Positions 1-64,000 of a stretch of 64,000 nt of DNA are shown here, one piece after another (position 1 is the first letter of the stretch; every line of letters starts with the position of its first letter). The notes below the pieces were generated by a model that was not told where the DNA came from, did not search any database, and saw only the letters and a list, made by a program, of their open reading frames with translations. The position numbers and the translations under genes were made by a program. The stretch lies in IMG/VR virus record IMGVR_UViG_3300045988_144755. The stretch is one strand, 5' to 3'. Origin of the DNA: a virus.

Positions 1-363
1 CTTGGCGGGGAATGGGAGTTCTTCTGCGAGCCCGTATCCAATGCGGACATGCGCGCCGAGACCTACGTCAATGATTCGGCCCGGCTGGTCAAGTTCCAGA
101 TGAACATGCACACGCATGACAATTTCAACTGGGATTACAAGGATTTGCAGAAGACTGCGTTCCATGAGGTGTGCGAGGTGCTGCTGTATGATCTGGAGCG
201 GGTTGCCGCTATGGAGGACATCACGGCAGAACAGAAGGAAGCTATGCTGATCCGGGAGCGGCACAAGGTCATCCACCATTTGGAGAAGTTGTTCTATCTG
301 ATGGATGAGACTGACACCATCGACAGTATGCGCAAAAATATCATCACACCGACAGAAGTGTAA
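1..363 (+). CDS. hypothetical protein, 5'-truncated at window edge
   Basis: Frame 1 is open from nt 1; first in-window ATG at 49; stop at 361-363; followed by a GC hairpin. Confidence 0.45.
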   Translation, partial: LGGEWEFFCEPVSNADMRAETYVNDSARLVKFQMNMHTHDNFNWDYKDLQKTAFHEVCEVLLYDLERVAAMEDITAEQKEAMLIRERHKVIHHLEKLFYLMDETDTIDSMRKNIITPTEV

Positions 364-370
364 ACGGAAC

Positions 371-398
371 GGGCCGGAACTGGCGAAGGTTCCGGCCC
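371..398 (+). terminator. Terminator-like hairpin GGGCCGGAAC-N8-GTTCCGGCCC, no T-tract
   Basis: Perfect 10-bp inverted repeat directly after the stop at 363. A GC-rich stem without a U-run, so a weak or factor-dependent terminator. Confidence 0.35.
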
Positions 399-495
399 TA
401 GGAGGAGAGATGTGTGAAGTAAAGATGATGGGAAAAGAAGGTACGAAACTTAGATAAGGCGGGCGGCATGGATTGTCAAGCCCGCATGGGAGGAT

Positions 496-975
496 ATGCA
501 GATGCCGAAAGTGTTTCGCGTGTTTGCCGCATTGATGCTCGCCGCGTTCCTTTGCGTTCCGAACGCGGGCTGCACCAAGGACGAAGTGGCGCTCAACGCC
601 TACAAGACGCTGGAGACGAGTGCCGAGACGTACAAGGCCGTCATGAACGCGGCGCAGGATTTGCACCGCATGGGGAAAATGACGGATGAGCAGTGGAATC
701 AGGTCAAGGATTACGCGGTCGTCTACTTCGATTCGTACCAGACGGCGGTCGCCGCGCTGGTCAAATACGTTGAGGTCACGCAGGGGGTGAAGTCCCCCGG
801 TGCCGAGGACGGGGAATCCAAGCCCTCTGCCGCCGAACAGGAGCAGAAACTTGGCGACATGCTGTCGGGCTGCACCACGACGCTGAACGATCTGCTGGTC
901 AAGGTGCAGGAACAGGATGTCGATGTCGCCAAGGCCAAGAGGGACTACGCGGAGGAATACGAAAATGCCTATTAA
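496..975 (+). CDS. putative lipoprotein (signal peptide + lipobox-like PNAGC)
   Basis: N-terminus MQMPKVFRVFAALMLAAFLCVPNAGC: basic n-region, hydrophobic core, then Cys. GGAGG lies upstream of the ATG. Sits at the head of the lysis-like cluster, so it could be a spanin-like component. Confidence 0.5.
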   Translation: MQMPKVFRVFAALMLAAFLCVPNAGCTKDEVALNAYKTLETSAETYKAVMNAAQDLHRMGKMTDEQWNQVKDYAVVYFDSYQTAVAALVKYVEVTQGVKSPGAEDGESKPSAAEQEQKLGDMLSGCTTTLNDLLVKVQEQDVDVAKAKRDYAEEYENAY

Positions 976-1141
976 TGCCGTGTCTGTTGCCGTCATTATG
1001 GAAGTCATCGGGCTCATCGTCAAACATGGCGTGCCCGCTGTGAAGGCCATGATTGAAACGTGGGAGAAGGATGAGATTACCCTTGAGGATGTCAAGGCCC
1101 TCGCCCACAAGATTGACCACCCGGATACCTACGATGTTTGA
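965..1141 (+). CDS. small protein (58 aa) with N-terminal hydrophobic segment
   Basis: ATG at 965 preceded by GAGGAA; MPINAVSVAVIMEVIGLIV hydrophobic stretch. Overlaps the end of the previous gene. Confidence 0.4.
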   Translation: MPINAVSVAVIMEVIGLIVKHGVPAVKAMIETWEKDEITLEDVKALAHKIDHPDTYDV

Positions 1142-1382
1142 TGATCCCGGCCCGAAGGGGGAACGCGACCCCGACTGGAAGCCGCCGAAGACAGGCTGGT
1201 CTAGGTGGGAGCAGTTGACCGAGTGGGATGTGTATGTGGAGACGGCAAAAAAGTTCTCCGAGATGATGGGCAGGGAGGTCAGCACTGAGGAAGCGAAGGC
1301 GCTCTGCAAAGAGTACGACCGGATATGGAATAAAATGGTGTACGACTTTACCCATATTGACAAACCTTGGGGCATACAGTAG
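1134..1382 (+). CDS. hypothetical protein (82 aa)
   Basis: ATG at 1134 overlaps the upstream stop (ATG/TGA coupling). The longer track ORF from 1053 starts out of context. Confidence 0.45.
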   Translation: MFDDPGPKGERDPDWKPPKTGWSRWEQLTEWDVYVETAKKFSEMMGREVSTEEAKALCKEYDRIWNKMVYDFTHIDKPWGIQ

Positions 1383-1488
1383 CGTCTGGTTGTCTCAGTT
1401 GTTCTTCAGCATCAATGATTGACGGGAGCGTACAGGGTTTTCGGGAAGCCCTGTGTGCTCCCGTCTTTCTTTTTTCCAAGGAGCGGTT

Positions 1489-2082
1489 ATGTCTGAATAT
1501 ACTCGCGAACGTATCGAAGCGGTCATGCGGGCCAAGGGGTACGCCTTCTTTACCGAGGGCGACTACAACCTGAACCTTCTTGCCGTCCGCTCCGGGCGGG
1601 AGGCGACCAACCTGTTTGACGATACGTTCCTTGCCGTCTTCAAGGTGGACGGCGCATGGGAAACCCGTGAGTATGTCTGCACGACCGACCCCGGAACCTA
1701 CTGGCTGCGGAACGGGCTTGAGAAAGGCACGGCGGTGCTCGCCCCCGGACAGTACCGTGGGGCGTTCGCCCTTGGAAAGCACAAGGGCGAGTACGAGGCG
1801 TTGGTGCAGGCGGCCCCGGTGACGGTCTACCGCGACGGGAACAAGGACGATGCGCTGGATTATGTGGCTCCCGAAACGGGGATGTTCGGCATCAATATAC
1901 ATCGGGCCAACCGGAACGGGGTATCCTTCTACGTGGACAAGTGGTCTGCGGGCTGCGTGGTCATTGCGGGCGCGGATGCGTTCGACGACCTGATGGGGCT
2001 GGTGCATAAGTCCTTGGCGATGGGCGTCTATGGGATGCGGTTTACGTTTACGCTTTTTGAAAAGCGGGACTTCAAAATATGA
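1489..2082 (+). CDS. putative peptidoglycan-active enzyme (candidate endolysin) with L,D-transpeptidase (YkuD)-like catalytic motif
   Basis: AAGGAG 5 nt upstream of ATG 1489. Motif GINIHRANRNGVSFYVDKWSAGCVVIAG has His then Cys 17 residues later in an S-x-G-C-[VI] context, as in the YkuD fold. Its stop overlaps the start of the holin-like gene (ATGA). The family assignment is tentative. Confidence 0.45.
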   Translation: MSEYTRERIEAVMRAKGYAFFTEGDYNLNLLAVRSGREATNLFDDTFLAVFKVDGAWETREYVCTTDPGTYWLRNGLEKGTAVLAPGQYRGAFALGKHKGEYEALVQAAPVTVYRDGNKDDALDYVAPETGMFGINIHRANRNGVSFYVDKWSAGCVVIAGADAFDDLMGLVHKSLAMGVYGMRFTFTLFEKRDFKI

Positions 2083-2672
2083 GCGGTGCGTCTTCGGCTA
2101 CGGGTGCGTTCATTGAGCTCCGGGTCTGGGTTACGCATTATGTAGAGCAGCTTATGACCGGAGCCAGCATCAAGGTTTTTTTCGCGTCTGTGCTTACGTT
2201 CTTTACGAACGTGCTCTATGGCGACAAGGTGGTGTTCATGATCTACCTTGCGTTCGCCCTGCTTGATCTCGTGCTCGGCGTTACGAAAGCCATCGTGTAC
2301 GACAGCTTCAACCCCAAGTACCTGTTGTACTGGGTAAAGAAGTTGGGGACGCATATGCTGCTCATCCTCCTGTTGGGGCTCTTGTGCAATGCGTTCTTCC
2401 ACACGTCCGGGATAACGGTTTCGTTTGTGAACTGGATGCTGTTCATTTGCTCCACTACCGAGCTTGCGAGCATCATCTGGAATCTGAAGTCGCTTGGGAT
2501 GCCCGTGCCGCCTGTTGTGGATGTGTTTCTCAAGGCGCTGCGCAAGCGTGCGTCTTCTCATATCGCGCAGTGTTTTGGGGATGATGAGATGCGGCAGGAA
2601 ATCGAAAAGGCATTGCAGCAGTACAAGTCGTGCGACGACTGCTCAGGATGCGGAAGGCATCCGCATGAATGA
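2079..2672 (+). CDS. holin-like membrane protein (3-4 predicted TM helices)
   Basis: ATGA overlap with the upstream hydrolase gene. Multiple hydrophobic helices (VFFASVLTFFTNVLY, MIYLAFALLDLVLGV, HMLLILLLGLLCNAFF, WMLFICSTTELASIIW) and a charged C-terminal tail, typical of a holin. Confidence 0.5.
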   Translation: MSGASSATGAFIELRVWVTHYVEQLMTGASIKVFFASVLTFFTNVLYGDKVVFMIYLAFALLDLVLGVTKAIVYDSFNPKYLLYWVKKLGTHMLLILLLGLLCNAFFHTSGITVSFVNWMLFICSTTELASIIWNLKSLGMPVPPVVDVFLKALRKRASSHIAQCFGDDEMRQEIEKALQQYKSCDDCSGCGRHPHE

Positions 2673-2749
2673 TTGTAATCCTTGAACGATTTTGCTACCG
2701 TTGAATTGGCTGAGTTTTCTAGTAGGAACGCATGTAGGAGTTTTTCATC

Positions 2750-3949
2750 ATGGGTAAGTTTCCAGTCACATACGATGAAAAGCTGAAGCAGCATCGGTTG
2801 ATGGTCGATGGCGAGTTGCTTGTGCCCGGCGTTGTCCCCGTGGATACGACGCAGGGCAAGGGGCCGAACCATCTTCAGGTTGATGCCGATGCTGGCTTGG
2901 CTGTCCGGTCTGAGACGTTCGTCTCGACCGATGACGGCAACCAGCTTGAAGTCGGGCAGGATGGCAAGCTCTTCGTTCGGGAAGTGTCCCCCGATTCGTT
3001 GCTGTCTCAGGACAAGAGCAACCAGCTCTCCGTTACGGACGGCATCTATTACAACGTGGGCGACCATCTGAGCGAGGACGAAAACAACCTTCTGGTTGCG
3101 CGGGACGGCAAGCTCTTCGTCGGCAAGGTGTCCGCCGTCTCTGACGATGAGGGCAACATCTTGCAGCAGGGCACCGACTCCGGCGCGTTGCTGAAGATGG
3201 ACAGCCTTGTCTCGCTCGACCTTGGGAACCGGATCGTCCTCGGTTCGGACAACAAGCTGTCCGCGCCCGTGCAGCTTTCCAAGGAAGAAGGCAACTTCCT
3301 TCGTCTCGGCAACGACCAGATGCTGTACATCAACGGCGCTGACATCGTTTCCAACGAAGCCAAGAACATGCTGGAAGTGTCTTCCAGAGACGGCAAGCTC
3401 TTCGTAAGCCGCGACAATCTGGTTCCCCCGCCCATCGTGGCGGAAGACGAAGGGAACATTATCGTCGCGGGCGGCGACGGCGGTGCCCTTCTGAAGATGG
3501 CGATGCTCGTTTCCCACGAGGAAGAGAACTATCTCATCATTTCGGAAGAGGACAACCGACTTGTCGTGCGCAGCCCGTTGTCCATGCAGGAGGGGAACTA
3601 TCTCCGGCATGGCGAGGACGGCGGCATCTTTGCTGACGGCAACGATTTGTTGTCCAATGAATCCGATAACATCCTTGGCATCTCGAAGGTCGATGGCAAG
3701 ATTTATCTGAGCCACGAAGACTATGTGACCACGGTGTCCAAGGAAAACGGCAATGTCCTTCGCCCCGGTGCGGATGGCGGTGCCCTGCTTCTCATTGAAG
3801 ACCTCATCTCCAAGGACGCCCAGAACAGCATCGTTGAAGGCAGCGACAAGCTCTTGTATGTCCGGGCCGTGTCCAAGGATAAGGGCAATGCAGTCACCCC
3901 CGGTTCCGATTTCGGGAGCTTCTTCCCGGCTGATTTCGGAACCATGTAA
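2750..3949 (+). CDS. tail fibre-like protein built from ~20-aa repeats (S-x-D-x-G-N-x-L-x-x-G-x-D-G-x-L-x-V)
   Basis: GGAG upstream. At least 13 iterations of the motif (e.g. SEDENNLLVARDGKLFV, SDDEGNILQQGTDSGALL, AEDEGNIIVAGGDGGALL). The same motif recurs in the neighbouring fibre gene 3977-5320. Confidence 0.6.
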   Translation: MGKFPVTYDEKLKQHRLMVDGELLVPGVVPVDTTQGKGPNHLQVDADAGLAVRSETFVSTDDGNQLEVGQDGKLFVREVSPDSLLSQDKSNQLSVTDGIYYNVGDHLSEDENNLLVARDGKLFVGKVSAVSDDEGNILQQGTDSGALLKMDSLVSLDLGNRIVLGSDNKLSAPVQLSKEEGNFLRLGNDQMLYINGADIVSNEAKNMLEVSSRDGKLFVSRDNLVPPPIVAEDEGNIIVAGGDGGALLKMAMLVSHEEENYLIISEEDNRLVVRSPLSMQEGNYLRHGEDGGIFADGNDLLSNESDNILGISKVDGKIYLSHEDYVTTVSKENGNVLRPGADGGALLLIEDLISKDAQNSIVEGSDKLLYVRAVSKDKGNAVTPGSDFGSFFPADFGTM

Positions 3950-3976
3950 CCAAAATAAATCACAGGAGTATTTATC

Positions 3977-5320
3977 ATGGCTCGTAAAACGCCGCAGGCC
4001 ATTCAGCAGTACCGTGGTACCACCGAACAGCACGCCACCTACACTGGCCCCATTGGTGAACTCACCGTCGATACCGACAAGAAGGTTGTCGTTGTTCAGG
4101 ATGGCACTACCGCTGGCGGTATCCCGATGGCCCGCGAAGACCGCAAGGTTGCTGGCGATGCGTACATCAAGGTGAACAACGCTGCCGAGGGCACCCTTGC
4201 TGCCGACCTGACCCTTACCGTGGATATGACGCAGGTCGCCGCTGACCTCGTTTCCACCGATGAAAACAACGGCCTGTCCGTAGGCACCGACAACAAGCTG
4301 TTCGCCAAGGCTCCTGATGCCGATCTCATCCTTCGCCCCAACGACAAAATCCTCCATGACGTGGACGGCAAGGTTGCCGCTGACATCTCCGTCAGCTACG
4401 ACCAGCCCTCTGGCGTTCTGAACATCATCGGTCATGACGGTTCCACCGTTGTCGCTACCGCCACTATCCCCTCCAGTACGTCCGCCCTGAAGGGCGTCGA
4501 GCTCGTGGAAGGCAAGCCTTCCGCTGACGGCGAGGAAGTCGAAGGCGACTACCATGTGAGCCTGCGCGTGGCTTATAAGCAGGGTGGTGCCCAGAAGTAT
4601 TCCGATGCCGCTGGCGTGACCTTCACCGCCACCAAGGGCACCGAGAGCGCGGGCGTCGCCATGCCTGAGTTCACCGTGCCTGAAGACGCTACGGATCAGA
4701 AGTACGAAGCCGTGTTCATGGGTCAGGAAGCGGAACAGGCCGTGGCTGCCACTGCCGCCTTCGCGTTCACCGATGGCTCCACCATGCGCCTTGCGGAAGG
4801 TATGCTGTACTTCACCCCGCAGATCGGCATCGAAGCTGGCACCTACCTGCACTTCATCTTCGTGCTGTCTGACGGCACCCTCGCCGACCTGTACATTGAC
4901 GTTACCGACCTCGTGGACGTGTACACCGCCGGACAGGGCATCTCCATTTCCGGCAAGGTGATCTCCGTCAAGCTCGGCGCTGATGGCGGCGTGAAGTTCG
5001 ACGAATCCGGCAACATCGTGGTGGACTTCACCAAGATTGTTTCCACCGATGAAGACAATGCGCTGAAGGAAGGCGCTGACGGCAAGCTCTCTGTGACGGT
5101 CGTGTCCGCTGATGAAGGGAACCTCATCAAGACGGGCTCGGACAAGGGCGCTCTGCTGACCAAGGACGACATCACCGACGCGGTGGAAGAAATCGTGTCC
5201 GGTGTCGTCACCGCCGGAACCATGTGCTCCGAGCTTCGTGCCGAAACCGCTGACAACCAGATTGTCTGCAATGCTGGCAAGATGTACGTCACTTCCGATT
5301 ACGGCACGATGGGCGAGTAA
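3977..5320 (+). CDS. tail fibre protein with Mtd_N-like N-terminal domain
   Basis: N-terminus IQQYRGTTEQHATYTGPIGELTVDTDKKVVVVQDGTTAGGIP closely resembles the N-terminus of the Bordetella phage BPP-1 Mtd receptor-binding protein (VQFRGGTTAQHATFTG..EITVDTDKNTVVVHDGATAGGFP), from memory. Internal STDENNGLSVGTDNKLF and SADEGNLIKTGSDKGALL repeats are shared with 2750-3949. Confidence 0.65.
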   Translation: MARKTPQAIQQYRGTTEQHATYTGPIGELTVDTDKKVVVVQDGTTAGGIPMAREDRKVAGDAYIKVNNAAEGTLAADLTLTVDMTQVAADLVSTDENNGLSVGTDNKLFAKAPDADLILRPNDKILHDVDGKVAADISVSYDQPSGVLNIIGHDGSTVVATATIPSSTSALKGVELVEGKPSADGEEVEGDYHVSLRVAYKQGGAQKYSDAAGVTFTATKGTESAGVAMPEFTVPEDATDQKYEAVFMGQEAEQAVAATAAFAFTDGSTMRLAEGMLYFTPQIGIEAGTYLHFIFVLSDGTLADLYIDVTDLVDVYTAGQGISISGKVISVKLGADGGVKFDESGNIVVDFTKIVSTDEDNALKEGADGKLSVTVVSADEGNLIKTGSDKGALLTKDDITDAVEEIVSGVVTAGTMCSELRAETADNQIVCNAGKMYVTSDYGTMGE

Positions 5321-5361
5321 TATCGCAATCTTATAACCCTTTAAAATAGGGGGATAATATT

Positions 5362-6216
5362 ATGGCTATGGATGGCCTGACTCCTGTGGTTGACATTGGT
5401 GGTAATGGCAATGGCGGTTGGGGTGATTGGGGCGGTGCCCTGATCGGCGGAGCTATTGGTGGTGCCGTTGGTTCCGCATGGGGCGACCGTCGCGGGAACA
5501 ACTGCTGCAATAACGGCGGCGGTTGCTGCAACAATGGCGGGAATACCGCTGCCTTTGGTGAGACGTTCATCATGGACAGCCTGAGCGGTGCCCGGAGCGA
5601 CATCAACTCCATCGGGCGTGACAACCTGATGCAGACCGCGGGCGTCCAGAATGCACTGTGTCAGGGCTTCGGTGGCGTCAACGCCACTGTGGAACGTACC
5701 GCCCTTGGGCAGCAGATTACCTCGGCGCAGGGATTCAGCGGGCTCAACACTGCGATTCTCACCAGTTCCATGCAGGGCCAGCTCGCCGCCAAGGACGCGC
5801 AGCTTTCTGCTCTTGCCGCTACCAATGCGGCTGAGATGCAGGGCCTGCGCAATACTTTCGAGCTGAAGTCCAGCATCGACAATTGCTGCTGCACCACGCA
5901 GCGTTCCATCGACAATCAGGGTTGCCAGACTCGTGAAACCATCCTTGCCGAAGGGTGCGCCACCCGTGGCGCTATCCATCAGGAAGGGGAAGCTACCCGC
6001 GCTCTGATTGCCCAGATTGACCGCGAACGCCTGCTGCGTGAAATGAACGCCAAGGATGCGGAAATCGCGTCCCTCAAGGCGCAGAACTTCAACACTGCGC
6101 TGGCGAACAACAACGCGGCCCAGACTCGTGCGGACATGCAGTCCATGTTGAACACCATCTTGAACCACATGACCTACAAGACTTCTACCACCTCTGGTGG
6201 CGGAACCACTGCCTGA
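5362..6216 (+). CDS. Gly-rich / Cys-doublet-rich hypothetical protein with C-terminal coiled-coil-like region
   Basis: GGGGG RBS. N-terminus GGNGNGGWGDWGGALIGGAIGGAVG, then NNCCNNGGGCCNNGGN, later DNCCCTTQ, CQTRE and EGCATRG. I know of no obvious family. Confidence 0.45.
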   Translation: MAMDGLTPVVDIGGNGNGGWGDWGGALIGGAIGGAVGSAWGDRRGNNCCNNGGGCCNNGGNTAAFGETFIMDSLSGARSDINSIGRDNLMQTAGVQNALCQGFGGVNATVERTALGQQITSAQGFSGLNTAILTSSMQGQLAAKDAQLSALAATNAAEMQGLRNTFELKSSIDNCCCTTQRSIDNQGCQTRETILAEGCATRGAIHQEGEATRALIAQIDRERLLREMNAKDAEIASLKAQNFNTALANNNAAQTRADMQSMLNTILNHMTYKTSTTSGGGTTA

Positions 6217-6287
6217 GTCTCCCGGCGGTAGTATGACAAAGCCCCTCTGGGTCACACCAGAGGGGCGACAATGTAAGGAGAGTCATT

Positions 6288-6983
6288 ATGGCTGGTTTGA
6301 GATTCTTTTTGGGCGGCAAGCCATCTGGCGGCGAGATGGAGAACAGGCAGCACGACCGTTGGTCTGAGCCGAGGAATCATTATGACGATGGTCGGGATAT
6401 GCGACAGCATTATGGGCGGCCTTCTTCTCCGATGGAGAACCGCTTCGATCAACCGGATTATCGGCCCATGCGTGGGTTGTATAATCTTGAGCCGCAGCGT
6501 TCTGATCAGCCGGAACCCCACATGCGCGGGCTGTATAATTACAAGCATCCTGATGGGATGAACCATTACGACCCGCAGCGGCATGGCGGCGCACAGGGCA
6601 ATTTTGTCCCGCTTCCCGAAGATGATGTGCGGTTCCATGAGGAATGGAACAACGAAGGCGGCAACCGTATCGGGTATATCTCCGATGTGCGGAACCACGA
6701 TGGCAGCCATTCCGATGGGGGCCATTTTGAGCGGGGCGTTGCTTCTGTGATGGAGTCGCTTCCTGCGGTGGGCGGCTACGCCAAGATTGTTGAGTCCGTA
6801 CTGAAAGTTCTCCAGAATCCCCCGGCGACGTGGGCGGCGTACTTGAAAAATAAGGACTATGCTGGTATCGCAAAGATGGAAGCGAAAGAGCTTATGTCTG
6901 CGATTGAGAAGCATAAAGCCCCCGCTGACATTCATAAGGAGATTACCCATACCATTGCGGCGTTAATGCGCATGGGCATGTAA
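6288..6983 (+). CDS. His/Arg/Asp-rich low-complexity hypothetical protein
   Basis: AGGAGAG RBS 8 nt upstream. Internal duplicated peptide PMRGLYNLEP / HMRGLYNYKHP, whose DNA carries TGTATAAT twice. Confidence 0.4.
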   Translation: MAGLRFFLGGKPSGGEMENRQHDRWSEPRNHYDDGRDMRQHYGRPSSPMENRFDQPDYRPMRGLYNLEPQRSDQPEPHMRGLYNYKHPDGMNHYDPQRHGGAQGNFVPLPEDDVRFHEEWNNEGGNRIGYISDVRNHDGSHSDGGHFERGVASVMESLPAVGGYAKIVESVLKVLQNPPATWAAYLKNKDYAGIAKMEAKELMSAIEKHKAPADIHKEITHTIAALMRMGM

Positions 6984-7004
6984 GGAACTTGCAAAGGAGC
7001 GAAC

Positions 7005-7565
7005 ATGGCGGCAGGCACTTCAATTTTTCTCCCGGTCATGGAATACAATGGGGATACTTGGCATCTCCAGTATGACCCTGAAAATCCGATGTCGGTACGT
7101 CCCGACTTGGTTGGCGGCAAAATCACCAATATGTCGTGTGCCCCGGTGAAGCTGCCCCGTCAGCATCCTGATAAGCAGTTCTATATGGTGGTCGTCAGCA
7201 TCCTGATGCCCGCCAGCATGGAGCCTTCTGGACGGGCTATCCCTGAAAAGCGTCTGCTCGGTTTCCGGGTGTATGACTATCTTCCGGCAAATCCGTCCAC
7301 CCTTGACGCTTTGAACCTCAATGAGATGGTTTTCTATATTGCAGAACCCCGCCCCGGCAGTGACGCGCAGACGCTTCTGGAAACAGTCCTTGGGCTTAAG
7401 GTGCAGGAACAGCCTGCGGCTGAAGCGGTGAATACGGACTGGACAAAGATGCTCATGCAGCAGGATGCCCCGGAGCCGCAGCCGGAACCAGTGGCCCCGC
7501 AGCAGCGTGCCTATACTGCGCCTCAGCAACATACCATGCAGTTGTCTGACGGAACGGTGAGGTAA
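7005..7565 (+). CDS. hypothetical protein
   Basis: AAGGAG RBS; Pro/Gln-rich C-terminus. Confidence 0.45.
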   Translation: MAAGTSIFLPVMEYNGDTWHLQYDPENPMSVRPDLVGGKITNMSCAPVKLPRQHPDKQFYMVVVSILMPASMEPSGRAIPEKRLLGFRVYDYLPANPSTLDALNLNEMVFYIAEPRPGSDAQTLLETVLGLKVQEQPAAEAVNTDWTKMLMQQDAPEPQPEPVAPQQRAYTAPQQHTMQLSDGTVR

Positions 7566-7570
7566 ACCTT

Positions 7571-7828
7571 ATGTCGCATGATCCTATTTATGATAAGGTA
7601 CTTGAGCGCGTTGTTACCAATGCGGAACATCTGATTTCCGTTCATGACAATGCGCAAGGGCTGCTGAATGTGGCGATGCGTGGGGCTATGCCGTGGGCTA
7701 CCCCTTTGGTTATGAAGGGTGTTCTGCCTTCTGTGGATAAGTTGGAAGTGCTGTGTACACAGCTTCTGGCGATTGTTATGAGAAGTGACCCTTCGGTTAT
7801 GCAGGCCGAGGAAAAGAATACTAAGTAG
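7571..7828 (+). CDS. hypothetical protein (85 aa)
   Basis: GAGG RBS; tightly packed between neighbouring genes. Confidence 0.4.
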   Translation: MSHDPIYDKVLERVVTNAEHLISVHDNAQGLLNVAMRGAMPWATPLVMKGVLPSVDKLEVLCTQLLAIVMRSDPSVMQAEEKNTK

Positions 7829-7837
7829 GGGGAATTT

Positions 7838-8827
7838 ATGCCTCGCAAAATTCCTAAGCCAGTACAGCAGTTTCGCGGGACGACTGCGCAGCACGCTACC
7901 TATACTGGCCCAGAGGGTGAAATCACCGTTGATACCACAAAGCACACGGCAGTTGTGCATGATGGGCAGACGGCTGGCGGCTTCCCTTTGATGCGGGAGC
8001 ATGACATTGTCGATGATGTGCAGATTACGGCATCTGTCGGCACTGCTGAGGCTATTTGGAATGTGTCTGTCGCTGTCGCTGATGGTGACGGTAGTTGGAC
8101 TGCTCCTTTGGCCTTGAGCATCCAAGGCAAAGTTAATACGCCCATTGCAAGGGTCGTGAACGCGCAGCCCGGTGCTGACCATCTTGGAGGCGTGCGGGTT
8201 GTCTACAAGGGGGAAACGCAGCAGGCACAGACTGGTTTCTCTCAGACTGGCGGGACGGCAAATTTCTCGTTCACTGACGGGACTACTTGTGCGGTGGTTG
8301 CTGCGGCTGAATCTGATGGGAAACAGGCTATCACGTTTACGTTCACGTTTGCCGCTACTGCCAGTGGGCCGTTCCTGTGTGTTTCTGGCGTGCGCAAGAA
8401 TGTGGCCTATGAAGTTGCCGATCCGCTCCTGTCTCAAGACCCGATGAACGCCCTTACCGCTGGCACTGACGGTAAGATTATGCTCGACGGTTCTGGTCTG
8501 GACAAGAGCTATCTTCCGCTGTATTTTCCCTTTGAAAGTGATGAAATAGTGCCGGAAATCCATACGTTCTTCCCTGACCATTGCAGGGTCATTCTGGTGG
8601 ATGGCCTTCAGTCTGATGGAACGAGCGTGGATGCTCTGGGCATCACGGTTCAGCTCGATGGGGACAGTGAGGGCACCTCGGCTGTGACGCTCAAGAATGG
8701 GCAGATTGACAGCGATGGCGCTTTTGCGGGAAAGGCTGTAGTCATTCGGTGTTCTGGGCGTACTACGGAGACGTGGGTTTCTGCGTTGCTTCGTCTGACC
8801 CCCACAATGCTGGCGTCCGATTTATAG
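7838..8827 (+). CDS. tail fibre protein paralog with Mtd_N-like N-terminal domain
   Basis: N-terminus VQQFRGTTAQHATYTGPEGEITVDTTKHTAVVHDGQTAGGFPLMREHD is nearly motif-identical to the BPP-1 Mtd N-terminus and paralogous to 3977-5320. The C-terminal part is unrelated to the paralog. Confidence 0.65.
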   Translation: MPRKIPKPVQQFRGTTAQHATYTGPEGEITVDTTKHTAVVHDGQTAGGFPLMREHDIVDDVQITASVGTAEAIWNVSVAVADGDGSWTAPLALSIQGKVNTPIARVVNAQPGADHLGGVRVVYKGETQQAQTGFSQTGGTANFSFTDGTTCAVVAAAESDGKQAITFTFTFAATASGPFLCVSGVRKNVAYEVADPLLSQDPMNALTAGTDGKIMLDGSGLDKSYLPLYFPFESDEIVPEIHTFFPDHCRVILVDGLQSDGTSVDALGITVQLDGDSEGTSAVTLKNGQIDSDGAFAGKAVVIRCSGRTTETWVSALLRLTPTMLASDL

Positions 8828-8850
8828 CATTCACGCACGATAAGTTTGTA

Positions 8851-8893
8851 AGTTCCCGATTTTTTTACCCAGAAAAGTCGGGAACTTTTTATT
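8851..8893 (+). terminator. rho-independent terminator
   Basis: Stem AGTTCCCGA / TCGGGAACT with a loop, followed by TTTTTATTT; lies after the stop at 8827. Confidence 0.6.
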
Positions 8894-8909
8894 TATATTT
8901 GGAGGGTTT

Positions 8910-10493
8910 ATGGACAGTTTGCTTTGTGGTTATCTGCGGTTTGGTAAGCCTTTGGAAAAGCAAAGTTTGCTTTTTGTAGTAGATACTGAAGCTACTACAT
9001 CAGGAGGAGTACAAACGGCAAACCCAGTTCATGCTTTTCCTAGGCTATCTAGCGGTAATTTATCTACCGCTACTTTAACTATAGATTGGGGTGATGGTAC
9101 TTCGACAACTATTCCAAAGAATACACCATACGATAATAATTACTTTACTGATTATTCCACGCATACATATGAAGCTCCCGGAAAATATATTGTAACTGTA
9201 GAGGCGTATGATTTTTCTTCTTGTTCCTTTGGCGTAAATTCTAATACGTCTGCCGCATTTTCAAAATTAAAACTGTGGCGGGATACAGTAATTAGCATAG
9301 GCCCAGAAGATGCAGAAGAATATTCTTTGCCTTGTATGAAGAGCGATTTTTCATATGCTTTTGCTAGTTGTATGAAATTGACCAAAGTACCATTCGGATT
9401 ATTTAAGAATAATCCGATGATTACTGATTTTTATAGTGTATTTTATTTTTGTACAGCATTAACTGAAATTCCAGAAGATTTATTCGCGTATACTGATAAA
9501 GTTACTAATTTATCTTTTGCTTTTTGTAATTGTATAAAATTGACAGGGCCTATCCCGGAAGGGTTGTTCGCTAATAATCCCGCTGTAACGTCATTTGACA
9601 ATATATTCCAGCAATGTACAGAGTTAACAGGGCCTATCCCGGAAGGGTTGTTCGCTAATAATCCTGCTGTAACGTCATTTGACAATATATTCCAGCAATG
9701 CACAAAGCTATCAGGGTCTATCCCGGAAGGGTTGTTCGCTAATAATCCTGCTGTAACGTCATTTAACTACACATTCTACGAGTGTTTAGGATTAACTGGT
9801 ACTATTCCTGAAGGGCTGTTCGCTAGTAACCCTGATGTAACGTCATTTGATAATACATTTGTGCGCTGCGCAGGGTTGTCAGGGTCTATTCCTGAAGGGC
9901 TGTTCGCCAATAATCTTGCTGTAACGTCATTTGATAGTACATTCATGCAATGTGCAGGGTTAACAGGGTCTATCCCAGAAAATTTGTTCGCCAATAACAC
10001 TGCTGTGACTTCATTTGATTCTGTATTTTATGCTTGCTACTCGTTAGCAGGAGATATTCCTGAGAATTTATTTATTCATAATAATGAAGTAACTTCATTT
10101 GCTGGTGCATTTTTTGCTTGTAGAGAATTAACAGGGGCTATTCCTAGCGGTTTATTCTCTAGCAAGACTAAACTAACTTCTGTTGAACGTGTGTTTGAAG
10201 GATGCACAGGATTAACGGGGGCTATTCCTGAAGAACTTTTTGCTAGTAGTCCTTTAATCACTTCATTCAGTTATGTGTTTTCTGAATGTACAGGGTTAAC
10301 GGCGGTACCTAAAGCACTTTTTGAAGAAAATATAAATGCTGTAACTTTTATTGAGACATTTTATGGTTGTTCTGGTATAACAAGTGAAGTTCCTGAGCTG
10401 TGGATTTCACACCCGGATGCGACAGGCACATACTGCTATTTGCGCTGCACCAATGCCGCCAACTACGCTGATATTCCCGCTGATTGGAGATAA
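8910..10493 (+). CDS. BspA-type leucine-rich-repeat surface protein (tandem ~28-aa repeats)
   Basis: GGAGGG RBS. Repeats of L(T/S)G(P/S)IPEGLFANNPAVTSFDNIFQQCT..., as in BspA-type LRR proteins. The region is markedly lower in GC than its flanks. Confidence 0.6.
   Translation: MDSLLCGYLRFGKPLEKQSLLFVVDTEATTSGGVQTANPVHAFPRLSSGNLSTATLTIDWGDGTSTTIPKNTPYDNNYFTDYSTHTYEAPGKYIVTVEAYDFSSCSFGVNSNTSAAFSKLKLWRDTVISIGPEDAEEYSLPCMKSDFSYAFASCMKLTKVPFGLFKNNPMITDFYSVFYFCTALTEIPEDLFAYTDKVTNLSFAFCNCIKLTGPIPEGLFANNPAVTSFDNIFQQCTELTGPIPEGLFANNPAVTSFDNIFQQCTKLSGSIPEGLFANNPAVTSFNYTFYECLGLTGTIPEGLFASNPDVTSFDNTFVRCAGLSGSIPEGLFANNLAVTSFDSTFMQCAGLTGSIPENLFANNTAVTSFDSVFYACYSLAGDIPENLFIHNNEVTSFAGAFFACRELTGAIPSGLFSSKTKLTSVERVFEGCTGLTGAIPEELFASSPLITSFSYVFSECTGLTAVPKALFEENINAVTFIETFYGCSGITSEVPELWISHPDATGTYCYLRCTNAANYADIPADWR
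9541..9792 (+). repeat. Three near-identical 84-bp tandem repeats inside the LRR gene (more degenerate copies continue to about 10300)
   Basis: Units 9541-9624 and 9625-9708 differ at only a few positions; the third unit 9709-9792 has a diverged 3' end. Confidence 0.8.
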
Positions 10494-10522
10494 GGTATAC
10501 CCATAACCAAGGAGCGATTGCT

Positions 10523-10693
10523 ATGGATTCATCCCCGATTGAGCCCCCTGTTCAGTGCCAGCCTGTAGTTGTTCAGTGTACGTGCTGCCAGTCGGTGCGG
10601 CAGAATGAAGAGCTTGACCCAATCGGGGGTGTTTTCCTTGTTCTGTTTATAGTGTTTGCCGCTTCTCTGGGCGTATGGTTACATAGGAGTTGA
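10523..10693 (+). CDS. small putative membrane protein (57 aa)
   Basis: GGAG RBS before the ATG at 10523; C-terminal hydrophobic segment VFLVLFIVFAASLGVWL. The track ORF from 10484 has no RBS. Confidence 0.35.
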   Translation: MDSSPIEPPVQCQPVVVQCTCCQSVRQNEELDPIGGVFLVLFIVFAASLGVWLHRS

Positions 10694-10708
10694 GGCTGCG
10701 AAATAAAA

Positions 10709-10741
10709 GCTCCCTACCCGATGAAGGTAGGGAGCTTTTTT
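10709..10741 (+). terminator. rho-independent terminator
   Basis: GCTCCCTACC-cgatgaa-GGTAGGGAGC followed by TTTTTT. It lies immediately upstream of the silent cassette and of IR-L. Confidence 0.75.
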
Positions 10742-10762
10742 ACGGGCCTCGCCTTTTTCATA

Positions 10763-10812
10763 GGCGGCACCTCCACGGTATCGTTCAGTGTGAGTGCCTC
10801 GACATATGCGCT
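10763..10812 (+). repeat. IR-L: 50-bp inverted repeat (49/50 match to 12128-12177), encodes GGTSTVSFSVSASTYAL in frame
   Basis: ggcggcacctccacggtatcgttcagtgtgagTgcctcgacatatgcgct matches the reverse complement of 12128-12177, with a single T/C difference at 10795. Confidence 0.85.
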
Positions 10813-10822
10813 CACGTTAACA

Positions 10823-11561
10823 TCCCCGACCAATGTAAAGACTAGGGTTCCTGAGCCTGTTACTTTTAATGTAACAAAAAATAATAAACCTTATACTGGC
10901 CCGGTGCAGCTTACTTCTAATATCTCACAAGTACCTGCACAAACTATTAATGCACAAAATGGTGTTGGGTCTACGACTATTACTTTTACAGTACATGGAG
11001 ATTATATTATTTATTTGTCTGTTGGCGATTTGACTACACAATATAATTATTCGACTACAGCTTTAACTTACGAATATGTTAATCTTGGTGACGATATAAC
11101 TGGATGGACTTGCCCGCCATCTGCTCCTTTGTATCTTTATTGGCATGGCGTGCGTGTTTACCAAGCTAATGGCCCGGATACTACATCAACACGTATTCAA
11201 GCAAGTAATGGTAAAGTATATTACAAAGGAGTACACCAATCAATGTATAGTTACTCTATTGCAGAATATGACCATTAATGGCGCGTCCACCACGATTGCA
11301 GGGGAGGCGAAGCCCGGCCCAACCTATCTGTATGATAATGAGCATGTTTGGACTGTTTCCAGAACTAACCTTCCCGGAGGGATGGAGTTCAATTCGGTCT
11401 TTTGTATTTGGGGTGGTCAGTCTATTGCAAATACTATGGACTTGGATGCTACTTCGGTGGTTGGTTCTGATGGATATACATACCTTCGCGGGGAATATCA
11501 GGAACAAGAAGTGAGTGGGTCTACCACAAACAGCCATTACTCCATAGCCAGACAAGAATAA
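10823..11561 (+). pseudogene. silent alternative C-terminal cassette for the Ig-repeat fibre (no start codon or promoter, low GC; frame break near 11265-11278)
   Basis: Frame A (10763-11278) continues the IR-encoded peptide for ~150 codons to a TAA at 11276. Frame B (ATG at 11268, to 11561) encodes MTINGASTTIAGEAKPGPTYLYD...YTYLRGEYQ...YSIARQE. This is homologous to the C-terminus of the - strand gene (GNGASTTIAGEAKPEPVYKYDD...HTYLRGELK...YAIARQV). The track ORF starting at 10721 begins inside the terminator hairpin. Confidence 0.5.
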
Positions 11562-11568
11562 AACAGTT

Positions 11569-11595
11569 CCGCCCGCTACATTTAGTAGCGGGCGG
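11569..11595. terminator. bidirectional hairpin between convergent coding ends
   Basis: CCGCCCGCTAC-attta-GTAGCGGGCGG, 11-bp perfect stem, lying between the + cassette stop (11561) and the - gene stop (11602). Confidence 0.55.
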
Positions 11596-11601
11596 ATTCA
11601 T

Positions 11602-14600
11602 TTATACCTGCCGTGCTATGGCATATTTATGTGTTCTTGTGTACGACTGGTCATTCGTTTCTTTCAGTTCTCCACGAAGATATGTATGACCATCAATACC
11701 CTCGGTAGGAGTATCAGTATCTCCCCGACCGCCATTATAAGCGACCATCTGTCCTTCATAGAACAATATGACAAAAGATTCCCCTATACTACCGTCAGGA
11801 GACCAAGTACTCTGCCATGTCCAACTATTGCCATCATCATACTTGTACACAGGTTCGGGCTTTGCCTCCCCTGCAATCGTGGTGGACGCGCCATTGCCAG
11901 AAGCATCAGTAAAGGACACGGTATACGAACCTCCATTCGCATTGGTGCTGGTTAAAGTTTCAGTGAATTGCCCTGCCGAATTGGTGGCCTTCGCCCCGGT
12001 GGTGCCGCCAGAAAGACCGCCAAAGCTCGTTACGCTAACCCCGCTGGTGATGGGGTTGCCGTTGCGTTTGCAAGTGAAGGTGACGGCTGTAGCGGTATTG
12101 TACGCCAGCGTGTTCGGGCTTGCCGAAAGCGCATATGTCGAGGCGCTCACACTGAACGATACCGTGGAGGTGCCGCCGCCAAACGAGAGAGTCACGGTTT
12201 TGCTGCCTATGGACGTTGCCGTCAGGGAGACGGTGAACTTGCCACCGGATGCTGTTGCCGAGGCAGGGCCAGAAAGCCCGGAGCTGTACGACAGACTGAC
12301 GGAGCCAGCGTAGTTGGCGTTGTTCTTCTTGACCGTGAAGGTGACGGAGTCGGGGTCGTTGGTGTAGAGCTGAGAGATGTTTGCCGAAGCAGCGTAAGTA
12401 GCGGCTGCCACCGTAAATGTTGCCGTTGCTGACCCACCGCCGAACGAGACGGTGACGGTTTTATTGCCCGTGGTGGTAGCGGTCAGCTTGTTCGTGCATT
12501 TGCCGTCAGTGGCAGTTGCCGAGGTGCTGCCGGAAAGCCCAGAGGGAAGCGAGAAGGTAACGGCACCATCATAAGCGACGTTGTTCCGCTTCACGGTGAA
12601 CGTCACATTGGAAGCCAAATCTTCCGTCAGGGCTGTGGGCGAAGCCGATACTGTGTATGTAGCTGCCGATACGGTGAAGGCAATGGCGTCTGAGCCACCG
12701 CCGTAGGTCAGAGTGATATTGCCTGCTGTAGTTCCGCTTGCTGCCACTGAGATGGTAAACTGACCAGAAGCGTTTGCCGTGGCAGATGCCGGGCCACTGA
12801 GGTTTCCGCTGTATTTGATGGTGACAGCCCCGGCATAAACTGCGTCGTTCTTCTTCACAGTGAAGGTGACGGACTTGCTGTTGTAGGCTTGGACGCTGGT
12901 GCTGTTGGCAGAGGCCGTGTAGGTGGCTGCCGAGATGGTCATGGTATCGGACGCATTCCCGCCGCCGAAGGTAGCTTTGATGGTACCCGTTCCGGTGGCG
13001 TCTGCGGATACGTTGATGGTGAACTGACCAGAGGCGTTCGCTGTGGCGGATGCCGGGCCAGAAAGCCCACCGCTGTACGTCAGCGTCACAGCGCCAGCGT
13101 AGGCCGCATTGTTCCGCTTCACGGTGCCAGTGATGGACTTTGTTTCATCAACCCGGATGGTGGTAGGACTGACGACGAAGGAGTAGGTGGACGCTGTGAC
13201 GGATACGGCGTCAGTCGCTGACCCACCACCAAAGGTAAACGTCAGGGTCTTGTTCCCGGCTGTGGTGGCGGTAGCCGTGAGTTTTACCACACCATCGGTT
13301 GCCGTAGCGGATGTGGTGCCGGAAATGCCCGTGGGATACTTCACGGTGACGGCACCGGAATAGTTCTTGCCATTGCGTTTCACGGTAGCGGTGATGGTGC
13401 CGGAGACGTTGGTCTTGAGCGCAGCCGAGGTGATTTCAGCGGCATAGGTCGCAGCCTGAGTATCCACCGTGTAGGAGGCGCTTCCGCCGCCGAAGGTGGC
13501 TTTCACGGTGCCGTCTGCGGTTCCGGTTGAGGTCAACGTGATGCTGAACTGCCCAGAGGCATTGGAGGTAGCCTTTGTAGGCGTACCAGTGATGCCGCCA
13601 GAGTAGGCCAGCGTAACGGCCCCGGCATATGCCTTGCCGTTGCGGGTAACAGTGATGGTGTAGTCAGCTTCCTCGTAGGCGGTGATAGTCTTGCTGCTGG
13701 CGTTGATGGCATACGTGGCGGCAGCAACGGTGATGTCCGCCGTATCCGTCCAGTCATCAACCTTGACCGTCAGCGTTTCCGTTCCGGTATCCTCATAGGT
13801 CGCCTTGTACGTGTACTTGCCTGCGGAGAATGTGACCGAGGTGCCGTTGATGGTGCCCTTTCCGGCGTATGCCTTGCCGTTCCGGGTAACGGTCACAACG
13901 GTGGAACCCGCCTCATACTGCGTAAATTCATCGTTGGAGATTGCCAGCGTGTAGGTAGCGGCGGTTACGGTCGCGGACAGTTTCACGCTGCCGCCACCAT
14001 AGGTTGCGGTGATTGTCCCGCTGCCCACGGTATTGCCTGTGATGGTGAACGTCCCGGTGCCGGAAGAGTTGGTGGTGACTTTCGTATCACCGGATACGCC
14101 GCCGGAGTAGGCCAGCGTGATGGCACCAGCATAGGCTTTTCCGTTCCGTTTTGCGGTGATTGTGACTTCTGCGTCTTCAAACCGCTGAACAGTTTTAGGC
14201 GTGATGCTTGCCGTATAGGTGGCTTCAGTGACTGTGACGGATACAGCATCACTGACAGTTCCGCCCCCGAAGGTGGCGCTGATGGTAGACGCGCCTGCGG
14301 TAGCGCCTGTGACGGTGATGGACACGAGGCCGGACGCATTCGAGGTTGTGGATTTTGTGCTGCTGGTAATGTTGCTGTTATGCGCGAGGGTGACGGCTCC
14401 CTGATACGGTTTTCCGTTTCGCTTGACCGTGAAGCTGACGGCCTCAGATTCGTATTCCTGCACCGTGTAGTCTTCAGCTTCAACGCTGTAGGTTGCCGCA
14501 GCTACAGTGACGGACAGCGTGATGGTTTGCCCATCAATGACCAACTTCAGGGATTGCTTCCCGGAAGTATTGTACGTTGTCGTATAGGTGGCCTTGCCGT

Positions 14601-15006
14601 TAGTGAAGGTAATGGCCTTGCCAGCAAGGGTAGCGGCACCGGAGTAGGCTACGCCATTCCGTTTCGCAGTAATCGTAAGGGTGCCCTGTTCGTACTGCGT
14701 GAACGACCCGGACGAAGTTGCCGTGTATGTCGTTTGTGCGACGGGGTAGGTTTGATCCAGAACGGTGGTACCATTTACTTTTACAACGAGGGGATAATCT
14801 CCGGGAGCATCATGGGGGCCGAGGGTGACGTTTGCTACCCCGTTGGAGTTCAGAGTGTATTCCACCCCATTAACGCTGATTTTTTTTCCGGGAATGAGAA
14901 GGTCATTATCATAGAGGGTGATGGCGCTTGTGACCGTATCGCCAGTATACTCTGGAAGCCCATCTACACTGGCGATGTAGAGATGGTCTGTGTAGTACCC
15001 GTACAT
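11602..15006 (-). CDS. giant Ig-like (Big-type) repeat fibre/adhesin, 1134 aa, about 11 tandem ~90-aa domains
   Basis: AGGAGAG RBS. Repeated domain pattern ...TVKRNGKAYAGAVTLAYSGG(V/L)SG...SGQFTI...G.GTI.ATFGGGS... N-terminal about 100 aa are a non-repetitive domain. The C-terminus carries the IR and a TIAGEAKP...YLRGE...IARQV tip. Confidence 0.7.
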   Translation of the reverse strand: MYGYYTDHLYIASVDGLPEYTGDTVTSAITLYDNDLLIPGKKISVNGVEYTLNSNGVANVTLGPHDAPGDYPLVVKVNGTTVLDQTYPVAQTTYTATSSGSFTQYEQGTLTITAKRNGVAYSGAATLAGKAITFTNGKATYTTTYNTSGKQSLKLVIDGQTITLSVTVAAATYSVEAEDYTVQEYESEAVSFTVKRNGKPYQGAVTLAHNSNITSSTKSTTSNASGLVSITVTGATAGASTISATFGGGTVSDAVSVTVTEATYTASITPKTVQRFEDAEVTITAKRNGKAYAGAITLAYSGGVSGDTKVTTNSSGTGTFTITGNTVGSGTITATYGGGSVKLSATVTAATYTLAISNDEFTQYEAGSTVVTVTRNGKAYAGKGTINGTSVTFSAGKYTYKATYEDTGTETLTVKVDDWTDTADITVAAATYAINASSKTITAYEEADYTITVTRNGKAYAGAVTLAYSGGITGTPTKATSNASGQFSITLTSTGTADGTVKATFGGGSASYTVDTQAATYAAEITSAALKTNVSGTITATVKRNGKNYSGAVTVKYPTGISGTTSATATDGVVKLTATATTAGNKTLTFTFGGGSATDAVSVTASTYSFVVSPTTIRVDETKSITGTVKRNNAAYAGAVTLTYSGGLSGPASATANASGQFTINVSADATGTGTIKATFGGGNASDTMTISAATYTASANSTSVQAYNSKSVTFTVKKNDAVYAGAVTIKYSGNLSGPASATANASGQFTISVAASGTTAGNITLTYGGGSDAIAFTVSAATYTVSASPTALTEDLASNVTFTVKRNNVAYDGAVTFSLPSGLSGSTSATATDGKCTNKLTATTTGNKTVTVSFGGGSATATFTVAAATYAASANISQLYTNDPDSVTFTVKKNNANYAGSVSLSYSSGLSGPASATASGGKFTVSLTATSIGSKTVTLSFGGGTSTVSFSVSASTYALSASPNTLAYNTATAVTFTCKRNGNPITSGVSVTSFGGLSGGTTGAKATNSAGQFTETLTSTNANGGSYTVSFTDASGNGASTTIAGEAKPEPVYKYDDGNSWTWQSTWSPDGSIGESFVILFYEGQMVAYNGGRGDTDTPTEGIDGHTYLRGELKETNDQSYTRTHKYAIARQV
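12128..12177 (-). repeat. IR-R: 50-bp inverted repeat partner of 10763-10812, inside the Ig-repeat fibre gene
   Basis: Its reverse complement ggcggcacctccacggtatcgttcagtgtgagCgcctcgacatatgcgct encodes FGGGTSTVSFSVSASTYAL in the - gene frame. Confidence 0.85.
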
Positions 15007-15133
15007 AAACTCTCCTGAATTGTTAATGATTAAATACAGTTACTGTTAAGTATAAGGGAAATTTGCGAAGATGTAAATGTTGCGGTATGGAAGTAATTGC
15101 TTGCGGGTACAGAACTTTTCATCGGAGCGATAT
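15007..15133. promoter_or_regulatory. divergent intergenic region between the fibre gene (-) and terS (+); candidate promoters
   Basis: 127-bp AT-richer spacer; a TTGCGA-17bp-TATGGA candidate on the + strand. Weak evidence only. Confidence 0.3.
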
Positions 15134-15595
15134 ATGAGCGTTATTCTTTCCCAAACCCGGTGGCCTTCCTTGGCGCTCGATTTGGCGATCATGACGGTGC
15201 CGGGTTCCCCATTGACGGAACTGAACACCATCTATGAAACGTATTCGTTGACTCAGAATGAGCTGCGGGAAATTTTGAACAACCCCTATTTCCAGCAGTT
15301 GTTCAATGACGCGTTGGAGCAGGTGAAGGCACAGGGCAACAAGGCGGGCGCGGCCTATCGTGCAATGACGCTTTCTCAGGCTTTATCGGAGAAGCTGTTC
15401 CGGGATGCGAACGGCAACAGGATGGAGCCGAAGGACATGATCAAATTTTACGAGTTGTTGCTGAAGTCTGCGGGGTTGCTGGACAACAAGGACACGCAGG
15501 TCAACACGCAGGTCAATGTCGGCGTCGCGCTGCCGTTGCCGACAGGGTTGAACAACCCCAAGCTCAAGCATGTGCAGGCTATAGGAACCAAATAA
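15134..15595 (+). CDS. putative terminase small subunit
   Basis: GGAGCG RBS; 153 aa helical protein immediately upstream of terL. Assignment is by position and size. Confidence 0.5.
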   Translation: MSVILSQTRWPSLALDLAIMTVPGSPLTELNTIYETYSLTQNELREILNNPYFQQLFNDALEQVKAQGNKAGAAYRAMTLSQALSEKLFRDANGNRMEPKDMIKFYELLLKSAGLLDNKDTQVNTQVNVGVALPLPTGLNNPKLKHVQAIGTK

Positions 15596-15607
15596 AGGAG
15601 CGGGCAT

Positions 15608-17113
15608 ATGGCTTTCAGATATGATATGTCCCCTACTGGCAAGGCGTTCCATGAGTGCGACAAATACGTAAAGATGCTCTGCGGGCCTTACGGGTCTGGG
15701 AAGTCCTGCTGTTGCGCTATTGACGTGCTGTCGTATGCCTGCGCTCAGGCGGTGGCCCCGGACGGGTATCGGTATGTCCGCGTCGGTGTCGTGCGTTCCA
15801 CGTATCCTGAGCTTTTCTCCACGACGCGGAAATCCTTGCTTGAGGTTTTGCCGGAATCGTGCGGGACGATTACGACAGGCACATCCGGGACGCAGGGGCT
15901 GTACATAATCCCGCTGGTGGACGGGACGAAAGTCCACCTTGAAATTGATTTGGTTGCCGCTGCCAGTGTCGATGACGAATGGCGCTTGCGTTCAAGGAAC
16001 TGGACGTTCGCATGGATGAACGAAGCCAACGGCTGTATCGAAGAAGTGTTCATGATGATCACGCAGCGTATCGGGCGCTACCCTTCCGATGATTTGGGAG
16101 GTGTGTCGTGGGGCGGGGTCATTATGGATTTCAACCAGCCCGCGCCGGGGACGTGGGTGGACAACTTTATGCGGAACCCGCAGCCAAACTGGGCAGTGTT
16201 CCGCCAGCCGCCAGCCGCGTTCAAGCATGAAGATGAGCATGGGAACATTACGTATACCGTCAATCCCAATGCGGAGAATTTGCGGAACCTAGGGGCAAAG
16301 GAAGAAGGCGACCCGGAAGATTTTCCTGCCGAGGAGCGGGGCAAGCGGTACTACAGGAACCAGATCGACGCCCTCATCAAACAGGGGCGGTATGATGTCG
16401 TCGATAACCAATACTGCATGTTGGATGTCCCCGTGGTTGACGGGAAGCCAGTCTATCCGGGGTTCAGCAAGCGGAAGCATGTGGCCCCGCAAGTCCTTGA
16501 GCCCCTCATGTTCCATGATATTATCATCGGCATGGATCAATCCGGCATCCATCCGGCAGCGGTTATCCTGCAAAACCAATACGGAAAGTGGTGTGTCCTC
16601 GACGAACTCTACGCCAATAACGAGGGCTTTGAGAATTTCCTCTATGGTATGCTGGTTCCCCGGTTGCGGGAGAGGTATTCGACGAATCCGATAGTTGCCG
16701 CGATTGACCCTAGCAACCAGCGGGATTCGTGGACGGCGACGACGCCGAAGGAACGTCTTGCCGAGGCGGGCATTGCGGCTGTGACCGAATTGACCAACAG
16801 CCCCAAAATCCGTATCCAGATGGTAGAGCACATGCTCAACTTGGATACTGGCGGTTTGCTGGTAAGCCCGAACTGTGAGCTGCTGGTCAACGGGTTTGTC
16901 CATGAATATCGGTATCGCAGGCTTCGGGGTGGGGGTTCCATCGGTGCGGCCTATACGCCACAACCGGAGAAGAACGACGCAAGCCATGTTCATGATGCGT
17001 TGCAGTATGCGGCGCTGCTCATCTACAGGGATGCGACGAAGGATGACCCGGCAGCGGAAGCCCTTGCAAAGAAACTTTCGGATAAACGGCGCGTACTGCG
17101 GAAGGTCGTATAA
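15608..17113 (+). CDS. terL: terminase large subunit
   Basis: Walker A CGPYGSGKS; Walker B-like WMNEANG. C-terminal nuclease-domain acidic motifs (IIGMDQS, HVHDALQYA). GGAG RBS. 501 aa. Confidence 0.85.
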   Translation: MAFRYDMSPTGKAFHECDKYVKMLCGPYGSGKSCCCAIDVLSYACAQAVAPDGYRYVRVGVVRSTYPELFSTTRKSLLEVLPESCGTITTGTSGTQGLYIIPLVDGTKVHLEIDLVAAASVDDEWRLRSRNWTFAWMNEANGCIEEVFMMITQRIGRYPSDDLGGVSWGGVIMDFNQPAPGTWVDNFMRNPQPNWAVFRQPPAAFKHEDEHGNITYTVNPNAENLRNLGAKEEGDPEDFPAEERGKRYYRNQIDALIKQGRYDVVDNQYCMLDVPVVDGKPVYPGFSKRKHVAPQVLEPLMFHDIIIGMDQSGIHPAAVILQNQYGKWCVLDELYANNEGFENFLYGMLVPRLRERYSTNPIVAAIDPSNQRDSWTATTPKERLAEAGIAAVTELTNSPKIRIQMVEHMLNLDTGGLLVSPNCELLVNGFVHEYRYRRLRGGGSIGAAYTPQPEKNDASHVHDALQYAALLIYRDATKDDPAAEALAKKLSDKRRVLRKVV

Positions 17114-19128
17114 TGGCTGAAGAAGCTACTGATTCCACTCGCATCAACTGGTTGCGGGAGATTGAGGACATCCCGAAGAATGCCGTTGACCCTCTGGCTG
17201 ATGAAGTCATGCGGCGGTTCAATGGTGCCGTGGGGTGGCAGTCAACCGAACGGGTGAACGGCAAGAGCCTGCGGCAAGTCCTCCAGAATTGTTGGGAACA
17301 GCAGAACGGTGTGCTGAACTGCGCCGATGCACAGGCGGCGGAAGCTCTCGGTGTCGATGTCGTTATCAACATGACCGCGTTGAAGACGGACACGGCGAAC
17401 GCATTCCTTGCCGAGTCTTTGACTGCGGGCGATGCCAGCCTTCCTTGGACTATCATGCCGACGCCCCGCCCGGACATTTCCCCTGTGGCGAAAGAAGCGG
17501 TGTTGCAGGAAGTGAAGCGCCAGCTCTTTTCTCAGGGTGGGTACCAAGACAGCATGGCGTTGGTTTCCCATATCCAGCAGGCAAAGCAGTTGATGCGCCG
17601 CAGGGAAGAAGAGAAGGCAGCCAAGGCCGCGGATGAAATGATGCTGCTCATTGAAGACCAATGTGCCGAGGGCGGCTTCTCACGGGCGCTGACGGACTTT
17701 CTGCAATACTTCCCGGTCTATCCTTTTGCCGTTTTCGCCGGGCCTTACATCACGAGGGCCACCAAGCTGACGTGGGGCAAGAACCGTCCCCGGCTGAACA
17801 CTGAGGTTTTCCCCGTGTTCCGGGCAATCAGCCCCTTTGACTTCTGCTATTCGCCGGATTCCCCCGACACGCAGCGGGGGACGTGCGTGTTTACCCGGAC
17901 GCTCTGGACGCGGAAGCAGCTTCTGGATGCAGCGAAGATGAAGTCGTACCTGCAATCCAATGTGCTTGACGTTCTTGAGAATGCCGATGTCAATCCTGAT
18001 TTCAACCTGAACTGGCTCAGTCGGGAGCCGGATTCGTATCGGCGCAGCCTGTCTCTGTGGTCGTCCAATGTTGCCCCCATTGAAGTCCTGACGCACTATG
18101 GCGTGATGTCGGGACGGGAGCTCAGGTCGTATGGGTTCCATAATCTGGAAGACACTGAGTTCTACAACTGCGAGATTGCGATGGCGGGCTACCGGGTGAT
18201 TCAGGTGAAGGTCGTCAGCGACCCCCGGATGCAGACGCGGCCCATCTACACGGCGAGCTTCTACCGCACGGGCGGCGACCGCATTGCGGGCGACGGCATT
18301 GCGCAACGCATCCGGGACATTGAGCGGGCCTATCATTCCTGCCTGCGCTACCTGATGCGGAACGCGGCGAATGCGTCTGCGCCCTTGTGCGAGGTTGACT
18401 ACCGCCGGATGATTGCGCACATGAGCGATGAGGACTTGGGCCATGTCGTTCCGGGCCTGATGTACATGGTGGATTCCGATGCGAGCAACAGCGGGAGCGC
18501 CGCTATGCGGTTCTTCAACATCCCCTCCAATATCCCGGCCTACGCGCAGTTGATGGAAATGTTCATGCAGCTTGGCGACCGGGTGACGAACATCCCGGCA
18601 GCCCTGCACGGGGAAGCCGTGGGCAGCGGTGCCATGCGGACGTTCCGGGGCATGTCCATGTTGCAGGGGAATGCGACGAAGGCCCTCCATGCGGCGGTGA
18701 CGAACATTGCCAACGGCGTGTTCATCCCGCTTGGGGAAGCATTGTTCAACACGAACATGCTGTACTCGAACAACATGGACATCAAGGGCGATGCGCAGAT
18801 CATCACCAAGGGCGCTGAGGGCTTGCTCCAGAAGGAAATGCAGAAGCAGTCCGCAATGGAGATATTGCAGGTTGTCGGTTCTGTCGGCGCGCAGTTGGGG
18901 CAGATGGTGAACATTGCCCCTGTCGTGTCGTGGAGCATCAAGCGGCTGGTGAGCGCAATGGGCGTGCCGGATGATGTCATTGCCCAGATGGAACAGCCGA
19001 TGATGCCGCCGGGCATGTTGCCGCAGGGCGGTGCCCCGGTGTCTGGAGACAATCCGAATCCCAATCCGGCACCGCCGTCACCTACGGGCGCTGGTGTTGT
19101 TGCCGATGTTTCGGGGGGAGAAGCATGA
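17113..19128 (+). CDS. putative portal protein
   Basis: TAATG overlap with terL; 671 aa with a Pro/Gly-rich C-terminal tail. Assignment is by position only. Confidence 0.45.
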   Translation: MAEEATDSTRINWLREIEDIPKNAVDPLADEVMRRFNGAVGWQSTERVNGKSLRQVLQNCWEQQNGVLNCADAQAAEALGVDVVINMTALKTDTANAFLAESLTAGDASLPWTIMPTPRPDISPVAKEAVLQEVKRQLFSQGGYQDSMALVSHIQQAKQLMRRREEEKAAKAADEMMLLIEDQCAEGGFSRALTDFLQYFPVYPFAVFAGPYITRATKLTWGKNRPRLNTEVFPVFRAISPFDFCYSPDSPDTQRGTCVFTRTLWTRKQLLDAAKMKSYLQSNVLDVLENADVNPDFNLNWLSREPDSYRRSLSLWSSNVAPIEVLTHYGVMSGRELRSYGFHNLEDTEFYNCEIAMAGYRVIQVKVVSDPRMQTRPIYTASFYRTGGDRIAGDGIAQRIRDIERAYHSCLRYLMRNAANASAPLCEVDYRRMIAHMSDEDLGHVVPGLMYMVDSDASNSGSAAMRFFNIPSNIPAYAQLMEMFMQLGDRVTNIPAALHGEAVGSGAMRTFRGMSMLQGNATKALHAAVTNIANGVFIPLGEALFNTNMLYSNNMDIKGDAQIITKGAEGLLQKEMQKQSAMEILQVVGSVGAQLGQMVNIAPVVSWSIKRLVSAMGVPDDVIAQMEQPMMPPGMLPQGGAPVSGDNPNPNPAPPSPTGAGVVADVSGGEA

Positions 19129-19373
19129 TAGAGCATGGCCCGAAGGCCGGGAGCAAATGGTTCAAGTTTGCGGCATGGTTTGTGGATAACCTCAATTTTT
19201 GTGAGGGGTTCTACTACGGGACGGATATTCCCAAACCTGAGAATAAGTTGTACAACTGGTTCTACACTTACTGGTTGTGGCCTTGGAAACAAAATGACTG
19301 CATCTGCTGCAATACGGTACGCGGGCTGATGTATGGGGCGGTCATTGGATTCATTCTTGGGAGGTTTTTATGA
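19125..19373 (+). CDS. hypothetical protein (82 aa, Cys/Trp-rich)
   Basis: ATGA overlap with the portal gene. Confidence 0.4.
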   Translation: MIEHGPKAGSKWFKFAAWFVDNLNFCEGFYYGTDIPKPENKLYNWFYTYWLWPWKQNDCICCNTVRGLMYGAVIGFILGRFL

Positions 19374-19822
19374 GTTTGTATCCCCTTTGGAAGAACACCA
19401 ATAAGACGGAGTTCTCCAGTGTTTTCAGCGTCCCGCCCGGTCAGGTCTGCGTGCTTTTCGCCTCTGGGTTGCAGAAGTACAAGTACCGGGTAGATGCTTC
19501 CGAGGTGCAGGTGCCGCAGGTTTTCTGCGTGCGCCGACTGCTGCACAATTTCACATTCCCAGTGGATAAGGCAAACTTGCCCTGTGGTTGGATTTTTGAT
19601 ACCGAAAAATCAGGCGCTGATGAAATCATTGATGAAGTCGTCAGGTCTTGCTCTGACCCGTGGCAGTTGTCGATGTGCAGCAACCTCCGGGTTATTGGTG
19701 TCCCCGGTACATACCGTTTGGAACTCAATGACACTACGGCTATTGGTAAGGCGCAAGTCTTTGCCGAACTGTACAATGCAAAGACTTTCCCGATGCAGGT
19801 CAAAGACCTATTCTTTCTGTAG
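19370..19822 (+). CDS. hypothetical protein
   Basis: ATGA overlap with the upstream gene; 150 aa. Confidence 0.45.
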   Translation: MSLYPLWKNTNKTEFSSVFSVPPGQVCVLFASGLQKYKYRVDASEVQVPQVFCVRRLLHNFTFPVDKANLPCGWIFDTEKSGADEIIDEVVRSCSDPWQLSMCSNLRVIGVPGTYRLELNDTTAIGKAQVFAELYNAKTFPMQVKDLFFL

Positions 19823-19833
19823 GGAGATGAATT

Positions 19834-20220
19834 ATGTCGCAAGGTTGCGGAAGCATTGATTACCTGAACGGCGGCACCATGACTGGTGTGTCAATCCTGA
19901 ACTCTCAGGTTACGAACACTACCATTTCATCGAGCACCCTTGACAGCAGCACGATCTCGAACCTGACTGCCCTTGACGAAAAGTCTGCACAGGTTGTTGC
20001 TGATGCCATTGCCGCACTTCCGGCGGATAAACTGCAAGCCCTCGTCAATGCGCTGCTGGCTGCATTGACCCCCAAGGCGGCACCCACTCCGGCGCTCTCT
20101 GAAGAATCCGATGCGATTCCCACCGACATTATCGGAGCGCGGTCGTCCGTACTTGGCGACCCCGATACGTGGCTTGCCCTTGGCGAATACGTGGTGCCCA
20201 TGTACTCGCCGGATAAATAG
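19834..20220 (+). CDS. hypothetical protein
   Basis: GGGAG RBS; Ser/Thr-rich N-terminus. Confidence 0.45.
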   Translation: MSQGCGSIDYLNGGTMTGVSILNSQVTNTTISSSTLDSSTISNLTALDEKSAQVVADAIAALPADKLQALVNALLAALTPKAAPTPALSEESDAIPTDIIGARSSVLGDPDTWLALGEYVVPMYSPDK

Positions 20221-20228
20221 GAGGGACT

Positions 20229-20477
20229 ATGAGCAAGAAAGTTGCAGTTGCAGTGGTTACGGGTGTCGACAGCACCTTTGATGCCGCTGTGGAAAAAGCG
20301 CAAAACCCTGCCATGACGACCGCGGATAATCCTCTTGTCGCTAACTATCAGTACATGAAGAACGAAGCCGTTGTGGAGCGGAATATGGAACGCCTGCGCA
20401 CCGACGCGCGTATGCGTTTTTGTGGGCCGCATAGTGAAATCTATCGCGGCATCATGGACAATCGTTTTGGAGGTTGA
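20229..20477 (+). CDS. hypothetical protein (82 aa)
   Basis: AGGAGG RBS. Confidence 0.45.
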   Translation: MSKKVAVAVVTGVDSTFDAAVEKAQNPAMTTADNPLVANYQYMKNEAVVERNMERLRTDARMRFCGPHSEIYRGIMDNRFGG

Positions 20478-20479
20478 TC

Positions 20480-20649
20480 ATGGGTTGCCCTCGTTGTGGT
20501 TCCAGTCGTCCGTCCCGTCCGTCGAATCCCCCGTCCTCTCAGCAGCGCCCCGGCACTGCCCCGAACAGGCCGAATGTAATCAGTCCTACCAACAGCGCAC
20601 GGGACGCTATCTCCGGGCTGCGGTATGTACCTGCGTCGTCCGGGAAGTA
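20480..20649 (+). CDS. small Pro/Ser/Arg-rich ORF (56 aa), absent from the ORF track because it is under 60 aa
   Basis: ATG at 20480 with GGAGG 7 nt upstream; MGCPRCGSSRPSRPSNPPSS...; fills the gap between neighbouring genes. Confidence 0.25.
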
Positions 20650-20879
20650 AGCAGGAATTGTCCGGGCTGTACAAGGCCCTTGCTTCCAACGACGCCATCT
20701 ACATGCAGTTGATCAACGCATGGAAGGACAAGTTCGTTGAGGAGCATGAGCAGTGTGTGGCCCTTGCGGTCGCGGCATTATCCAATGAGAGCTTGAAAAG
20801 TCAGGCGCTTATTGCCAAAGGCAAGTGCGACATGCTTAAGGAACTCATTGAATTTGCCGAACAGTTCACCAATAAATAG
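20625..20879 (+). CDS. hypothetical protein (84 aa)
   Basis: ORF ending just before the scaffold gene; the start is uncertain (alternative ATG at 20703). Confidence 0.35.
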   Translation: MYLRRPGSKQELSGLYKALASNDAIYMQLINAWKDKFVEEHEQCVALAVAALSNESLKSQALIAKGKCDMLKELIEFAEQFTNK

Positions 20880-20890
20880 GAGCGAAAACT

Positions 20891-21961
20891 ATGTCTCAGG
20901 CAATGCCCGGCGGCACCGAACAGCCGCAGATTTCCAAAGCGTTTATGCGGGCTCCGTCCAATCCGTATTCTCGTATCGTCAACGAGAAGTTGCAGGCGAT
21001 GAATAACCAAACGGCTACCCCGCCTGCGGCTCCGGTAACGCCTGCCCCTGCGCCGACCCCGGCTCCGGCGGCTACCCCGCCCGTGGCTCCGGTAACGCCT
21101 GCCCCTGCGCCGACCCCGGCCCCCAACCCGGCTCCAGCGGCTACCCCGCCTGTGCCCCCGGTGACGCCTGCCCCTGCGCCGACCCCGGCACCTGCCCCAC
21201 AGCAGCAGACGTATGACCCTGCAATGGTTCACCAGCTCATGATGGAGCGGCAGCAGCTTTTGCAGGAGCGTGAGGAACTCGCACGTCAGGCTCAGGAACG
21301 CAACGACTTGGCTGCGGCTCTTGCGCAGGAACGTGAGGAACTGAGCAAGTACCGTCAGCAGCAGCAGTTGCAGAACGCATTGCCGAAAGACGTTTTCGAT
21401 TCTCTGGAATCCATCGACCCGGATGAAGCCAAGCGCATCACTGAAGCCGTGTTGCAGGCCACGCAGCAGATTGTCGCCCCTGTCCAGCAGGCGGTGTCAC
21501 AGCAGGAACAGCGGGCCAATGAGGTGCTCTTGCAGGCGCGTCAGGACGCGGCGCGGGCGCGGGTGGAGCGGCAAAATGCCGAGATCATGCGGGTTCATCC
21601 CGATTTCTTTACCATCCTTAATTCGCCGCAGTATGCCGAGTTCATGTCTCAGCGGGACGGCCTGTCCTCCAAGACGCTCGATCAGCGTGCGGCTGAAGAA
21701 TATACTATGGGGAACACGGCGTATGTCATTGACTTGCTGAACAAGTTCAAGGGCGCGAACGCGACTCCCCCCGTTTCCGAAACTGCCTATACTGTACCCC
21801 CTATCCAAGCGGCGGGCAGCAACGCAGTAGCGGCACCCTCGGCTGAGGAACCCAACTATTCGTTGCGTGACCTCAATAACCTTTACCAGACGCGGCGCAT
21901 AGGCCACGAGCAATACCTTGAAATGCTCAAACGGCTGCGGGCCGCGCCCACCTCGAACTAG
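20891..21961 (+). CDS. putative scaffolding protein (Pro/Ala-rich repeats + coiled coil)
   Basis: GGAG RBS; PPAAPVTPAPAPTPAP tandem repeats, then QLMMERQQLLQEREELARQAQERNDLAAALAQEREELSKYRQQQQ; sits immediately before the putative capsid gene. Confidence 0.5.
   Translation: MSQAMPGGTEQPQISKAFMRAPSNPYSRIVNEKLQAMNNQTATPPAAPVTPAPAPTPAPAATPPVAPVTPAPAPTPAPNPAPAATPPVPPVTPAPAPTPAPAPQQQTYDPAMVHQLMMERQQLLQEREELARQAQERNDLAAALAQEREELSKYRQQQQLQNALPKDVFDSLESIDPDEAKRITEAVLQATQQIVAPVQQAVSQQEQRANEVLLQARQDAARARVERQNAEIMRVHPDFFTILNSPQYAEFMSQRDGLSSKTLDQRAAEEYTMGNTAYVIDLLNKFKGANATPPVSETAYTVPPIQAAGSNAVAAPSAEEPNYSLRDLNNLYQTRRIGHEQYLEMLKRLRAAPTSN
21013..21195 (+). repeat. Three ~57-69-bp tandem repeats encoding (A)TPP(A/V)APVTPAPAPTPAP
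   Basis: Near-identical units at 21013, 21070 and 21139. Confidence 0.7.
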
Positions 21962-21971
21962 GAGTTGACCT

Positions 21972-22922
21972 ATGCTTCTGCAAAGTGCAAGCGGTTATCC
22001 GGGGATTGAAGCGTCGCCATTGGCGCGGATTGGGTACAGCGATGTCATTCTTTCCCGCGTCTATGAAGACGACTGGCTCCCCCGCGTTACGGCTTCGGAA
22101 CTGCTGGAGCCTGTGACGCAGTGCAATCAGGTGATCCAGATCATGCGTGCCCCTGAAGTCGGCCCGCTGCGTTCGTACCAGAAGAACCAGCAGCTTGTGC
22201 CGAACACCGTGGGTACGGATGCCCGGTGCCTCACCATCTGCAACGCGGGCTATCAGGACGTGAAATTCGACCTGACGGACATTAAGCAGGCGTGTGAAAA
22301 CTGGGGGCCTTTTGAAGAAAAGATGCTCGAAAGCCTGTACCAGTCCTACGTGGATTCTCAGCGCCGCTTCGTCCTTGGGCGCATGATGGCGCAGGTTTCC
22401 CCGCTGACCTCCCTTGGTGCCGCAGGCCGCCAGCATGACGTTGACCTTGGCTACCCCGGTTCCCCCCTGCACGTCACGCCGCAGAATCTTCCCGTGGTTC
22501 TCGCCAAACTCCAGCGCGTGCTGATCGAACAGAAGCGTTGGCGCGACGGCGAGATGTTCATCATTGTGCCGCCCATCCTTCGTACCTACCTTGCCATGTC
22601 GAACTATGCGAACTCCCTGTGGAGCTGCAAGTGCGGCGGCATCGTCAGCGGCATGTGGGATCATGAGCTGTTCGGCTTCACGCCCATCGAGTCCATCCAT
22701 GTTCCGGTGCGCCGTGACGAATCCGGTTCGCTGTCGTTCTACATCATCGCCGGGCACAAGGAAGCGACGGCCTATGCCTCGAACATCATCGAGTCCCGTC
22801 TCATCACCAACGACCCGGATTACTTCGGCGTCCGTTACCAGTACCTTGTGGCTTGGGGTGCGGAAGTTATCTACCCTGACGCTCTGGCGATGGGTTACTG
22901 GACTTTTGACCCCATTAACTAA
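21972..22922 (+). CDS. putative major capsid protein
   Basis: 316 aa ORF directly after the scaffold-like gene. Assignment is by gene order only. Confidence 0.45.
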   Translation: MLLQSASGYPGIEASPLARIGYSDVILSRVYEDDWLPRVTASELLEPVTQCNQVIQIMRAPEVGPLRSYQKNQQLVPNTVGTDARCLTICNAGYQDVKFDLTDIKQACENWGPFEEKMLESLYQSYVDSQRRFVLGRMMAQVSPLTSLGAAGRQHDVDLGYPGSPLHVTPQNLPVVLAKLQRVLIEQKRWRDGEMFIIVPPILRTYLAMSNYANSLWSCKCGGIVSGMWDHELFGFTPIESIHVPVRRDESGSLSFYIIAGHKEATAYASNIIESRLITNDPDYFGVRYQYLVAWGAEVIYPDALAMGYWTFDPIN

Positions 22923-22935
22923 GGAGACTTGAGCA

Positions 22936-23673
22936 ATGGCAAACGTCAACCTGTTCCGGGGCGGCACCCCGGATTACAAAGGCTGGATGTGTGAAGGGCA
23001 GTCGGCTGAATACCAGCCCCCGTTCGATGCTCCCCATGTCCCGTATACGCCCCCGTTCGACAGCCATGCCGATGGTGCCTATGGGCAGGGGTATCTGAAC
23101 CTGCAATTCCCTCTGGTTCCGAATCTGAACGACACCTACGGGCACCGCTGGATGCAGAACTTGCTCAAGGGCGTGAAGAATGTGAACGACATCATCTTCA
23201 CGAACTGGGTTCCCACCCGCGCCTATGTCGAATCCCTATACGTGGAAGTCACCCACACCGACGCCATCCTTGACGGCGTATACGTCACCCCCGTGGCGTA
23301 CCGGGTGGATTGGGATTTCACTACGGAAGAATATCTGTACAAGGAAATCACCGCGTTCACCGATGAGCTGACCGCTGCGGGCATGACGCAGTTGCCCCTC
23401 GGCACCCCGCAGGACGGCGACCGTCGCTACCTTATGGCGCGCCTGTCCACTGACGGCAGCAAGCTGCCCTGCACCTTCGGGCACAACATCGTGAAGCGGG
23501 ACAAGAACGGCAAGCCCACTGATGGGTATGACGAATACTTCGGCACGGTGCTGCTCGGCCTTCAGGTTGTGCAGGGCGATGCGGAAAAGATCGCCAGCAT
23601 CTGGAAGTCCAACATTGCCGTGTGGATGTCTGCCAAGCTCATGGCCTTTGAAGGTGCCACGCAGATCGGGTAA
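22936..23673 (+). CDS. hypothetical virion protein
   Basis: GGAG RBS; 245 aa, in the structural block. Confidence 0.45.
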   Translation: MANVNLFRGGTPDYKGWMCEGQSAEYQPPFDAPHVPYTPPFDSHADGAYGQGYLNLQFPLVPNLNDTYGHRWMQNLLKGVKNVNDIIFTNWVPTRAYVESLYVEVTHTDAILDGVYVTPVAYRVDWDFTTEEYLYKEITAFTDELTAAGMTQLPLGTPQDGDRRYLMARLSTDGSKLPCTFGHNIVKRDKNGKPTDGYDEYFGTVLLGLQVVQGDAEKIASIWKSNIAVWMSAKLMAFEGATQIG

Positions 23674-23694
23674 AAACCCAAAGGAAGGTTTCCT

Positions 23695-23886
23695 ATGGCA
23701 AACGTAGCGAACACCAAGCACACTGGCCCGGCGTCCAAGGACGCCATCTCCGGCGGCAAGAAGTTCCCCAACAGCGGGACGGCCCCCCGCGGCAAGGGCA
23801 CGCCGATGGACAACACGTCCAGCGACGCGCAGCGCCGCATCATGTCGATGCGGATTCAGCCCGGTGGCCTGACTTCCACGAAGTAA
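23695..23886 (+). CDS. small hypothetical protein (63 aa)
   Basis: AAGGAAGG upstream; Gly/Lys-rich. Confidence 0.35.
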   Translation: MANVANTKHTGPASKDAISGGKKFPNSGTAPRGKGTPMDNTSSDAQRRIMSMRIQPGGLTSTK

Positions 23887-23910
23887 CCTACAACTTTGGA
23901 GCGATGCGAT

Positions 23911-24411
23911 ATGTCACAGGTAGTCCCTCAGCCGCTTGAACGGAGTACCCCGGACAAGGTGTTTGATTTACCCAACGACGATGCCCGGATAGCGTACCTC
24001 AAATTCCTTGGCGCGAAGAATGTCGATCCCCCCTTGCCGCATTCCACACACTTGCGGAACAAGGTCAACGGGCGCATTCTGCCTTGGGATGAAATGTTGG
24101 CGGAACAGCGCGACATTATGGAATGTTGCGATGTTTATGGAAATACAGACCCTGCTGTCTGGGGGCCGCAAGTCATTGATGCTGCGGGCGTAGATACCGA
24201 TGAAAAACGCATCGCTCTTGCCAAGGCGCAGGAGGTTCTTTTGAGCCAGAGCGCCGGGCTTACGGAAACGCATCGGCTGGAGGACGCTCCGAGGAGCCTG
24301 TCCCCTCAGCCGATGGCGCTTCCCAATGATGCCGTCCCCTATGACGACATTGAATCCCTTATTGACCACGGTGCGGTGAAGAACCTGATAGCGATGCTGG
24401 AGGACAAATGA
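23911..24411 (+). CDS. hypothetical protein
   Basis: Second ATG (23911) has better GGAG spacing than 23896. Confidence 0.45.
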   Translation: MSQVVPQPLERSTPDKVFDLPNDDARIAYLKFLGAKNVDPPLPHSTHLRNKVNGRILPWDEMLAEQRDIMECCDVYGNTDPAVWGPQVIDAAGVDTDEKRIALAKAQEVLLSQSAGLTETHRLEDAPRSLSPQPMALPNDAVPYDDIESLIDHGAVKNLIAMLEDK

Positions 24412-25097
24412 TCGCTTCGTCGGTTATCGCTGAAGTTTCCCATGACCTCAACGACCAAGTGCCGGGGTACGAATACACCCGTTGGAGCGTGGAGCAATTG
24501 CACTCCTACCTTCGGGAAGCCCTTGTCGCTGTAAGCCACCAGTTCCAGAAGGAATTTGTGGGCATGGTCATTGTGGAACTGGAACCCGGCGGTGACTGGC
24601 AGAAAGCCTGCGATTGTTCCAGCATCGTGCGGATTGTCGGCGAGTCCACGAAGTCCGGCAAACTGCGTCGGTACCTTCGGAAGATTGCCGATGTGGAAGC
24701 CGACCTCTGGACGGGGGACATCTCGCACTGTCCCGCACGGGGGAAGGACTACGCCATTGATGGGTATTCCATCAGCGTCGTGGACGACAGCCTGTTCCGG
24801 GTCTATCCCCCGGTGCCGCCGAACGTGACCAAGTATGTCCTTGTCGAATGCTTCAAGGAGCCTGACGGGTACAGCTTGGATACGGACGTACCGGAGAAGC
24901 TGGTGGCGATGGTGAAGCAATGGATGCTGTACCGTGCGCTGTCGGTGGATTCGGAAAACAACCCGACGATTACGGAGCTGGCAAACACGCACCAGAAGAC
25001 GTACTTCAATTTGATGAAGGCGCTTCTGGAAGCAGAAGAACGTGAGAAGATGCTCTATGATGATTTACGAGCCGTTCAAAAAAGTGCCGATAAGTGA
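24408..25097 (+). CDS. hypothetical virion protein
   Basis: ATGA overlap with the upstream gene; 229 aa. Confidence 0.5.
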   Translation: MIASSVIAEVSHDLNDQVPGYEYTRWSVEQLHSYLREALVAVSHQFQKEFVGMVIVELEPGGDWQKACDCSSIVRIVGESTKSGKLRRYLRKIADVEADLWTGDISHCPARGKDYAIDGYSISVVDDSLFRVYPPVPPNVTKYVLVECFKEPDGYSLDTDVPEKLVAMVKQWMLYRALSVDSENNPTITELANTHQKTYFNLMKALLEAEEREKMLYDDLRAVQKSADK

Positions 25098-25707
25098 GTT
25101 CCATGAGGAGCTCAAATTTGAGTTTCCCAATCTCGCGCCCACGATGTTCGATTACTATCTGGTGCGCGCCGCCATCCAGATGGCGAAGACGGGGAACCTT
25201 ATCCGGCGCAGGGCCACGCTCAATGCGGAGCACTGCGTTACGCGGTACAAGCTGGAAGCGTTGGACGACATGGACATCTGCGGCATCCTGAGCATCATGA
25301 GCAAGCCTTCATGCAGCGGGTGCGGCCCGCTTGAAGTGAAGCGGGCGTTCACGGCTCCGAAGGACTACGAGTGCGTCACGAGGGAGATTGCATGGTACGA
25401 TGATCAGGAAGGCGTCCTCCATGTGCATCCCAAGTACACGCGCAACAGGTACTTCATCACCATGTCGGTAGCTCCCCGCCCCGGCGCGTGCGAGCTGCCG
25501 GAAGCGTACAAGACGCAGTTTCTCCCCACCCTGCTGATGGGGGCCAAAGGGCTCATCATGCTCATCCCCAACAGGCCGTGGTCGAATGTGCGGATGGGGC
25601 AAGGTTATTACAATGAGTTCCTCAAACTCATTCGCGACGACGCCATTGAAGTCGCTACACACAAAATGCGCGGGGCTATCAGGATGAACTTCGGCCCCGC
25701 CGTCTAG
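25060..25707 (+). CDS. hypothetical virion protein
   Basis: Overlaps the upstream gene end; the start is uncertain (25042 or 25060). Confidence 0.45.
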   Translation: MIYEPFKKVPISEFHEELKFEFPNLAPTMFDYYLVRAAIQMAKTGNLIRRRATLNAEHCVTRYKLEALDDMDICGILSIMSKPSCSGCGPLEVKRAFTAPKDYECVTREIAWYDDQEGVLHVHPKYTRNRYFITMSVAPRPGACELPEAYKTQFLPTLLMGAKGLIMLIPNRPWSNVRMGQGYYNEFLKLIRDDAIEVATHKMRGAIRMNFGPAV

Positions 25708-25716
25708 GAGCAGTTA

Positions 25717-25832
25717 TGCCGCGCACCGCGAAAAAGCCCGATGACAAGAAGAAGCCCGCCGCTGGCGGCAAGAAGCCCTTGCCGTTTGAAAAAAAGTCTG
25801 ACAAGAAATCAGGCAGCGGGAAAAAGAAATAA
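25717..25832 (+). CDS. lysine-rich micro-protein (38 aa; 14 Lys)
   Basis: GGAG RBS; MPRTAKKPDDKKKPAAGGKKPLPFEKKSDKKSGSGKKK; followed immediately by a strong terminator. Confidence 0.4.
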
Positions 25833-25842
25833 AGCCTGTAAG

Positions 25843-25877
25843 CGCCCCGGTTCCCGAATAGGGCCGGGGCGTTTTTG
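25843..25877 (+). terminator. rho-independent terminator
   Basis: CGCCCCGG-ttcccgaatagggc-CGGGGCG followed by TTTTT. Confidence 0.7.
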
Positions 25878-25893
25878 ATAGGAGAAGAACACG

Positions 25894-27303
25894 ATGGCGA
25901 AGAAAGTTTGTGACCCACGCATGACTGCAACCTGTGAGGAGAAGGTTCTCAAGACTCCGATGGAGACAGGGCAATGCCCGTCATGGGAACTTTGCTTGCC
26001 ATTCGCTGGTAAACTCATCTCCAAGGGCGGCTGCATTGAACTGTTGCCCGGCACCCCGCCGCCTGATGGCGTCTACGGCAAGGTTGTTGTGGCGAACGGC
26101 TGCATCGTCGGGCTGGAGAAAGCCGACATTCCCATCTACAGTGCGCCGCCCTGTGCCCCTGTGCCGTGTGATTGTGGAAGCGGTGGCGGTGGGGGGGACA
26201 TCTGCAACGCCTCCACTGAAGCGGGCAATCTGTTTTCTTGCGACGCTTCCGGGCGGCCTCTGGTCAAGCTCTGGATTAAGGGTGGGGATTCCATCAACGT
26301 CACCGGGAACGGTACGGCAAACAACCCGTACATCATTGACTTCACGGGCTCCACGGGCACGGGGGGCGTCTACATCCGGTCGGGCAACAATGCCATCACC
26401 GTTTCCGGCAGCGGCTCCACCGATAACCCCTATGAGGTCACGCACAAGAAGGGGTTGGAAGGCAAGTACGGCACGCTGTCCTTTGACGAATTTGGGCACC
26501 TCATTGAGTACACCCCCACTGCACAGCAGGACGGCATCATGGGGTTGAAGGAAGGCCGCGGCATCTGCATTGATACTGACGTGGCTACGGGCATCGCCAC
26601 GATTGGGTTGTGCGACCAGCGGTTCGACGCATACACGGGCACCGTTCAGCTTGGCGGGTTCAATGTCGAGATCAAGAATGGGGAAGTTGTTGATGTAACG
26701 CGGGTAATCAATCTCCCCGCAGGGACATACACGTTCGGCAAGTACGATGTAACTATCAATGAATACGGGTCTATTACGAATATAGTTGAACGGACAGCCA
26801 CGACTGGCGATGACTATATGGGTTGCGAATATGTGGGCATATGGAATCAGCTTATCAGCAATGACCCGGCCCTCGAAAATATGAACAACTATGTTCGTGA
26901 TTTCATATTGGAATTTGATGCTCCGAAAGATTCTCAGTGGGTATTTACCATAGACTACAAAGGTGCTTTTCTCATTGATGGTGTGCTTGTGAATGGAACC
27001 AATGTTCTGGTTCCTGCTAGTGGAAACTCTTCAGGTGCATTACCATTCCTGAAACTTACGGACGCATTCAATTTTACTCCCAGTGTTTCCGCAGATGCTG
27101 GCATAAGCGTATCCGTATCTGCATATTCCAGATACGTGTTCAGGCCAAACATGACGTTTGCCGCTGGACATTACGAAGTCCGGTTCCGGGTAAACACTGA
27201 TGAATACGTGACCAATTGGGTTCGCTTGCCGCAATTCGTGGCGTCGATCAAACTTGTCGGGAACGCGGCCCACTCCTTAGCTTGGGTTAACTCACGGGAC
27301 TAG
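25894..27303 (+). CDS. hypothetical structural protein (469 aa), Gly/Thr-rich
   Basis: GGAG RBS; the first gene after a terminator. GSGSTDNPY / GNGTANNPY repeats; possible tail or spike component. Confidence 0.5.
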   Translation: MAKKVCDPRMTATCEEKVLKTPMETGQCPSWELCLPFAGKLISKGGCIELLPGTPPPDGVYGKVVVANGCIVGLEKADIPIYSAPPCAPVPCDCGSGGGGGDICNASTEAGNLFSCDASGRPLVKLWIKGGDSINVTGNGTANNPYIIDFTGSTGTGGVYIRSGNNAITVSGSGSTDNPYEVTHKKGLEGKYGTLSFDEFGHLIEYTPTAQQDGIMGLKEGRGICIDTDVATGIATIGLCDQRFDAYTGTVQLGGFNVEIKNGEVVDVTRVINLPAGTYTFGKYDVTINEYGSITNIVERTATTGDDYMGCEYVGIWNQLISNDPALENMNNYVRDFILEFDAPKDSQWVFTIDYKGAFLIDGVLVNGTNVLVPASGNSSGALPFLKLTDAFNFTPSVSADAGISVSVSAYSRYVFRPNMTFAAGHYEVRFRVNTDEYVTNWVRLPQFVASIKLVGNAAHSLAWVNSRD

Positions 27304-27307
27304 TCCT

Positions 27308-28975
27308 ATGCAGGTGACAATCAGCAACTTCGGCGGCATCGTTCCAAGGTACTCTGACCACAATCTGAACAACATTGCCGCAACGATAGCCCATGACGTG
27401 AAGCTGCGGAATGGGCGTCTGGAGGCGTGGCGGGAACTGTGTGATTATGCCGATGTTGCCGAATCGAACCTGTCGTTCCACCTGCACGGGTGCTGCACGA
27501 CTGCATGGGATAGGGTCGTGCAGGCGGCGGAAGTGGCCCCCGATTGGGGACGGTTCTATATCACCGGGCGCATCAATGCGCTGGAGTCCGTTGTCCTCGA
27601 CTGCAACTGCAACCCAAGCTATTTCCTTGTCGGGGTGCCGACGCCCTTGACGCCCCCGGTCGCCACAGCAACGGAAGAGTGTGACCGGGCGGCGGACGCC
27701 CGCGCCTATGTCTATACCTACATCAACCAGTGGTATGAAGAATCCGCCCCGTCCCCGGCGAGCAACATTGTGCAGGTCAAGGACGGAACGACCGTCACTG
27801 TGTCGGGCATCGCCTTCCCGCCCGATGGATACGGCATCATCGGCGCGAACATCTACCGGGCGGCAACGGGGTTCCGACAGGCGGACGGCAAAGTCCAGAA
27901 GCCTTTGACGGACTACCTCTATGTGGGAACCGTAGAGTTTCCGAGTACCACCTTTACCGATGATGTGAAGGGTATCTACCTAGGACAGCCGCTGGAGACG
28001 GGCAAGGTACGGATGCCCCCGGACGGGCTCCGCAATGTGTGCAGCATTGACGGGGTTGTCCGGCTGGCGGGCACCACGGTCAACCAAGTCCACCTGACGG
28101 AGAATTTCCAACTGCACAACTGGCCCGTCAAATACGACCTGACACTGGACAGCGGCATTGTCCACATGGGGAGCCTTGACCAAAAGCTCTATGTCACTAC
28201 GGATACCATCCCATACATCATCGACGTATCCAGTTGTGAAGACATGAAGTGTACGCCCGTGCTGGACATCGACACGTCCCTGCCGGATATAAGCTGCGGG
28301 CATTCCAGCTCCGCAATCATGACGCCGCACGGGTACATTTACAGTTCCCCCTACGGGGCGACGCTCATCGACCCGTCCGGGAAGTGGCACATCCTCACGT
28401 CCCGCTGGTTGAGCGAGGATGATTGGGCACTGGTGCAACCGAATACGGCCCGCTTTGCCTATTGGGAGGGGTTCCTTTTCATCGTGACGGATGCCGTTAC
28501 GTTCCTGCTGGACATCAACGGCGACCCGTATGGCGACATGAACCAAGCCGAGCTGTCCACCTTATCGGATTCCCCTGTTGACCTGAAGGTATCCAACACC
28601 GGGAAGCTGTTCATGTTGCAGAACGGCAAGGTGCGGATGTGGAATGGTGCCGATACGTTCCGGGAATTTACGTGGGTAAGCCGGGAACTGACGGGCGGGA
28701 CGGTCAATCATGGCGGGCGCATCCCGTCAGACGACCCGGCGCTTGGCGTCATGTGGTCGCCCGTGTCCGGGAAGATACGCACCAAGGGGACGGAGTTCAC
28801 GCTCATATCCCCAATCCAGCCGGAAGCGTACAAGCGCACCGTCATGGACGAACGACCGTTCCGGCTGCCCCGCGTGGGGCGGCATATGTGGTACAAGGTG
28901 CGGCTCCGGGGAACGGCACCTGTGGAATTTGTTGACCTTGGCACCGCGCATTTCACGGTGAACAAGGGGCAGTGA
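27308..28975 (+). CDS. hypothetical structural protein (555 aa)
   Basis: Tightly follows the upstream gene. Confidence 0.5.
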   Translation: MQVTISNFGGIVPRYSDHNLNNIAATIAHDVKLRNGRLEAWRELCDYADVAESNLSFHLHGCCTTAWDRVVQAAEVAPDWGRFYITGRINALESVVLDCNCNPSYFLVGVPTPLTPPVATATEECDRAADARAYVYTYINQWYEESAPSPASNIVQVKDGTTVTVSGIAFPPDGYGIIGANIYRAATGFRQADGKVQKPLTDYLYVGTVEFPSTTFTDDVKGIYLGQPLETGKVRMPPDGLRNVCSIDGVVRLAGTTVNQVHLTENFQLHNWPVKYDLTLDSGIVHMGSLDQKLYVTTDTIPYIIDVSSCEDMKCTPVLDIDTSLPDISCGHSSSAIMTPHGYIYSSPYGATLIDPSGKWHILTSRWLSEDDWALVQPNTARFAYWEGFLFIVTDAVTFLLDINGDPYGDMNQAELSTLSDSPVDLKVSNTGKLFMLQNGKVRMWNGADTFREFTWVSRELTGGTVNHGGRIPSDDPALGVMWSPVSGKIRTKGTEFTLISPIQPEAYKRTVMDERPFRLPRVGRHMWYKVRLRGTAPVEFVDLGTAHFTVNKGQ

Positions 28976-29023
28976 CGAACCCGGACTTATTTTGTATGGT
29001 CTGGGAAACAAAGGAGCGAACCA

Positions 29024-29497
29024 ATGCCGACCTACCATTACGACATTCTGGAACCGGACAGCGACCTCACCATAGCCGTGGACAACCTTCAGCACGAATT
29101 GGGCGCGCTGTACAAGGAATCATGGGATACGGATAAACGTGCCGCCTACGGCGACAAGCCGTTTGCCCTGAACATTGAAGCGTTCGCCCGCATGTGGTTC
29201 ACGAAGTCGCTGAAGATTTTCATGGCCTATGATGAAAGGAACGACCCCATTGGGTTTCTTGTCGGCATTGTTTTCCGCCCGCTCCCCTATGAGGCGACCG
29301 TCTTTCAGGTGGAAGACTGGTTCACCCGTGGGAACAAGGAAGTGGAGCGCGGGCTTTTCCAGCACGTCACCAATGCCATTCGCTATATTGGGTGCGATGA
29401 AATCTGGGCGAGCGACAAGGCCAACCGTGATGCCGATTTCGGCACTAACTGGAAGAAGGCCAACTCCTTTACTCTGAATCGTTATATAAGGGCTTAG
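29024..29497 (+). CDS. hypothetical protein (157 aa)
   Basis: AAAGGAG RBS. Confidence 0.5.
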   Translation: MPTYHYDILEPDSDLTIAVDNLQHELGALYKESWDTDKRAAYGDKPFALNIEAFARMWFTKSLKIFMAYDERNDPIGFLVGIVFRPLPYEATVFQVEDWFTRGNKEVERGLFQHVTNAIRYIGCDEIWASDKANRDADFGTNWKKANSFTLNRYIRA

Positions 29498-29498
29498 T

Positions 29499-30311
29499 AT
29501 GGTCTACGCCGATGATATTGGCTGTAATAAGAACCACGGCGTAAATGACGAAGGGCGATCCTTTTTCGGGGATTTGCTCTCTCTTGCTGCCATTGCCGCT
29601 GCTGCCTACAACTCCGTCAAGGCTGTCCAGATCGCTGAAGACGAATGGGAGATGGCGAAGAAGTATTGGCAGATTTCAAAGAACTGGCTGGACTATTACA
29701 AGGACAACTACGCCCCGGTTGAAGATCAGGAACTGGAAGAGGCGATGAATATCCCGGTGGAGGAACCGGATTATGAAGTTGCCCGTGGGCGCGCCCGCGT
29801 CTCCGCATGGTTGGAGTTCCGGGGCATCACAGACAAGGCTATCCGCTGCACGTCCCGTTACTGCACCGGGCTTCGTGCGGATATTCTGACCGACCTCTCC
29901 ATTGCGCAGGCCGCAGCGGTGGCAATGGCGGACGGCCTCGGCTACCGCAACGAGCGCGCCTATATCGAATCCCGCAATGAGGTGCGGTTCGAGAAGATGA
30001 TGAACACAGCGAAGCGGGGCCGGGACATGCTTGCCGACAACGTGTCGCTGGCAAAATCTGCCGCAGGCATTTACGGTGATTTGTGGAATCAGGCGTGGTC
30101 AGGCATTCAGGGGGCGGGCTCTTACTTGGGTTACTACTTCAACCGGAATGATACGCAGTACCCCACGACTTACACGGCAGACCGCGCCACAATGCACACG
30201 CAGGCGACTGGCGGCTTGGAACCCATCCAAGGATATGCGGCACGGCGTCGGGCTCAGGTAGAGCAGGCGGGGACGCAGCTCATGAAGGAAAACTCTTTTG
30301 CTTTTGGGTAA
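29499..30311 (+). CDS. hypothetical protein, paralog A (C-terminal YYxxRNDTxYPTTY motif)
   Basis: Shares its N-terminal architecture and a C-terminal LGYYFNRNDTQYPTTY motif with the next gene. Confidence 0.5.
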   Translation: MVYADDIGCNKNHGVNDEGRSFFGDLLSLAAIAAAAYNSVKAVQIAEDEWEMAKKYWQISKNWLDYYKDNYAPVEDQELEEAMNIPVEEPDYEVARGRARVSAWLEFRGITDKAIRCTSRYCTGLRADILTDLSIAQAAAVAMADGLGYRNERAYIESRNEVRFEKMMNTAKRGRDMLADNVSLAKSAAGIYGDLWNQAWSGIQGAGSYLGYYFNRNDTQYPTTYTADRATMHTQATGGLEPIQGYAARRRAQVEQAGTQLMKENSFAFG

Positions 30312-30314
30312 CAT

Positions 30315-31202
30315 ATGGCAGATTGTACTTGTGCAAACCCGCAGGCGGTAGCCTCTGCCATAGACGGGACTACCAGCAAGGTTGACGATGTAAGCTATAC
30401 CCTGCATGGCGGCGCGCATGGCGGGCCGCTTGGCGCTATTGATGCGCTTCGGTTCTGCCATTGGGCCGCACCCGAATACGGAAACATTGGCGAGAACAAT
30501 TGGAACGTCGCCTTTAAAGCCGCGGCCTTGGCAATCGCTCTGGCAAATTCCATTGCTCAGGGTGAGATTGCCGAAAAGCAACAGGACTTGGCGGATCGCT
30601 ATTACCAGATGGCGAAGTACAAGTGGGAGCGATTCAAGGACAAGTACATGCCCTTGGAAAAGAAGCTCCTGCTGGAAGTATCAACAGTGCCTGTCCGGGA
30701 GCTGAACTGCATCGACGACCGTGACCGTGCGGAACAGTCGGTGAATCCGGCGTTCTCCACAATGTCTGACTACCTGTCCCGTAATGCAAAAAAGCTCCGC
30801 CTGTGCATTGACCCTGCGATTATCAGCGCGATAGAATTGCGCCGGGTTCAGACGTTGGTGGATACCGAGAACTACAACTTGCAGGACGACCAGTTCTTCA
30901 CCGACTTCAAGAACGACCAGCGTTGGAACCGCCGCAGTACCGTGCTGAACTTGGGGCGCAACCTGAGTTCCCAAGCCTTGAAGTACGGAGATGTCGCCCG
31001 CTCCTTGTATTCACAGGTCGGCGCACAAATTGACCAAGCCGCTGGCAGCCTCATGTCGGCATTGGGATATTACGGGGCAAGGAACGACACGTTCTACCCC
31101 ACTACATATCTGGGTTCCAACGGAGCGGGTTCTTCTTCTTCTTTGATTGGTATCCATGCTTTCGGGGGCAATAACCCCACAGGTTTGAATCCAACAGGTT
31201 AA
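30315..31202 (+). CDS. hypothetical protein, paralog B (C-terminal YYxxRNDTxYPTTY motif)
   Basis: LGYYGARNDTFYPTTY; YYQMAKYKWERFKDKYMPLE matches YWQISKNWLDYYKDNYAPVE in paralog A. Confidence 0.5.
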   Translation: MADCTCANPQAVASAIDGTTSKVDDVSYTLHGGAHGGPLGAIDALRFCHWAAPEYGNIGENNWNVAFKAAALAIALANSIAQGEIAEKQQDLADRYYQMAKYKWERFKDKYMPLEKKLLLEVSTVPVRELNCIDDRDRAEQSVNPAFSTMSDYLSRNAKKLRLCIDPAIISAIELRRVQTLVDTENYNLQDDQFFTDFKNDQRWNRRSTVLNLGRNLSSQALKYGDVARSLYSQVGAQIDQAAGSLMSALGYYGARNDTFYPTTYLGSNGAGSSSSLIGIHAFGGNNPTGLNPTG

Positions 31203-31211
31203 GGTGCTGAT

Positions 31212-31661
31212 ATGCTAGATTTCTTTGGAGCCATAGGCCGCATGTTGCCGGGGTATGTGCAGGGTGAGCGGCAAGCCATTGCCGATAACTGGAACGACCT
31301 TGAGAAGTATAACAAGGTGCAGGCCGGGCAACTTGAGAATGCCTTTACTGAGGACACGTACAACCCCCGGTTCAACATCATGCTCCACAACACGGCCCGT
31401 TCCCAGATGGGGATGGAACAGGACTTGATGAACCTGAACCTGAACTACGCAAGGTATCCGGGGCTGATGGACGTGGCGCTGGTAAACAGCGAATCGGCTG
31501 GCCCGCTTGCCGCACAACAGGCCGCCATGCAGATGGCGCAATTCGCCGCATTGCAGAATATGTACAACAGCCCGCTGTGGCAACAGGCAACGATGGGCGG
31601 CACCATCTTCAACCCGTACACGGGTGCTGCCATGAGCCAGCCTAGCATTTTGGGGAGGTAG
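31212..31661 (+). CDS. hypothetical protein
   Basis: AAGGTG RBS. Confidence 0.45.
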   Translation: MLDFFGAIGRMLPGYVQGERQAIADNWNDLEKYNKVQAGQLENAFTEDTYNPRFNIMLHNTARSQMGMEQDLMNLNLNYARYPGLMDVALVNSESAGPLAAQQAAMQMAQFAALQNMYNSPLWQQATMGGTIFNPYTGAAMSQPSILGR

Positions 31662-31666
31662 CGGAT

Positions 31667-32698
31667 ATGCCGATGATGCGAGCAGCCCATATGGTTATGC
31701 CGGGCACCGAGAACACGGCACAGGTTTTTCCCGGAACGGCACCCGTCCTCATGCAGCGGTCGCCCTACGCGACGCTGGCCTATGAGGTTACGCCCTACGG
31801 TGCGTCGGCGTTGACGGGGTATCCTTCCGCATATCCCCATGTGATCCGTAGAGGGCCTACCGATTTCATAGCCATGTTCGCCCCGCGTGGCGCGGCTATG
31901 GGCTATGCCGCGGCTCCGGCCCGTGACCCTCAGTGGGCGCGGGAACTGTTGAATGCGGCTGTAGGACGGCGGGGGGCGGCACCGCAACGGACGGCTCCGG
32001 TGGCGCGTGGGGCCTCCACGACGCCCCCTGCCACCACCAAACCAGCGGCGACCCAACAGGCGAACAATGCCACGGCATCGGCACGTAAGCAGCCGCAGGT
32101 GCAGGAGCCCCCGAAGGTAGGGCCTACCCCGCCGAACCCCCCGGCAACAGGGAGCGGTGCGGCACCCGCTGTGGCTCCCGCTGCGCAGCCCGCAGCCATT
32201 ATGTTGCCGCGGCTTGCCGGGGATATGACCCCGTTGCCCGGTGCGGTTCCCGTCCCGGACTTGGCAAACCCCGGCATGGGTGCGGCCCCCACGGGCGCGG
32301 CCCAACCTGTCATTGCGCCTGTAGGCGAGGGCGGCATGGTGCCGACAGCGCCGACTGAGGAGCCGGGTTTCTGGAGCAGCTTCGTCAACGGAATGAAGGA
32401 CTTCGCCTCGGATATGACGCCCCCGCCCGCCGAGCTTGCCGAGCTTTCTCAGCAGGCTGCGGAGAGCATGGCGGCGCAGGATAATGCGGTCGATCAGAGT
32501 GGCCTCTCTCTTGCCGATGTCACCAATGCCGCGTTCCTGTCCGCCCTGAACCCTGAGTTGTTGAACCTGTTCTACAACTTCGGACGCGATTTCACTACGG
32601 CTTTCCCCCGTGCAGTACAGGCGACAATGGGGGGGGATCCGCTGCAAGTTCCTCCAGTCTTGCCGGGGCCGGGTGGCATCCCGGTGCTGGTGCCGTAG
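31667..32698 (+). CDS. Ala/Pro-rich hypothetical virion protein
   Basis: GGAGG RBS. Confidence 0.45.
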   Translation: MPMMRAAHMVMPGTENTAQVFPGTAPVLMQRSPYATLAYEVTPYGASALTGYPSAYPHVIRRGPTDFIAMFAPRGAAMGYAAAPARDPQWARELLNAAVGRRGAAPQRTAPVARGASTTPPATTKPAATQQANNATASARKQPQVQEPPKVGPTPPNPPATGSGAAPAVAPAAQPAAIMLPRLAGDMTPLPGAVPVPDLANPGMGAAPTGAAQPVIAPVGEGGMVPTAPTEEPGFWSSFVNGMKDFASDMTPPPAELAELSQQAAESMAAQDNAVDQSGLSLADVTNAAFLSALNPELLNLFYNFGRDFTTAFPRAVQATMGGDPLQVPPVLPGPGGIPVLVP

Positions 32699-32710
32699 GA
32701 GGTGCGCACT

Positions 32711-32899
32711 ATGTCGCAATCCCATGAAGAAGAACAGGCAATACTGTCTCAGATTTACGACCCGCGGTACCAGCAGACCATGTTCCTTATCGAGCAGGCG
32801 ATGCGGGACGTATCGGCATTGCCCGATGTGCCCGCGTCGTATCCGAACACATACGATACTGACCTTCTGAGACTGATTGATTCCGTACCCTTGGAGTAA
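32711..32899 (+). CDS. small hypothetical protein (62 aa)
   Basis: AGGAGG 8 nt before the ATG at 32711; the track ORF start at 32702 is a GTG. Confidence 0.4.
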   Translation: MSQSHEEEQAILSQIYDPRYQQTMFLIEQAMRDVSALPDVPASYPNTYDTDLLRLIDSVPLE

Positions 32900-32901
32900 T
32901 T

Positions 32902-35832
32902 ATGGCATCGTCTACATCCAACGTCACTCCCATAAGCTCTCAGGTTAAGCCCTTTGAGATGCCGGATTACAACTCTGCCCTCAAGCAAGCCATGTCCACG
33001 GCGAACATGATGGCGCTGATGTACCGGAGAATGTACGGCGGCGGGGGGCGTGGGAAAGGCGCATGGCATTATGAGATTGACCCTACGGCACCGAATGGGT
33101 TCCGCAGGGTCTGGGTCGAGGGTGGCACTGATAAGGAACGGAAGGCGTACCTTGAAGCGATGCGCCGTGGTGCCGCAGTCAAGGCCCTGCAAGACCCGGA
33201 AGTTGCCAAGCTGCGGGCGGGCATGGAGAATATGTCCGTCCACAAACAGAAGCAGATTCTGGACGACATCCGGCGCAACCATGTCGAGCGGTTGTCAAAG
33301 CAGTACCAAGTCCCTGCCAACGACATCCTGCAAGAACTCGGCACAGCGGACGCCCAACTCGATAGCCAGCTTAAAAAAATCAATGCTGACTCCGGGTTCT
33401 GGAATACGTTGTGGGATGCCGCTTCGCGGGAATCAACGAAAATAGCCGATGCTATTACTGGCGTGGGCGAGGATGCCCGTGCCGAATTTGAGCGCGGCAA
33501 GCTGCGCTTGGAGAAATACCAGCAGGCTACGGAAGAGAACGCCTACCTGCGGGAACAGCAGCTTCGTGAACAGGAGGGGGAAGGATTCCTCTCCCGCCAG
33601 ACCGGGCCGGGCAGCAGCTTCCTCGGCATGATGGGCAGCTTAATCGGCGAGCAGGCTGCGGACACGGGCGCACCGCTTGCCGGGATGGGAGCTGGTGCCG
33701 CCGCTGGTACAGCTACCGCAGGGCCTGTCGGGGCTGCCGTAGGCGGCCTCATTGGTGCGGGCGCAGCGGGCTCACAGATTGAGAAGATCAACTTCATCGA
33801 CCGTGTGGTTGCCGACCCCAACCTGACGGACGAACAGAAGATTGCCGCTATTGAAGCGGGCTCAGGTTCCGCGCAGCTTATGGGCGGCGCACTGAATGCC
33901 CTCCCACTGAACCTCGCCCGCGTAGCGGCACCCGTGCGCAATGCTGTAGCCCGTGCGGGCATCGGCAGATTGGGGCGTGAATTTACTGAGGTAGGCGGCG
34001 GTGCCCTCGGTGAGCAAGTCTTGCGGAATGCCGCCGCCCGCCGTGCAGAGAACATTGCCAACGAGAGCTGGCTCCGTACCTACGCCACCCGCGCCGTTCC
34101 GCAGGCGGCAGTGGAGACGGGGCTTGCGAATGTTGGTACGGTGGTTGGACAGAATGCGATCTTCAACGAGGCTACCGGACAGGACACCCCGTTGTCTGAA
34201 GGCGTCGGGGAATCTGTCGTCGCCTCGGTTCTGGGCGCTCCTTTCTTTGGGGCGTTCAATGTCCGCAGCTATCCACGCCGTAACAATTCCGGCAACACCA
34301 CGGGGACGCGGCAGACGGGGACTGATGCCAGTGCTGCCGGAACCGCTGCGCCGAACCCCGGCTCTGTACCTCCGGGAGACGGGGGCGCAGCGTCAGCGGT
34401 ATTTAACCAGAGCACGTATGACCGCTCGTTCCGTTCCGGGTTGAAGGAGTATTTCCGCAAGAACCGTAACTTCAATCCCGATGATGTGCAGAAAGCCTAC
34501 ACCGCCAACGGCATGTCCGTTGACCAGTACAGGGCGTTCGTGGATACGCTGGAAGCCGAGGGCTTCAGCAAGAAGGTTGTCGACCGCCTGCGGGAATCGT
34601 TTGTCGAATCTCCGATTACGAACAGGGAACGTGCCCTCTACGACTTCACGTCAAAGATCACGGCGGAGACGACCCCTGCTGAAGTGGATGCCGCATTGCA
34701 GGCATACTTCCAAGCGGGCGGCACCCCTGAGATGGTGGAGCGGTTCCTGAAGGACGGCAGCCTTACGCCCAAGCGCCGGGACAAGAACACGTCTCTGGTG
34801 GATGTCAATGCGAAACGCTTGAAGAATTTCCAGCGTGCCCACATAAACGAAGGGTTACTCCGCAACAAGGAAAATGGAGCGACAGTCAATGGCGAAGCAA
34901 GCGGAAACGCAGGAAGCGGCGCGGAGCAGGCGGCTTCCTTCATGGGAAGCGATGGACAGGCAAGAACGGGAAGCCCTGATGCAGCAAATACTGCAAGCAA
35001 TAGCAGAGTGGCGACCGATACCGGAACGCCTGATGCAGCCCCTGCCGACAGCCTTGCTCAAGAAGCTGCTCGACGCGGTGAACCAGTTGAAGGCGGAAGG
35101 ACTGGCGGGGCCGCACAACCGGGCGAACGACAGAATCAAACGGCTGAAGTCCTTGTTGAACCAGCGGGGACTGGGCGGGGAACGGGAGCCGACAGCGGAC
35201 GAAGTGGTGAACCAGCAGCCGCCGGAAGTGCGCAACCAGATACTGGCGCAGGAATCCGCACTGGTGAAGGAATCGGAAGTGCGGGCGTTGCAGGAAATGC
35301 AGAAGGCGCTGGCGCGCAGCAACAACCCGCTGGTCGGCGTATAGACCTGCCTGATGGCGCGACTACGGATGTGCGGCCCGCTGAGGTTCGCCCGTCCAGC
35401 AGCAACACGCCCATCGACATGACGAACGCCACGTTCGACGTGGTGCCGAAGGAAGTCCGGGAGCGTGCGAATGTAGCGCCCGTCACGACCAGCAGCAAGA
35501 TTGACGCGCTTCCCGATGAGTTCTGGAAGAAGAACTACAATGCCAGAATCAAACCGGAGAATGCGCGGAACAAGGCGTGGGAGCTGCTTATCAGCGACCG
35601 CCTGAACCAGTTGATGCCGGATGCCGCGAAGAAATTCAGCAAGGCTGAAACGAAGCTGCTGAACGCACTCCATGATTCGGGCATCGCCACGCCGGAACTC
35701 CCGGATTCCATCTGGGATACCATCTATGAAGCGCAGTCCATGACGCCGGATGTGTCGCCCATTGATATTGTTAAGGCCGAACTGAACTCCTATGAGTCCG
35801 GTTACAAGGTAGCCGAGAACCCTGCCTGCTGA
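32902..35832 (+). CDS. large Ala/Gly-rich virion protein (976 aa); tape-measure or internal-core candidate
   Basis: GGAG RBS; glycine-zipper-like AGAAAGTATAGPVGAAVGGLIGAGAAG and long low-complexity segments. Assignment is by size and position. Confidence 0.5.
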   Translation: MASSTSNVTPISSQVKPFEMPDYNSALKQAMSTANMMALMYRRMYGGGGRGKGAWHYEIDPTAPNGFRRVWVEGGTDKERKAYLEAMRRGAAVKALQDPEVAKLRAGMENMSVHKQKQILDDIRRNHVERLSKQYQVPANDILQELGTADAQLDSQLKKINADSGFWNTLWDAASRESTKIADAITGVGEDARAEFERGKLRLEKYQQATEENAYLREQQLREQEGEGFLSRQTGPGSSFLGMMGSLIGEQAADTGAPLAGMGAGAAAGTATAGPVGAAVGGLIGAGAAGSQIEKINFIDRVVADPNLTDEQKIAAIEAGSGSAQLMGGALNALPLNLARVAAPVRNAVARAGIGRLGREFTEVGGGALGEQVLRNAAARRAENIANESWLRTYATRAVPQAAVETGLANVGTVVGQNAIFNEATGQDTPLSEGVGESVVASVLGAPFFGAFNVRSYPRRNNSGNTTGTRQTGTDASAAGTAAPNPGSVPPGDGGAASAVFNQSTYDRSFRSGLKEYFRKNRNFNPDDVQKAYTANGMSVDQYRAFVDTLEAEGFSKKVVDRLRESFVESPITNRERALYDFTSKITAETTPAEVDAALQAYFQAGGTPEMVERFLKDGSLTPKRRDKNTSLVDVNAKRLKNFQRAHINEGLLRNKENGATVNGEASGNAGSGAEQAASFMGSDGQARTGSPDAANTASNSRVATDTGTPDAAPADSLAQEAARRGEPVEGGRTGGAAQPGERQNQTAEVLVEPAGTGRGTGADSGRSGEPAAAGSAQPDTGAGIRTGEGIGSAGVAGNAEGAGAQQQPAGRRIDLPDGATTDVRPAEVRPSSSNTPIDMTNATFDVVPKEVRERANVAPVTTSSKIDALPDEFWKKNYNARIKPENARNKAWELLISDRLNQLMPDAAKKFSKAETKLLNALHDSGIATPELPDSIWDTIYEAQSMTPDVSPIDIVKAELNSYESGYKVAENPAC

Positions 35833-35839
35833 GGAAGTT

Positions 35840-38800
35840 ATGTTTTGTCCTGATGATGCAGAAATCTTCGCGTCCACCAGACGCCCGCATGGAAACGGTG
35901 GGGCCTTTGGCACCATGCGGCACACCGTTGACCCTGCACAGACACGCGCTCTGACGTTGGAACAGATTGCTAGAGATGCCTATGAGCACGCCACCTACAT
36001 GAGCGACCTTGGCGGAAGCATCAGCAGTTCCTACACGACGACGATAAGCCCCACGACTGCACGCGACCGCAGGGAAGTGCGCGGGCTGGCCCGTGATGTC
36101 GTCAAACTCATGGACACGGCGCGGGATGCGCAGGCTGAACGGATGCAGAAGTGGCAGGAGAACCTTCGTGCCGTCAGTCAGACATCCGTCAACGAGGTAA
36201 GCAAGTGGGCGAACTTCGTAACGGCAACAACCCGCAAGCTGGTCAACGCCCGCGCCGACATCAACCTGTGGGCGCAGGCGTACCTTGGCGAGAACGACAG
36301 GGCGAACGTGAACAACAGCACCCGCATGGCCTTTGAGCTCATGGAACCGAAGATTCAGGGGACGCTGCAAAAGTTCACCAAGGCAATTGAGGAAGTCAAC
36401 GAACAGCTCAAGCCCATTGCGCAACGCACCGGGTACACTGTCGATGAGGTCGCCACCATCTTCGGAGACTACGCCAACTGCCAGATGATGCCGGAAATCA
36501 ACCAGCTCCTTCTGGATCGCTGGCAGGGAGAGATTGCGGCGGAACGGCTGCGGAACAGGGGGGACGAATCCAAAGTCCGTATTGCACAATTGCAACACAA
36601 GATCGAGAACCTCTCCGCCAACCTGAACAACCCCAACCCGAAACGGGATTTGATCTCCGGCGGGTATACCAATGCCGAAGCGCAGCAGTTGCAGCAGCGC
36701 ATTCTGGACATGGGGTTCACGAAGGAAGAGATTGAAGCATGGACTGCGGACTTTCGGGAGCACGGGTATCGCGGGATTCTTGAGGCGCGTGTGCAGGCCG
36801 GGCTGGTATCGCCCGAAGTCCTGCGGTCGTTCCCGGACTTCCAGTACCACCTCCCGGTCAAAACCAAGTTCGACAACATCACGGGTGCCGTCAACGACGC
36901 GGCGCTGTACAGCCCCGGAACCTACGGTGAAATCAAAGGGCGCATCAACAAACCCGACAGTGCTTACTTCACTGTGCTGAACTACGCCCGCCGTGCAGCC
37001 AACGAGATCGGGATGCAGGACTTCACCCTGCGCATGGCAGCCGCAGCAAAGGATGCGGAAGTATCCGGGAAGAACAACGGGCTGTTGATGTTCAACGTGG
37101 CTCAGTTGAAGCAGTGGAAGATGAATGGGGAACCGCAAATCCGCCGATGGGCGGAGAACTTGGAAGAACGCGGGTGCCTCATTGCCGACATCCCTAGCCA
37201 GTTCGACCCACAGACCGGGGAACCCATCAGCTCCACCAAGATGCTGATTACGTTCGACCCGAACTGGAAAGACCCCAAGACGGGCCTTACGGGTATGCAG
37301 TTGAACGACGCCCTTGTTGCGGCACCAAAGCACGCCACCTCGTTCGGCAAAGGCGTCGCCCGCTGGACAAGCCGCACCGGGCAGTTGTTCACCCGGTTCC
37401 GTCCTACCTTTGCTTTCATCAACTGCGGGCGCGACCTCATGATGCGGTCAACGGGGATGCTGGCCCGTGACTACTACCGCCCTGACGGAACAATGATTGC
37501 CGGGTCGTCACTCGTATCGAACTATCTCACGAACACGCCCCGCGCCGCCCGTATGCTTATGGATACGCTGGTGCGGGATACTGCCGCACCGGACTCCGAT
37601 GCCCGGCGGCTGTGGAATGAATACGTGAGCGCGGGGTTGCACCAGCAGTACACCCGTGGGCAGAATGAAATCCGGCGCACTCTTGCGGATGTCATTGAGG
37701 CACGGGACAATCCCACGGGGTTTGTTCGTAAGTACCTGACAAATCCGAAAGACCCCAAGGGGAAGAAGTTTGCCGAGATGCTGAACGGGCTCGGCAACCG
37801 CAAAGATCAAGCCCTTGCCGTACTGGATGGCTGGAACGATTACTTCAACAATATCGCCAGCTTCAACCAGTTCGCCACCCTGCGCGACGCCGGGTTGAGC
37901 GTAGACAGCGCGGCGCACGCTACGCTTGAGATGATGAACCTCTACCAGCGCGGGACGGCAACGCCCGCTCTGCAATGCCTCTACCCGTTCATCATCCCGA
38001 CAATGCAGGGTGCCGCAAACATCATGCGGACGATGGGCTTTGTGCCGGATCAGCGCGGCGTGTACCGCGCCACCCGCAAGGGGATGCTCACTGTGGCTGG
38101 CCTTGCCGGGGCCTACTCCATGTTGCTCCCCATCATGAAGGATTCGATGGGCACTGATGAGAACGGCAACAGCTACTTCGACGCAATGAGTTTGTCAGAG
38201 CTTCAGCGCGGCATTCCCATTGGCCTTGGCGACGGGGACTACATCAAACTGCCGCTCGACTACGGCATCCCCCAAATTGTCGCCACGATGATGGTTGGTG
38301 CCGACAGGGTGGAGCGCGGGCTGATGGCTCCTGCCGACTACGGGTTCGAGATGGTCTACACCCTTGTCAAGAATATGTCGCCCGGCAACTGGCCTGAGTT
38401 CTCCATGACCGAGAATCCGATGGCTTTCTTCACGCAGGCGTTCATGCCGCAGTTGTTGAGCCCCTTTGCCGAATCCGTCACCAACACGGGTTGGGCGGGG
38501 CAGAAGCTGACGTGGGCGGAACGTGGCGGCACCAAGGCGATGGCAGACCAAGGCTCTTCGTCTACGCCCAAGTTCTACCATGATGCGGCAAAGTACCTGT
38601 ACCGCAACATGCACGGGCCAGACCTTGCCCCCGAACAGATTCAGTCCATCATCGAGGGCTTCGCCACGGGGCCATTCCGGTTCATCAAAGGCTGGCTGGA
38701 GGGCGACACCCCGCGCAAGCATGGAGCACAGCCGCCCGCATCCGAGCGGATGGGCGAGTTCCTCTCCACCCTTGGCGGGACAATGCTGTTCGGCACCGTC

Positions 38801-39169
38801 AACAACGCAAGCCAGCGGCTGTTCTACCGTGCCCTTGACGCATACCAAGCGGAGCTGCGCCGGGCCGGGGTGAAAATGACGGACACCAGCTACAAGAACG
38901 ACCCGGACAAACGGATGGATTACCAGCGGGCGCAGCTTGAATCCATCGGATGGGATGAGGACAAGATTCAGGACTGGTTCGTTCTCGATGCGGCACTGCG
39001 CGCCAGAAAGCGTGCGGACTCCGAGATGGGCAAGAGGACGAAAGCCATCTGGCTGAACTCCGATGATTCGGAAGAACTGCGTTCTGCATTCGATGAGCTT
39101 GCAAATCAAACGAGTTCCATTTACGATGAAGCCGTTGCGAATCTTAACTTCTACGCGGGTGCAAGATGA
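35840..39169 (+). CDS. large virion protein (1109 aa)
   Basis: GAGGAAG RBS; the second giant ORF in the structural block. Confidence 0.5.
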   Translation: MFCPDDAEIFASTRRPHGNGGAFGTMRHTVDPAQTRALTLEQIARDAYEHATYMSDLGGSISSSYTTTISPTTARDRREVRGLARDVVKLMDTARDAQAERMQKWQENLRAVSQTSVNEVSKWANFVTATTRKLVNARADINLWAQAYLGENDRANVNNSTRMAFELMEPKIQGTLQKFTKAIEEVNEQLKPIAQRTGYTVDEVATIFGDYANCQMMPEINQLLLDRWQGEIAAERLRNRGDESKVRIAQLQHKIENLSANLNNPNPKRDLISGGYTNAEAQQLQQRILDMGFTKEEIEAWTADFREHGYRGILEARVQAGLVSPEVLRSFPDFQYHLPVKTKFDNITGAVNDAALYSPGTYGEIKGRINKPDSAYFTVLNYARRAANEIGMQDFTLRMAAAAKDAEVSGKNNGLLMFNVAQLKQWKMNGEPQIRRWAENLEERGCLIADIPSQFDPQTGEPISSTKMLITFDPNWKDPKTGLTGMQLNDALVAAPKHATSFGKGVARWTSRTGQLFTRFRPTFAFINCGRDLMMRSTGMLARDYYRPDGTMIAGSSLVSNYLTNTPRAARMLMDTLVRDTAAPDSDARRLWNEYVSAGLHQQYTRGQNEIRRTLADVIEARDNPTGFVRKYLTNPKDPKGKKFAEMLNGLGNRKDQALAVLDGWNDYFNNIASFNQFATLRDAGLSVDSAAHATLEMMNLYQRGTATPALQCLYPFIIPTMQGAANIMRTMGFVPDQRGVYRATRKGMLTVAGLAGAYSMLLPIMKDSMGTDENGNSYFDAMSLSELQRGIPIGLGDGDYIKLPLDYGIPQIVATMMVGADRVERGLMAPADYGFEMVYTLVKNMSPGNWPEFSMTENPMAFFTQAFMPQLLSPFAESVTNTGWAGQKLTWAERGGTKAMADQGSSSTPKFYHDAAKYLYRNMHGPDLAPEQIQSIIEGFATGPFRFIKGWLEGDTPRKHGAQPPASERMGEFLSTLGGTMLFGTVNNASQRLFYRALDAYQAELRRAGVKMTDTSYKNDPDKRMDYQRAQLESIGWDEDKIQDWFVLDAALRARKRADSEMGKRTKAIWLNSDDSEELRSAFDELANQTSSIYDEAVANLNFYAGAR

Positions 39170-39807
39170 TCCTTCGGCTTACCCAAGACATGACCCGTCT
39201 GGCCCTTCGGATAAGGGACTCGTGGGAGGGGCGGCAGCTTACGGACTGGCAGCGTCTGCAACTGCTCATCCTCCCCGGACAGCGGGACATGATGGATCAA
39301 TGCGGGCCTAACGGGTCTCCTTGGATTCTTACCGGGTGCTGGCCCGGCAAGCGTACTAACGTGGATGTCGCCAACTGGAGGCCGGATTTCCCGGCCCTCA
39401 TCTGCCCCGCCTTCACGCTGGACGCTGACGGTGCGGTTGTCTTCCGCATAGACGATAGGATTCACAGCTTACCGCCCGGTCGATACACGGGAGTCATTCG
39501 TGTAACGCCTAGGCAGGTGCCTCCTTACGACCCGCACGATTTGTGCGGGTCATCCTGCAAACCCTTGCCGCCCGGCCCGGTGCTCAAGCCATTCCCCATC
39601 AAGCCGGATGGGAAAGTTATCCCCCCCGAATATCTTGTCGGGGCGCAGGACTGCAACGTAGACTTCTCCACACCGCCACCGCCGCCCGCGCCGCCGCCAT
39701 ACTGCATACTGGCAGAGTTTGACATTGACCTTGGGCCAATGTGCGTTGACCATTTTATTGATCAGGCTTCGGTAGATTTCTCACTGGCTTCATGCGGAGA
39801 TGAATGA
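39166..39807 (+). CDS. hypothetical protein (213 aa)
   Basis: ATGA overlap; Pro-rich [10 protein letters not shown] segment. Confidence 0.45.
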
Positions 39808-40586
39808 TGGCAAAACATTTCGATTGTAGAACCCCCGGTGCCGTGCCGCCGGAAGGCGTGATGTATATCCCCGTCCCGGTCGATGCCGTGGACGGGCAGT
39901 TGCTTATCTATGACAGCTCATCCCCCTGCCTTGTGCGGTGGGGTTGCGTCGCCAAGGGCGAGAAGGGCGACACTGGCCCGATGGGGCCGCAAGGCCCACA
40001 GGGTAAGCAGGGCTTGCAGGGCAAGCAGGGGAACCAAGGCGTGCCCGGCCCGGCGGGGCCGCAAGGCCCGCAGGGTAAACAGGGTGAGCAGGGTGTGCCC
40101 GGTGCGCAAGGGCCTCGTGGCAACACTGGTGCCCGCGGCGAGAAGGGCGACAAGGGGGACAAAGGTGACACTGGCCCGCAAGGTATTCGCGGTTTACAGG
40201 GCATCCGAGGCGAGAAGGGGGATCAGGGAGAGAAGGGCGAGACGGGCGCGACTGGCCCGATGGGGCCTCGTGGCGAGCGTGGGTTTAAGGGAGAGACGGG
40301 CGAGCGCGGCCCGAAAGGTGAGAAGGGAGACAAGGGAGATCGCGGCGAGCCGGGGCCTGAAGGCCCGATGGGGCCGCGTGGAAGGGATGGAGCTCCCGGA
40401 TTGCAAGGCCCGCAAGGGCCTGTAGGCCCGGCGGGGCCGTCCGTCCACAGCAAGTTGAGCAACCTCGACTATGAATCCAGCGGGCATACCGGGTTCGCCT
40501 CGGCACAGATGGTCGATGAACTCTGGAACTACATCACCCTGCTGGAGAACCGCATCAATGATCTGGAACGGCGGCTGGCAGTATGA
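39804..40586 (+). CDS. collagen-like (Gly-X-Y repeat) tail fibre protein
   Basis: ATGA overlap. About 160 residues of uninterrupted G-X-Y triplets (39960-40434), then a C-terminal globular/coiled segment ending [12 protein letters not shown]. Confidence 0.7.
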
Positions 40587-41191
40587 TGCAGATTGAATAC
40601 TTCGCCACCTATCTGACCGACAGGCTTGAGCCTGAAGGTACGGACTTGCCGATCTGCAACTCAGCGGTTGCCGATCTGCTGGCACTTATGCCGGATGAGG
40701 ACGACTATATTTACCTTGCGCTCAAGGGGGATTCGCACTATGAAGTTGTGCGGGCGTACAACGCTGGCGGTACTATCCTCATTGAGCGGGCACAGGAAGG
40801 GACGACTGCCGTACTGCATCACTACGGCACATGCGTTTCCGCAATCTCTCCTCTGGTTGCGGCTGTAGTGAAAGACTTGATCTGCAACTATACCTGCTGT
40901 GAGGAAGAGTGCCCGTGCGACCCCGTCGCATTCGGCGGCGCATCGTTGCCCGACTTGCAGGAGGGTGTCGCATGGGAAGGTGCCGTGGTATTCTCCGGCG
41001 ACCTGCCCATGACCATCGGCATCAGCAATGCGCCCGGCTGGATGGAGGCCACGACCTCGAACAACATCATCAAGCTGTCCGGTACGCCGACATCCAGTGA
41101 GGACGTACACTTCAGCGTAGCGGCAACCAACTGCAACGGAACGCACATCGTTACGGAATCGCTTACCATCAATGCCAAGCAACTCCCTTAG
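40583..41191 (+). CDS. hypothetical protein, last gene of + strand operon
   Basis: ATGA overlap; Cys cluster [13 protein letters not shown]. Confidence 0.45.
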
Positions 41192-41243
41192 CATTGTGTA
41201 ACATATTCTTATCATGCAGGGCCAAACCCTCATGACAAGAAAA

Positions 41244-41285
41244 CCCCCGTGTAGACTTCGCTCCAGCTACACGGGGGTCTTTTTG
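41244..41285 (+). terminator. rho-independent terminator of late operon
   Basis: CCCCCGTGTAG-12nt-CTACACGGGGG followed by TCTTTTTG. Confidence 0.7.
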
Positions 41286-41353
41286 CCCGCATGGGTGAAT
41301 CACCAACTTGGGTGATTTAATTAAGTTTTTTAAATTTGCGGTAAATTACCGTA

Positions 41354-41485
41354 GCTGATTTTATTGACAATTTTTAAACCCGGCGTTTCACCGGGTTTAA
41401 ATAATCTTGCAGGGTTACACTATAAACACACCCCGTTTACTTCAATCAGGTTATCGGGTGATTTTATTGATAATTTAACTGAGCG
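41354..41485. repeat. 18/20-bp direct repeats TGATTTTATTGA(C/T)AATTT (41354-41373 and 41466-41485), plus GGGTGAT motifs at 41291, 41309 and 41464
   Basis: Seen directly in the AT-rich junction between the convergent operons. Confidence 0.6.
41376..41398. terminator. bidirectional hairpin AAACCCGG-cgtttca-CCGGGTTT flanked by T and A runs
   Basis: Perfect 8-bp stem with TTTTT 5' and AAA 3'. Confidence 0.5.
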
Positions 41486-41512
41486 CAAAATTGCGCTCAG
41501 TTAAATTACTTC
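41483..41512. promoter_or_regulatory. 30-bp palindrome TTAACTGAGCGCAA-AA-TTGCGCTCAGTTAA
   Basis: 14-bp arms; could be a protein-binding site or a bidirectional terminator near the 3' end of the - strand operon. Confidence 0.45.
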
Positions 41513-41648
41513 GACACCAATTAGTTTTACACCTGATCCGTATACTGTACGGGGTAGGTTAAAAGTTCATCTTCATCCAGCATTAGCTCTGACCCTTGGA
41601 TTACCGTCAAGATTGCTGAGGATAATCTTTTCGTCTTCGCCTAGTACC

Positions 41649-41990
41649 CTATCTCCACACCAGCTCAGGCCCTGCATCCGATGCTTTCTGCCCATGCAGT
41701 TTGCACCTCAGCTCTTCCACTTCCTGCTGGCACTTGTACTGGCTCGCCCGAAGGGTCATGTTCTCCGTAGACAGGAACGATATGCGGTCATTCAATACCC
41801 GTATCCGTTCGTCACGCTCCTCAAGCTCGCCACTGAGTTTGGCCCGCAGAGCTTCACACTCCTCCCGTGCCGCTATCAGACGCTGTTGCAGGACTACTGC
41901 GGTGTGCTTGTAATCCGATAAGTCTTTCTGCAAACGCATGACATAGCCAGCCAAGTCATATGTGTCGTCACTCGTCTTCTTCTGCATCAT
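41649..41990 (-). CDS. coiled-coil hypothetical protein (113 aa)
   Basis: Last gene of the - operon. Confidence 0.45.
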   Translation of the reverse strand: MMQKKTSDDTYDLAGYVMRLQKDLSDYKHTAVVLQQRLIAAREECEALRAKLSGELEERDERIRVLNDRISFLSTENMTLRASQYKCQQEVEELRCKLHGQKASDAGPELVWR

Positions 41991-42285
41991 CTGCTCTCAG
42001 GATGTAGATGTGGTTGAAGCCGAATATCTTCAGCGAAAAGGCAAGGCCCTTGTTGCCCTCTTCATCAATAGCCGCATGTATTACCGACAACGTGATGCGC
42101 GACAGGGCGAAGAATACGCCCGCGACAAACACAGCCATGACGATAAAGACAATGGTCATGGCGCAGTACACGTTAAAAAGCGTCAGGTTTTCCGGCGCTA
42201 CAACGGTAAGGAGATTAAACAACAGCATGAGGCTCCCCATGAGGAGCAGAAAGAAACTGATGGTGTGCATTGTCTTACTGTTCAT
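41968..42285 (-). CDS. small membrane protein (106 aa, 2-3 TM)
   Basis: GGAGGG RBS 6 nt upstream of the ATG at 42285; hydrophobic FFLLLMGSLMLLFNLL and IVFIVMAVFVAGVFF. Confidence 0.45.
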   Translation of the reverse strand: MNSKTMHTISFFLLLMGSLMLLFNLLTVVAPENLTLFNVYCAMTIVFIVMAVFVAGVFFALSRITLSVIHAAIDEEGNKGLAFSLKIFGFNHIYILRADDAEEDE

Positions 42286-42622
42286 CTTTTTCCCTCCGTA
42301 CAAACTGGATGGGGAAGTTCGCCGGGATGTACCGGAACACCTTGGAGCGTTCCCCCTGCTGGTTGTAGGGGCAGACCTTGAGGGCATAGTGCGGCTCATC
42401 CTCATCAAAGAGCACGTCAATCACCACGGCTTCCTTTTTCGGGGTCGAATGATTCCAGCCAACTATCACATCGCCTTCCTCATAGGGCGACGACCAATGC
42501 GCGATGTCCTTCTGGATGGTGCTGATCTGCTGCGCCAATCCCACATACTGTTCCGTCAGTTCCCGCAGTTCGGTAAGAAGGAAATTCGCACGGGCGTTGT
42601 CGAATACTGACCTTTCTCTCAT
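42275..42622 (-). CDS. hypothetical protein (115 aa)
   Basis: GGTGGAG RBS. Confidence 0.45.
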   Translation of the reverse strand: MRERSVFDNARANFLLTELRELTEQYVGLAQQISTIQKDIAHWSSPYEEGDVIVGWNHSTPKKEAVVIDVLFDEDEPHYALKVCPYNQQGERSKVFRYIPANFPIQFVRREKDEQ

Positions 42623-42626
42623 AGCT

Positions 42627-45600
42627 TTACTCCACCTTCTCTATTGGTTGTTCCTGTGTTGTGGCGAATGAATAGCCTAGTGCCGCCACCGTATTTGCTT
42701 CCAGCATGTAGCATCTCACCCTCGGCATTGAGAGGTAGGACAAGCCCCTGCCCAAGTTGCGGACTACCTCCTTAACTCCCAACCCGGAAGCCTGTAGCTT
42801 GCTGATAATAACCGAGGGGGACATATGCCGTAACCGACACCATGCCGTGAAGTCTGACTTGGATATGAACACGACGCCCTCATCCTGTATGGCCCGCACA
42901 TAGATTTCCTTGGGCGGCAGGTTGATGACGTACTTGTCCCCTACCCCCTTGAAGTGCGGGTCTGCCATATGCGGCGGGCGATCCTCGGCAACGACCGTCA
43001 GCGTGTGGAGCTGGCGATCAGCCAAGTAGTCCCGGATGCTCCCTTCAAAGTCGGGGGCGTGTTGCTTCGTGCGCTTGCGGTTGTGCGGCACAAAGACTTC
43101 CAGAACCCACCGTTCCAGTGCGTCTATGTCGTAGTCGAGGAGGCCGAACTCCACAGCCCACCGAGCAACCTTCAGCGCAATAGCCAAGGGATACCCCATG
43201 AAGCGTTCGGCGTTCTCGAACCCATGCGCGGAGCACCAGTGCTCCACCTGCTTCGTCAGGGTCGCCAGACGTTCCGGGCGTTGCAGAACCTGATACATGA
43301 ACTCAGGCCCGGCTACCCCGTAGTTGTTCTTGCATTCGTCAATGCAGGCGTTGATGTAAGCCTGCACTTTCGGCATGTGCGCATACGAGGGGAAGTCGCA
43401 TTCGTATTCCATCACACGCTGGAGCGAGGCATCAGAATCCCCGGCGTGCAGGGCGATGGCTTCCTTGAAGGAGCGGTTCGATGTGGCGAATGACACCGTT
43501 GTCCATGACCCGGTATCGACAAACTCCTGACCGGAAGACTTTAGCTTTTCCTTTTCCTTGCAGGCCACCAGCGTGTAAGCCAGCGAGTACATATCTTCCG
43601 GCTTCATGTCGGTGAGTTCGTCAAAGAATACGGGCAGGTTGTTGAGGATGGTCATGCGCCGGGTGCGGGCCACGGTTGACGTATCGCGGGCGACGAACTG
43701 TTCCATCGGGTCGCCCCACACGCTTGCGGCGGCACGCAGGACTTGCGACTTGCCGAGCCCCGGTTCGCTTGACCAGAGGGAATAGATGGCGCTCCGGGCC
43801 TCGCCCGATCCATACTTCATGAAGGGGGCCGCCAGCGAGAAACACATGGCGAGCTGGCCCGCAGGCTGGCGCAAGATGCGGTACATTTGCGGAACCCGCT
43901 TCCAGTTCTCAAGGTTCCCCTTCACCTTCAGTTCGTTGTCGGCAATCTTCTGGGCACCCTTTGCATGGTTCACGGCATGGAGCCCGGACGCCGTGACGAC
44001 GCCCTTGCCCACGACGAACCCTGTCGTTTCCTGCCGGGTGCTCTGGTCAATGCACTTGTTCCATCCGAACTTCTGGAACGTATAGAGTTCTTCTACGTCA
44101 AAGACTACCTGTTGCAGATAAGCATTGATGAAAGACATAAAGAGCTTCCCCGTATACCCCGTATGCACGGGGAACATGCGGGCGTTGAACATCCACTTCA
44201 TGATGTTCTGTTCCCCATGATCCACATCGGGGCAGAACTTTACGATCTCTATCTGCCCATTGGGGTGGACAAGCTCGAACATGAAGTTCCGCTTGGGCTT
44301 GTCGTCCACCCGCTCATAGACGGAATAGAGATAGTACAGTTGCGTCTTGCAAATGACGTGTTCCTTGTAGACGTATGCCCCTGTCGTCTCATCCTTCTCG
44401 GCAACAACATGGATCATCCCCCGCGTATCCACCTTGAAGTTCGGGTGGTTGAGCGTCAGGCGGGGATGCTCCCACGTTTCCGGGAAACGCAAATGCGTGC
44501 CGTGCCCGGCAACCGCATCCACCATCGTCGCGACTTGCGCGGCGGTCATGAACTGCGGTGCGGACACGGCTTCCACATTGGCTTGCGGCGCGGGCATCGG
44601 CAGGACTGTGGGTTCCTTCGTCGCCTGCGGTGGTACAGGTACAGCCGTTGCTTGCGGTGAAGCTACGGGCGCTGAGGCGGCATTGACCGCCAGCCTGTGC
44701 AACTGCACGGGAGACTTGACCTGCCCTCTGTACTTGCACGATTGGCACAGCTCAGGGTTCATTCTTTCAAATGTGCTACAGAGGGCCGGGGCATCTTGTG
44801 CCGCCGCATAGAACTTGCGTTCCGTATCTTCAGGGGTATACCGCGCAGCATCGAAAGCGGACAACTTGTGAGCCCACTCCAAGCCGTCAACGCAACGCCG
44901 CAATACGGACATGCCCGCGAACCAGTGAGGGTAGGACGCGAGCCCCATCACCCGGACGGCGGGGCAGCCTTGGATGATGGGCAACGCCTTTGCCGAAGGC
45001 GGTTGCGGCCCCATCCCAAGAGCCACGGCGAGCGGGTCTGCCGCCTTGGTCTGAGGGGTATGGGTAGGGGCAATCGGTGCGGCTACGGCATCTTCCTTTA
45101 AGGAAGCGCCGATGAGCCGCAGAAATTCCTTGGGGTCATAATCGAACGGTTCTTCCCGCAGGACAACGACAGGGTTGCCGCTGGACGTGTGCCGGGAACC
45201 GGGGATGCGGAGCACGCTGGCGGGGTCTTCCGCACGCGCAGGGTCTACGTCGAGCCCGTATTGCCCGCAGAGCTTATGGAAGAGACGGGCGATAGGACGC
45301 CACAGTTCAGGCGTCAGCGCCTTCGTCAACGTCCAGTAAACGTGAAGCCCCCGGCCGGAGAAGACAATGAATGTAGCCTTGAGGCCCGTTGCGATCTGAA
45401 AGTCCCGCACGGCGGCAAGGGCTTCCTTCCAGTCACGGTACTTGCTGTTGGGCTTGCCCGCATCAATGTCCGCCCAGAAGGATTTGATCTCGTGGACATT
45501 GGCTTGCTTGCGCCCGGCAAGGACATCCTTGAAGGAAGCCAGAGCGAAGTAGCTGTCGTATCCCGCAGCAACGGCAGAGGCACAATGCTGCATGATAGAG

Positions 45601-45740
45601 AACAACGAGCTGCACGCTTTCTGATCTGGATACTGGCCCTTGTTCTTGCTCAGGCCAAGAGAGAAATAAACGGGAGCAGTCCCGAAAAGATCGGGAGCGG
45701 GTAACGAAGGGAGAACTCTCGAAAGGAAATGTTCTTGCAT
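42627..45740 (-). CDS. primase-helicase: N-terminal primase-polymerase-like domain + C-terminal P-loop (SF3-like) helicase
   Basis: N-terminal acidic motifs (WADIDAG, GRGLHVYW). Walker A WSSEPGLGKS in the C-terminal half. 1037 aa. Confidence 0.75.
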   Translation of the reverse strand: MQEHFLSRVLPSLPAPDLFGTAPVYFSLGLSKNKGQYPDQKACSSLFSIMQHCASAVAAGYDSYFALASFKDVLAGRKQANVHEIKSFWADIDAGKPNSKYRDWKEALAAVRDFQIATGLKATFIVFSGRGLHVYWTLTKALTPELWRPIARLFHKLCGQYGLDVDPARAEDPASVLRIPGSRHTSSGNPVVVLREEPFDYDPKEFLRLIGASLKEDAVAAPIAPTHTPQTKAADPLAVALGMGPQPPSAKALPIIQGCPAVRVMGLASYPHWFAGMSVLRRCVDGLEWAHKLSAFDAARYTPEDTERKFYAAAQDAPALCSTFERMNPELCQSCKYRGQVKSPVQLHRLAVNAASAPVASPQATAVPVPPQATKEPTVLPMPAPQANVEAVSAPQFMTAAQVATMVDAVAGHGTHLRFPETWEHPRLTLNHPNFKVDTRGMIHVVAEKDETTGAYVYKEHVICKTQLYYLYSVYERVDDKPKRNFMFELVHPNGQIEIVKFCPDVDHGEQNIMKWMFNARMFPVHTGYTGKLFMSFINAYLQQVVFDVEELYTFQKFGWNKCIDQSTRQETTGFVVGKGVVTASGLHAVNHAKGAQKIADNELKVKGNLENWKRVPQMYRILRQPAGQLAMCFSLAAPFMKYGSGEARSAIYSLWSSEPGLGKSQVLRAAASVWGDPMEQFVARDTSTVARTRRMTILNNLPVFFDELTDMKPEDMYSLAYTLVACKEKEKLKSSGQEFVDTGSWTTVSFATSNRSFKEAIALHAGDSDASLQRVMEYECDFPSYAHMPKVQAYINACIDECKNNYGVAGPEFMYQVLQRPERLATLTKQVEHWCSAHGFENAERFMGYPLAIALKVARWAVEFGLLDYDIDALERWVLEVFVPHNRKRTKQHAPDFEGSIRDYLADRQLHTLTVVAEDRPPHMADPHFKGVGDKYVINLPPKEIYVRAIQDEGVVFISKSDFTAWCRLRHMSPSVIISKLQASGLGVKEVVRNLGRGLSYLSMPRVRCYMLEANTVAALGYSFATTQEQPIEKVE

Positions 45741-45931
45741 AGAAGTTCCTCGGCTGTGTGGTGCAGCCTGTTAAAAAACCTTCTTGTTCAGTGCTGTTGC
45801 GAAAGGCACCACAGTTGAACTCCGGGCGGAACTACACCCGGCAACTCCCCTCGCAACAGCCTGAGCAAGAAGGTTTTCTCAGTGAGGTGAGAAGAACCAT
45901 ACGCTTCTCACCTCACCTTGTCAACTAAAAA

Positions 45932-47221
45932 CTACCCCAACTGCGACATAAGGTTTGCAATAGTGGACTGCGTGGTAGAACTTACCATGCCAGCCACGGG
46001 CTGTCCAGCGGGTGCTGCGGTCTGCACGGGCTCAGGCTGTTCGGGAGCCGCGGCAGTAACAGGCGCTTCCATCGCTTCCGGCATGGCGGACGGGGTATCC
46101 AACGCGCCGCCCACAGAGCCCAAGATGGAGTCTGCCGCATCCAGCAAGTTCCCGAAAGCCTCAGCGGAAATCGTGGGCTGCTGCGCCGGGGCGGGCGCGG
46201 ACGGTGCAACGGGCGGCACGGTCTGGATTTCCTGCATCAGTCCCGACAGGAGCGGGGCGGCCTGTTCCACAGTCTGCACCGGAGCCTGCACCGGAGCCTG
46301 CACCGGAGCCTGCACCGGAGTCTGCACCGGAGACTGAGCCGGGGTCACAGACACCGTGGGCTGAACGGGGGTCTGTACCTGATGAACCGTTGCCGCGGGT
46401 GTCGTCGTCACCGTGGGCTGTGCCTGCACCGGGGCATCACCATAGGTCAGCTTTTCCCGGACAACCGCCAAGTCCTGTGTGGACTGCCGCATGGCACATT
46501 CCTGAACCTGATACAGATTCGATTCGTCAAGGAACAGCATGTTGCCGTTGTTGTCCCGCATGGGCTTGAACATGACCACGCCCTGCACGGGGGAGTTCAC
46601 GTCAAGGACAATCTGGGTCAGGAACATGGACGGCGTGCAAGTGAACGTAGCCGTGGAATACTGGCGGCACACATCCCGGAGCCCGCCCCACTTGTACATA
46701 TTCTGTTCCGGGATGGACTTCCCGAACAGGGAGCTGGAGGTGAGGTCAAAGATGTAGGGCTTCTCCGTATCGAGGAAGAGCTGTCCGTTGACGATGCGGG
46801 CCACGCACCAGACGGTACGGCGGCAAATCTGGAAGGCCCAACGCTCCTGACCATTAACGTTCTGCTTCCGCCTGAACTCAACGGGAAGCGCATCGGGGAA
46901 CGTATCGGGAGTATGCTGAATCCACGTCAGGTCAGGCGCTTCGGGTTCCTGTCCGGGGGCGTACACACGGGAGTACCACACGCAATGGTTGACGGGGGCC
47001 GCGCCCACGAGGACGGCATACAAGCCATTGGCAGGCACAACTTCCTGCGCTCCGTTCTCGCACAGGGCGAAGTCCAGCTTGCGCACCTTGATGCGCCGGA
47101 AGTTGGCACCGCCGAACCCATTGAACGCATCGTCGAACACATTCGTAAACGTCTGCAACACATCGCTGTTAAGGATGGGAAGCTGAGACACGGGCTGAAC
47201 TACGGGGAACTGAGACATCAC
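45932..47221 (-). CDS. hypothetical replication-module protein with C-terminal (PVQA)n low-complexity tail
   Basis: 429 aa; globular N-terminal ~240 aa, then a Pro/Val/Gln/Ala-rich tail. Confidence 0.5.
   Translation of the reverse strand: MMSQFPVVQPVSQLPILNSDVLQTFTNVFDDAFNGFGGANFRRIKVRKLDFALCENGAQEVVPANGLYAVLVGAAPVNHCVWYSRVYAPGQEPEAPDLTWIQHTPDTFPDALPVEFRRKQNVNGQERWAFQICRRTVWCVARIVNGQLFLDTEKPYIFDLTSSSLFGKSIPEQNMYKWGGLRDVCRQYSTATFTCTPSMFLTQIVLDVNSPVQGVVMFKPMRDNNGNMLFLDESNLYQVQECAMRQSTQDLAVVREKLTYGDAPVQAQPTVTTTPAATVHQVQTPVQPTVSVTPAQSPVQTPVQAPVQAPVQAPVQTVEQAAPLLSGLMQEIQTVPPVAPSAPAPAQQPTISAEAFGNLLDAADSILGSVGGALDTPSAMPEAMEAPVTAAAPEQPEPVQTAAPAGQPVAGMVSSTTQSTIANLMSQLG
46274..46342 (-). repeat. Five 12-bp tandem repeats ctgcaccggagc encoding (PVQA)n
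   Basis: Seen directly in the sequence. Confidence 0.7.
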
Positions 47222-47229
47222 ATTCTCTC

Positions 47230-47688
47230 CTAATTCTTGGTTAAAGATACAACCTTTTCCGTAACCTTGCGGACACCGAACTGCTTGTACAAATCTTCAT
47301 CCGTCAGTCCGGGCGAGGCCGCCTTCATGTCCGCAATATAATCGTCGAGGTTCCCGGCATGGACACGCTGCTGCAACAGCAACCCGTCCGCCCACGGGCG
47401 GTTGTTCTGCACCGCCTCGCCAATGGTTTGAACCATCTTCTTGATAAGAACCTCGATGTCTGCAATTTCATAATGGCTCCGGTTCGTTATCGACAAACGC
47501 CCGATGCCTTCATACCTGCTGGTCGTCAATCCTTCCGCCGACATCTCCAGCAGAATCCTTTTCTGAAGTTGCATTTCTGCATCCTTCAGTTCCTTCACCT
47601 TGTTCTCCAACTGCTGCCGGATGTTCTTCGTCTCCGCATACATCCGAGCCAGCGCCCCAAGGGTCGGCGCGGTACTTTGTGGCGGCAT
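47230..47688 (-). CDS. hypothetical protein (152 aa); start uncertain
   Basis: AAGGAG before the ATG at 47688. Overlaps the 3' extension of the AlpA-like ORF, so the true start may be at 47574 or 47544. Confidence 0.4.
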   Translation of the reverse strand: MPPQSTAPTLGALARMYAETKNIRQQLENKVKELKDAEMQLQKRILLEMSAEGLTTSRYEGIGRLSITNRSHYEIADIEVLIKKMVQTIGEAVQNNRPWADGLLLQQRVHAGNLDDYIADMKAASPGLTDEDLYKQFGVRKVTEKVVSLTKN

Positions 47689-47893
47689 AGTAACTCCTTA
47701 CCCATTCCATAAATTCTTCCTTGAGGTACACCACCTTCTGCCCGAAGTAGTGAACCTTCGGCCCTTGCCTGCGGTGCGCAAGTTGCCGCAGCGACTGCAC
47801 ACTTACCAAACCGTTGGTATACTTTTCAGCCTGTGCCCGGTCAAAGAACTCAGGCAACTGCTTCTCGATTCGATCAAAAACCGCGTCGCTCAT
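47510..47893 (-). CDS. AlpA-like helix-turn-helix DNA-binding protein (N-terminal ~75 aa); C-terminal extension doubtful
   Basis: ATGA overlap with the helicase gene; GGGGG RBS. N-terminus LVSVQSLRQLAHRRQGPKVHYFGQKVVYLKEEFMEWV fits the AlpA/excisionase-type HTH pattern. The ORF only closes at 47510, overlapping the next gene. Confidence 0.45.
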   Translation of the reverse strand: MSDAVFDRIEKQLPEFFDRAQAEKYTNGLVSVQSLRQLAHRRQGPKVHYFGQKVVYLKEEFMEWVRSYYAATKYRADPWGAGSDVCGDEEHPAAVGEQGEGTEGCRNATSEKDSAGDVGGRIDDQQV

Positions 47894-49518
47894 GCTAACC
47901 CCCTGCGAAAGTCTTCAAACAGTGTTGATATAAAGCTACCCATATCCCGGCCCATGTCAAGACTTTTGAAGAACTTTTTTTCTTCGGGCGATGCGACGAT
48001 GCGGATAATGCTAATCTTGTCAGCAGTTTGTTTTGCAGAACTCAACCGCTCCAGAGCCTGCGCATAGATGAACCCGCCAAGCGGAGGCGGCCCGTTGAAG
48101 ATGAGCGTATCGGCGGCGGACAGCTCAACCCCGTATGCCGTGGTCGTCGGGTGGCAGATGAGGACATGCGGGTCTTTCTCGTACTGGAAAGAGTGCAGTA
48201 CCTTTGCCCGGCGCTCCCCGGTGATGCTCCCGTCCACGACACCCACCGTATACCCTGCATTGGCAATGTCCGATGCCAGCTTTGCAATGACGCCCTTGTA
48301 ACAGCAGAAGACAACCACCTTGCGGTACGTCTCCCCTATTGCTTCAAGGATGGTGTTCGTCCTGTCCTTGCTGTCAATCTGGTGGACGGTGCCGTCCTCT
48401 CCAATGGCGATGCCCTGCGACACCTGCATCAACTTCTGGTACAGCACCCCGCCGTTGGCGGCAGTGATAACCTCACCGGAATCCAGCAGGGCTATAGCCT
48501 GTTGCCGCAGTGAAAGCCTCAGCTTCATCTGCTCGGAACTCAATGAGCACGACCGGGTTTGGGTAACGACTGGCGGCAAGTCTATGATGTCCTTCTTGTT
48601 GAAGCGCACCGCTGGTTGCATGGCCTCGTGGATAATCTTCGGGGCCGCGCTTGAGATTTGCCGCATGAAAGATTCCGTCCCGTAGGCATAGGTCGTCATT
48701 CCAATCCATGCCTTCTGGGTAGTGCAGGGCAACCTCGTGGCGTTGATCATCTTGCACATGCCGAACACAGTCTTCACGTTGTTCTCGGCGGGCGAACCCG
48801 TTATGCCGATAACATGCTTCACGTTCAACCGATTCACTATTGCATTAATGGCCTGATACCGCTGGCTGGAAACATTCCCGACATGGGTCAGCTCATCAAT
48901 GACAACCCCGGCAATCCGCCCGTCCCGCACCGCCTTGGCGAAGGCACCCTGAGACAGCCGGATGGAATCGTAGTTGGTGACGTAGTAATCCGCCGGGTTC
49001 TCCAGTTGCTTCTCTCTCCCCTTGCCGTTCACCAACTGAACCCGAACCCCCGGCAGGGTGGAAGTTATGCCATTCTCCCACACGTTCCGCATGGTCGTCA
49101 CCGTGGTGATGATGAGGAACGCGCCGGGCACGATGCCGTATCTCTGCATATAATCCATTGCTATGAGAAGGCACCCCGTCTTCCCCGTGCGGGGGTCAGA
49201 CAGGACATAGCACCGCGGGTTCAGCGTGATGAATGCCGCCGTGAAAAGCTGGTGCCACATCGGTTTATACATCCCCTCCACCAAGAGCTGGCTCTTGTGG
49301 AATACCGGGGCCGCGTCGACCGTGGCAATGCCCACGTTCTGCAACAAGCGGCAGGCATCTTCACACCACGGCAACTGAACCAATGTCTGGCCCTCGCCTT
49401 CCTTGACCACGGCATACGGCAAGTTCACCACAGCCCGGCGTTGCGCGGGGTCAGTGACCTTCACCACCATTTGCCCGTGGTCTTCAAAGACGACGATGTT
49501 ATTCCCAACAACAAACAT
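47890..49518 (-). CDS. SNF2/DEAD-like superfamily-2 helicase
   Basis: Walker A DPRTGKTG; DExH box VVIDELTH; C-terminal helicase domain. Confidence 0.75.
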   Translation of the reverse strand: MFVVGNNIVVFEDHGQMVVKVTDPAQRRAVVNLPYAVVKEGEGQTLVQLPWCEDACRLLQNVGIATVDAAPVFHKSQLLVEGMYKPMWHQLFTAAFITLNPRCYVLSDPRTGKTGCLLIAMDYMQRYGIVPGAFLIITTVTTMRNVWENGITSTLPGVRVQLVNGKGREKQLENPADYYVTNYDSIRLSQGAFAKAVRDGRIAGVVIDELTHVGNVSSQRYQAINAIVNRLNVKHVIGITGSPAENNVKTVFGMCKMINATRLPCTTQKAWIGMTTYAYGTESFMRQISSAAPKIIHEAMQPAVRFNKKDIIDLPPVVTQTRSCSLSSEQMKLRLSLRQQAIALLDSGEVITAANGGVLYQKLMQVSQGIAIGEDGTVHQIDSKDRTNTILEAIGETYRKVVVFCCYKGVIAKLASDIANAGYTVGVVDGSITGERRAKVLHSFQYEKDPHVLICHPTTTAYGVELSAADTLIFNGPPPLGGFIYAQALERLSSAKQTADKISIIRIVASPEEKKFFKSLDMGRDMGSFISTLFEDFRRGLA

Positions 49519-49521
49519 GAC

Positions 49522-49818
49522 TTACAATCTCATCCCCTGAATGATCAACCGGAGTTGATCAAGGTTGCTTTCGTTGATCACAAGGGCGATGCCACCCGCT
49601 TTCGTAACGGCATCCTTCTCCAGCATCTGGGTGGGCGAGAGCTTGTTCGCTCCGGCCTTGGCTTCAATGGCGAGGAACTTGCCGTTCACACAGCAGATGA
49701 AATCGGATACCCCGCGGCGGCCCAACAGCGTGCCCCTCGGCATGAAATAGTAAACGCCTTCATCCTTGAGCACAGACTTGATGGCAGTCTTAACCTTGCC
49801 TTCCGGCGTCGTCGCCAT
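49522..49818 (-). CDS. VRR-NUC domain nuclease
   Basis: GAGGG RBS before the ATG at 49818; PD-(D/E)xK-type motif GVSDFICCVNGKFLAIEAKAG. Confidence 0.6.
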   Translation of the reverse strand: MATTPEGKVKTAIKSVLKDEGVYYFMPRGTLLGRRGVSDFICCVNGKFLAIEAKAGANKLSPTQMLEKDAVTKAGGIALVINESNLDQLRLIIQGMRL

Positions 49819-49828
49819 AGCGATACCC

Positions 49829-50527
49829 TCACAGCCCGCACAACGGCGTGTTGTAGAAGTCGCAATACTTGCAGAACCTGTTCTTCCTGCTAGGGAAATC
49901 CTTATTGGCAATAGCCTTGTCCATCTCAGACATCAGCTCCACGACATCCTGCACAAGCTGGATGCCATTGCGGAAATCAATGGTCATGTCCACCGTCTCG
50001 CCCGCATCCACATACCAGTAGGCATAGGAAACAACCGGGCGGTCGAAAAGGATATGGCACAGCAGAGCTTCCACTCTAAGCTGGAAGTCGTCCGTATCCC
50101 ACTTCTTGCCCGTCTTGAAGTCCACCACATGCACGGGCATGTCAGGGTACTTCAGCGGGGGGACAAGGATCATATCGGCCTTGGCCCGCAGGTAGGCATC
50201 ATCATCCCACCATCCAGTCTTCGCCCACTGCCGGGATACCGTGAGTTCCTTTTCGATATAGAGCCTGTGCTCCATAGTCTCCACAAGCTCACGGCCCCAA
50301 AGGATTTGTTCCTGCACATACCCTTGGCACAGATCATCAGGCCACTTCGTTACCGAATCGTAACCATCAGACATGGCTTCTTCCAGAGCCTTATGGACAA
50401 GGCTCCCCCGGCTCTTCGCCACTGAAGCCTTCCACTTAATCTCCTTCGTGATGGACTGCCCCTCGAACCGACGCGGGCACAGCCTGTAGTTCATCATGTT
50501 GGATGGAGAGAATACAAACATCATCAA
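49829..50527 (-). CDS. Cas4/RecB-like PD-(D/E)xK exonuclease with 4-Cys cluster
   Basis: N-terminal Cys (YRLCPRRF), catalytic VDFKTGK, and C-terminal CKYCDFYNTPLC, the Cys-x(n)-CxxC-x5-C arrangement of Cas4/AddB-type Fe-S nucleases. Confidence 0.6.
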   Translation of the reverse strand: MMMFVFSPSNMMNYRLCPRRFEGQSITKEIKWKASVAKSRGSLVHKALEEAMSDGYDSVTKWPDDLCQGYVQEQILWGRELVETMEHRLYIEKELTVSRQWAKTGWWDDDAYLRAKADMILVPPLKYPDMPVHVVDFKTGKKWDTDDFQLRVEALLCHILFDRPVVSYAYWYVDAGETVDMTIDFRNGIQLVQDVVELMSEMDKAIANKDFPSRKNRFCKYCDFYNTPLCGL

Positions 50528-50531
50528 CCCT

Positions 50532-51509
50532 CTACGCTATGGTGTAATCGTCACCGACTTTGGAATCACAGGCCACGGGGAAACCGGGGAGCCAATCGGG
50601 AACGCTCGACATATCCGCTTCCATGAGCGACTGCACCCGCTCGGCATCGGCTTCCGGCACCACGGTAATCCATGCGTCATGCACATTGGCCTTGAGCGGG
50701 ATGCCATGCTCATACATCCGGCACGCCTGCCACATCAGCAACTGGAAAGCCAAGCCTTGGATCAGGTTCTCACACAGCAGGCCGCCGTAGATTTTGGTGT
50801 CCACCATGTTCTTCCCGAACGGGCGCTTGTAGAAGAACTCCTCCCGCCGCCCATCCGTCTGCACATGCAGGCCGGGATACCGAAGGATATACCCTGACGG
50901 CATCTTGACGCTAGGAGCCATGTTCTCCGCCCCATCGTACAGGTTGCCCTTAATGAAGGGCATGGCCTTGAACTGGAAGTAATCGTCGTTTGGCCCGCCA
51001 AATGTCCCTTCGGAACCTAGGTACAGCGCCCGGATAACTTCAAGGCAACGGCCCCAGAACTGGACGATGTTGCCATGCGTCAGACGGTAGACACTGTGGG
51101 CGTGCTTCGCCATCTGGTGGTGCTGTTCCAAATCAGCATGGAGCTTCACGCCGTCGCCCAAGAGGGAGTTGCTGAACTTCCTCCAGCCTACCTGATAGCC
51201 AGCGGACAAGATGGCTTTCTTACCAACATTCCGGTACATGGTCATACGGGGGTCGCCCGCCTTGTTCCCGGCTTTGATTTCCTTCCACGGCACGTTGAAG
51301 ATATTCTCGGCAAGTTGGGAATACGGGTCTTCCCCGGTGCGGAACTTATCCAAGAGGTCGTCCTGCCGGGCAATGTATGCCAACAGGCGCGCTTCAATCT
51401 GACTTGAGTCAGCGGCTACGACCTTATACCCCTTCGGGGCGACGATGGCCCGGCGAAGCGTAAGCATCTTCGGGTTGCGTTTACTAAGATTCTGCATTGT
51501 GTTCAGCAT
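50532..51509 (-). CDS. DNA polymerase I (family A), C-terminal palm/fingers fragment
   Basis: Motif A AADSSQIEARLLA; motif B-like KKAILSAGYQ; motif C NVHDAW. Begins at MLNTMQNLSKRNP, corresponding to the PNLQNIP region of Pol I. No strong RBS. Confidence 0.8.
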   Translation of the reverse strand: MLNTMQNLSKRNPKMLTLRRAIVAPKGYKVVAADSSQIEARLLAYIARQDDLLDKFRTGEDPYSQLAENIFNVPWKEIKAGNKAGDPRMTMYRNVGKKAILSAGYQVGWRKFSNSLLGDGVKLHADLEQHHQMAKHAHSVYRLTHGNIVQFWGRCLEVIRALYLGSEGTFGGPNDDYFQFKAMPFIKGNLYDGAENMAPSVKMPSGYILRYPGLHVQTDGRREEFFYKRPFGKNMVDTKIYGGLLCENLIQGLAFQLLMWQACRMYEHGIPLKANVHDAWITVVPEADAERVQSLMEADMSSVPDWLPGFPVACDSKVGDDYTIA

Positions 51510-52263
51510 AGGTCGTTACTCTATACCCGTTCTTGCGAACTGCTGTACGTCACCGTACAGATCAGACTATATCATGAGCGGTGCCATATACCGCCCCCGT
51601 GCGCTTCCACCCACTTGAGTGTACTCTCTTTCGAGATAGTCGTTGCACCTTCTATACCACGCCGCAATGCGGCATGTAGTCGTGTATGTGCGGCATTTGA
51701 AATAAGCACCAAATTAGAGAAATCATTATTCAGTTTATCCATATCACAATGATGTACTGAATATCCATCTGGTATAGCAGACAATCCCAAATGCTCACAC
51801 ACTACAACATGATGTTCATAGATATGCCGCTGAGATTCTTTGCTCGTATACCATGCTGGTTTTAAGACTAGCTTATACCCATACTTAGTAATACACCCAC
51901 CTTTATAATTGTGGTGTGTATCGCCAGTCTTGCCAGTCATTGGGCTGTTATCCCCTAGCTTGGACTGATGGTACCGCTTCCGCTTCAGACTGTGTATTTC
52001 ATCTGCGCTCATATGATTATGAATGATCTGATGCACACAGAAATAGCTTCTACCTATATGCTCTGCAATTTCTTCCACGGTCAGATTAGTATAACGATAC
52101 CTAAACAATACTTCGTTTATTTCAGCCTGTGTTACACGATTCCAAACTGGCATTATATACCTCTCTTCAACGGTAGATAAGCAGTTGTGGTATAGCTTGG
52201 CTCAGGATTGTCTTACATAGTAAGATGTTCCCTGAGTTCACACGGTTTTACAACCTCCAAAAA
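51510..52263 (-). mobile_element. low-GC insertion carrying an HNH homing endonuclease that splits the polA gene (free-standing HEG or intron)
   Basis: GC drops to roughly 40% versus about 60% in the flanks. Inserted exactly between Pol I TGRLSS-like and PNLQNIP-like motifs. Contains a hairpin CTGTACG-gtga-CGTACAG before the downstream polA fragment. Confidence 0.55.
51572..52153 (-). CDS. HNH homing endonuclease
   Basis: HHVVVCEHLGLSAIPDGYSVHHCDMDKLNNDFSNLVLISNAAHTRLH (HNH His/Asn/His pattern with Cys ligands); AT-rich codon usage. Confidence 0.8.
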   Translation of the reverse strand: MPVWNRVTQAEINEVLFRYRYTNLTVEEIAEHIGRSYFCVHQIIHNHMSADEIHSLKRKRYHQSKLGDNSPMTGKTGDTHHNYKGGCITKYGYKLVLKPAWYTSKESQRHIYEHHVVVCEHLGLSAIPDGYSVHHCDMDKLNNDFSNLVLISNAAHTRLHAALRRGIEGATTISKESTLKWVEAHGGGIWHRS

Positions 52264-53454
52264 TTAAAGGTTGGTTGCATCACTTGCACCCTCAGAGTTC
52301 CCCGCCGTCAGTCGGCTCGTGTGAGCCTTGAAGCAGTTCAGCATCACGGGCAGAGCCTTGCCCGACTTGGCGAGGGTGACGAACCGAAGCGCCCGGCTCA
52401 TCTGGATGGAGCTGTTGTTCTCCAGCCGGGACTGCACCAGCAGGGCAATGCGGTCGTCCTCATGGTTCTGCAAGTTCACGAACTCGTAGTCGTTCTTCGA
52501 CAGGGCGGGGGCCAGCACTTCATAGGATGCCGGATCCGCCAGCATCCCGACGACCTCGTTGATGCGCTTCTGTTTCGCATCGTCGCCAGCGTATCCATTG
52601 ACGACAGCATAACCTGCACCGGAGAGCGAAACATACTCTGCCTCCAGCTTCGCCCGTGCCGTCTTTGTCCTCGCCGCGCTCACCTTCATGGGCGGCTCCA
52701 TGCCGAGCGTCCGCATCATGGAGCAGAACTTGTCCGCACTGCGGATGTTCTGGAGGAACTCTTCCTTCGTGTGGAAATGGAAGATGCGGGACAGGTCAAA
52801 CCGCGCCCGTTCAGCCCGTTCCTCCAGCTCCTTAACGTAGGTATCGAGCAGGCTCGGCACCAACCGGAAGATGGGTTGCGTCCCCATCCGGCAGATGATG
52901 TTGGAAAACAGGATGGCATCCTTCGTAACCAGCCCTGACTCCAGCATGGTGTGCATGTTCTCGGAGCACTGCGTCACATCGTCGGCGCAGTATTGCTTGA
53001 AGAACTTCCGTTCTTCGGACGTGAAGTCATGGGGCCAATGCTTTCCGTCACTGACCACAGTGCCCGCCTTCTTCTCCCCGGTGCCGAGCAACTTCGTCAA
53101 CCGGGCGTGGCTCTCGTTCCCCAATCGGGACAGGCCAATCCATCGGGAGATGGTCATTGTGTCGAGGCACAGGTACGGCACAATCCCGTAATGCTCGGAG
53201 AGGATGAGCGCGTCGAACCCGTTGAGGTTGTGCCCCACAACGATGCAGTCCTTGCGGTTCGCAAGGTCGAGGGCTTGGAGCACGGCGGGTATCTCATGCG
53301 TCTCGAACACCTCAGTCTTGCCCCGGTCAATGCGGATGCCCATGAGCTGGACTTCAAACCGGGGGTCGCGAATGTATTCAATCGGCCCCATCTTGCTCAG
53401 GGTATAATCCTGATGCCGCCAGTAGGATTCATAGTCGATTGTGATTATATGCAC
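52264..53454 (-). CDS. DNA polymerase I (family A), N-terminal fragment with 3'-5' exonuclease domain
   Basis: Exo I ITIDYESYW; Exo II VGHNLNGFDALIL; Exo III YCADDVTQ. Ends ...HTSRLTAGNSEGASDATNL, like the TGRLSS motif preceding PNLQNIP. Confidence 0.75.
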   Translation of the reverse strand: MHIITIDYESYWRHQDYTLSKMGPIEYIRDPRFEVQLMGIRIDRGKTEVFETHEIPAVLQALDLANRKDCIVVGHNLNGFDALILSEHYGIVPYLCLDTMTISRWIGLSRLGNESHARLTKLLGTGEKKAGTVVSDGKHWPHDFTSEERKFFKQYCADDVTQCSENMHTMLESGLVTKDAILFSNIICRMGTQPIFRLVPSLLDTYVKELEERAERARFDLSRIFHFHTKEEFLQNIRSADKFCSMMRTLGMEPPMKVSAARTKTARAKLEAEYVSLSGAGYAVVNGYAGDDAKQKRINEVVGMLADPASYEVLAPALSKNDYEFVNLQNHEDDRIALLVQSRLENNSSIQMSRALRFVTLAKSGKALPVMLNCFKAHTSRLTAGNSEGASDATNL

Positions 53455-53497
53455 AATGTCGCTCCAGTTTATGGCCCCCCGAAGGGGGCCGCTCTGC

Positions 53498-54070
53498 TCA
53501 ATGGAACACTGCCATGATCTGTGCCTGTTCCTGCGGGGTCAGGGACAGGACATCGACCAGCACTTCCTGCGGGAGCTCGCTCTTCGCCACGAGGTCTTCA
53601 ATAGTGTTGACGCCAGCCTGAACGAAGGACAATACATAGCGAAGCAGGTCGCCCGTCATGACGACATCATGCTTTACGATGACGGACGCACGGTCAACGC
53701 CGATGTCGTCCACCGAGAACAGGCTCGGCTTCACGGGCGCACCCTGCGCAGCGGGCGCGGGGGCAGGCTCGGCAACTTCAGGCATGGATTCCGCCGCCTT
53801 CTTCTTGGAGGCCCGCTTCTTGGGGGCGGGGCGTTCCGCCGCTTCCAATGCGGCGAGGCGGTCGAGGATGTTCTCAAGCGTGGCCTTGTCGGTGCCGCCG
53901 CCCTGCTGGAGAACCATCTGTTCCAGTGCCGTACAACGGCGCTCAAGCCTGTCCACATCGCCGCCCATCTGATGGAGCGTGGCTTCTGCATCCTTCAGCC
54001 GCTTGATGATGGTGGGCAGAAGCTGGTTCAACAACACGTCCAACGGATTGCTCTGTACTTCGTCGCTCAT
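53498..54070 (-). CDS. hypothetical protein (190 aa)
   Basis: Coiled-coil N-terminus; Ala/Pro/Lys-rich linker. Confidence 0.45.
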   Translation of the reverse strand: MSDEVQSNPLDVLLNQLLPTIIKRLKDAEATLHQMGGDVDRLERRCTALEQMVLQQGGGTDKATLENILDRLAALEAAERPAPKKRASKKKAAESMPEVAEPAPAPAAQGAPVKPSLFSVDDIGVDRASVIVKHDVVMTGDLLRYVLSFVQAGVNTIEDLVAKSELPQEVLVDVLSLTPQEQAQIMAVFH

Positions 54071-54132
54071 ATAAACCTCCGTAATTAGACATTAGCTTGC
54101 TTATAGCATTTATCCTAAGTGTTGTAAAGCTA

Positions 54133-54354
54133 TCACTTAGAAAGTAAATGTTCCAAAGCGTCCACCCTATGTTCCATGTTCATCCTCCACTGATGGTGCT
54201 CGTAGCTCTCGCACGAGTTGACCAGAAGGATCATGACCATCACAAGGAACCATAGGAAGTACGCAATCTTAGTACCCATCATCGTTGTCCTCCCACAAGG
54301 TACCGTAGCGCCCGCTCCAGTAGGAACATACCGTATACCGGGCGGACTTAACAA
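54133..54354 (-). CDS. small membrane protein (73 aa)
   Basis: Hydrophobic core IAYFLWFLVMVMILLV. Confidence 0.3.
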   Translation of the reverse strand: MLSPPGIRYVPTGAGATVPCGRTTMMGTKIAYFLWFLVMVMILLVNSCESYEHHQWRMNMEHRVDALEHLLSK

Positions 54355-54637
54355 AGAATCTGAACTTGTCGCAAACGTAAACGTGCTTCCCCCTATTAGG
54401 GCTCACGTTCCGCAAGTACCTGCATGTCGAGCACCGCCCGTTATCCACACGGCGGTACCCGATTTCGTCCCGGATGTTCGGGACATTGGGCAGTCCATCC
54501 GCCTTCTCGAAGAGCGAATGAACCGCAGCGGGGGGGGCGTCTGGGTTCAGCACGCACATGATGCACACGTTGTCCCCGCTGCGGTAGTGACTGCAATACT
54601 GGCACCTAGGTTCCGGCGTTTCCCTCCATCGCGACAT
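54269..54637 (-). CDS. Cys-rich (zinc-finger-like) hypothetical protein
   Basis: AAGGAG 8 nt before the ATG at 54637; CQYCSHY...CIMC...CSTCRY...VCDKF. Confidence 0.4.
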   Translation of the reverse strand: MSRWRETPEPRCQYCSHYRSGDNVCIMCVLNPDAPPAAVHSLFEKADGLPNVPNIRDEIGYRRVDNGRCSTCRYLRNVSPNRGKHVYVCDKFRFFVKSARYTVCSYWSGRYGTLWEDNDDGY

Positions 54638-54845
54638 CAGGCTTGCTCCTTTGCCACTGCCGCAGGATAGCCTGTGTATTTTTGATAGCCCTTTGATCAC
54701 TGGTGCTTGTGCTCACCGTGATAATCTTCTCCCCATCCGGCGACAGCAGGCGCATATGTTTCTTCCTATACTGAAACGTCCAGCCGTCATTGACAAGCCC
54801 CACAATGAACTTGTCCATGTCCTTGTTGTTCACATACCGAGCCAT
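54606..54845 (-). CDS. HicA (YcfA)-like mRNA-interferase-fold protein, orphan
   Basis: FIVGLVNDGWTFQYRKKHMRLLSPDGEKIITVSTSTS...IKNTQAILRQ fits the HicA pattern (G-W...H...vtVp...ILkq). No HicB partner is evident. Confidence 0.35.
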   Translation of the reverse strand: MARYVNNKDMDKFIVGLVNDGWTFQYRKKHMRLLSPDGEKIITVSTSTSDQRAIKNTQAILRQWQRSKPDVAMEGNAGT

Positions 54846-54848
54846 CGC

Positions 54849-56558
54849 CTACCTCACCAACGCTTTCCTGAGCATGGCGAACATCGCCGCAGGAAGTTCC
54901 CTAATGTGCTTAATGACCTTGCAATCCTTAATCTGTTCGGACACTTCCTCTATTGCACCGCAGTCTATTCCGACGCCGAACACCTCCACGTTGTTCCGGG
55001 CCGCCACTTGCAACACGTACCGAAGGTACTCCATATCCTGCGCCTCGCCATCGGTGACGAGCAGGATAATCTTTCGGGAATCATCCCAATAGTTGAAGAA
55101 GCTCAGGGCATTTTCGACCGCCGAACCCGTGGGCGTGCCGCCGCTCGCCTGCATCCTGCTGAACCGGGAGATGTGATCCGACTGAGACAGCGCCCGCTCA
55201 AACGTCACCGCACTGTAATAATAAACGTCCGTCCTGATGCCGGGGATTTTGCGCAGGCTTCGGGCCAGCGCGTAAGTAGAAATGCTCGCCATCATTTCCC
55301 GCTGCCCCTGCATGGAACCAGAGCAGTCGGCTAGGATGACAACCTGAGCGTTGAACTTCAGCCGTTCCTCCTTGCGGTAGAACACACGCGGATTGTTGAC
55401 GTTCAGGCGGTAGACTTTCCGGGGGTCGAGCTTGCCACGGGAGGTATACCCGCCGCGGTTCAACACAATGGACTGCATCAACCCGGACAGTTGGGCATCC
55501 AGTTGCGCCGTGATGCTCATGGCCTTCGTAACAAAGCCGAAGGGCATTCGATCACCCTTCGCAAAGAGGGACAGCGGCGGGACGGAACGCACTATGAATG
55601 CCCTGCGGCTCCTGTCCTCAAACATATTCATAAACTTGTTGTGCATTGCCTGCAATTCAGCGCCCGCACTCTTGCCGATGTCCGTAAAAGTTGCCTGTTT
55701 CCCCGCGTCAGCGTTCTCGCGAAAAGAAAACTCCGCTGCTTCCCGCAGCATGTCCTTCATCTCTTCGGCAATTTTCTTTGGACTGTTGACGTAGTTCTTT
55801 ACCTTGTCCTGTAGACTCTTCTTGAACGAGTGCGAATCGGCAGGGTCATGCCCGGCATACGGGCGTTGAATGTACTGCTTGATGGCTTCGTACATTTCCT
55901 TACTGAACTGGCAACTAGCATACGTTGAAGTAAGTATGGGGAACCACTTCTCCATAATCGGCACAAGGTTCTTGGTCAGGCCGGGAGCCAAGCACTCCAC
56001 GGCCTTCTGTTCGGACGGAACGAATGGAAACAAATCAGCGACCAGCTTCGCCCGCAGATAATACAGGGTGTAGTTCATGACGTGCCTGACGAACATCTGG
56101 AAATGCAGCTCCAGATTGTTCTGTATCTTTCTCAGGAGGGCAATGCTAGGCTTGTCGTAGTTCTCCGTAAATAGATGCTTGGACAACCAACGCAAGTTCT
56201 TCTCGCATCCAACGTACCGCTTCCCCATCTCACGCTCAACGTAAATATCCTCAGCTATGTTTATGAACGACATCACATACTCAGGGTCGTCACGCAACGA
56301 TTCCAAAAGGGTAAAGTCAGTGAACCGGACATGGCCCGCTTCGTGGTCGAGGTATCCCCGCACCATCCGCATATGCTGTTTGTCCAGCACATCCACGGTC
56401 GGGATGCTGATGCTGTAGGATGTCTTCCCCGTATACGGGTCTTGCTTTTGGTATGTCATTGCATTGCTGCCGCTGATGTCCACATCAACATTGTAGTTCA
56501 GGGACACAGCCTTGGCGACCATCGCCAAGGTTGCGCATTCCAGATTGCCGCACCTCAT
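54849..56558 (-). CDS. von Willebrand factor A (VWA) domain protein, CobT-like
   Basis: MIDAS motif VVILADCSGSM, then downstream T and D residues (LLVTDGEAQD). 569 aa. Confidence 0.7.
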   Translation of the reverse strand: MRCGNLECATLAMVAKAVSLNYNVDVDISGSNAMTYQKQDPYTGKTSYSISIPTVDVLDKQHMRMVRGYLDHEAGHVRFTDFTLLESLRDDPEYVMSFINIAEDIYVEREMGKRYVGCEKNLRWLSKHLFTENYDKPSIALLRKIQNNLELHFQMFVRHVMNYTLYYLRAKLVADLFPFVPSEQKAVECLAPGLTKNLVPIMEKWFPILTSTYASCQFSKEMYEAIKQYIQRPYAGHDPADSHSFKKSLQDKVKNYVNSPKKIAEEMKDMLREAAEFSFRENADAGKQATFTDIGKSAGAELQAMHNKFMNMFEDRSRRAFIVRSVPPLSLFAKGDRMPFGFVTKAMSITAQLDAQLSGLMQSIVLNRGGYTSRGKLDPRKVYRLNVNNPRVFYRKEERLKFNAQVVILADCSGSMQGQREMMASISTYALARSLRKIPGIRTDVYYYSAVTFERALSQSDHISRFSRMQASGGTPTGSAVENALSFFNYWDDSRKIILLVTDGEAQDMEYLRYVLQVAARNNVEVFGVGIDCGAIEEVSEQIKDCKVIKHIRELPAAMFAMLRKALVR

Positions 56559-56572
56559 CTCTCCTCCTTTTC

Positions 56573-57550
56573 CTAGAACAATCCACGGGCGTTGATGATG
56601 CCAGCCGTAGCCTTGAACTTCTCAAGCAAGTCGTTCATCTCATCGGGCTCAACGGGCACAGCGGGTTCCTCCCTGCGCCCCGTTGCGGCATCGAACATGC
56701 TGAGAACGTCCGTCTTCTGTTCCGTCTGGCGGCGGGCACACAGGGCCTTGATCGCCTCGGCACTCGACATGGCGGACAGGAGCCCGGAGAACATGCGCAC
56801 GATGTCCGGGTTCTTCAGCTTCTCCGTATCATCCACAGACATGAAGGCATCCCGCAGAAAGGCATGGGCTGCGCCGACATCAGGATGCAGGTAGGACAAC
56901 CCGTCCAGCTTTTGCAGGACGGTGCGCACCGGGCGCAGGGACTTGCGGGTGACGGTGGCCTTGCCCTTGAAGACTTCCTCGTAGATGTCCCGAATCATGC
57001 CCGCCACTTCTTCAAGCGCCGTGTCTCCCAAGCAACCGATGGTTGCGCCAAGGTTGTTCCCGTTGCTGGTCGTCGCCACGGCAATGGGCTCGACCTTGAA
57101 CAGTTGCCAGTGGAACTTGAACTTGCCACGCAGGGCATCCTTGGATGGCAGAGCATTGCGCAGGATGCCCGCCCATTGCGGGAACGCCTTGAGCCACTCC
57201 TCGGTTTCGGCATCGTAGCTTGCAAGGAAGTCCTGCACGGCGGCATTGAACTCGGATGCAACGCCCTCCAGCATCTGGTTGGCTTCGTCCATCTTGTCCT
57301 CGTGCATGAGCCAGCCGCCGAGGAACCGGACGCCCATCTTGTCGAGGCCACACAGGGCGCGGGCCTTCAACGTGTTGAAGATGCGCATCTTGGCGGGGTC
57401 AAAGAGGCGCTTCGATCCCATTGTCGCAAGGTCTTCGGGCGGGAGCTTGTCGGCATCGGGGATGTCCTCCCTGCGGAGCCTAGCGCGTGCCGACCAGATG
57501 CTTACGTCAAGGTGTACGCAACCGGAGTTGTTAACGACTGTCGTGTTCAT
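56573..57550 (-). CDS. conserved hypothetical protein between the AAA ATPase and VWA genes
   Basis: 325 aa, no recognisable motif. Tightly packed between 57566-58510 and 54849-56558. Confidence 0.5.
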   Translation of the reverse strand: MNTTVVNNSGCVHLDVSIWSARARLRREDIPDADKLPPEDLATMGSKRLFDPAKMRIFNTLKARALCGLDKMGVRFLGGWLMHEDKMDEANQMLEGVASEFNAAVQDFLASYDAETEEWLKAFPQWAGILRNALPSKDALRGKFKFHWQLFKVEPIAVATTSNGNNLGATIGCLGDTALEEVAGMIRDIYEEVFKGKATVTRKSLRPVRTVLQKLDGLSYLHPDVGAAHAFLRDAFMSVDDTEKLKNPDIVRMFSGLLSAMSSAEAIKALCARRQTEQKTDVLSMFDAATGRREEPAVPVEPDEMNDLLEKFKATAGIINARGLF

Positions 57551-57565
57551 GATGTACCTCCATTG

Positions 57566-58510
57566 TTAACCGAAGATTCTCTGGCGCAGTTCCGCCAGAA
57601 CGATACTGCCCGCCGTGCTCGCCCGGAATCCGAGTGCCCGGTCAAAGGCGTACTCCACAAGATCAATCCCATTAGCACTGATAGGCTTGTACATGACGAT
57701 GAACTGAGCCCACCGGATAAGGGCGCGGGTCGAAAGGGTGATGTCGAGCGGTTCATCCATGCCGTTCGTTTCCTTCCCGACGAACAGGTTCCGCACTGCC
57801 CCGGCATACTCCACCATCTTGCCGACCAGTTCCTTGGGCAGTTGCGGCACGGCATATTGGAGAAGGGACTCTTCAATATCCGGCGAGAGGTAGTCCGCCC
57901 TGACCGCCATCATGCGGTCGAGCAGGGCCATATTCTGGCGCAGGACGCCCTGATACATGCCCGTCTCGTCGCCGTTGCCGTTCGAGTTCGCAGTGCAGGC
58001 AAACCGGAACATGGGGCTTGGCTTGATGATCTCGCCCCCGTTCTCCGGGATGACAAGCGGACTTCCGTCAAGGATGGAGTTCAAGCCTGCGGCTGTGGAC
58101 GGGTCGAGCAAGTCAATCTCGTTGAGGAGGAAGAGCCCGCCATCCCGCATGGCCTTAGCCAACGGGCCGTACTCGTAGGACATATCCCCATCAATCACGA
58201 CATGATGCCCCACGAGATCGGGGAACTCCAACCTGCTGTGCCCGGTGATTTCATAGACGGGGTAGTTGAGCTTCGCCACCACCTGCTTGATGCAGGTCGT
58301 CTTGCCGCACCCGGTCGGGCCGAAGAGGAACAGGGGTTCCCGCACATGGATGATCCACATGACGACATCCACAGACCATGCGGGGAAGTGGTAGTAGGGA
58401 TTGACCGCCGGGGTGAAGGCGCTCGGCTCAGACCAGCCGGGGAGCTTCACGCCCGAAGGGTTCTTCGTAAACAATTCGCCAGCATCAAACATCACAATCT
58501 CGCTGCTCAT
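57566..58510 (-). CDS. MoxR/CobS-like AAA+ ATPase
   Basis: Walker A LFGPTGCGKTT; Walker B GGLFLLNEIDL. 314 aa. Confidence 0.75.
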   Translation of the reverse strand: MSSEIVMFDAGELFTKNPSGVKLPGWSEPSAFTPAVNPYYHFPAWSVDVVMWIIHVREPLFLFGPTGCGKTTCIKQVVAKLNYPVYEITGHSRLEFPDLVGHHVVIDGDMSYEYGPLAKAMRDGGLFLLNEIDLLDPSTAAGLNSILDGSPLVIPENGGEIIKPSPMFRFACTANSNGNGDETGMYQGVLRQNMALLDRMMAVRADYLSPDIEESLLQYAVPQLPKELVGKMVEYAGAVRNLFVGKETNGMDEPLDITLSTRALIRWAQFIVMYKPISANGIDLVEYAFDRALGFRASTAGSIVLAELRQRIFG

Positions 58511-58521
58511 CTCACTATCTC

Positions 58522-58914
58522 CTAGTAGATTCGTACCTTGCCATCGTTCATGTAGGGGAAGACTGCGGGGAAGAGGAAGGAAATGTTCTCAAGCGCACGG
58601 GCCTCGCTGTCTGTGAAGTACGCCGGGTACCCTGAGAACGAGGTGCCGTACCCGTTGCGCACGCACCAGAAGGAGAGGCCCGCAAGCATCAGGGTTTGGG
58701 GGCTCCAGCTATCCATGTCGAGCCCGCATTGCTGCATGTGGTGAGCGAACTCCCTCGCTTCTTCAAGGGCAATCTCCATATCCCTTGGGTCTATGTAGTC
58801 TCTGGATTCCGAGGGGGCATAGCCGTACTCCCTCGGCAATTCATCATGGGCAATGGACATAGCCATGTTCAGCATGTGCGTTGCGAACAGCTTCACCTTT
58901 GCTTCATCTGCCAT
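58522..58914 (-). CDS. hypothetical protein (130 aa)
   Basis: Long ORF with no competing frame. Confidence 0.45.
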   Translation of the reverse strand: MADEAKVKLFATHMLNMAMSIAHDELPREYGYAPSESRDYIDPRDMEIALEEAREFAHHMQQCGLDMDSWSPQTLMLAGLSFWCVRNGYGTSFSGYPAYFTDSEARALENISFLFPAVFPYMNDGKVRIY

Positions 58915-58955
58915 ACTGCACCTCCAACAAGGGGGGCTTGCGCCCCCCGTTCATG

Positions 58956-59468
58956 TTACTGCCAGACCTGATTTTCATCCGGTTCCGCGGTCTCGAACTC
59001 ATCCCCATGCAGGACTTCCTTAATCCCCATCGCGATGGCATCTTCCTCCACACCGAGTTCCCTCATCTTGTCAATGATTGTCTGCATAAGCACCATATAG
59101 AAACCAACCCTCAGAACCTCGTAGTCTTCGCCACTGTCCTGCGTCAGCGTAGCCATGCTCTTGGAGGCAGCCTCAAGGGAGGCCATCGTTGCGGAGAACA
59201 GGGCGTTGGGGTTCGCCTTGCCGATAACGGCGAACAGGCAATGCCCCGGATTCTTCTCCTCGTTTTCCTTCTTGTCGAACCCGGCGTTCACGTTGAAGAT
59301 AATGTGGCTCATGCCCCCAAGGTTATCCCGCAGGAACTGTTCCAGCTTGGGCCAGTCTTTGTTGAGAAAGTTGGTGAGGATAGCTTCAGTGGAATTGTTG
59401 CGTTCCTCTTCGGTAAGGTCACTGATGGCGGCATCGTTCACAAGGCGGCGTTCTTCAATGTTGTTCAT
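58956..59468 (-). CDS. acidic hypothetical protein (170 aa)
   Basis: Long ORF; acidic composition. Confidence 0.45.
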   Translation of the reverse strand: MNNIEERRLVNDAAISDLTEEERNNSTEAILTNFLNKDWPKLEQFLRDNLGGMSHIIFNVNAGFDKKENEEKNPGHCLFAVIGKANPNALFSATMASLEAASKSMATLTQDSGEDYEVLRVGFYMVLMQTIIDKMRELGVEEDAIAMGIKEVLHGDEFETAEPDENQVWQ

Positions 59469-59542
59469 GGTTCCTCCTTTCAGGTTTATGACAAGGGCCG
59501 CGCCCTTTCAGCAGGCACGGCCCGGCATCGTGCTGATTGCTG

Positions 59543-59923
59543 TTAGTCCTTGGATTCCGCACTGTCCCTGATTGCCTCAGCGACATTGAGGATCATCTTG
59601 TACCCTTCCGGCTCAGTGACGAACGACTGCGGGATGTCCTCAGCCTTGGCGAAGAGGTGCTTCAGCAAGCTATGGCAAAGGTCGCGGGGAATCATCAGGG
59701 CATTCCCGGAGCACGCCTTGCCCTCATCGACACCCTCCATGATCAGGATGAGGTCACGCTCCTGCTGGAGCGCCGCGTGTTCCTCGCACAAAGCAATCCC
59801 GGTCATGGTGTGGCGGTCGAACCTGTTCTTCAACTGCCTGTCCATAAGAATCTCGCCCGTCTCCCATTCCTCCCCGCACATGGGGCAATACTTCGTCGCC
59901 AAGGTAACGTAGCTCTTATCCAT
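59543..59923 (-). CDS. hypothetical protein with N-terminal CPMCGEEW zinc-ribbon-like motif
   Basis: 126 aa. Confidence 0.45.
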   Translation of the reverse strand: MDKSYVTLATKYCPMCGEEWETGEILMDRQLKNRFDRHTMTGIALCEEHAALQQERDLILIMEGVDEGKACSGNALMIPRDLCHSLLKHLFAKAEDIPQSFVTEPEGYKMILNVAEAIRDSAESKD

Positions 59924-59935
59924 AACATCTCTCCT

Positions 59936-60298
59936 TTACATACCTAAATACTTTTCAAAGTTGGAGCCTTCACGCACGGCGCAAATGTCGTTCTCCCCTA
60001 CCCAGAGGTTGAACCGCTTGCCGTCCACCTCGATGTATCCGTTATCCACAATCTCACCCCAGACTTCCAGATAGTACGGGTTGTCCGGGCCGTCCGCCGC
60101 AATGGAGAGCGCCTCCTCTTCCACCCCCTTGATGGTGTAGCGGGACACCAATTCCTGAAGCATGTACTGCCCGTAGTGATCCGGCACCAGAATGATGATG
60201 TCGTCGAAGTCACAATCACAAAGGATAGCGCCCTCTTCGTAGTTGATGCTGTCGTCGGGAATCATAGCGTAGCTCATCAGTGTACCCCCACATAGCAA
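59936..60298 (-). CDS. hypothetical protein (120 aa)
   Basis: Long ORF. Confidence 0.4.
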   Translation of the reverse strand: MLCGGTLMSYAMIPDDSINYEEGAILCDCDFDDIIILVPDHYGQYMLQELVSRYTIKGVEEEALSIAADGPDNPYYLEVWGEIVDNGYIEVDGKRFNLWVGENDICAVREGSNFEKYLGM

Positions 60299-60939
60299 CC
60301 GTCTTCGTCAACCTCGAACTCGTATTCATTGAAATTAAGAAACTCATCCACATAGGAATCCTGTTCCGCATCGTTACAGATAGTCTCCAACATCTTCAGG
60401 ACAGCACCGATCATATCGGCACCGAGTTCCTCGAAGGCGCGGCACACTTGGCGTAATGCCTCATCCGCCTGAGCTTCCAGCCGCGATTGCCTGAACTCGG
60501 CAACGGGGTGGCTGTCGTCGTACTCGGCAACGACATGGGCGTAGTCCCTAAGCCCAAGCCGCCCGTGTTCAATCTTCCAAGTGAAGCATCCCCACCCGGC
60601 CTTGATGATGTGCCGGATATACTTCTCGGCCCACGGGGTAGGCGGCACCCGCCACGCCCGCATCCGGGGGAGAAGGAACTCTTCGTACAGGGTAATGTAG
60701 TCCACGGGATTGGCGACGAACGACACGGTGTTATAATACAAATCGAAGTACAGGCCCTCCTTCAAGTTCATCTCCATGCCGAACTCACCGGGCATGTATT
60801 CCCAATAGATGCTGTCCTGCGCATCATTGAGGGCCTGATTTACGAGGTCGTCACGAAACTGGTCGCGTGCCTTGTCCTTCAGCTTCTCAGGCAATTCGTT
60901 AAACGGATACACCTTATAGGTTCTTGTGACTTCGTACAT
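60277..60939 (-). CDS. hypothetical protein (221 aa), acidic C-terminus
   Basis: AGGAGAG RBS 6 nt upstream of the ATG at 60939. The track ORF extends to 61101 without an RBS. Confidence 0.45.
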   Translation of the reverse strand: MYEVTRTYKVYPFNELPEKLKDKARDQFRDDLVNQALNDAQDSIYWEYMPGEFGMEMNLKEGLYFDLYYNTVSFVANPVDYITLYEEFLLPRMRAWRVPPTPWAEKYIRHIIKAGWGCFTWKIEHGRLGLRDYAHVVAEYDDSHPVAEFRQSRLEAQADEALRQVCRAFEELGADMIGAVLKMLETICNDAEQDSYVDEFLNFNEYEFEVDEDGCYVGVH

Positions 60940-60949
60940 CTCTTCTCTC

Positions 60950-61228
60950 CTATTCCGGCAAAAGGTTTTCTTCACACACGGGGAACCAAGGGCTGTCGCT
61001 GTCGATGAAGTACCTGCGGCCTGCGCAGTAGAGCCATTCATCTTCATCCCTCTGCATGATGCGAACCACGACATGCCCCGGAAAGCGCACGCCGCAGTCA
61101 TTGACGAACGTCACCCTGTCGCCCGGAGCGAAGGCGAGAGGGTGCCCGTTCTCCGGGGCATAGGGCCGCTCCCTGTCGTGCTGGCGCACGAGTTCCGCCA
61201 TCGCCTCATGGTGGCCTATCGACCTCAT
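60950..61228 (-). CDS. hypothetical protein (92 aa)
   Basis: ATGA overlap with the upstream gene's stop (61225); G-rich RBS. Confidence 0.4.
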   Translation of the reverse strand: MRSIGHHEAMAELVRQHDRERPYAPENGHPLAFAPGDRVTFVNDCGVRFPGHVVVRIMQRDEDEWLYCAGRRYFIDSDSPWFPVCEENLLPE

Positions 61229-61839
61229 TGCTGCACCCCCCCGTTCCAGAGGATGGAGAACGTCCACCCAGAGGGAAAGACGACAAGGGCTTCATACGTC
61301 CGGGCCATCTCGGTGAACAGCCGGGCCTTGTCGTGCCCGCCGAACAGCTTGTCCTCAGCCATGAAGTCAATCCCTGTCCCGCACCGGGCGGCGATGAACA
61401 GGGAGCCCGCACGGTTGGCGAGTTCATAGGACACGGGGAACCGCAAGTGCGGGAGCATGTCGCAGTAGAAGCGGATGCACTCATGCTCGAACCGCATACG
61501 GTATTCGTAGTTCAGGTTGTACCTGTTGTAGCCGAGGGCGCTCAGGGGTTCTTCACCCGCAGGGCACAGGGCAAGCAGGGCGTCGCCCGCTGCGGCAATG
61601 AAGCAATCGCGGGCATAGCCCCACGGCACGCCAGTTGTCGACCACTCACCCGGCTCATTGTAGAACCTCGTCTTCCCCCCATCGTCGGGGCGCTCCTTCA
61701 TGTTGCGGATGATCCCGCTGTGCTTCATGGCACACGGCACAGCTTCACGCAGGGTAGCGAACCTTGCGGTATTGAGCCCATCAAAATCGTCATTGGCATG
61801 GGCATAAACATCGGGCCACGATACGGCATACCTTTCCAT
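61225..61839 (-). CDS. hypothetical protein (204 aa)
   Basis: AGGAGAA RBS before the ATG at 61839. Confidence 0.45.
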   Translation of the reverse strand: MERYAVSWPDVYAHANDDFDGLNTARFATLREAVPCAMKHSGIIRNMKERPDDGGKTRFYNEPGEWSTTGVPWGYARDCFIAAAGDALLALCPAGEEPLSALGYNRYNLNYEYRMRFEHECIRFYCDMLPHLRFPVSYELANRAGSLFIAARCGTGIDFMAEDKLFGGHDKARLFTEMARTYEALVVFPSGWTFSILWNGGVQQ

Positions 61840-61922
61840 TTCCCATTCTCCTGTGGTTGAGGGTTTCATTTACGGCACCCATACTGCCCGGCACTGACGG
61901 CGCAATGCCGGGCCTGCGGGCA

Positions 61923-62477
61923 TCAATTCAGGACGGACGTGACGATGAACATGGACGGCACATTGTCTGCATTGGGGACGCCCTTGTTGCTCAGGGCCTT
62001 GAGCCTTGCAAGCACTACAGCCACGGCAAGGTCGGGCATGTACTCGAAAGAGTTCTCCGGTATGAACGCCCCCAAATCCCACAAGGCACCAAGGAACGAC
62101 TTCATCTTGCCGGGATTCCTGTCAGCGGCAAGGGAGGTGCCGACGCCCACGGCATAGGGGTAGTCAAACCCCGTGTGCATCCGCACCACACAATGCAAGT
62201 TCCTGATGGCCTTGTCGTATGCAGAGACGGCACAATACCATGTTGCATTCAGCATTGTGGTAGCCATGTGCGGCGTATACGAATCGAAGAGGCCCACCAC
62301 GCCAAGGTGGGCGCACGACACCTTCTTCTGCATGAAGGCGTCAATCTCGTTCGTCTTCGCCTCCATCTTATTACGGCAATCCCAATTGCGAGGGAGCTCA
62401 AAGTTAATGGCATCGGCAAGAGACTTTACGTTGTCGAATACCTGCGTTCCCCGCTTGTAGTTGAAGCTGTAGATCAT
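61923..62477 (-). CDS. hypothetical protein (184 aa)
   Basis: Long ORF. Confidence 0.45.
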   Translation of the reverse strand: MIYSFNYKRGTQVFDNVKSLADAINFELPRNWDCRNKMEAKTNEIDAFMQKKVSCAHLGVVGLFDSYTPHMATTMLNATWYCAVSAYDKAIRNLHCVVRMHTGFDYPYAVGVGTSLAADRNPGKMKSFLGALWDLGAFIPENSFEYMPDLAVAVVLARLKALSNKGVPNADNVPSMFIVTSVLN

Positions 62478-62496
62478 CTCTCTTCACACTCCCAGA

Positions 62497-63168
62497 TTAA
62501 TTGTGCTTCTCAAGGATGGGGGCAACCAACTGCGCAAGGGTGCGCAGGGCGTCCTTCGTCTTGCCAAGCTCGGCCCGCAATGCCTCCATGTCGGTACGTA
62601 TTTCGGCAAACTCAAGATATATGTTCTGCAATTCGGGGGCGTTCTTCCCGACATCCAATTCAACGCGCATGTCGGCAAGAATATCCTGCAACTTGCTGAT
62701 GTCTTCCCCCATGCCATACAACCGTTTTTCAAGATCGGCTTTCGTCAGGCGAAGACGATAGTTCTTGTTGTAGTAAGGACTGTCTGCCGTGATGATGTCC
62801 GGGTCGCCCGGAAGTATGGGCTTGTGCGCCAGCGGGATCAGCTCATTGAGAAGCCACGGCACACGGGTTGTAATAATGGGCACACGCTGGTTGTAGTTCG
62901 TAAACGATTCAACCCCGGCGTCGTTTATAAAGAACGTCTGCGGCGGGATGGTGCGCCCATAGCGGGACGGCCCGCCGTAGATAAGGCTCAGTTCGTACAA
63001 GGTCTTCGCGCTATCCGGCGGGCACATGGAAAGCGCACGGGGCAAATTGGAAATCCCCAAGAACAGGGCAATGGACTTTGCCTGATACCACGGTTCCTTC
63101 TGTGTCCATAAGAAACGAATCGGCACATCCACATTATGGTGGAAAACCCTTTTCAAAATAGCCGCCAT
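62497..63168 (-). CDS. Bro-N domain protein (anti-repressor-like) with C-terminal coiled coil
   Basis: N-terminus IRFLWTQKEPWYQAKSIALFLGISNLPRAL matches the Bro-N pattern (F.f...gepwFvakDva.aLGy.n...al). Second gene of the early operon. Confidence 0.5.
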   Translation of the reverse strand: MAAILKRVFHHNVDVPIRFLWTQKEPWYQAKSIALFLGISNLPRALSMCPPDSAKTLYELSLIYGGPSRYGRTIPPQTFFINDAGVESFTNYNQRVPIITTRVPWLLNELIPLAHKPILPGDPDIITADSPYYNKNYRLRLTKADLEKRLYGMGEDISKLQDILADMRVELDVGKNAPELQNIYLEFAEIRTDMEALRAELGKTKDALRTLAQLVAPILEKHN

Positions 63169-63686
63169 TACTGCATCCTCCGTTCGAGCATATCGAGGCG
63201 CTTCTCAACTGCATCAAGCATCAGCAAAACCTGACGGAGCACATCCGCCTGATTCTCCAGCTTCTCCTCAAGCAACTGCACTCGTGCCGTGCGGCGGGAT
63301 GAGTTCGGCGGTATACTGTCAGGCACATTAGGATACTTGCCCATGTCAGCTTCTACCAGCCGCGGCAGTTCCTCAGTAACCCACTTGTACACAGGCGACA
63401 AGCTCAGGGTGCCGTAGTTGGCGAAAGTCTTGAGGCCCGCAAGGGTAAGCAACGATGCCTCGGCACCAATGACACCCGAATACGCCGCCGCCGGAATAGC
63501 ATACCGATCCCGCAGCATACGGAACCGGACAGTCTCACCCTGACAACTCGCCAGCGGGCGGCTGATGTTCGTCACCTGAAAAGCCCGCTGCAAGTCGGTT
63601 GCCCGGTAATAGGCCCCGCCATCGGCAAACACCACAAGGAAACTGAACGGAAGTGTCTGATGTTTATAACTTTTTACTGCGAACAT
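63168..63686 (-). CDS. Bro-N/KilA-N-like domain protein, paralog; first gene of - strand operon
   Basis: FSFLVVFADGGAYYRATDLQRAFQVTNISRPL; C-terminal coiled coil like the neighbouring gene; stop/start overlap with the downstream gene. Confidence 0.45.
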   Translation of the reverse strand: MFAVKSYKHQTLPFSFLVVFADGGAYYRATDLQRAFQVTNISRPLASCQGETVRFRMLRDRYAIPAAAYSGVIGAEASLLTLAGLKTFANYGTLSLSPVYKWVTEELPRLVEADMGKYPNVPDSIPPNSSRRTARVQLLEEKLENQADVLRQVLLMLDAVEKRLDMLERRMQ

Positions 63687-63800
63687 AATGAACCTCCTAT
63701 GGAAGTAGTAATGACTTACTGGACGTACATTGTCAACGGGGCTGCTAAAATTTTTTATGATCAGCGGTGATCACTTTGGTGATCAAATTTCTTGCAACAA
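63687..63800 (-). promoter_or_regulatory. early promoter/operator region with three TGATCA cores (two as GGTGATCA) and a TTGACA -35-like hexamer
   Basis: On the - strand: TTGACA-17 nt-CATTAC, then AGGAGG-ttcatt-ATG. Upstream lies tgatcaccaaagtgatcaccgctgatca, a GATC cluster. Confidence 0.4.
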
Positions 63801-64000
63801 CCTAAGTGAATGGTTCGGCTGTCGGCACATTGAGTTGTAACCTACCGAGGTTGATAGCAATCTGTTGATGCAAAGAGGGCGAGGCCCGCTGCACAAAGTG
63901 CCGAAATTTTCGGGCCAAAAATTGTGATCCGCCGAAAAACACGGCCCTAGGGTTTTTAAATCCTATAGGGCTTTTATTTTCGCGGATCGCAAAAAAAAAG

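Follow-up and report, generated by a model that had tools for sequence, protein, structure and literature searches.

A low-GC stretch of a human-gut phage with a leucine-rich repeat gene and a fibre switch: a possible hypervariable host-recognition region

The DNA under study is a 64 kb window, IMG/VR record IMGVR_UViG_3300045988_144755, from a human-gut phage. Its low-GC stretch may be a hypervariable host-recognition region in which a leucine-rich repeat (LRR) gene specifies a non-essential accessory adhesin displayed on the virion, a reading we would accept and doubt in about equal measure. The LRR gene probably represents a known type of host-recognition module, and from these data we infer an interaction of its product with the host. 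Display on the virion is suggested because the N-terminal peptide of the protein is of a type common to Ig-repeat fibres, and because related LRR domains are found in annotated tail proteins of cultured phages. The gene sits in the tail-fibre module, between an Mtd_N fibre gene and an Ig-repeat fibre gene, and this arrangement is syntenic in all relatives. The features of the region are as follows.

8850-8887, + strand: hairpin with T-run resembling an intrinsic terminator (17-bp stem, dG -23.8 kcal/mol, z -5.9)
8910-10493, + strand: LRR gene, 527 aa (GC 0.386, GC3 0.28)
8940-10443, + strand: segment swapped in the 348-aa allele (DNA alignment to L004, L005 and L023)
9447-10370, + strand: in-register array of 84-bp (28-aa) units (TRF, repeat comparison)
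10523-10693, + strand: gene for a Cys-rich protein of 56 aa whose C-terminal part contains a membrane segment (native GC of 0.515, RBS AAGGAG)
10705-10741, + strand: intrinsic terminator (14-bp stem, dG -26.8, z -5.0; found by direct reading, overlooked by the pattern scan)
10763-10812, + strand: outer inverted-repeat arm, encoding GGTSTVSFSVSASTYAL (partner 12128-12177, 49/50 complementary)
10813-11278, + strand: silent cassette A, Ig-like domain and tip (no RBS or promoter, GC 0.37, GC3 0.23)
11277-11561, + strand: silent cassette B, inner inverted-repeat arm (11277-11353) followed by a tip
11568-11596, no strand assigned: hairpin of a bidirectional terminator, separating cassette B from the convergent fibre gene (scan and fold)
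11602-15006, - strand: fibre gene, 1134 aa, Big_1/invasin-like Ig repeats (Pfam), product starting with MYGYYTDH

GC content is 0.415 from 8850 to 11900 and 0.568 in the remainder of the 64 kb. Among all 3-kb windows (mean 0.561, sd 0.034) the lowest one begins at 8801 with 0.412, while the minimum outside the low-GC stretch is 0.523. Together with a GC3 of 0.28 in the 527-aa ORF, compared to 0.56-0.75 in neighbouring genes, these values rule out a uniform GC content. A drop in GC from 8.83 to 11.6 kb within a backbone of roughly 60% GC had been proposed; the drop is confirmed, but it extends to about 11.9 kb, and the backbone measured 56-57%. The composition of the LRR gene is thus supported as foreign at synonymous sites. 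LRR alleles and fibre tips taken together range in GC3 from 0.23 to 0.49, against 0.56-0.75 in the backbone. Overall GC of LRR alleles and paralogues from both phage lineages is 0.386, 0.396, and 0.457, with 0.436 in L010 and about 0.44-0.49 per 500 nt in L020, and the active tip C (11602-11895) of the Ig-repeat fibre gene is also low in GC (0.46).

Low GC could be intrinsic to the LRR family, imposed by the amino-acid composition of repeats rich in N, F, I, T, and K or by selection for slow translation. Every LRR allele and paralogue of both lineages does lie below backbone GC, and many residues of the repeat consensus have AT-rich codons. The deficit, however, is found at synonymous sites; the closest cellular homologues, from Bacteroidota of 52-56% GC, keep the same repeat consensus at a GC3 of 0.61-0.67; GC3 varies widely between the LRR alleles themselves (0.28 versus 0.49); and the unrelated fibre tips are equally biased, as in cassette A. 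We regard this explanation as improbable. The low-GC LRR alleles and fibre tips would rather represent specificity modules imported from a gene pool of lower GC. Among cellular homologues, the closest ones are 43% identical, and their native GC of 0.53-0.54 is higher than that of the low-GC allele.

The stretch is uneven, since the small gene and the terminator at 10.4-10.8 kb have a GC content of 0.52. It contains the LRR gene, the native-GC small membrane-protein gene, a terminator, two tip cassettes, and the low-GC active tip. Of the original prediction of one horizontally acquired island, the foreign composition could therefore be retained, but not the single unit between two terminators, as the stretch is composite. 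A single recent insertion was rejected because the LRR locus is syntenic across relatives. The sequences point to the LRR allele as the imported item and to an old locus. Repeats and composition shifts are also typical sites of mis-assembly, and one contig, L024, ends within the LRR gene, as might be expected if the gene of a low-GC organism had been joined into a phage contig. Such a chimera is extremely improbable: identical junctions were detected in four independent IMG/VR contigs and in a Logan contig from other samples, the allelic versions have conserved gene ends in common, and the ORF is intact and equipped with an RBS.

The predicted 527-aa ORF is present, and its RBS, GGAGGG, is located 3 nt 5' of the ATG (4 nt from G8906 to A8910). 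The product consists of a 17-aa N-terminal peptide, MDSLLCGYLRFGKPLEK, a candidate PKD/Ig domain (about residues 18-105, with a WGDG motif), a linker, about 13 DUF285-type units of 28 aa, and a C-terminal cap. It belongs to the leucine-rich repeat superfamily. The Pfam profile DUF285 (PF03382) matches with 32.6 bits (cutoff 25, E 7e-8), and phmmer searches of the PDB yielded the plant LRR receptor kinases MIK2/GSO1 (2e-8 to 1e-7) as well as designed LRRs and VLRs. An AF2 model shows a solenoid with pLDDT >90 over about residues 170-527; Foldseek with this model retrieved Toll5A, ERL1, and GARP from the PDB and 52 viral matches named LRR or BspA from BFVD at E <=0.001. The earlier LRR assignment is thus borne out by all three approaches. 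The label 'BspA-type' fits insofar as NCBI applies the name 'BspA family LRR surface protein' to DUF285 proteins; LRR_5 (PF13306), the BspA-type family in Pfam's sense, gave no match at E <=0.01 and is carried by a minority of the homologues, most of which carry PF03382. For the N-terminal domain, the PKD profile PF00801 scored 21.6 bits, below its cutoff of 23.5, with the IDWGDG motif present, and NCBIfam returned just a weak sub-threshold PKD-like match. In the AF2 model this region is made up of beta strands (pLDDT 50-86), and homologues carry PF18911.

The cellular homologues (P0001, P0012, and P0004) share with the phage protein the candidate PKD domain (WGDG), the 28-aa Cxx-LTG-xIP-xxLF-xNN-xVTxF units, and the C-terminal cap (CT..NY..IP..WK), with 35-45% identity over about 90% of the phage protein. 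By this comparison, its candidate PKD domain and DUF285/BspA-type LRR core appear homologous to bacterial surface adhesins. The N-termini differ. The cellular proteins, 540-920 aa in size, have lipoprotein-like signals combined with Mfa-like, BACON, or other domains, or else a type-IV-pilin-like N-terminus; all of them are absent from the phage protein, as is a recognisable signal peptide. The phage N-terminus, MDSLLCGYLRFGKPLEKQS, showed neither a hydrophobic h-region nor a lipobox in context when judged from the sequence itself. The export signal and surface anchor of a BspA-like cell-surface adhesin thus appear to be missing, and since the protein is without a signal peptide, it should be unable to reach the cell surface alone. 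The motif 'LLCG' (residues 4-7) was considered as part of a lipoprotein signal and rejected: the Cys is at position 6, no signal peptide precedes it, and the alternative tag, MYGY, is Cys-free. The bacterial export and anchor N-terminus, whether lipoprotein signal with fimbrial or BACON domains or pilin-like, may have been replaced by the 17-residue phage-specific peptide.

Within the LRR gene, TRF detected a period of 84 with 5.7 copies and 80% matches. Perfect tandem repeats, with the first three units near-identical, had been described. The repeats are in fact imperfect. Just two units, those starting at 9531 and 9615, are near-identical (94%) and have exact runs of 38 and 35 nt in common; identity to these two falls to 81-85% for the unit at 9699, and the remaining units are at 40-77%. 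Since 84 bp is a multiple of three, changes in unit number stay in frame. Phase variation by frameshift, as in a repeat-driven contingency locus, was rejected, because the unit is divisible by three and the 527- and 304-aa alleles are all intact.

Comparison of related phages revealed considerable variation at this locus. The LRR gene occupies the identical place in L001-L006, L009, and L023, on the same strand, directly 3' of the second Mtd_N fibre gene and ahead of the fibre switch. Phages with backbones 98-99% identical nevertheless carry LRR alleles of 527, 348, or 304 aa, or a deletion, and the earlier description of the region as rapidly evolving is well founded. The 348-aa allele, which has 58 cluster members on contigs of up to 68.8 kb, is 45% identical to the 527-aa allele. 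DNA homology to L004, L005, and L023 ends at 8939 and restarts at 10444; therefore, the first 10 and the last 16 codons are kept. The gene diversifies by replacement of whole alleles through recombination in its conserved first ~30 and last ~50 nt. It also diversifies as 84-bp units are gained or lost in frame: the 304-aa allele matches the 527-aa allele at 94% identity but lacks two blocks of four units. Expansion and contraction, as suggested before, thus separate these alleles by eight units, but the 527-aa allele is constant, no change in unit number being seen among the four contigs carrying it. Complete loss is the third route. In one contig, L025, the whole island is deleted, and the LRR gene is therefore dispensable. 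In a distant lineage, with a holin only 51% identical, three tandem LRR paralogues were found along with a homologue of the small Cys-rich protein.

Downstream of the LRR unit, each of the cassettes A and B follows one inverted-repeat arm, the partner arm being located within the convergent fibre gene. The inner arm has a 40-nt core (11277-11316) and its partner at 11819-11895. A silent fibre-tip cassette had been predicted correctly, but there are two rather than one. Inversion of 10763-12177 was observed in L002 and L006, and in L002, L003, and L006 the fibre gene is continuous with cassette A. Inverted repeats flank alternative cassettes and both orientations are observed, as in an invertible fibre switch. 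Two nested pairs of inverted repeats serve as the inversion sites through which the promoterless tip cassettes are swapped into the convergent gene of the Ig-repeat fibre. No cassette A homologues were found beyond this phage. An ORF at 10721-11278 was not accepted as a real gene, as it lacks an RBS and its ATG falls within the loop of the terminator. A search for the recombinase gave no Resolvase or Phage_integrase match in the scanned ORFs and no serine-recombinase active-site motif in six frames; it covered the window and 1.6 kb beyond its start, all but about 1.1 kb of the 66.7-kb genome. A diversity-generating retroelement was dismissed: just Mtd_N domains were present, with no reverse-transcriptase domain in the scanned ORFs, and the fibre repeats are inverted and recombine by inversion.

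The two terminators predicted at 8851-8893 and 10709-10741 are both real, with slightly shifted ends, and the hairpin at 11568-11596 is a third. The first separates the LRR gene from the Mtd_N fibre gene upstream of it (7838-8827), ends 22 nt 5' of the LRR start codon, and is kept in all relatives (six loci aligned). The second is predicted to close the unit of the LRR gene and the small gene and to insulate the promoterless cassettes downstream. The 56-aa protein is 50-52% identical to the small protein encoded after the LRR genes in the distant lineage; its gene is missing in L005 and L025. No promoter-like site was found by a pattern scan between 8828 and 8909. For a virion-displayed adhesin, the terminator-like hairpin so close to the start and the missing promoter count as objections. 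In addition, an LRR solenoid is normally monomeric, while classical fibres are trimeric.

These points bring up a non-structural, 'moron'-type cargo, in which the LRR protein and the small membrane protein act within the infected cell or after lysis, outside the virion. Superinfection exclusion, binding of a host factor, or the function of a soluble adhesin or decoy are candidate roles. Two hairpin terminators bracketing the unit would suit such cargo, as would the foreign composition of the LRR gene, its dispensability, its pairing with the small Cys-rich membrane protein even in the distant lineage, and its best phage family match, PHROG 9915 (E 7e-101), a family without assigned function. 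The deletion in L025, however, fits an accessory fibre just as well. Moreover, there is no room for a promoter between hairpin and RBS, the LRR protein has no signal peptide, its N-terminal peptide is common to fibre proteins, and the gene is inside the fibre gene cluster. Of the features of a moron, namely its own promoter and terminator and expression from a prophage, the terminators alone were recognised. The phage, about 67 kb in size with SU10-type portal and adaptor, has genes for PolA, a primase, and a helicase of the SNF2 type; a scan of about 60 ORFs detected neither integrase nor repressor domains, and from its gene content it looks virulent. On balance, cargo is the less probable interpretation, though a possible one.

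If the LRR protein is an accessory adhesin on the virion, it would be expressed along with the late tail genes, with read-through of the upstream hairpin giving an attenuated level. It would dock on the virion via its N-terminal peptide, and the variable face of the solenoid might bind a surface ligand on the bacterial host or in gut mucus. A DUF285 protein of Lactococcus lactis contributes to adhesion to mucin and plastic (PMC5071367). The host is probably a Bacteroidota species. Neither the large terminase nor the LRR N-terminal motifs, each used to scan GTDB genomes, revealed relatives, a prophage copy, or a host, and no tRNA genes were found. The holin search matched the holin itself alone, with no GenBank phage match, and DNA searches of GenBank phages with the island and 25 kb of the window gave no matches.

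The short N-terminal peptides deserve attention. In the window, the LRR protein begins with MDSLLCGY and the Ig fibre with MYGYY; in L010, L019, and L020 the LRR proteins begin with MYGYR, MYAYL, and MYGYR, and an Ig-like 195-aa protein begins with MDRLICGY. An RBS precedes the start in nearly all proteins with these peptides, the third LRR paralogue having just a weak match (taggat). The DNA pattern of MD-x-L-x-CGY plus RBS occurs in eight of 2.9 million IMG/VR contigs, all eight in these two lineages, and the LRR N-terminal motifs are absent from 185,579 GTDB genomes. The peptide is very short, and residues 1-14 of the LRR protein have pLDDT <50 in the AF2 model; the T5 pb1 fibre is anchored by residues 1-40 (PMC12750041). 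We tentatively suggest, while considering it rather doubtful, a plug-in system in which a peptide of 10-17 residues (MYGY... or MD-x-L-x-CGY...) suffices to attach monomeric, mutually unrelated adhesin modules of bacteria to the virion, such as BspA/DUF285 LRR solenoids and invasin-like Ig rods. Were this true, phages could capture bacterial surface adhesins by swapping the export signal for a tag, which would account for repeated import of low-GC alleles, paralogue expansion, and easy loss. As a docking tag, the shared peptide would also offer a simple handle for engineering phage specificity.

Independent of this suggestion, the locus represents a natural allelic series in one backbone, with three alleles, a deletion, and three or four fibre tips, which would allow the contributions of the LRR adhesin and of each tip to be tested directly. 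Host range and mucus adherence of gut phages are governed by a few hypervariable genes, most of them unannotated. Judging from the BFVD matches, LRR/BspA-like proteins are widespread in phage genomes, none with an assigned role, and a literature search on LRR tail fibres and BspA in phages found no functional study.

Several known systems resemble parts of this region. Distal DUF285-type LRRs are present in gp35 of Klebsiella phage ST16-OXA48phi5.4 ('tail protein I', 1008 aa), the gene of which adjoins a tail collar fibre gene, and in gp128 of Escherichia phage tuntematon (Phapecoctavirus tuntematon; 'tail protein', 890 aa), with its gene next to tail fibre genes; the 'tail protein' labels are GenBank annotation. 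The LRR stretches are 34-36% identical over 70-80% of the query, and both genes lie among baseplate and tail-fibre genes. There, the LRR forms part of a large tail or baseplate protein, whereas here it is a stand-alone 527-aa protein with a 17-aa leader. BFVD entry A0A8S5RYD6, 'Leucine-rich repeat protein [Myoviridae sp. ctNQV2]' (538 aa), is alike in whole-chain fold (TM 0.72, 32% identity, E 1e-26), and gp353 of Bacillus phage G is also among the similar viral LRR structures in BFVD. As here, duplicated DUF285 repeat proteins of suspected horizontal origin are known from Kratosvirus quantuckense (AaV), but this is a eukaryotic giant virus with 38 DUF285 genes and no tail-fibre link (PMC10720644). 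The fibre switch resembles the Mu G, P1 C, and Min-type systems and the R64 shufflon, in which inversion connects promoterless alternative cassettes for the fibre C-terminus with an invariant N-terminal part. Unlike in those systems, the window and the 1.6 kb before it yielded no gene for a serine or tyrosine recombinase. The repeats of the phage described here are 40-50 nt of coding sequence, and two nested repeat pairs yield at least three tips, with both orientations occurring in nature.

The low-GC stretch beside the fibre switch proved to be real and had largely been described correctly in the original prediction. The single acquired island proposed there was not confirmed: the region is composite, and its LRR locus is ancestral and syntenic in relatives. 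From sequence comparisons, the stretch appears to be where a gut phage keeps its hypervariable host-recognition genes, combining an LRR adhesin locus that is ancestral, dispensable and swaps alleles with an invertible fibre-tip store. The following features were located (GC3 in brackets).

8850-8887, hairpin terminator
8910-10493 (+), LRR gene, 527 aa (0.28)
10523-10693 (+), gene for a Cys-rich small membrane protein, 56 aa
10705-10741, hairpin terminator
10763-10812 and 12128-12177, outer inverted repeats, complementary at 49 of 50 nt
10813-11278, silent cassette A, Ig domain and tip (0.23)
11277-11561, silent cassette B, tip only (0.45)
11277-11316 and 11856-11895, 40-nt core of the inner inverted repeats
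11568-11596, third terminator, bidirectional
11602-15006 (-), Big_1/invasin-like fibre gene, 1134 aa
11602-11895 (-), active fibre tip C (0.39)

The predicted drop in GC was borne out, with 0.415 across 8850-11900 versus 0.568 in the remaining window. The lowest 3-kb GC window of the 64 kb falls here, 4.4 sd under the mean, and the deficit is located at synonymous sites, GC3 of the flanking late genes being 0.56-0.75. The stretch is uneven, since the 56-aa gene and its terminator (10.4-10.8 kb) have a GC content like the backbone. All LRR alleles are below backbone GC (0.386, 0.396 and 0.457), and the three LRR paralogues of a more distant lineage (L010, L019, L020) are GC-poor too. A second, lesser dip (0.486 over 1 kb, negative GC skew) was observed at 41000-42000, where plus-strand late genes meet minus-strand early genes. 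In L020, a further sharply low-GC kilobase (4501-5500, 0.36-0.37) lies directly upstream of the first LRR paralogue.

Instead of one silent fibre-tip cassette next to the LRR gene, two are present, enclosed by the outer and inner inverted repeats and facing the active Ig domain and tip C. The entire 10763-12177 segment is inverted in two related contigs (L002, L006); in L004 and L023 the inner segment has the opposite orientation and a fourth tip is active, and L003 and L005 are rearranged further. The segment 10763-12177 is a nested two-site inversion system whose orientations differ among metagenomic contigs; across the window, L001-L006, L023 and L025 it supplies no fewer than three or four alternative tips. 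Neither the window nor the 1.6 kb preceding its start yielded a gene for a serine or tyrosine recombinase. Both terminators named originally formed strong hairpins on folding, each followed by a T-run, and the one at 10705-10741 shields the cassettes, which lack promoters, from the LRR unit.

Searches with the LRR protein revealed a DUF285 match in Pfam (32.6 bits, cutoff 25), a sub-threshold PKD match at the N-terminus and no LRR_5 match. With phmmer, plant LRR receptor kinases, designed LRRs and VLRs were obtained from the PDB. In an AF2 model based on 60 homologues, mean pLDDT was 86 and the solenoid at roughly residues 170-527 exceeded 90; Foldseek matched this model to Toll5A, ERL1 and GARP in the PDB and to 52 viral proteins, many bearing LRR or BspA-family names, the best being a 538-aa metagenomic myovirus protein (TM 0.72). 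Therefore, the LRR assignment stands, while "BspA-type" applies only loosely, in NCBI's naming. The predicted 84-bp periodicity was likewise recovered (TRF, 5.7 copies at 80%), but the repeats are not perfect: the units at 9531 and 9615 share 94% identity, the unit at 9699 shows 81-85% to these two, and the remaining units 40-77%.

Cellular homologues (1904 matches, 35-45% identity) are surface proteins of 540-920 aa whose N-termini resemble those of lipoproteins or pilins and which carry Mfa-like, BACON or PKD domains. In contrast, the phage protein has no apparent signal peptide and kept solely a putative PKD domain, the LRR units and a C-terminal cap, after a 17-residue leader. One homologue of 539 aa (P0004; L007 8001-9620), from a 29% GC spore-former contig with CotJ genes, has a type-IV-pilin-like N-terminus (KGITLIALVV) ahead of the same PKD and LRR core, which suggests a pilus-tip adhesin version of this family.

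The backbone is common to 11 contigs at 96-99% identity; besides the window, these are six from IMG/VR (L001-L006), one from Logan (L009) and three from metagenome collections (L023-L025). Their LRR loci differ as follows.

527-aa allele: L001, L002, L003, L006; unit number unchanged
348-aa allele, 45% identical: L004, L005, L023
304-aa allele: L009; 94% identical over aligned positions, two blocks of four 28-aa units missing
Deletion: L025; both silent cassettes missing along with the LRR and 56-aa genes, 60-codon fusion ORF remaining

The 348-aa allele is the common one (58 cluster members). Its DNA homology to the window is lost at 8939 and regained at 10444, the first 10 and last 16 codons being common to both alleles. 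In the natural deletion variant (L025 3001-3183; ERZ1034065 contig, 29.6 kb), the LRR body is removed; the LRR start codon with the first 13 codons leads into about 16 diverged codons, which are joined in frame to the ~30 final codons of a fibre tip. The distant lineage, whose holin is 51% identical, has three tandem LRR paralogues. From these comparisons, the locus is old and syntenic and the gene dispensable; alleles are replaced via recombination at the conserved gene ends, and unit number alters on evolutionary timescales.

The window represents most of a ~67 kb phage genome; related contigs measure 66.7-68.8 kb, one labelled human gut metagenome. Its genes include the following.

1453-2082, putative endolysin, 209 aa
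2079-2672, holin
3977-5320, first protein with Mtd_N fibre-anchor domain
7838-8827, second protein with Mtd_N fibre-anchor domain
17113-19128, SU10-type portal
24408-25097, SU10-type adaptor

A collagen-repeat protein, PolA, an SNF2 helicase and a DUF927 primase are also encoded; among ~60 ORFs scanned, no integrase or repressor was found. The PolA gene (50532-53454, -) is seemingly interrupted (PolA fragment 50532-51509, HNH_3 endonuclease ORF 51572-52153, further ORF 52264-53454), a pattern resembling insertion of a homing endonuclease. Three genes at 54849-58510 (-), in the early or replication arm, encode a CobT/VWA protein, a DUF3150 protein and an AAA_5 (MoxR-like) ATPase. The 209-aa protein immediately 5' of the holin, probably the endolysin, has no Pfam match; at 45-49% identity it resembles hypothetical proteins from Bacteroides crAss-like phages (crAss002, jaberico, DAC16-23) as well as Pseudoalteromonas, Leptospira and Bdellovibrio phage proteins, hinting at a Gram-negative (Bacteroidota) host. 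Since the nearest cellular relatives of the LRR protein are on Bacteroidota contigs of 52-56% GC, the host is probably a high-GC Bacteroidota species.

Regarding its function, the LRR protein is favoured to be a virion-displayed adhesin. Its gene lies within the fibre cluster on the late strand and shares its compositional anomaly with the fibre tips, which are undoubtedly specificity determinants. Its N-terminal peptide is of a type common to Ig-repeat fibres. MDSLLCGY (8910-8960) opens the LRR protein of the window and MYGYY (15006-14960, -) its fibre; the distant lineage has MYGYR, MYAYL and MYGYR at the start of its LRR paralogues, MYGYL in a 210-aa protein and MDRLICGY in an Ig-like fibre-like protein (L020 5974, 7766, 11427, +; 10619, 11316, -). 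The two short peptides, MYGY... and MD-x-L-x-CGY..., each head both LRR and Ig-like fibre proteins, the pairing being swapped between the two lineages. An RBS precedes nearly all these starts, the third LRR paralogue having a weak match only (taggat). The DNA pattern of RBS plus MD-x-L-x-CGY was confined to 8 IMG/VR contigs among 2.9 million, each belonging to one of these two lineages, and the motifs were not found in GTDB genomes. Short N-terminal anchors have a precedent in T5 pb1, anchored by residues 1-40 (PMC12750041).

The hairpin 22 nt upstream of the gene's start, its dispensability and its constant pairing with the small membrane protein speak for a less likely reading, in which it is non-structural cargo. 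The small membrane protein (56-63 aa; window 10523-10693, L020 9418-9609, L010 11169-11360) is Cys-rich in its N-terminal half (PVQCQPV..VVQC.C), with a membrane segment at the C-terminus; homologues with 50-52% identity follow straight after the LRR paralogues of the distant lineage, and L005 and L025 lack it. A further point for virion display is that, in Klebsiella phage ST16-OXA48phi5.4 and Phapecoctavirus phages, proteins annotated as tail proteins have DUF285-type LRR stretches as their distal part. Both LRR/BspA-like proteins of phages and invertible fibre tips belong to kinds already known; what is new and testable here is the shared N-terminal peptide, along with the natural series of alleles.

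What the first reader, a model, noticed from the sequence alone, without database searches (positions are those of the whole stretch)
10763..12177. Putative DNA-inversion switch that swaps the C-terminal tip of a 1134-aa Ig-repeat fibre, with no invertase in sight
Two 50-bp inverted repeats (49/50 identical), at 10763-10812 and 12128-12177, bracket a 1.4-kb segment.

Both copies sit in the same reading frame and encode GGTSTVSFSVSASTYAL. Inside the segment, the expressed C-terminal ~175 codons of the - strand fibre converge on a start-less, promoter-less + strand cassette. That cassette is shielded upstream by an intrinsic terminator (10709-10741). It encodes a diverged alternative tip that ends in the same conserved module (TIAGEAKP...YLRGE...IARQ). 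A bidirectional hairpin (11569-11595) separates the two ends.

Recombination between the repeats would fuse the alternative tip in frame. This is the logic of the Mu G / P1 C inversion switches, but applied to a giant Big-type fibre and with a low-GC, apparently foreign silent cassette.

No Gin/Hin-type or tyrosine recombinase is recognisable anywhere in the 64 kb. The invertase may be supplied in trans, the mechanism may differ, or the arrangement may be a fossil.
Basis: partly seen in the sequence, partly recalled or inferred. Interest (0 to 1): 0.85.

Follow-up and report, generated by a model that had tools for sequence, protein, structure and literature searches.

The report
Three-tip fibre inversion switch, no invertase
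A very common uncultured human-gut phage flips two nested DNA segments to put one of three alternative tips on a long Ig-repeat fibre, and it appears to do this without any invertase gene of its own, most likely by ordinary homologous recombination between 40-50 bp repeats.

Summary
The 50-bp inverted repeat (IR2, 10763-10812 / 12128-12177, 49/50) is real. A second, nested repeat (IR1, 40-nt core, 11277-11316 / 11856-11895, 39/40) splits the + strand DNA into two start-less cassettes in different frames: beta (Ig + tip, stop at 11276-11278) and gamma (tip only).

Independent public assemblies of this ~66-kb human-gut phage (98-99% identical) show all four topological states. Alpha, beta or gamma is fused in frame to the fibre (1134, 1114 or 1131 aa). 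Left-cassette ORFs reporting the two outer orientations are each on roughly 85-90 contigs. In at least 9 samples contigs break exactly at an outer IR2 edge, and two contigs begin at an IR1 edge. That is the signature of mixed orientations within a sample.

No serine or tyrosine recombinase is recognisable in the whole genome. IR1 and IR2 share no core motif and lack dyad symmetry. The two arms of each repeat co-vary across strains, so gene conversion acts between them.

Best explanation: a real, active, nested three-tip inversion switch (high confidence), driven by homologous recombination (about 50%). Main rival: a host invertase acting in trans. This is a new variant of the Mu G / shufflon kind.

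The parts
10705..10745 (+). Intrinsic terminator (14-bp stem, 7-nt loop, T6) that ends the upstream + strand operon and insulates the start-less left cassette. The ATG at 10721, which gene callers use for the 185/205/202-aa 'MKVGSFFTGLAFFI...' ORFs, lies in its loop.
   Evidence: I4; dG -26.8 kcal/mol, z -4.99
10763..10812 (.). IR2 left arm (outer repeat, 50 nt), preceded by non-coding DNA. Read on the + strand it encodes GGTSTVSFSVSASTYAL.
10813..11278 (+). Cassette beta: a complete, diverged Ig + tip module with no start codon, silent in the window. Its stop TAA is at 11276-11278, and the last two bases of that stop are the first two bases of IR1. It is expressed as the fibre end in L001, L005, L006, L019, L025 and L041.
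11277..11316 (.). IR1 left arm (inner repeat, 40-nt core, 32 nt perfect; weaker similarity continues to 11353). It encodes NGASTTIAGEAKP in a frame different from that of beta.
   Evidence: (I1)
11317..11561 (+). Cassette gamma: an alternative tip, silent in the window (GPTYLYDNEH...YSIARQE*). The same gamma allele is joined to the Ig module in the IR2-bounded contig L014 (fibre attachment not visible there) and sits in the silent left cassette in L025 and L041. The related gamma2 allele is attached to the long fibre in L003, L007, L015 and L023.
11568..11596 (.). Bidirectional terminator hairpin (12-bp stem) at the point where the converging tips meet. It lies inside the inner segment and therefore serves every state.
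   Evidence: z -6.8 on both strands
11602..11855 (-). Tip alpha, the tip expressed in the window (EPVYKYDD...YAIARQV*). It occupies the silent position in L003, L015, L023, L025, L033 and L050.
11856..11895 (.). IR1 right arm (39/40 to the left arm).
11896..12127 (-). Ig module ('IgX') lying between IR2 and IR1. It moves with the outer segment and carries whichever of alpha or gamma is joined to it through IR1.
12128..12177 (.). IR2 right arm, inside the fibre gene at an Ig-domain boundary.
12178..15006 (-). Constant part of the fibre gene (the full gene is 11602-15006, 1134 aa): an N-terminal domain plus Big_1 / Invasin_D3 Ig-like repeats of about 88 aa.
   Evidence: (D3)
15049..15077 (-). 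Sigma-70-like promoter candidate (TTTACA-17-TATACT, 10/12 matches) just upstream of the fibre ATG. It is the only promoter the model requires. This is a consensus match only.

Best explanation
SHOWN. The locus is a two-level, nested DNA-inversion switch on the 3' end of a 1134-aa Big_1-type fibre gene of a ~66-kb, probably virulent, very prevalent human-gut phage.

Inversion between the IR2 arms flips 10763-12177. This replaces the fibre end 'Ig module + alpha' with the complete module 'beta'. Inversion between the IR1 arms flips 11277-11895. This exchanges alpha and gamma behind the Ig module. The result is four isomers and three alternative C-terminal tips, all members of one all-beta domain family. 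Only the fibre promoter drives expression. The other cassettes have no start codon. They are insulated by an upstream terminator and by a bidirectional terminator at the convergence point.

INFERRED. The tips are receptor-binding ends, and the switch hedges against variable host surfaces.

INFERRED (about 50%). The exchange is not catalysed by a dedicated invertase. It is carried out by general homologous recombination, or by replication-linked template switching, between the 50- and 40-bp homology boxes. The machinery would be host RecA-type functions, the phage replication and repair module (Cas4-like PD-(D/E)XK exonuclease 49829-50527, OB-fold SSB-like protein 45932-47221, SNF2 helicase), or both. 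The same process keeps the two arms of each repeat identical by gene conversion.
For: The switch is real and active:
- The whole segment is inverted at ~99% identity in L005 and L006.
- All four states occur in independent 65-67 kb assemblies made with different assemblers. State 1: window, L020, L021, L022, L024, L026, L028. State 2: L019 (fibre 1114 aa). State 3: L003, L015, L023 (1131 aa), and L014 with the window's own gamma allele. State 4: L025.
- The left-cassette ORFs that report state are on about 86 contigs (beta), about 89 contigs (Ig-alpha) and 2 contigs (Ig-gamma) among the listed cluster members.
- Contigs begin exactly at the first base of IR2 in at least 9 samples. L014, L031 (4 samples) and L034 are bounded by both outer IR2 edges, L030 overruns one edge by 5 nt, and L032 and L033 begin at an IR2 edge only. 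L051 (612 nt) is bounded by the IR1 arms and L050 begins at IR1.
- None of 60 cassette copies has an internal stop or a length change.

No recombinase:
- Pfam, NCBIfam and PHROGs scans of every non-structural ORF.
- Precomputed Pfam hits for the structural genes and for the rest of the circular genome.
- A six-frame motif scan.

Homology-driven exchange:
- The two arms co-vary. Both IR2 arms of L022 carry T14, C33 and A46 and are 50/50 identical to each other. Both IR1 arms of L005 and L019 carry A9. Both IR1 arms of L014 carry AA21-22. IR1 position 33 is A/A in L005 and L025 and G/G in L051.
- At IR2 position 33, 19 of 21 two-arm loci are homozygous although the alleles are 2:1. The only heterozygotes are the window and its probable source L021. 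Both alleles occur with every flank and every cassette.
- Reciprocal site-specific exchange cannot copy a change from one arm to the other.
- IR1 and IR2 share no motif (longest common substring 5 nt) and have no dyad symmetry.
- L018 carries an alpha-like conversion tract inside a gamma remnant, outside IR1.
- Short repeats elsewhere also rearrange: the LRR gene and the fibre shaft vary in repeat number.

From my own knowledge: 40-50 bp is close to the minimal efficient homology for phage recombination systems.
Against: - No phage recombinase or annealase (RecA/UvsX, RecT, Erf, Rad52-like) was identified. Only an exonuclease and an SSB-like protein were found.
- Every well-studied phage fibre inversion system uses a dedicated invertase (own knowledge). 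So does the BV01-like gut-phage shufflon (PMC13596623).
- Gene conversion between the arms proves that homology-driven interaction occurs. It does not prove that the inversions themselves arise that way.
- Crossover positions could not be mapped, because the arms are nearly always identical.
- The lack of a shared motif is not decisive. From my own knowledge, host tyrosine recombinases such as Clostridioides difficile RecV act in trans on several dissimilar repeats.
- Within-sample mixtures could reflect co-resident strains rather than switching in situ.
- The receptor-binding role of the tips is inferred from position and from the invasin/intimin-like architecture only.
Confidence: 0.5

Rival explanations
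1. The same nested switch, but the exchange is catalysed in trans by a site-specific recombinase of the (unknown) host or of a co-resident mobile element. IR1 and IR2 would be its recognition sites.
For: - The phage genome has no recombinase, yet both orientations are common.
- Both repeats have sharply delimited edges.
- Every known fibre switch uses a recombinase, and trans-acting master invertases exist (own knowledge: Bacteroides Mpi, C. difficile RecV). Milman et al. note invertible regions that lack a nearby recombinase gene (PMC9881135).
- The holin family (Phage_holin_4_1) and the L016 junction with a Clostridia-type prophage hint at a Firmicutes host.
Against: - The two repeat pairs share no core (longest common substring 5 nt) and have no internal dyad symmetry.
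- At 50 and 40 bp of near-perfect identity, the repeats are longer than typical recombinase sites.
- Arm-to-arm co-variation requires homologous gene conversion in any case.
- Neither repeat core occurs in 185,579 species-representative bacterial genomes.
- A virulent phage that depended on a host invertase would lose its switch in hosts lacking that enzyme.
Confidence: 0.27
2. A phage-encoded recombinase of an unrecognised family, among the many ORFs of unknown function, catalyses the inversions.
Against: - Serine and tyrosine recombinase profiles are sensitive, and nothing scored even at E 0.01.
- No unknown ORF is linked to the switch. Its neighbours are an LRR protein, a 69-aa ORF and TerS.
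- The argument from the two unrelated repeats also applies here.
Confidence: 0.08
3. Not a working switch: the different arrangements are rare historical rearrangements fixed in different strains, or assembly artefacts at the repeats.
For: - No read-level data could be examined.
- The population is star-like at 98-99% identity, so switch state cannot be shown to change between near-identical genomes.
- Locked or degraded derivatives exist: L018, L007 and L041.
Against: - The repeats (40-50 bp) are shorter than the final assembly k-mers (k141 in the MEGAHIT contig names; k 55 for metaSPAdes is from my own knowledge). Orientation in 65-kb contigs is therefore read-supported.
- Four states occur with the same alleles.
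- Isolated IR-bounded contigs in at least 9 samples indicate both junction types within one sample.
- The two outer orientations are about equally frequent.
- All fusions are in frame, and none of 60 cassette copies is disrupted.
- The arms are kept identical.
Confidence: 0.05

Closest known systems
Invertible tail-fibre segments of phage Mu (G/Gin), P1/P7 (C/Cin), e14 (P/Pin) and plasmid p15B (Min, multiple inversions)
   Same: A constant 5' fibre part is fused by inversion to alternative 3' parts. The cassettes converge and the non-expressed ones have no promoter. p15B Min also has several crossover sites and many isomers. The presumed purpose is host-range switching.
   Different: Those systems have an adjacent serine invertase gene, ~26-bp sites of one family with a fixed central dinucleotide, a Fis-dependent enhancer, and co-inverted chaperone genes (U/U') (own knowledge). 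Here no invertase was found. There are two unrelated 50- and 40-bp repeats with no dyad symmetry and no chaperone ORF. The fibre is an invasin-like Ig rod.
Shufflons (R64 Rci/PilV; the BV01-like Phocaeicola phage tail-fibre shufflon, PMC13596623)
   Same: Multi-cassette inversion acting on the C-terminal end of an adhesin or fibre. Several protein isoforms arise from one gene. All configurations are detectable in gut samples.
   Different: Shufflons use short repeats of one family (a 10-bp motif plus extensions in BV01-like phages; 19-bp sfx in R64, own knowledge) and a flanking tyrosine recombinase. Here the repeats belong to two different families, are longer, and no recombinase is present.
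Homology-driven inversion systems: Campylobacter fetus sap S-layer switching (RecA-dependent), herpes simplex virus four genome isomers (both own knowledge), and the ~30-kb invertible modules of Anabaena cyanophages (bioRxiv 10.64898/2026.02.14.705889)
   Same: Inversion between inverted repeats that are identical by descent and show concerted evolution, without a dedicated site-specific enzyme. This is proposed, not proven, for the cyanophages. Nested or dual repeats give four isomers, as in HSV.
   Different: Those repeats are hundreds to thousands of base pairs long. The cyanophage and HSV inversions re-order whole gene blocks rather than splice coding sequence. Here the homology boxes are only 40-50 bp, sit in frame at domain boundaries, and create alternative proteins.
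Gene-altering programmed inversions in prophage tail fibres (Milman et al. 2023, PMC9881135) and putative viral invertons in gut metagenomes (PMC13501310)
   Same: Intragenic inversions that change the coding sequence of phage fibre genes, detected by comparing genomes or reads.
   Different: Those surveys concern prophages in bacterial genomes, where recombinase genes are enriched near the predicted inversions, or report only a few unresolved candidates on viral contigs. None describes a nested three-tip switch without a recombinase.

Membership tests
Gin/Hin/Cin/Pin-type serine-invertase fibre switch | Invertible segment bounded by inverted repeats that fuses alternative 3' ends to a constant fibre 5' part | tested here: met
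Gin/Hin/Cin/Pin-type serine-invertase fibre switch | Serine recombinase (Resolvase domain) gene next to or inside the segment | tested here: not met
   No Resolvase hit in any ORF of the window or in the rest of the genome. No catalytic-motif match in six frames.
Gin/Hin/Cin/Pin-type serine-invertase fibre switch | Crossover sites of one family, about 26 bp, with imperfect dyad symmetry around a fixed central dinucleotide | tested here: not met
   IR1 and IR2 share at most 5 contiguous nt. The best dyad is 8/13. A direct comparison with the gix/hix consensus was not run.
Gin/Hin/Cin/Pin-type serine-invertase fibre switch | Fis-dependent recombinational enhancer | not testable with these tools
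   No invertase gene is present in which such an enhancer would lie. The host and its Fis status are unknown.
Gin/Hin/Cin/Pin-type serine-invertase fibre switch | Cognate tail-fibre assembly gene (U/U') co-inverted with each variable part | tested here: not met
   Each tip is followed directly by a stop codon and the shared terminator. There is no further ORF in the segment.
Shufflon (Rci-type tyrosine recombinase multiple inversion) | Several invertible segments that give more than two C-terminal isoforms | tested here: met
   Two nested segments, four isomers, three tips.
Shufflon (Rci-type tyrosine recombinase multiple inversion) | All crossover sites are copies of one short repeat family | tested here: not met
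   Two unrelated repeat families of 50 and 40 nt.
Shufflon (Rci-type tyrosine recombinase multiple inversion) | Adjacent tyrosine recombinase gene | tested here: not met
   No Phage_integrase hit in the genome. The only integrase seen is a truncated fragment of an unrelated prophage, on one 1.4-kb contig (L016).
Homologous-recombination-driven inversion (C. fetus sap type, HSV-type isomerisation) | Repeat arms evolve in concert (gene conversion between arms) | tested here: met
   Co-varying changes at five or more positions in independent strains. 19 of 21 two-arm loci are homozygous at IR2 position 33.
Homologous-recombination-driven inversion (C. fetus sap type, HSV-type isomerisation) | No dedicated site-specific recombinase | tested here: met
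   Absence within the limits of profile searches. A host enzyme cannot be excluded.
Homologous-recombination-driven inversion (C. fetus sap type, HSV-type isomerisation) | Crossover points distributed along the homology rather than fixed | tested here: inconclusive
   The arms are almost always identical, so junctions carry no information. Alleles at IR2 position 33 and IR1 position 33 associate with every context, which fits variable exchange or conversion but does not map crossovers.
Homologous-recombination-driven inversion (C. fetus sap type, HSV-type isomerisation) | Dependence on RecA or on phage recombination functions | not testable with these tools
   The phage is uncultured and its host is unknown. 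Only an exonuclease and an SSB-like protein were identified.
Diversity-generating retroelement (considered because two Mtd_N proteins are present) | Reverse transcriptase plus a template/variable repeat pair in direct orientation | tested here: not met
   No reverse transcriptase in the genome. The repeats at this locus are inverted and identical, with no adenine-specific differences.

The most novel reading that the evidence does not exclude
A ubiquitous, apparently virulent human-gut phage has evolved a programmed three-way receptor-binding switch that needs no recombinase. Two in-frame homology boxes of 40-50 bp, placed at domain boundaries and kept identical by gene conversion, would be enough for general recombination to generate all four genome isomers at ecologically relevant frequencies. 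If so, coding-sequence phase variation in phages can exist without the recombinase gene that current search strategies rely on, and it may be widespread and overlooked.
Probability: 0.45. Interest if true: 0.82.

Novelty: new variant of a known kind. Interest (0 to 1): 0.72.

Why it matters
- **Classic logic in a new setting.** The Mu/P1 idea of swapping fibre tips by inversion also operates in an uncultured, extremely prevalent human-gut phage. Its exact TerL is on record in 880 blocks of the assembly collection. It does so in a nested, three-tip form on an invasin-like Ig fibre.
- **A blind spot in current searches.** The genome lacks any recognisable invertase, yet the arms carry clear signs of homologous gene conversion. 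If recombination alone drives the switch, searches that look for invertons by recombinase proximity will miss this class. It would also mean that minimal 40-50 bp in-frame repeats are enough to engineer switchable receptor-binding proteins.
- **Practical consequences for metagenomics.** The switch breaks assemblies at defined points. It makes gene callers annotate silent cassettes as 185-205-aa proteins. A single reference genome under-reports the phage's receptor repertoire.
- **A tractable test case.** It offers a way to ask how phage tropism tracks phase-variable host surfaces in the gut.

Tried and rejected
- Megablast of the locus against deposited phages found no match. TerL matches cultured phages at 32% identity or less, so there is no cultured relative and no host assignment.
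- Exact scans of 185,579 species genomes for the IR2 and IR1 cores found nothing. This gives no prophage copy, no host clue and no host loci sharing the sites.
- I looked for the same tip family or switch in more distant phages. The tip alignment recovered only the same species. A relative with 73% TerL identity (L047) has no Big_1 fibre or repeats at that position. L040 and L027 carry other fibre modules without a switch. I therefore could not test whether diverged relatives keep arm-to-arm identity while changing the arm sequence.
- State versus phylogeny: all genomes are about 1% apart in a star-like pattern, so this was uninformative.
- Crossover mapping from arm polymorphisms was uninformative because the arms are homogenised.
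- The L016 lead (an integrase fragment abutting IR2) turned out to be a truncated gene of an unrelated Clostridia-type prophage, joined 7 nt outside IR2 with 2-nt microhomology. It is not a recombinase for this switch.
- A look-up of exact TerS, and of a gamma product starting at IR1, found nothing on record.
- DGR and assembly artefact were both considered and rejected (see the membership tests and rival explanations).


Full report
**1. Observation**

The 50-nt inverted repeat is present exactly where reported: IR2, 10763-10812 and 12128-12177, 49/50 identical. No match is expected by chance (0 in 100 shuffles). Both arms encode GGTSTVSFSVSASTYAL in frame. The right arm lies inside a 1134-aa ORF on the - strand (11602-15006). 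The left arm is preceded by non-coding DNA.

The upstream hairpin (10705-10739, followed by T6; dG -26.8 kcal/mol, z -5.0) is real. So is the convergence-point hairpin (11568-11596), which is terminator-like on both strands (z -6.8). A sigma-70-like promoter match (10/12) lies just upstream of the fibre start codon.

The fibre consists of Big_1 / Invasin_D3 Ig-like repeats. An AlphaFold model of its last 191 residues (pLDDT 87) has an Ig domain that best matches invasin and intimin, followed by a compact all-beta tip.

**2.

The + strand DNA holds two cassettes, not one.

- Cassette beta is read in the IR2 frame and stops at TAA 11276-11278 (...YSIAEYDH*).
- The TIAGEAKP...YLRGE...IARQE module (gamma) is in a different frame.
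- A second, nested inverted repeat, IR1, links gamma to the expressed tip alpha. Its 40-nt core lies at 11277-11316 and 11856-11895 (39/40, with 32 nt perfect). Weaker similarity extends to 77 nt.
- The first two bases of IR1 complete beta's stop codon.

A protein alignment shows that beta is a complete Ig + tip module, homologous over its whole length to 'Ig module + alpha' (36% identity). Alpha and gamma are about 48% identical. All three tips are low in GC (37-45%). The repeats are 60-68% GC islands that resemble the fibre body.

**3. Natural genomes show the switch working**

A 27-mer of IR2 recovered related IMG/VR contigs. Metagenome and assembly look-ups added many more. These genomes are 98-99% identical to the window in flanking DNA. 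L021 has 0 differences over 12 kb and is probably the window's source genome. One locus, L015, comes from a 66.9-kb human-gut contig.

All four topological states predicted for two nested repeats are present:

| State | Inversion relative to the window | Tip on the fibre | Fibre length | Loci |
|---|---|---|---|---|
| 1 | none | Ig + alpha | 1134 aa | window, contig 120656 (L002+L004), L020, L021, L022, L024, L026, L028 |
| 2 | outer segment | beta | 1114 aa | L005, L006, L019 |
| 3 | inner segment | Ig + gamma-type | 1131 aa | L003, L015, L023 (allele gamma2); L014 (the window's own gamma allele) |
| 4 | both | beta (Ig + gamma silent) | 935 aa in L025 (shorter shaft) | L025, L050 |

 Every fusion is in frame.

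The start-less left cassette is called by gene finders as a small ORF beginning 'MKVGSFFTGLAFFI...', and its content reports the state. Among the listed cluster members the beta form is on about 86 contigs, the Ig-alpha form on about 89, and the Ig-gamma form on 2. Both orientations of the outer segment are therefore common.

**4. Within-sample mixtures**

In at least 9 samples the assembler produced a contig that begins exactly at the first base of IR2.

- L014 (1412 nt), L031 (1415 nt, present in 4 samples) and L034 (1415 nt) start and end exactly at the two outer edges of IR2.
- L030 (1420 nt) starts at one edge and overruns the other by 5 nt.
- L032 and L033 begin at an IR2 edge but end inside the segment.

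At the inner level, L051 is a 612-nt contig bounded by the IR1 arms, and L050 begins exactly at IR1.

The repeats are shorter than the final k-mers: k141 in the MEGAHIT contig names, and k 55 for metaSPAdes from my own knowledge. Breaks of this kind therefore arise when both junction types are present in the reads. This shows that orientations coexist within samples. It cannot separate switching in situ from co-resident strains.

**5. Variants**

- L001 and L017 carry a fourth cassette, delta.
- L041 has a single-level switch with two cassettes.
- In L007 the silent alpha is fused directly to a shortened IR2 arm.
- L018 is locked in alpha by a deletion.
- Relatives L027, L040 and L047 lack the switch.

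None of 60 cassette copies (10-12 alleles each) has a stop codon or a length change. Polymorphism is mostly non-synonymous, as expected for receptor-binding ends.

**6. No recombinase**

- Pfam scans of every non-structural ORF found no Resolvase or Phage_integrase domain. They found a holin, DNA polymerase A, a DUF927 primase-helicase, an SNF2 helicase, a PD-(D/E)XK / Cas4-like exonuclease, CobS/CobT-like proteins, and two Mtd_N proteins.
- PHROGs and NCBIfam added nothing relevant.
- A six-frame motif scan was negative.
- Precomputed Pfam hits for the structural genes, and for the ~2.9 kb of the circular genome outside the window, show none.

**7. Mechanism**

Three observations favour homology-driven exchange.

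(a) The two repeat pairs are unrelated. Their longest common substring is 5 nt. The weak 13/20 match falls on homologous G-x-S-T codons. Neither repeat has dyad symmetry.

(b) The two arms of each repeat evolve in concert.
- Both IR2 arms of L022 carry T14, C33 and A46.
- Both IR1 arms of L005 and L019 carry A9.
- Both IR1 arms of L014 carry AA21-22.
- IR1 position 33 is A/A in L005 and L025 and G/G in L051.
- At IR2 position 33, 19 of 21 two-arm loci are homozygous although the alleles are 2:1. The two heterozygotes are the window and L021. Each allele occurs with every flank and every cassette.

 Conservative site-specific exchange swaps partners but cannot copy a change from one arm to the other. 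Gene conversion, meaning homologous pairing of the arms, must therefore occur in this phage. Crossover resolution of the same intermediates would give inversion.

(c) Other short-homology events are visible in the same population. L018 has an alpha-like conversion tract inside a gamma remnant, outside IR1. The LRR gene varies in the copy number of its 84-nt repeats (527, 499, 471 aa and others). The fibre shaft varies in its Ig repeats (935-1397 aa).

From my own knowledge, 40-50 bp is near the minimal efficient homology of phage recombination systems.

**8. Caveats**

- I found no phage annealase or RecA-like protein.
- Crossover positions could not be mapped.
- From my own knowledge, host master invertases such as C. 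difficile RecV and Bacteroides Mpi act in trans on dissimilar repeats. A host enzyme therefore remains a serious rival.
- The host is unknown. There is no cultured relative, and the repeat cores are absent from 185,579 species genomes.
- One contig, L016, joins IR2 (plus 7 nt of fibre flank) to a truncated tyrosine integrase. That gene belongs to an unrelated temperate element of a spore-forming, high-GC Firmicute. The junction has only 2-nt microhomology. It is either a chimera or an illegitimate recombinant, and it cannot serve as the invertase.

**9. Comparison with known systems**

The logic is that of Mu G, P1 C, p15B Min and the shufflons, including the recently described BV01-like gut-phage shufflon (PMC13596623). 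The defining features of those families were tested and not met: an adjacent serine or tyrosine recombinase, a single family of short crossover sites, and co-inverted chaperone genes.

In mechanism it most resembles homology-driven inversions: C. fetus sap and the HSV isomers (own knowledge), and the ~30-kb cyanophage modules for which recombinase-independent inversion has been proposed (bioRxiv 10.64898/2026.02.14.705889). It differs from these in using in-frame boxes of only 40-50 bp to splice coding sequence.

[quoted passage not shown] In the library I could search, I found no description of this phage or of a nested fibre switch without a recombinase.

**10. Verdict**

This is a real, active, nested inversion switch with three tips (confidence above 0.9) in a very prevalent human-gut phage. 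It is probably driven by general homologous recombination (about 0.5). A host recombinase acting in trans is the main alternative (about 0.27). It is a new variant of a known kind, with interest 0.72.

Noticed in passing
window 50532-53454 (- strand): DNA polymerase A is split into two ORFs (52264-53454 and 50532-51509) by a free-standing HNH_3 endonuclease gene (51572-52153). Related genomes (L011, and L008/L013 running off the locus end) carry one uninterrupted 716-aa polA, so this looks like a recent homing-endonuclease insertion.
   Followed up: partly
window 3977-5320 and 7838-8827 (+ strand): Two fibre-like proteins carry the Mtd_N domain, which is best known from the DGR-diversified tropism determinant of Bordetella phage BPP-1. 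No reverse transcriptase is present anywhere in the genome.
   Followed up: partly
window 8910-10493 (+ strand): A PKD + DUF285 / BspA-like leucine-rich-repeat protein at 38.6% GC, built from 84-nt tandem repeats. Its length varies between strains (527/499/487/471/348 aa). The gene is absent in L003, L007, L024 and L026, and it is truncated and fused to a gamma remnant in L018.
   Followed up: partly
L016 (OLRH01028810.1, 1412 nt), junction 7 nt outside IR2-R: The fibre shaft is replaced by the 5' two-thirds of a tyrosine integrase gene (64% GC). The intact copy of that gene sits at the edge of a temperate element (CI-like repressor, ParAB, DnaB), integrated next to ypeB and tRNA-synthetase genes in L054. 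The junction has only 2-nt microhomology. It is either an assembly or library chimera, or an illegitimate recombinant, and it may hint at a Clostridia host.
   Followed up: partly
[not shown]
   Followed up: partly
window 10721-11278 and the equivalent position in related loci: Gene callers annotate the start-less left cassette as 185-, 205- or 202-aa proteins beginning MKVGSFFTGLAFFI. The ATG lies in the loop of the terminator hairpin, and no Shine-Dalgarno-like sequence is apparent. Whether a free tip protein is ever made is unknown.
   Followed up: no
window 12178-15006 and related loci: The fibre shaft varies in length between strains: products of 935, 980, 1103, 1134, 1136, 1159 and 1397 aa were seen. 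This fits gain and loss of ~88-aa Ig repeats by recombination between the 261-264-nt direct repeats.
   Followed up: no
TerL look-up (window 15608-17113): In 470 of the 880 collection blocks holding the exact TerL, the longest contig carrying it is only 5-10 kb. An ~8.9-kb class would fit a contig running from IR2-R (12.13 kb) to a second recurrent break near 21.07 kb, beside the variable gene 20891-21961. This suggests that the switch breaks assemblies in hundreds of samples, but I could not verify it.
   Followed up: no
L027 1-9800 and L040 6000-9105: Strains with the same TerL carry entirely different specificity modules. L027 has a 762-aa Mtd_N protein, a DUF4376 protein and a 374-aa Big_1 protein. 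L040 has a short fibre followed by a Phage_tail_APC chaperone gene. The whole 3-15 kb region is therefore a swappable host-range module.
   Followed up: no

Follow-up and report, generated by a model that had tools for sequence, protein, structure and literature searches.

A probable mobile group I intron with an HNH endonuclease gene in the family-A DNA polymerase gene of an uncultured phage

The DNA polymerase locus described here lies in a 64,000-nucleotide stretch of viral DNA (IMG/VR record IMGVR_UViG_3300045988_144755), hereafter called the window. Three minus-strand open reading frames (ORFs) of 396 (52264-53454), 193 (51572-52153) and 325 amino acids (50532-51509) were found in the ORF list, all at the coordinates given by an earlier note, whose figures of a 754-nt gap between the outer ORFs and of 110-nt and 62-nt non-ORF flanks around the middle one are also arithmetically right. 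The insert had been described as low in GC, and the GC content is indeed 0.36-0.43 across about 51600-52250 versus about 0.57 in the flanks. Pfam assigned the middle ORF to HNH_3 (E=6.5e-9, passing the cutoff) and the downstream ORF to DNA_pol_A (E=1.2e-18), in line with the proposed HNH endonuclease and family-A polymerase, and the polymerase motifs expected in the downstream ORF are present (A, ADSSQIEARL; B, RNVGKKAILSAGYQVG; C, NVHDAW). The Exo I-III motifs claimed for the upstream ORF could be recognised by eye (ITIDYES, HNLNGFDALIL and YCADD), but Pfam gave no match for this N-terminal ORF; the exonuclease assignment therefore rests on these motifs together with the precomputed PF01612 domain of a homologue (P0026, 53% identical), the only one in which this domain is present. 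The polymerase shows at most 32% identity to that of any cultured phage (best, Pseudomonas phage KPP25, by tblastn), and megablast found no phage genome close to the whole region. The features of the locus are as follows:

52267-53454, minus strand: polymerase exon 1, 396 codons with a GTG start (ORF list), encoding the exonuclease-like N-terminus and the N-terminal part of the polymerase; colinear with four uninterrupted alleles (L005, L006, L030 and L031) up to 52267
51495-52266, minus strand: predicted group I (IA2) intron of 772 nt, absent from intron-less alleles and matched by Rfam RF00028
51572-52153, minus strand: HNH homing-endonuclease ORF of 193 aa, in the P6 loop of the intron (Pfam HNH_3; orthologues)
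50532-51494, minus strand: polymerase exon 2, 320 codons plus stop, beginning CAG AAT CTT (Q-N-L)

The insert divides the conserved N-L-Q-N motif of the polymerase: N-L closes exon 1, whose 3' end reads ACC AAC CTT (T-N-L), and Q-N opens exon 2, which places the insertion site between Leu and Gln, after the equivalent of Leu676 of E. coli Pol I. A comparison with intron-less homologues had been suggested as a way of defining this site, and four alleles set it exactly, as the DNA alignments showed that these near-identical phages (L005, L006, L030 and L031) are without precisely 52266-51495. The first three intron bases, UAA, also terminate the exon-1 ORF, and the last intron base is an omega-G (51495), just before the CAG of exon 2. 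Splice sites predicted from the P1 U.G pair and the omega-G give a 716-aa product, which has 97-99% identity at 100% coverage to four uninterrupted 716-aa proteins; the predicted exon junction is identical to that of one of them (P0004, SDATNLQNLSKRN), and the Klenow alignment runs unbroken across it. The downstream ORF had been thought to start exactly at NLQN; its codons 1-5 (MLNTM, 51495-51509), however, are intron sequence. The observation that it lacks a good ribosome-binding site holds, with no Shine-Dalgarno sequence before 51509. The ATGs of this ORF fall within the intron tail ...CUGAACA(C/U)AAUG, and a similar ...GAACA... tail closes most related introns of unrelated phages, three of which end in ...CUGAACA(C/U)AAUG. 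Because the apparent ATGs are intron tail and are not preceded by a Shine-Dalgarno sequence, we assign no separate start to exon 2. An intein was considered and rejected, as the insert opens with a TAA stop and the HNH ORF begins 113 nt in with its own start, unfused to the exon-1 frame. Pfam found no Hint or LAGLIDADG domains in the long homologues P0005 and P0011.

Around and overlapping the HNH ORF, the intron contains the following predicted ribozyme elements:

52267-52273, minus strand: P1 5' strand, the last seven exon nucleotides CAACCUU (duplex prediction, Infernal alignment); at the 5' splice site, its terminal U52267 is the U of the U.G pair
52251-52263, minus strand: internal guide sequence (IGS), consisting of UUUUG (P10 5' strand) and then GAGGUUG (P1 3' strand, 52251-52257)
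52239-52245, minus strand: P3 5' strand CCGUGUG, partner 51597-51603
52202-52235, minus strand: P4-P5-P4' (UCAGGG / UCUUAC-UAU-GUAAGA / UCCUGA), from a partial Rfam match and RNAalifold
52189-52201, minus strand: P6 5' strand GC-CAA-GCUAUACC, partner 51647-51658, with the ORF-bearing loop P6a next to it
51647-51658, minus strand: P6 3' strand GGUAUAG-AAG-GU, within the HNH ORF
51608-51646, minus strand: J6/7 and P7 5' strand (GCAAC-GACUA), P7.1, GUA linker and P7.2 (RNAalifold), invariant in 12 of 12 relatives
51597-51603, minus strand: P3 3' strand CGCACGG (RNAalifold, covariation, Infernal)
51576-51596, minus strand: P8 hairpin GGGCGGU...ACCGCUC, with compensatory changes in 5 of 6 pairs
51565-51575, minus strand: J8/7 and P7 3' strand (AUGAU-AUAGUC; Infernal), including the HNH stop codon UGA (51572-51574)
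51506-51560, minus strand: P9 (51543-51560, GUGA loop), P9.1 (51529-51540, GCAA loop) and P9.2 (51506-51527), from RNAalifold

Unguided RNAalifold on 12 ORF-deleted relatives recovered P3, P4, P5, P6, P7.1, P7.2, P8, P9, P9.1, P9.2 and P10. When P7, which forms a pseudoknot with P3, was added, 97.6% of the cells of the whole structure were paired across the 12 relatives versus 30-43% with slid partners. Compensatory double changes occurred in 28 of 62 pairs, compared with 9-12 pairs in the slid controls, and none of 500 shuffles reached the observed values. P3 showed a G-C to A-U compensatory change that splits the relatives 6 to 6; all six P6 pairs and 12 of the 17 pairs of P9, P9.1 and P9.2 carried compensatory changes, three compensatory cells were seen in P10, and P5, in the segment matching Rfam model positions 60-138, also covaried. 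P4, P7, P7.1 and P7.2 are invariant among the 12 relatives, which is consistent with a core but uninformative for covariation, and this invariance may come in part from protein-coding constraint. P1 was judged outside the column-based count, by duplex prediction for each sequence, because MAFFT misaligns it; the P1/IGS duplex was predicted in all 12 relatives, and the IGS tracks the exon sequence. Taken together, the insert has a P1 with a U.G wobble, an omega-G and a core made of the P3-P7 pseudoknot, P4-P6, P8 and P9, as expected of group I introns. Between P7 and P3' lie P7.1 (UCUC-GAAA-GAGA) and P7.2 (CACUC-AAGU-GGGUG), joined by a GUA linker (51608-51636), an arrangement that is the signature of subgroup IA2 (PMC3428280). 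P2 is absent from the intron, as it is from the validated intron of cyanophage Pf-WMP3.

The earlier note had regarded the flanks of the ORF as small for a ribozyme. This objection disappears because the ORF is housed in the P6 loop and shares its 3' end with the core: the last ~90 nt of the HNH ORF double as P6', J6/7, P7, P7.1, P7.2, P3' and P8, so that the ribozyme consists of about 190 nt of 5' and about 165 nt of 3' sequence, rather than the 110 and 62 nt counted previously. The covariance-model search proposed as a check gave an RF00028 match of 37.2 bits (E=3e-7) on the window, which is below the gathering threshold of 50 because the 500-nt ORF in P6 splits the model. A natural allele from which the HNH domain is deleted (L029), and whose ribozyme segments are identical to those of the window, scored 73.2 bits (E=1e-18) over the full-length RF00028 model, above the threshold that the window itself falls short of. 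A whole-window Rfam scan at the gathering threshold gave no match; a sensitive one found the polymerase intron and no further introns, and the window contains no tRNA genes. The standard gathering scan thus overlooks ORF-bearing phage introns of this kind, and the present call was rescued by sub-threshold split matches, intron-less homologues and ORF-deleted alleles.

Two alternatives had been left side by side: a self-splicing intron carrying its own endonuclease, and a free-standing homing endonuclease gene that split the polymerase into two separately translated subunits which assemble after translation, with no splicing. Free-standing endonuclease genes are known to break other genes into pieces, as mobE has done with nrdA in Aeromonas phage Aeh1; a run of three ORFs that each have a potential start codon, together with the low GC of the insert, would fit such an origin here. 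Against this, the ORF lies within, and overlaps, a full group I core that shows covariation, the allele that has lost the endonuclease domain still keeps a 367-nt ribozyme insert, the downstream ATGs lie in an intron tail similar to that of related introns and have no Shine-Dalgarno sequence, and the break would land within the conserved N-L-Q-N motif. With a ribozyme around the endonuclease gene and no independent translation signals for the downstream half, we give a two-subunit polymerase almost no credence. The covarying core, the exact boundaries and the Rfam score of the HNH-deleted allele support the self-splicing alternative instead, and the sequence evidence indicates that 51495-52266 is very probably a mobile subgroup-IA2 group I intron in a family-A polymerase gene. 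We infer that splicing of the RNA yields one complete polymerase, which would not be a two-subunit enzyme.

Another question is whether this intron could be a decayed, non-splicing relic and the polymerase a pseudogene, for instance because the phage is defective or the assembly faulty. Splicing is deduced here from sequence, the endonuclease has decayed in sister alleles, and the Rfam score of the window is below threshold, all of which would suit a relic. However, every helix is intact, four independent assemblies with divergent backbones have the same ribozyme sequence outside the ORF, without a single base difference, both exons are open with 97-99% protein identity to uninterrupted homologues, and the replication module around the polymerase is otherwise intact. 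A relic is accordingly very improbable.

For a functional intron, the following course of events can be proposed. The region would be transcribed whole as a single pre-mRNA, in which P1 would arise from pairing of the exon-1 CAACCUU with the guide GAGGUUG and would place the U.G pair at the splice site. Once the P3-P9 core has folded, an exogenous guanosine would attack after U52267, and the freed 3'-OH of exon 1 would then attack after omega-G 51495, with the short P10 aligning the exons. Ligation of ...T-N-L to Q-N-L-S-K-R... would restore N-L-Q-N and give a single 716-aa polymerase, while in unspliced RNA the leading UAA of the intron would halt translation. By analogy with characterised relatives, the HNH enzyme may, in a mixed infection, nick or cut polymerase alleles that lack the intron, close to the insertion site, and recombinational repair would then give the recipient the intron along with ~100-130 nt of the adjoining exon (homing).

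The putative endonuclease has its own ribosome-binding site within the intron, a Shine-Dalgarno sequence GAGAGG at 52160-52165, 6 nt upstream of its ATG, and the codons for its C-terminus (GATTISKESTLKWVEAHG...) also form part of the ribozyme core. Full-length orthologues were found in phiL7 (gp45) and among the intron ORFs of PhAPEC5, APK32, PPWS1 and phiB1_1; at 39-56% identity, the protein of the window is the most divergent of its group, and its His, Asn and His residues align with those of the relatives. The structure of I-HmuI has been solved; a PDB sequence search with the HNH protein returned chance-level matches only, with I-HmuI not among them. Both the activity and the cleavage site of the enzyme are inferred, the former by analogy with characterised relatives.

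To assess mobility, four intron-plus and four intron-less alleles (n=8) were compared. The intron-plus alleles are identical over ~240 nt of exon flank (-110 to +127 around the insertion site), whereas the same four differ elsewhere at 15-68 sites; three of the intron-less alleles differ from this flank haplotype at 22-26 of 237 nt, and outside the shared tract the backbone of the window is of the intron-less L006 type. In this small sample of eight alleles, a presence/absence polymorphism thus coincides with a shared flank on divergent backbones, which we interpret as the co-conversion footprint of homing, although general recombination could give such a mosaic. The endonuclease gene is intact in the window, frameshifted near its C-terminus in L028, interrupted by a nonsense codon in L007 and deleted in L029, and empty sites exist beside these. 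In L029, which has lost the endonuclease domain, the insert is 367 nt long and comprises just the ribozyme elements; Pfam gave no match for an extra gene in this allele.

These data also bear on whether the intron, while genuine, is no longer mobile, the flank haplotype having arisen by descent or ordinary recombination and the HNH protein being inactive or serving another role, such as that of a maturase. The divergence of the HNH protein within its family, an endonuclease activity predicted from sequence and the comparison of just eight alleles leave some room for this explanation. It is nevertheless unlikely, as the flank block is identical on four backbones that differ at up to 68 sites elsewhere and ends within ~130 nt on either side of the insertion site, the ORF of the window is intact with its HNH residues aligned to those of relatives, and the ribozyme persists in the allele without the ORF, making an obligatory role as a maturase less likely.

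For the mobile intron, a further and more tentative scenario can be considered. Over the 30 nt around the insertion site, the intron-less alleles L006, L030 and L031 have 11 substitutions, with AT-rich codons; the sequences on the two sides of this site are GATGCAACCAACCTT and CAGAATCTTAGTAAACGC in the L005 type and GATTCAATTAATTTA and CAAAATTTGAGTAAACGT in the L006 type. Homologous introns occur at two PolA positions 6 nt apart, one following Pro674 and the other Leu676, as well as in an nrdD-like gene, and their endonucleases do not group by insertion site. It is possible, if doubtful, that this ribozyme-plus-HNH family is actively re-targeting, that the intron of this lineage is in mid-cycle, and that the L006/L030/L031 haplotype may have been selected for endonuclease resistance. 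In that case, the population would document, in nature, an arms race between intron and host as well as shifts of site via guide-sequence change.

For annotation, a single joined CDS for the polymerase (53454..52267 + 51494..50532, 716 aa) with an intron-encoded HNH endonuclease is the right entry for this locus, rather than a split or truncated polymerase. An HNH-bearing group I intron at a known insertion site is a well-known kind of selfish element; the allele series (intact, decayed, deleted, empty and with a co-conversion tract) illustrates the homing cycle and leaves current understanding unchanged.

Sequences similar to the 3' core occur in 175 phage records. The polymerase intron of Xanthomonas phage phiL7 (NC_012742), with the HNH ORF gp45, shares the insertion point between P-N-L and Q-N, known as 'site 676' (PMC3428280), so this type of IA2 intron is now extended to an uncultured phage lineage. 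Its 5' and 3' cores are homologous to those of the window, it has the same P1 (CAACCUU/GAGGUUG), UAA start and core order, with a compensated P3 (CUCCGUG/CGCGGAG), and its HNH ORF, 44% identical over its full length to that of the window, likewise lies in the P6 loop. It differs in the sequences of P5, P8, P9 and P9.x and is ~70 nt shorter, nucleotide similarity being confined to ~90 nt of the 3' core; its host polymerase is only distantly related and is annotated without an exonuclease domain. The PolA / HNH / PolA layout is also shared by Gamaleyavirus PhAPEC5/7, Acinetobacter Friunavirus (APK32 and others), Pseudomonas phiB1_1 and Pectobacterium PPWS1, with ~80% nucleotide identity in the 3' core and HNH proteins 46-50% identical. 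Their introns are unpublished or merely annotated, and our literature search found no account of that of PhAPEC5. The phiB1_1 intron shares site 676, whereas most introns of this set are at site 674; the host polymerases of the set belong to T7-like and N4-like lineages, whereas that of the window has no more than 32% identity to any from a cultured phage. The introns of the T7-like phages PhiI and W31, which encode I-TslI, are also of subgroup IA2 with the HNH ORF in P6a, but lie at site 881, elsewhere in the polymerase gene (PMC3428280, citing Bonocora & Shub 2004).

The earlier note aptly drew a parallel with Bacillus phage polymerase genes: the introns of SPO1, SP82 and Bastille are of group I, encode HNH nicking endonucleases (I-HmuI, I-HmuII and I-BasI) and interrupt the same family-A motif (PMC3428280). 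These introns of Gram-positive myoviruses are located at site 674, two codons upstream, rather than at 676 (PMC3428280). The Pf-WMP3 polymerase intron is experimentally self-splicing and encodes the nicking HNH endonuclease I-PfoP3I (PMC3428280). It differs from the intron of the window in its position two codons upstream, between P and N (site 674), in having no P9.1/P9.2 extension, and in its 161-aa endonuclease, which is only 39% identical. On the other hand, it shares the IA2 structure without P2, the GUA-joined P7.1 and P7.2, the initial UAA, a short P10 and an ORF that starts in P6a and extends through P7.2, and its 5' and 3' core sequences are homologous to those of the window.

The polymerase region of the window is occupied by three ORFs in a row, listed below as they were found in the ORF list.

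52264-53454, minus strand: N-terminal polymerase ORF, 396 aa, GTG start, no match by Pfam
51572-52153, minus strand: middle ORF, 193 aa, HNH_3 by Pfam (E=6.5e-9)
50532-51509, minus strand: downstream polymerase ORF, 325 aa, DNA_pol_A by Pfam (E=1.2e-18)

The GC content falls from about 0.57 to 0.36-0.43 over about 51600-52250. The ORF list, Pfam matches and GC profile bear out the earlier note, which described a polymerase split by a low-GC HNH insertion and correctly gave a 754-nt gap between the polymerase ORFs with non-ORF flanks of 110 and 62 nt. Two readings had been offered, namely a two-subunit polymerase or a self-splicing intron carrying its own endonuclease; the ribozyme core, intron-less alleles and a natural ORF deletion (contig L029) all point to the latter, with splicing predicted from sequence.

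In a permissive Rfam scan of the region 50400-53600, two sub-threshold matches to the group I intron family RF00028 were obtained, one of 37.2 bits (E=3e-7) at 51543-51917 and the other of 15.8 bits at 52155-52235, the latter covering model positions 60-138 (P4-P6) only. These matches are the halves of a single predicted core parted by the HNH ORF: P1, P3, P4, P5 and the P6 5' strand lie 5' of the ORF, while the P6 3' strand, J6/7, P7, P7.1, P7.2, P3', P8, P7' and P9 lie within and just past its 3' end. The same bases encode the conserved C-terminus of the endonuclease (GATTISKESTLKWVEAHG) and form the catalytic core. Because the 3' half lies partly inside the ORF, the short flanks no longer speak against a group I core, which disposes of the objection raised in the earlier note. 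Within 52160-52201, as seen by eye, the P6 5' strand CUAUACC (52189-52195), whose partner in P6 is the distant GGUAUAG (51652-51658), could instead pair locally with a GGUAUA directly 3' of the endonuclease Shine-Dalgarno and reaching its ATG; such a pairing might tie translation of the endonuclease to the folding of the ribozyme.

The splice sites were predicted first and then independently confirmed with uninterrupted homologues. P1 (CAACCUU paired with GAGGUUG, the terminal U facing G) sets the predicted 5' splice site after 52267, and the terminal G at 51495 gives a predicted exon 2 start of CAG AAT CTT. The predicted intron of 772 nt (51495-52266) opens with UAA, which serves as the exon-1 ORF's stop codon, and its removal would yield a 716-aa polymerase with the junction ...SDATNL/QNLSKRN..., restoring the N-L-Q-N motif. 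Searching a large protein collection with this product returned four uninterrupted 716-aa proteins (97-99% identity, 100% coverage), and the junction in the homologue P0004 is exactly the predicted one. When the encoding contigs (L005, L006, L030 and L031) were aligned at the DNA level, they missed precisely window 52266..51495, so that the comparison with intron-less homologues proposed in the earlier note fixes the insertion bounds exactly. Alignment of the spliced product with the Klenow fragment is unbroken over the junction and, counted on this alignment, places the insertion after the Leu676 equivalent. The two-subunit reading is unsupported: what look like start codons (ATGs) of the downstream ORF belong to the 3' tail of the intron, a tail that recurs in similar form in related introns from unrelated phages, and no Shine-Dalgarno was found ahead of them. 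The main practical value of these results is that the polymerase can be correctly annotated as a single joined CDS.

A natural deletion bears on the same question. In L029, a close relative of the window's phage, a clean 405-nt (135-codon) deletion takes out the HNH domain and leaves intron nt 1-178 and 580-772, base-for-base the same as in the window. The resulting 367-nt mini-intron matches the full-length RF00028 model at 73.2 bits (E=1e-18; gathering threshold, 50 bits), and the Infernal alignment puts P1 and P3-P9 at the same places as our own assignment. Since the ribozyme is identical, the window's own ribozyme sequence reaches the threshold once the ORF leaves P6. The window's intron also serves to recall that introns with an ORF inside them are missed at Rfam's gathering cutoff. 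An intervening sequence of ribozyme elements alone is tolerated in an essential gene here, which fits poorly with a two-subunit polymerase and speaks against the HNH protein being an indispensable maturase. L029 (2580-3200; Logan SRR29680402 contig) also has an extra 206-aa gene right upstream of the polymerase start codon (between 53455 and 53497 in window terms), absent from the window and other alleles. Its product carries the motifs CKCDCG...SCGC...IDRID...NCRW, had no Pfam match and may be a free-standing homing endonuclease.

Eight alleles of the phage lineage were compared, four intron-plus (window, L007, L028 and L029) and four intron-less (L005, L006, L030 and L031). Around the insertion site, from -110 to +127, nothing distinguishes the four intron-plus alleles, while the rest of the gene shows 15-68 differences between them. 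L006, L030 and L031 depart from this flank haplotype at 22-26 of its 237 nt, 11 of the substitutions falling in the 30 nt that span the empty site; beyond the tract, the window is L006-like (13 and 11 differences). In these few sequences, the pattern is as expected if the intron travels between genomes and takes along some 100-130 nt of exon from either side. L005 is intron-less yet has intron-type flanks, and so represents either the ancestral allele, open to invasion, or an exact loss of the intron. The endonuclease gene is intact in the window, carries a +1 G in a G-run in L028 and a TCA>TAA nonsense codon in L007, and is deleted in L029; endonuclease activity and its cleavage site are putative. 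Around the empty site (equivalent to window 52282-52267 and 51494-51477), L006, L030 and L031 read TCA ATT AAT TTA/CAA AAT TTG instead of GCA ACC AAC CTT/CAG AAT CTT. These codons are AT-rich in a genome of 56% GC and alter two amino acids (A-T to S-I). Alleles of this type could not pair with the guide sequence of the intron to give P1, and may constitute an endonuclease-resistant haplotype.

DNA matches to known phages were confined to some 150 nt within the insert (51500-51651) and always lay between an HNH ORF and the second half of a polymerase gene, in unrelated lineages: N4-like Gamaleyavirus (in the annotators' own wording, 'DNAP split by an intron'), Acinetobacter Friunavirus, Pseudomonas phiB1_1 and Pectobacterium PPWS1. 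Further relatives came from a pattern scan of viral contigs. Twelve distinct introns were aligned with their ORFs excised (set A1), and unguided RNAalifold recovered P3, P4, P5, P6, P7.1, P7.2, P8, P9, P9.1, P9.2 and a P10. Once the P7 pseudoknot was included, 97.6% of the cells were paired, versus 30-43% with partners slid 1-3 columns, and compensatory double changes occurred in 28 of 62 pairs versus 9-12 in the slid controls; none of 500 shuffles reached the observed values. P4, P7, P7.1 and P7.2 are invariant, fitting the structure and contributing no covariation support. P1, which MAFFT misaligns, was checked sequence by sequence, and in every intron of the set the guide sequence complements its own phage's exon end. 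In L021 (IMGVR_UViG_3300042991_000128; about 9100-9900, reverse strand), no splice choice restoring P-N-L-Q-N gives U at -1 plus a terminal G: omega-G comes with C at -1, and U at -1 comes with U or A as the last intron base. An error in the sequence or a non-canonical splice site could account for this. In L010 (IMGVR_UViG_3300045988_015752, ~7000-7900), an intron that shares the 3' core sequence and bears a 196-aa ORF interrupts a different gene (exons ...FKMTAKYGNP/YFANYCNSELKPTD), which presumably resembles the anaerobic ribonucleotide reductase gene nrdD.

The polymerase gene is a selfish-element hotspot, and its family probably has inteins at two other conserved sites. P0005 (1087 aa), P0010 (1048 aa), P0011 (1016 aa) and about 20 further homologues of 1016-1087 aa are concerned, none in the window. 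The candidates lie at motif B in P0005 and P0010 (...KKAILS/CFEGSTLVLT...MLVHN/CGYQVG) and at a second site in P0011 (...FCEN/CIAAGTEVLT...VIVHN/CTQG), and by eye each begins with Cys, ends in His-Asn and is followed by Cys at +1; in P0005 and P0011, neither a Hint nor a LAGLIDADG domain was detected by Pfam. Elsewhere in the window, the largest low-GC island (8701-11850, minimum 0.32) holds a 527-aa ORF (8910-10493, plus strand) with weak DUF285 and PKD matches and a 185-aa ORF (10721-11278, plus strand) with no match, adjoins the gene, on the other strand, of a Big_1/invasin-like protein of 1134 aa, and looks like a horizontally acquired cassette amid structural genes. The stretch 41101-41700 (GC 0.37, no ORF above ~45 aa) separates the plus-strand structural module from the minus-strand replication module and might serve in regulation or as an origin.

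This kind of element is well described, as is its site. The IA2 intron of cyanophage Pf-WMP3, experimentally shown to self-splice, lacks P2, has P7.1 and P7.2 joined by G-U-A, a short P10, UAA as its first three nucleotides and an ORF from P6a through P7.2 (Kong et al. 2012; PMC3428280); the window's intron has all these features, and the core sequences are visibly homologous. Three intron sites are listed for phage family-A polymerases: 674 (SPO1, SP82, Bastille and Pf-WMP3), 676 (Xanthomonas phage phiL7) and 881 (PhiI and W31) (PMC3428280). Our collected relatives occupy both 674 and 676, and their endonuclease proteins do not cluster by site. The phiL7 intron lies at the identical ...P-N-L/Q-N... 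junction, its P1 is the same and its P3 is compensated, and phiL7 gp45 is orthologous to the window's HNH protein over the full length (44% identity); on these grounds, the window's intron joins the phiL7-type site-676 family as a new member.
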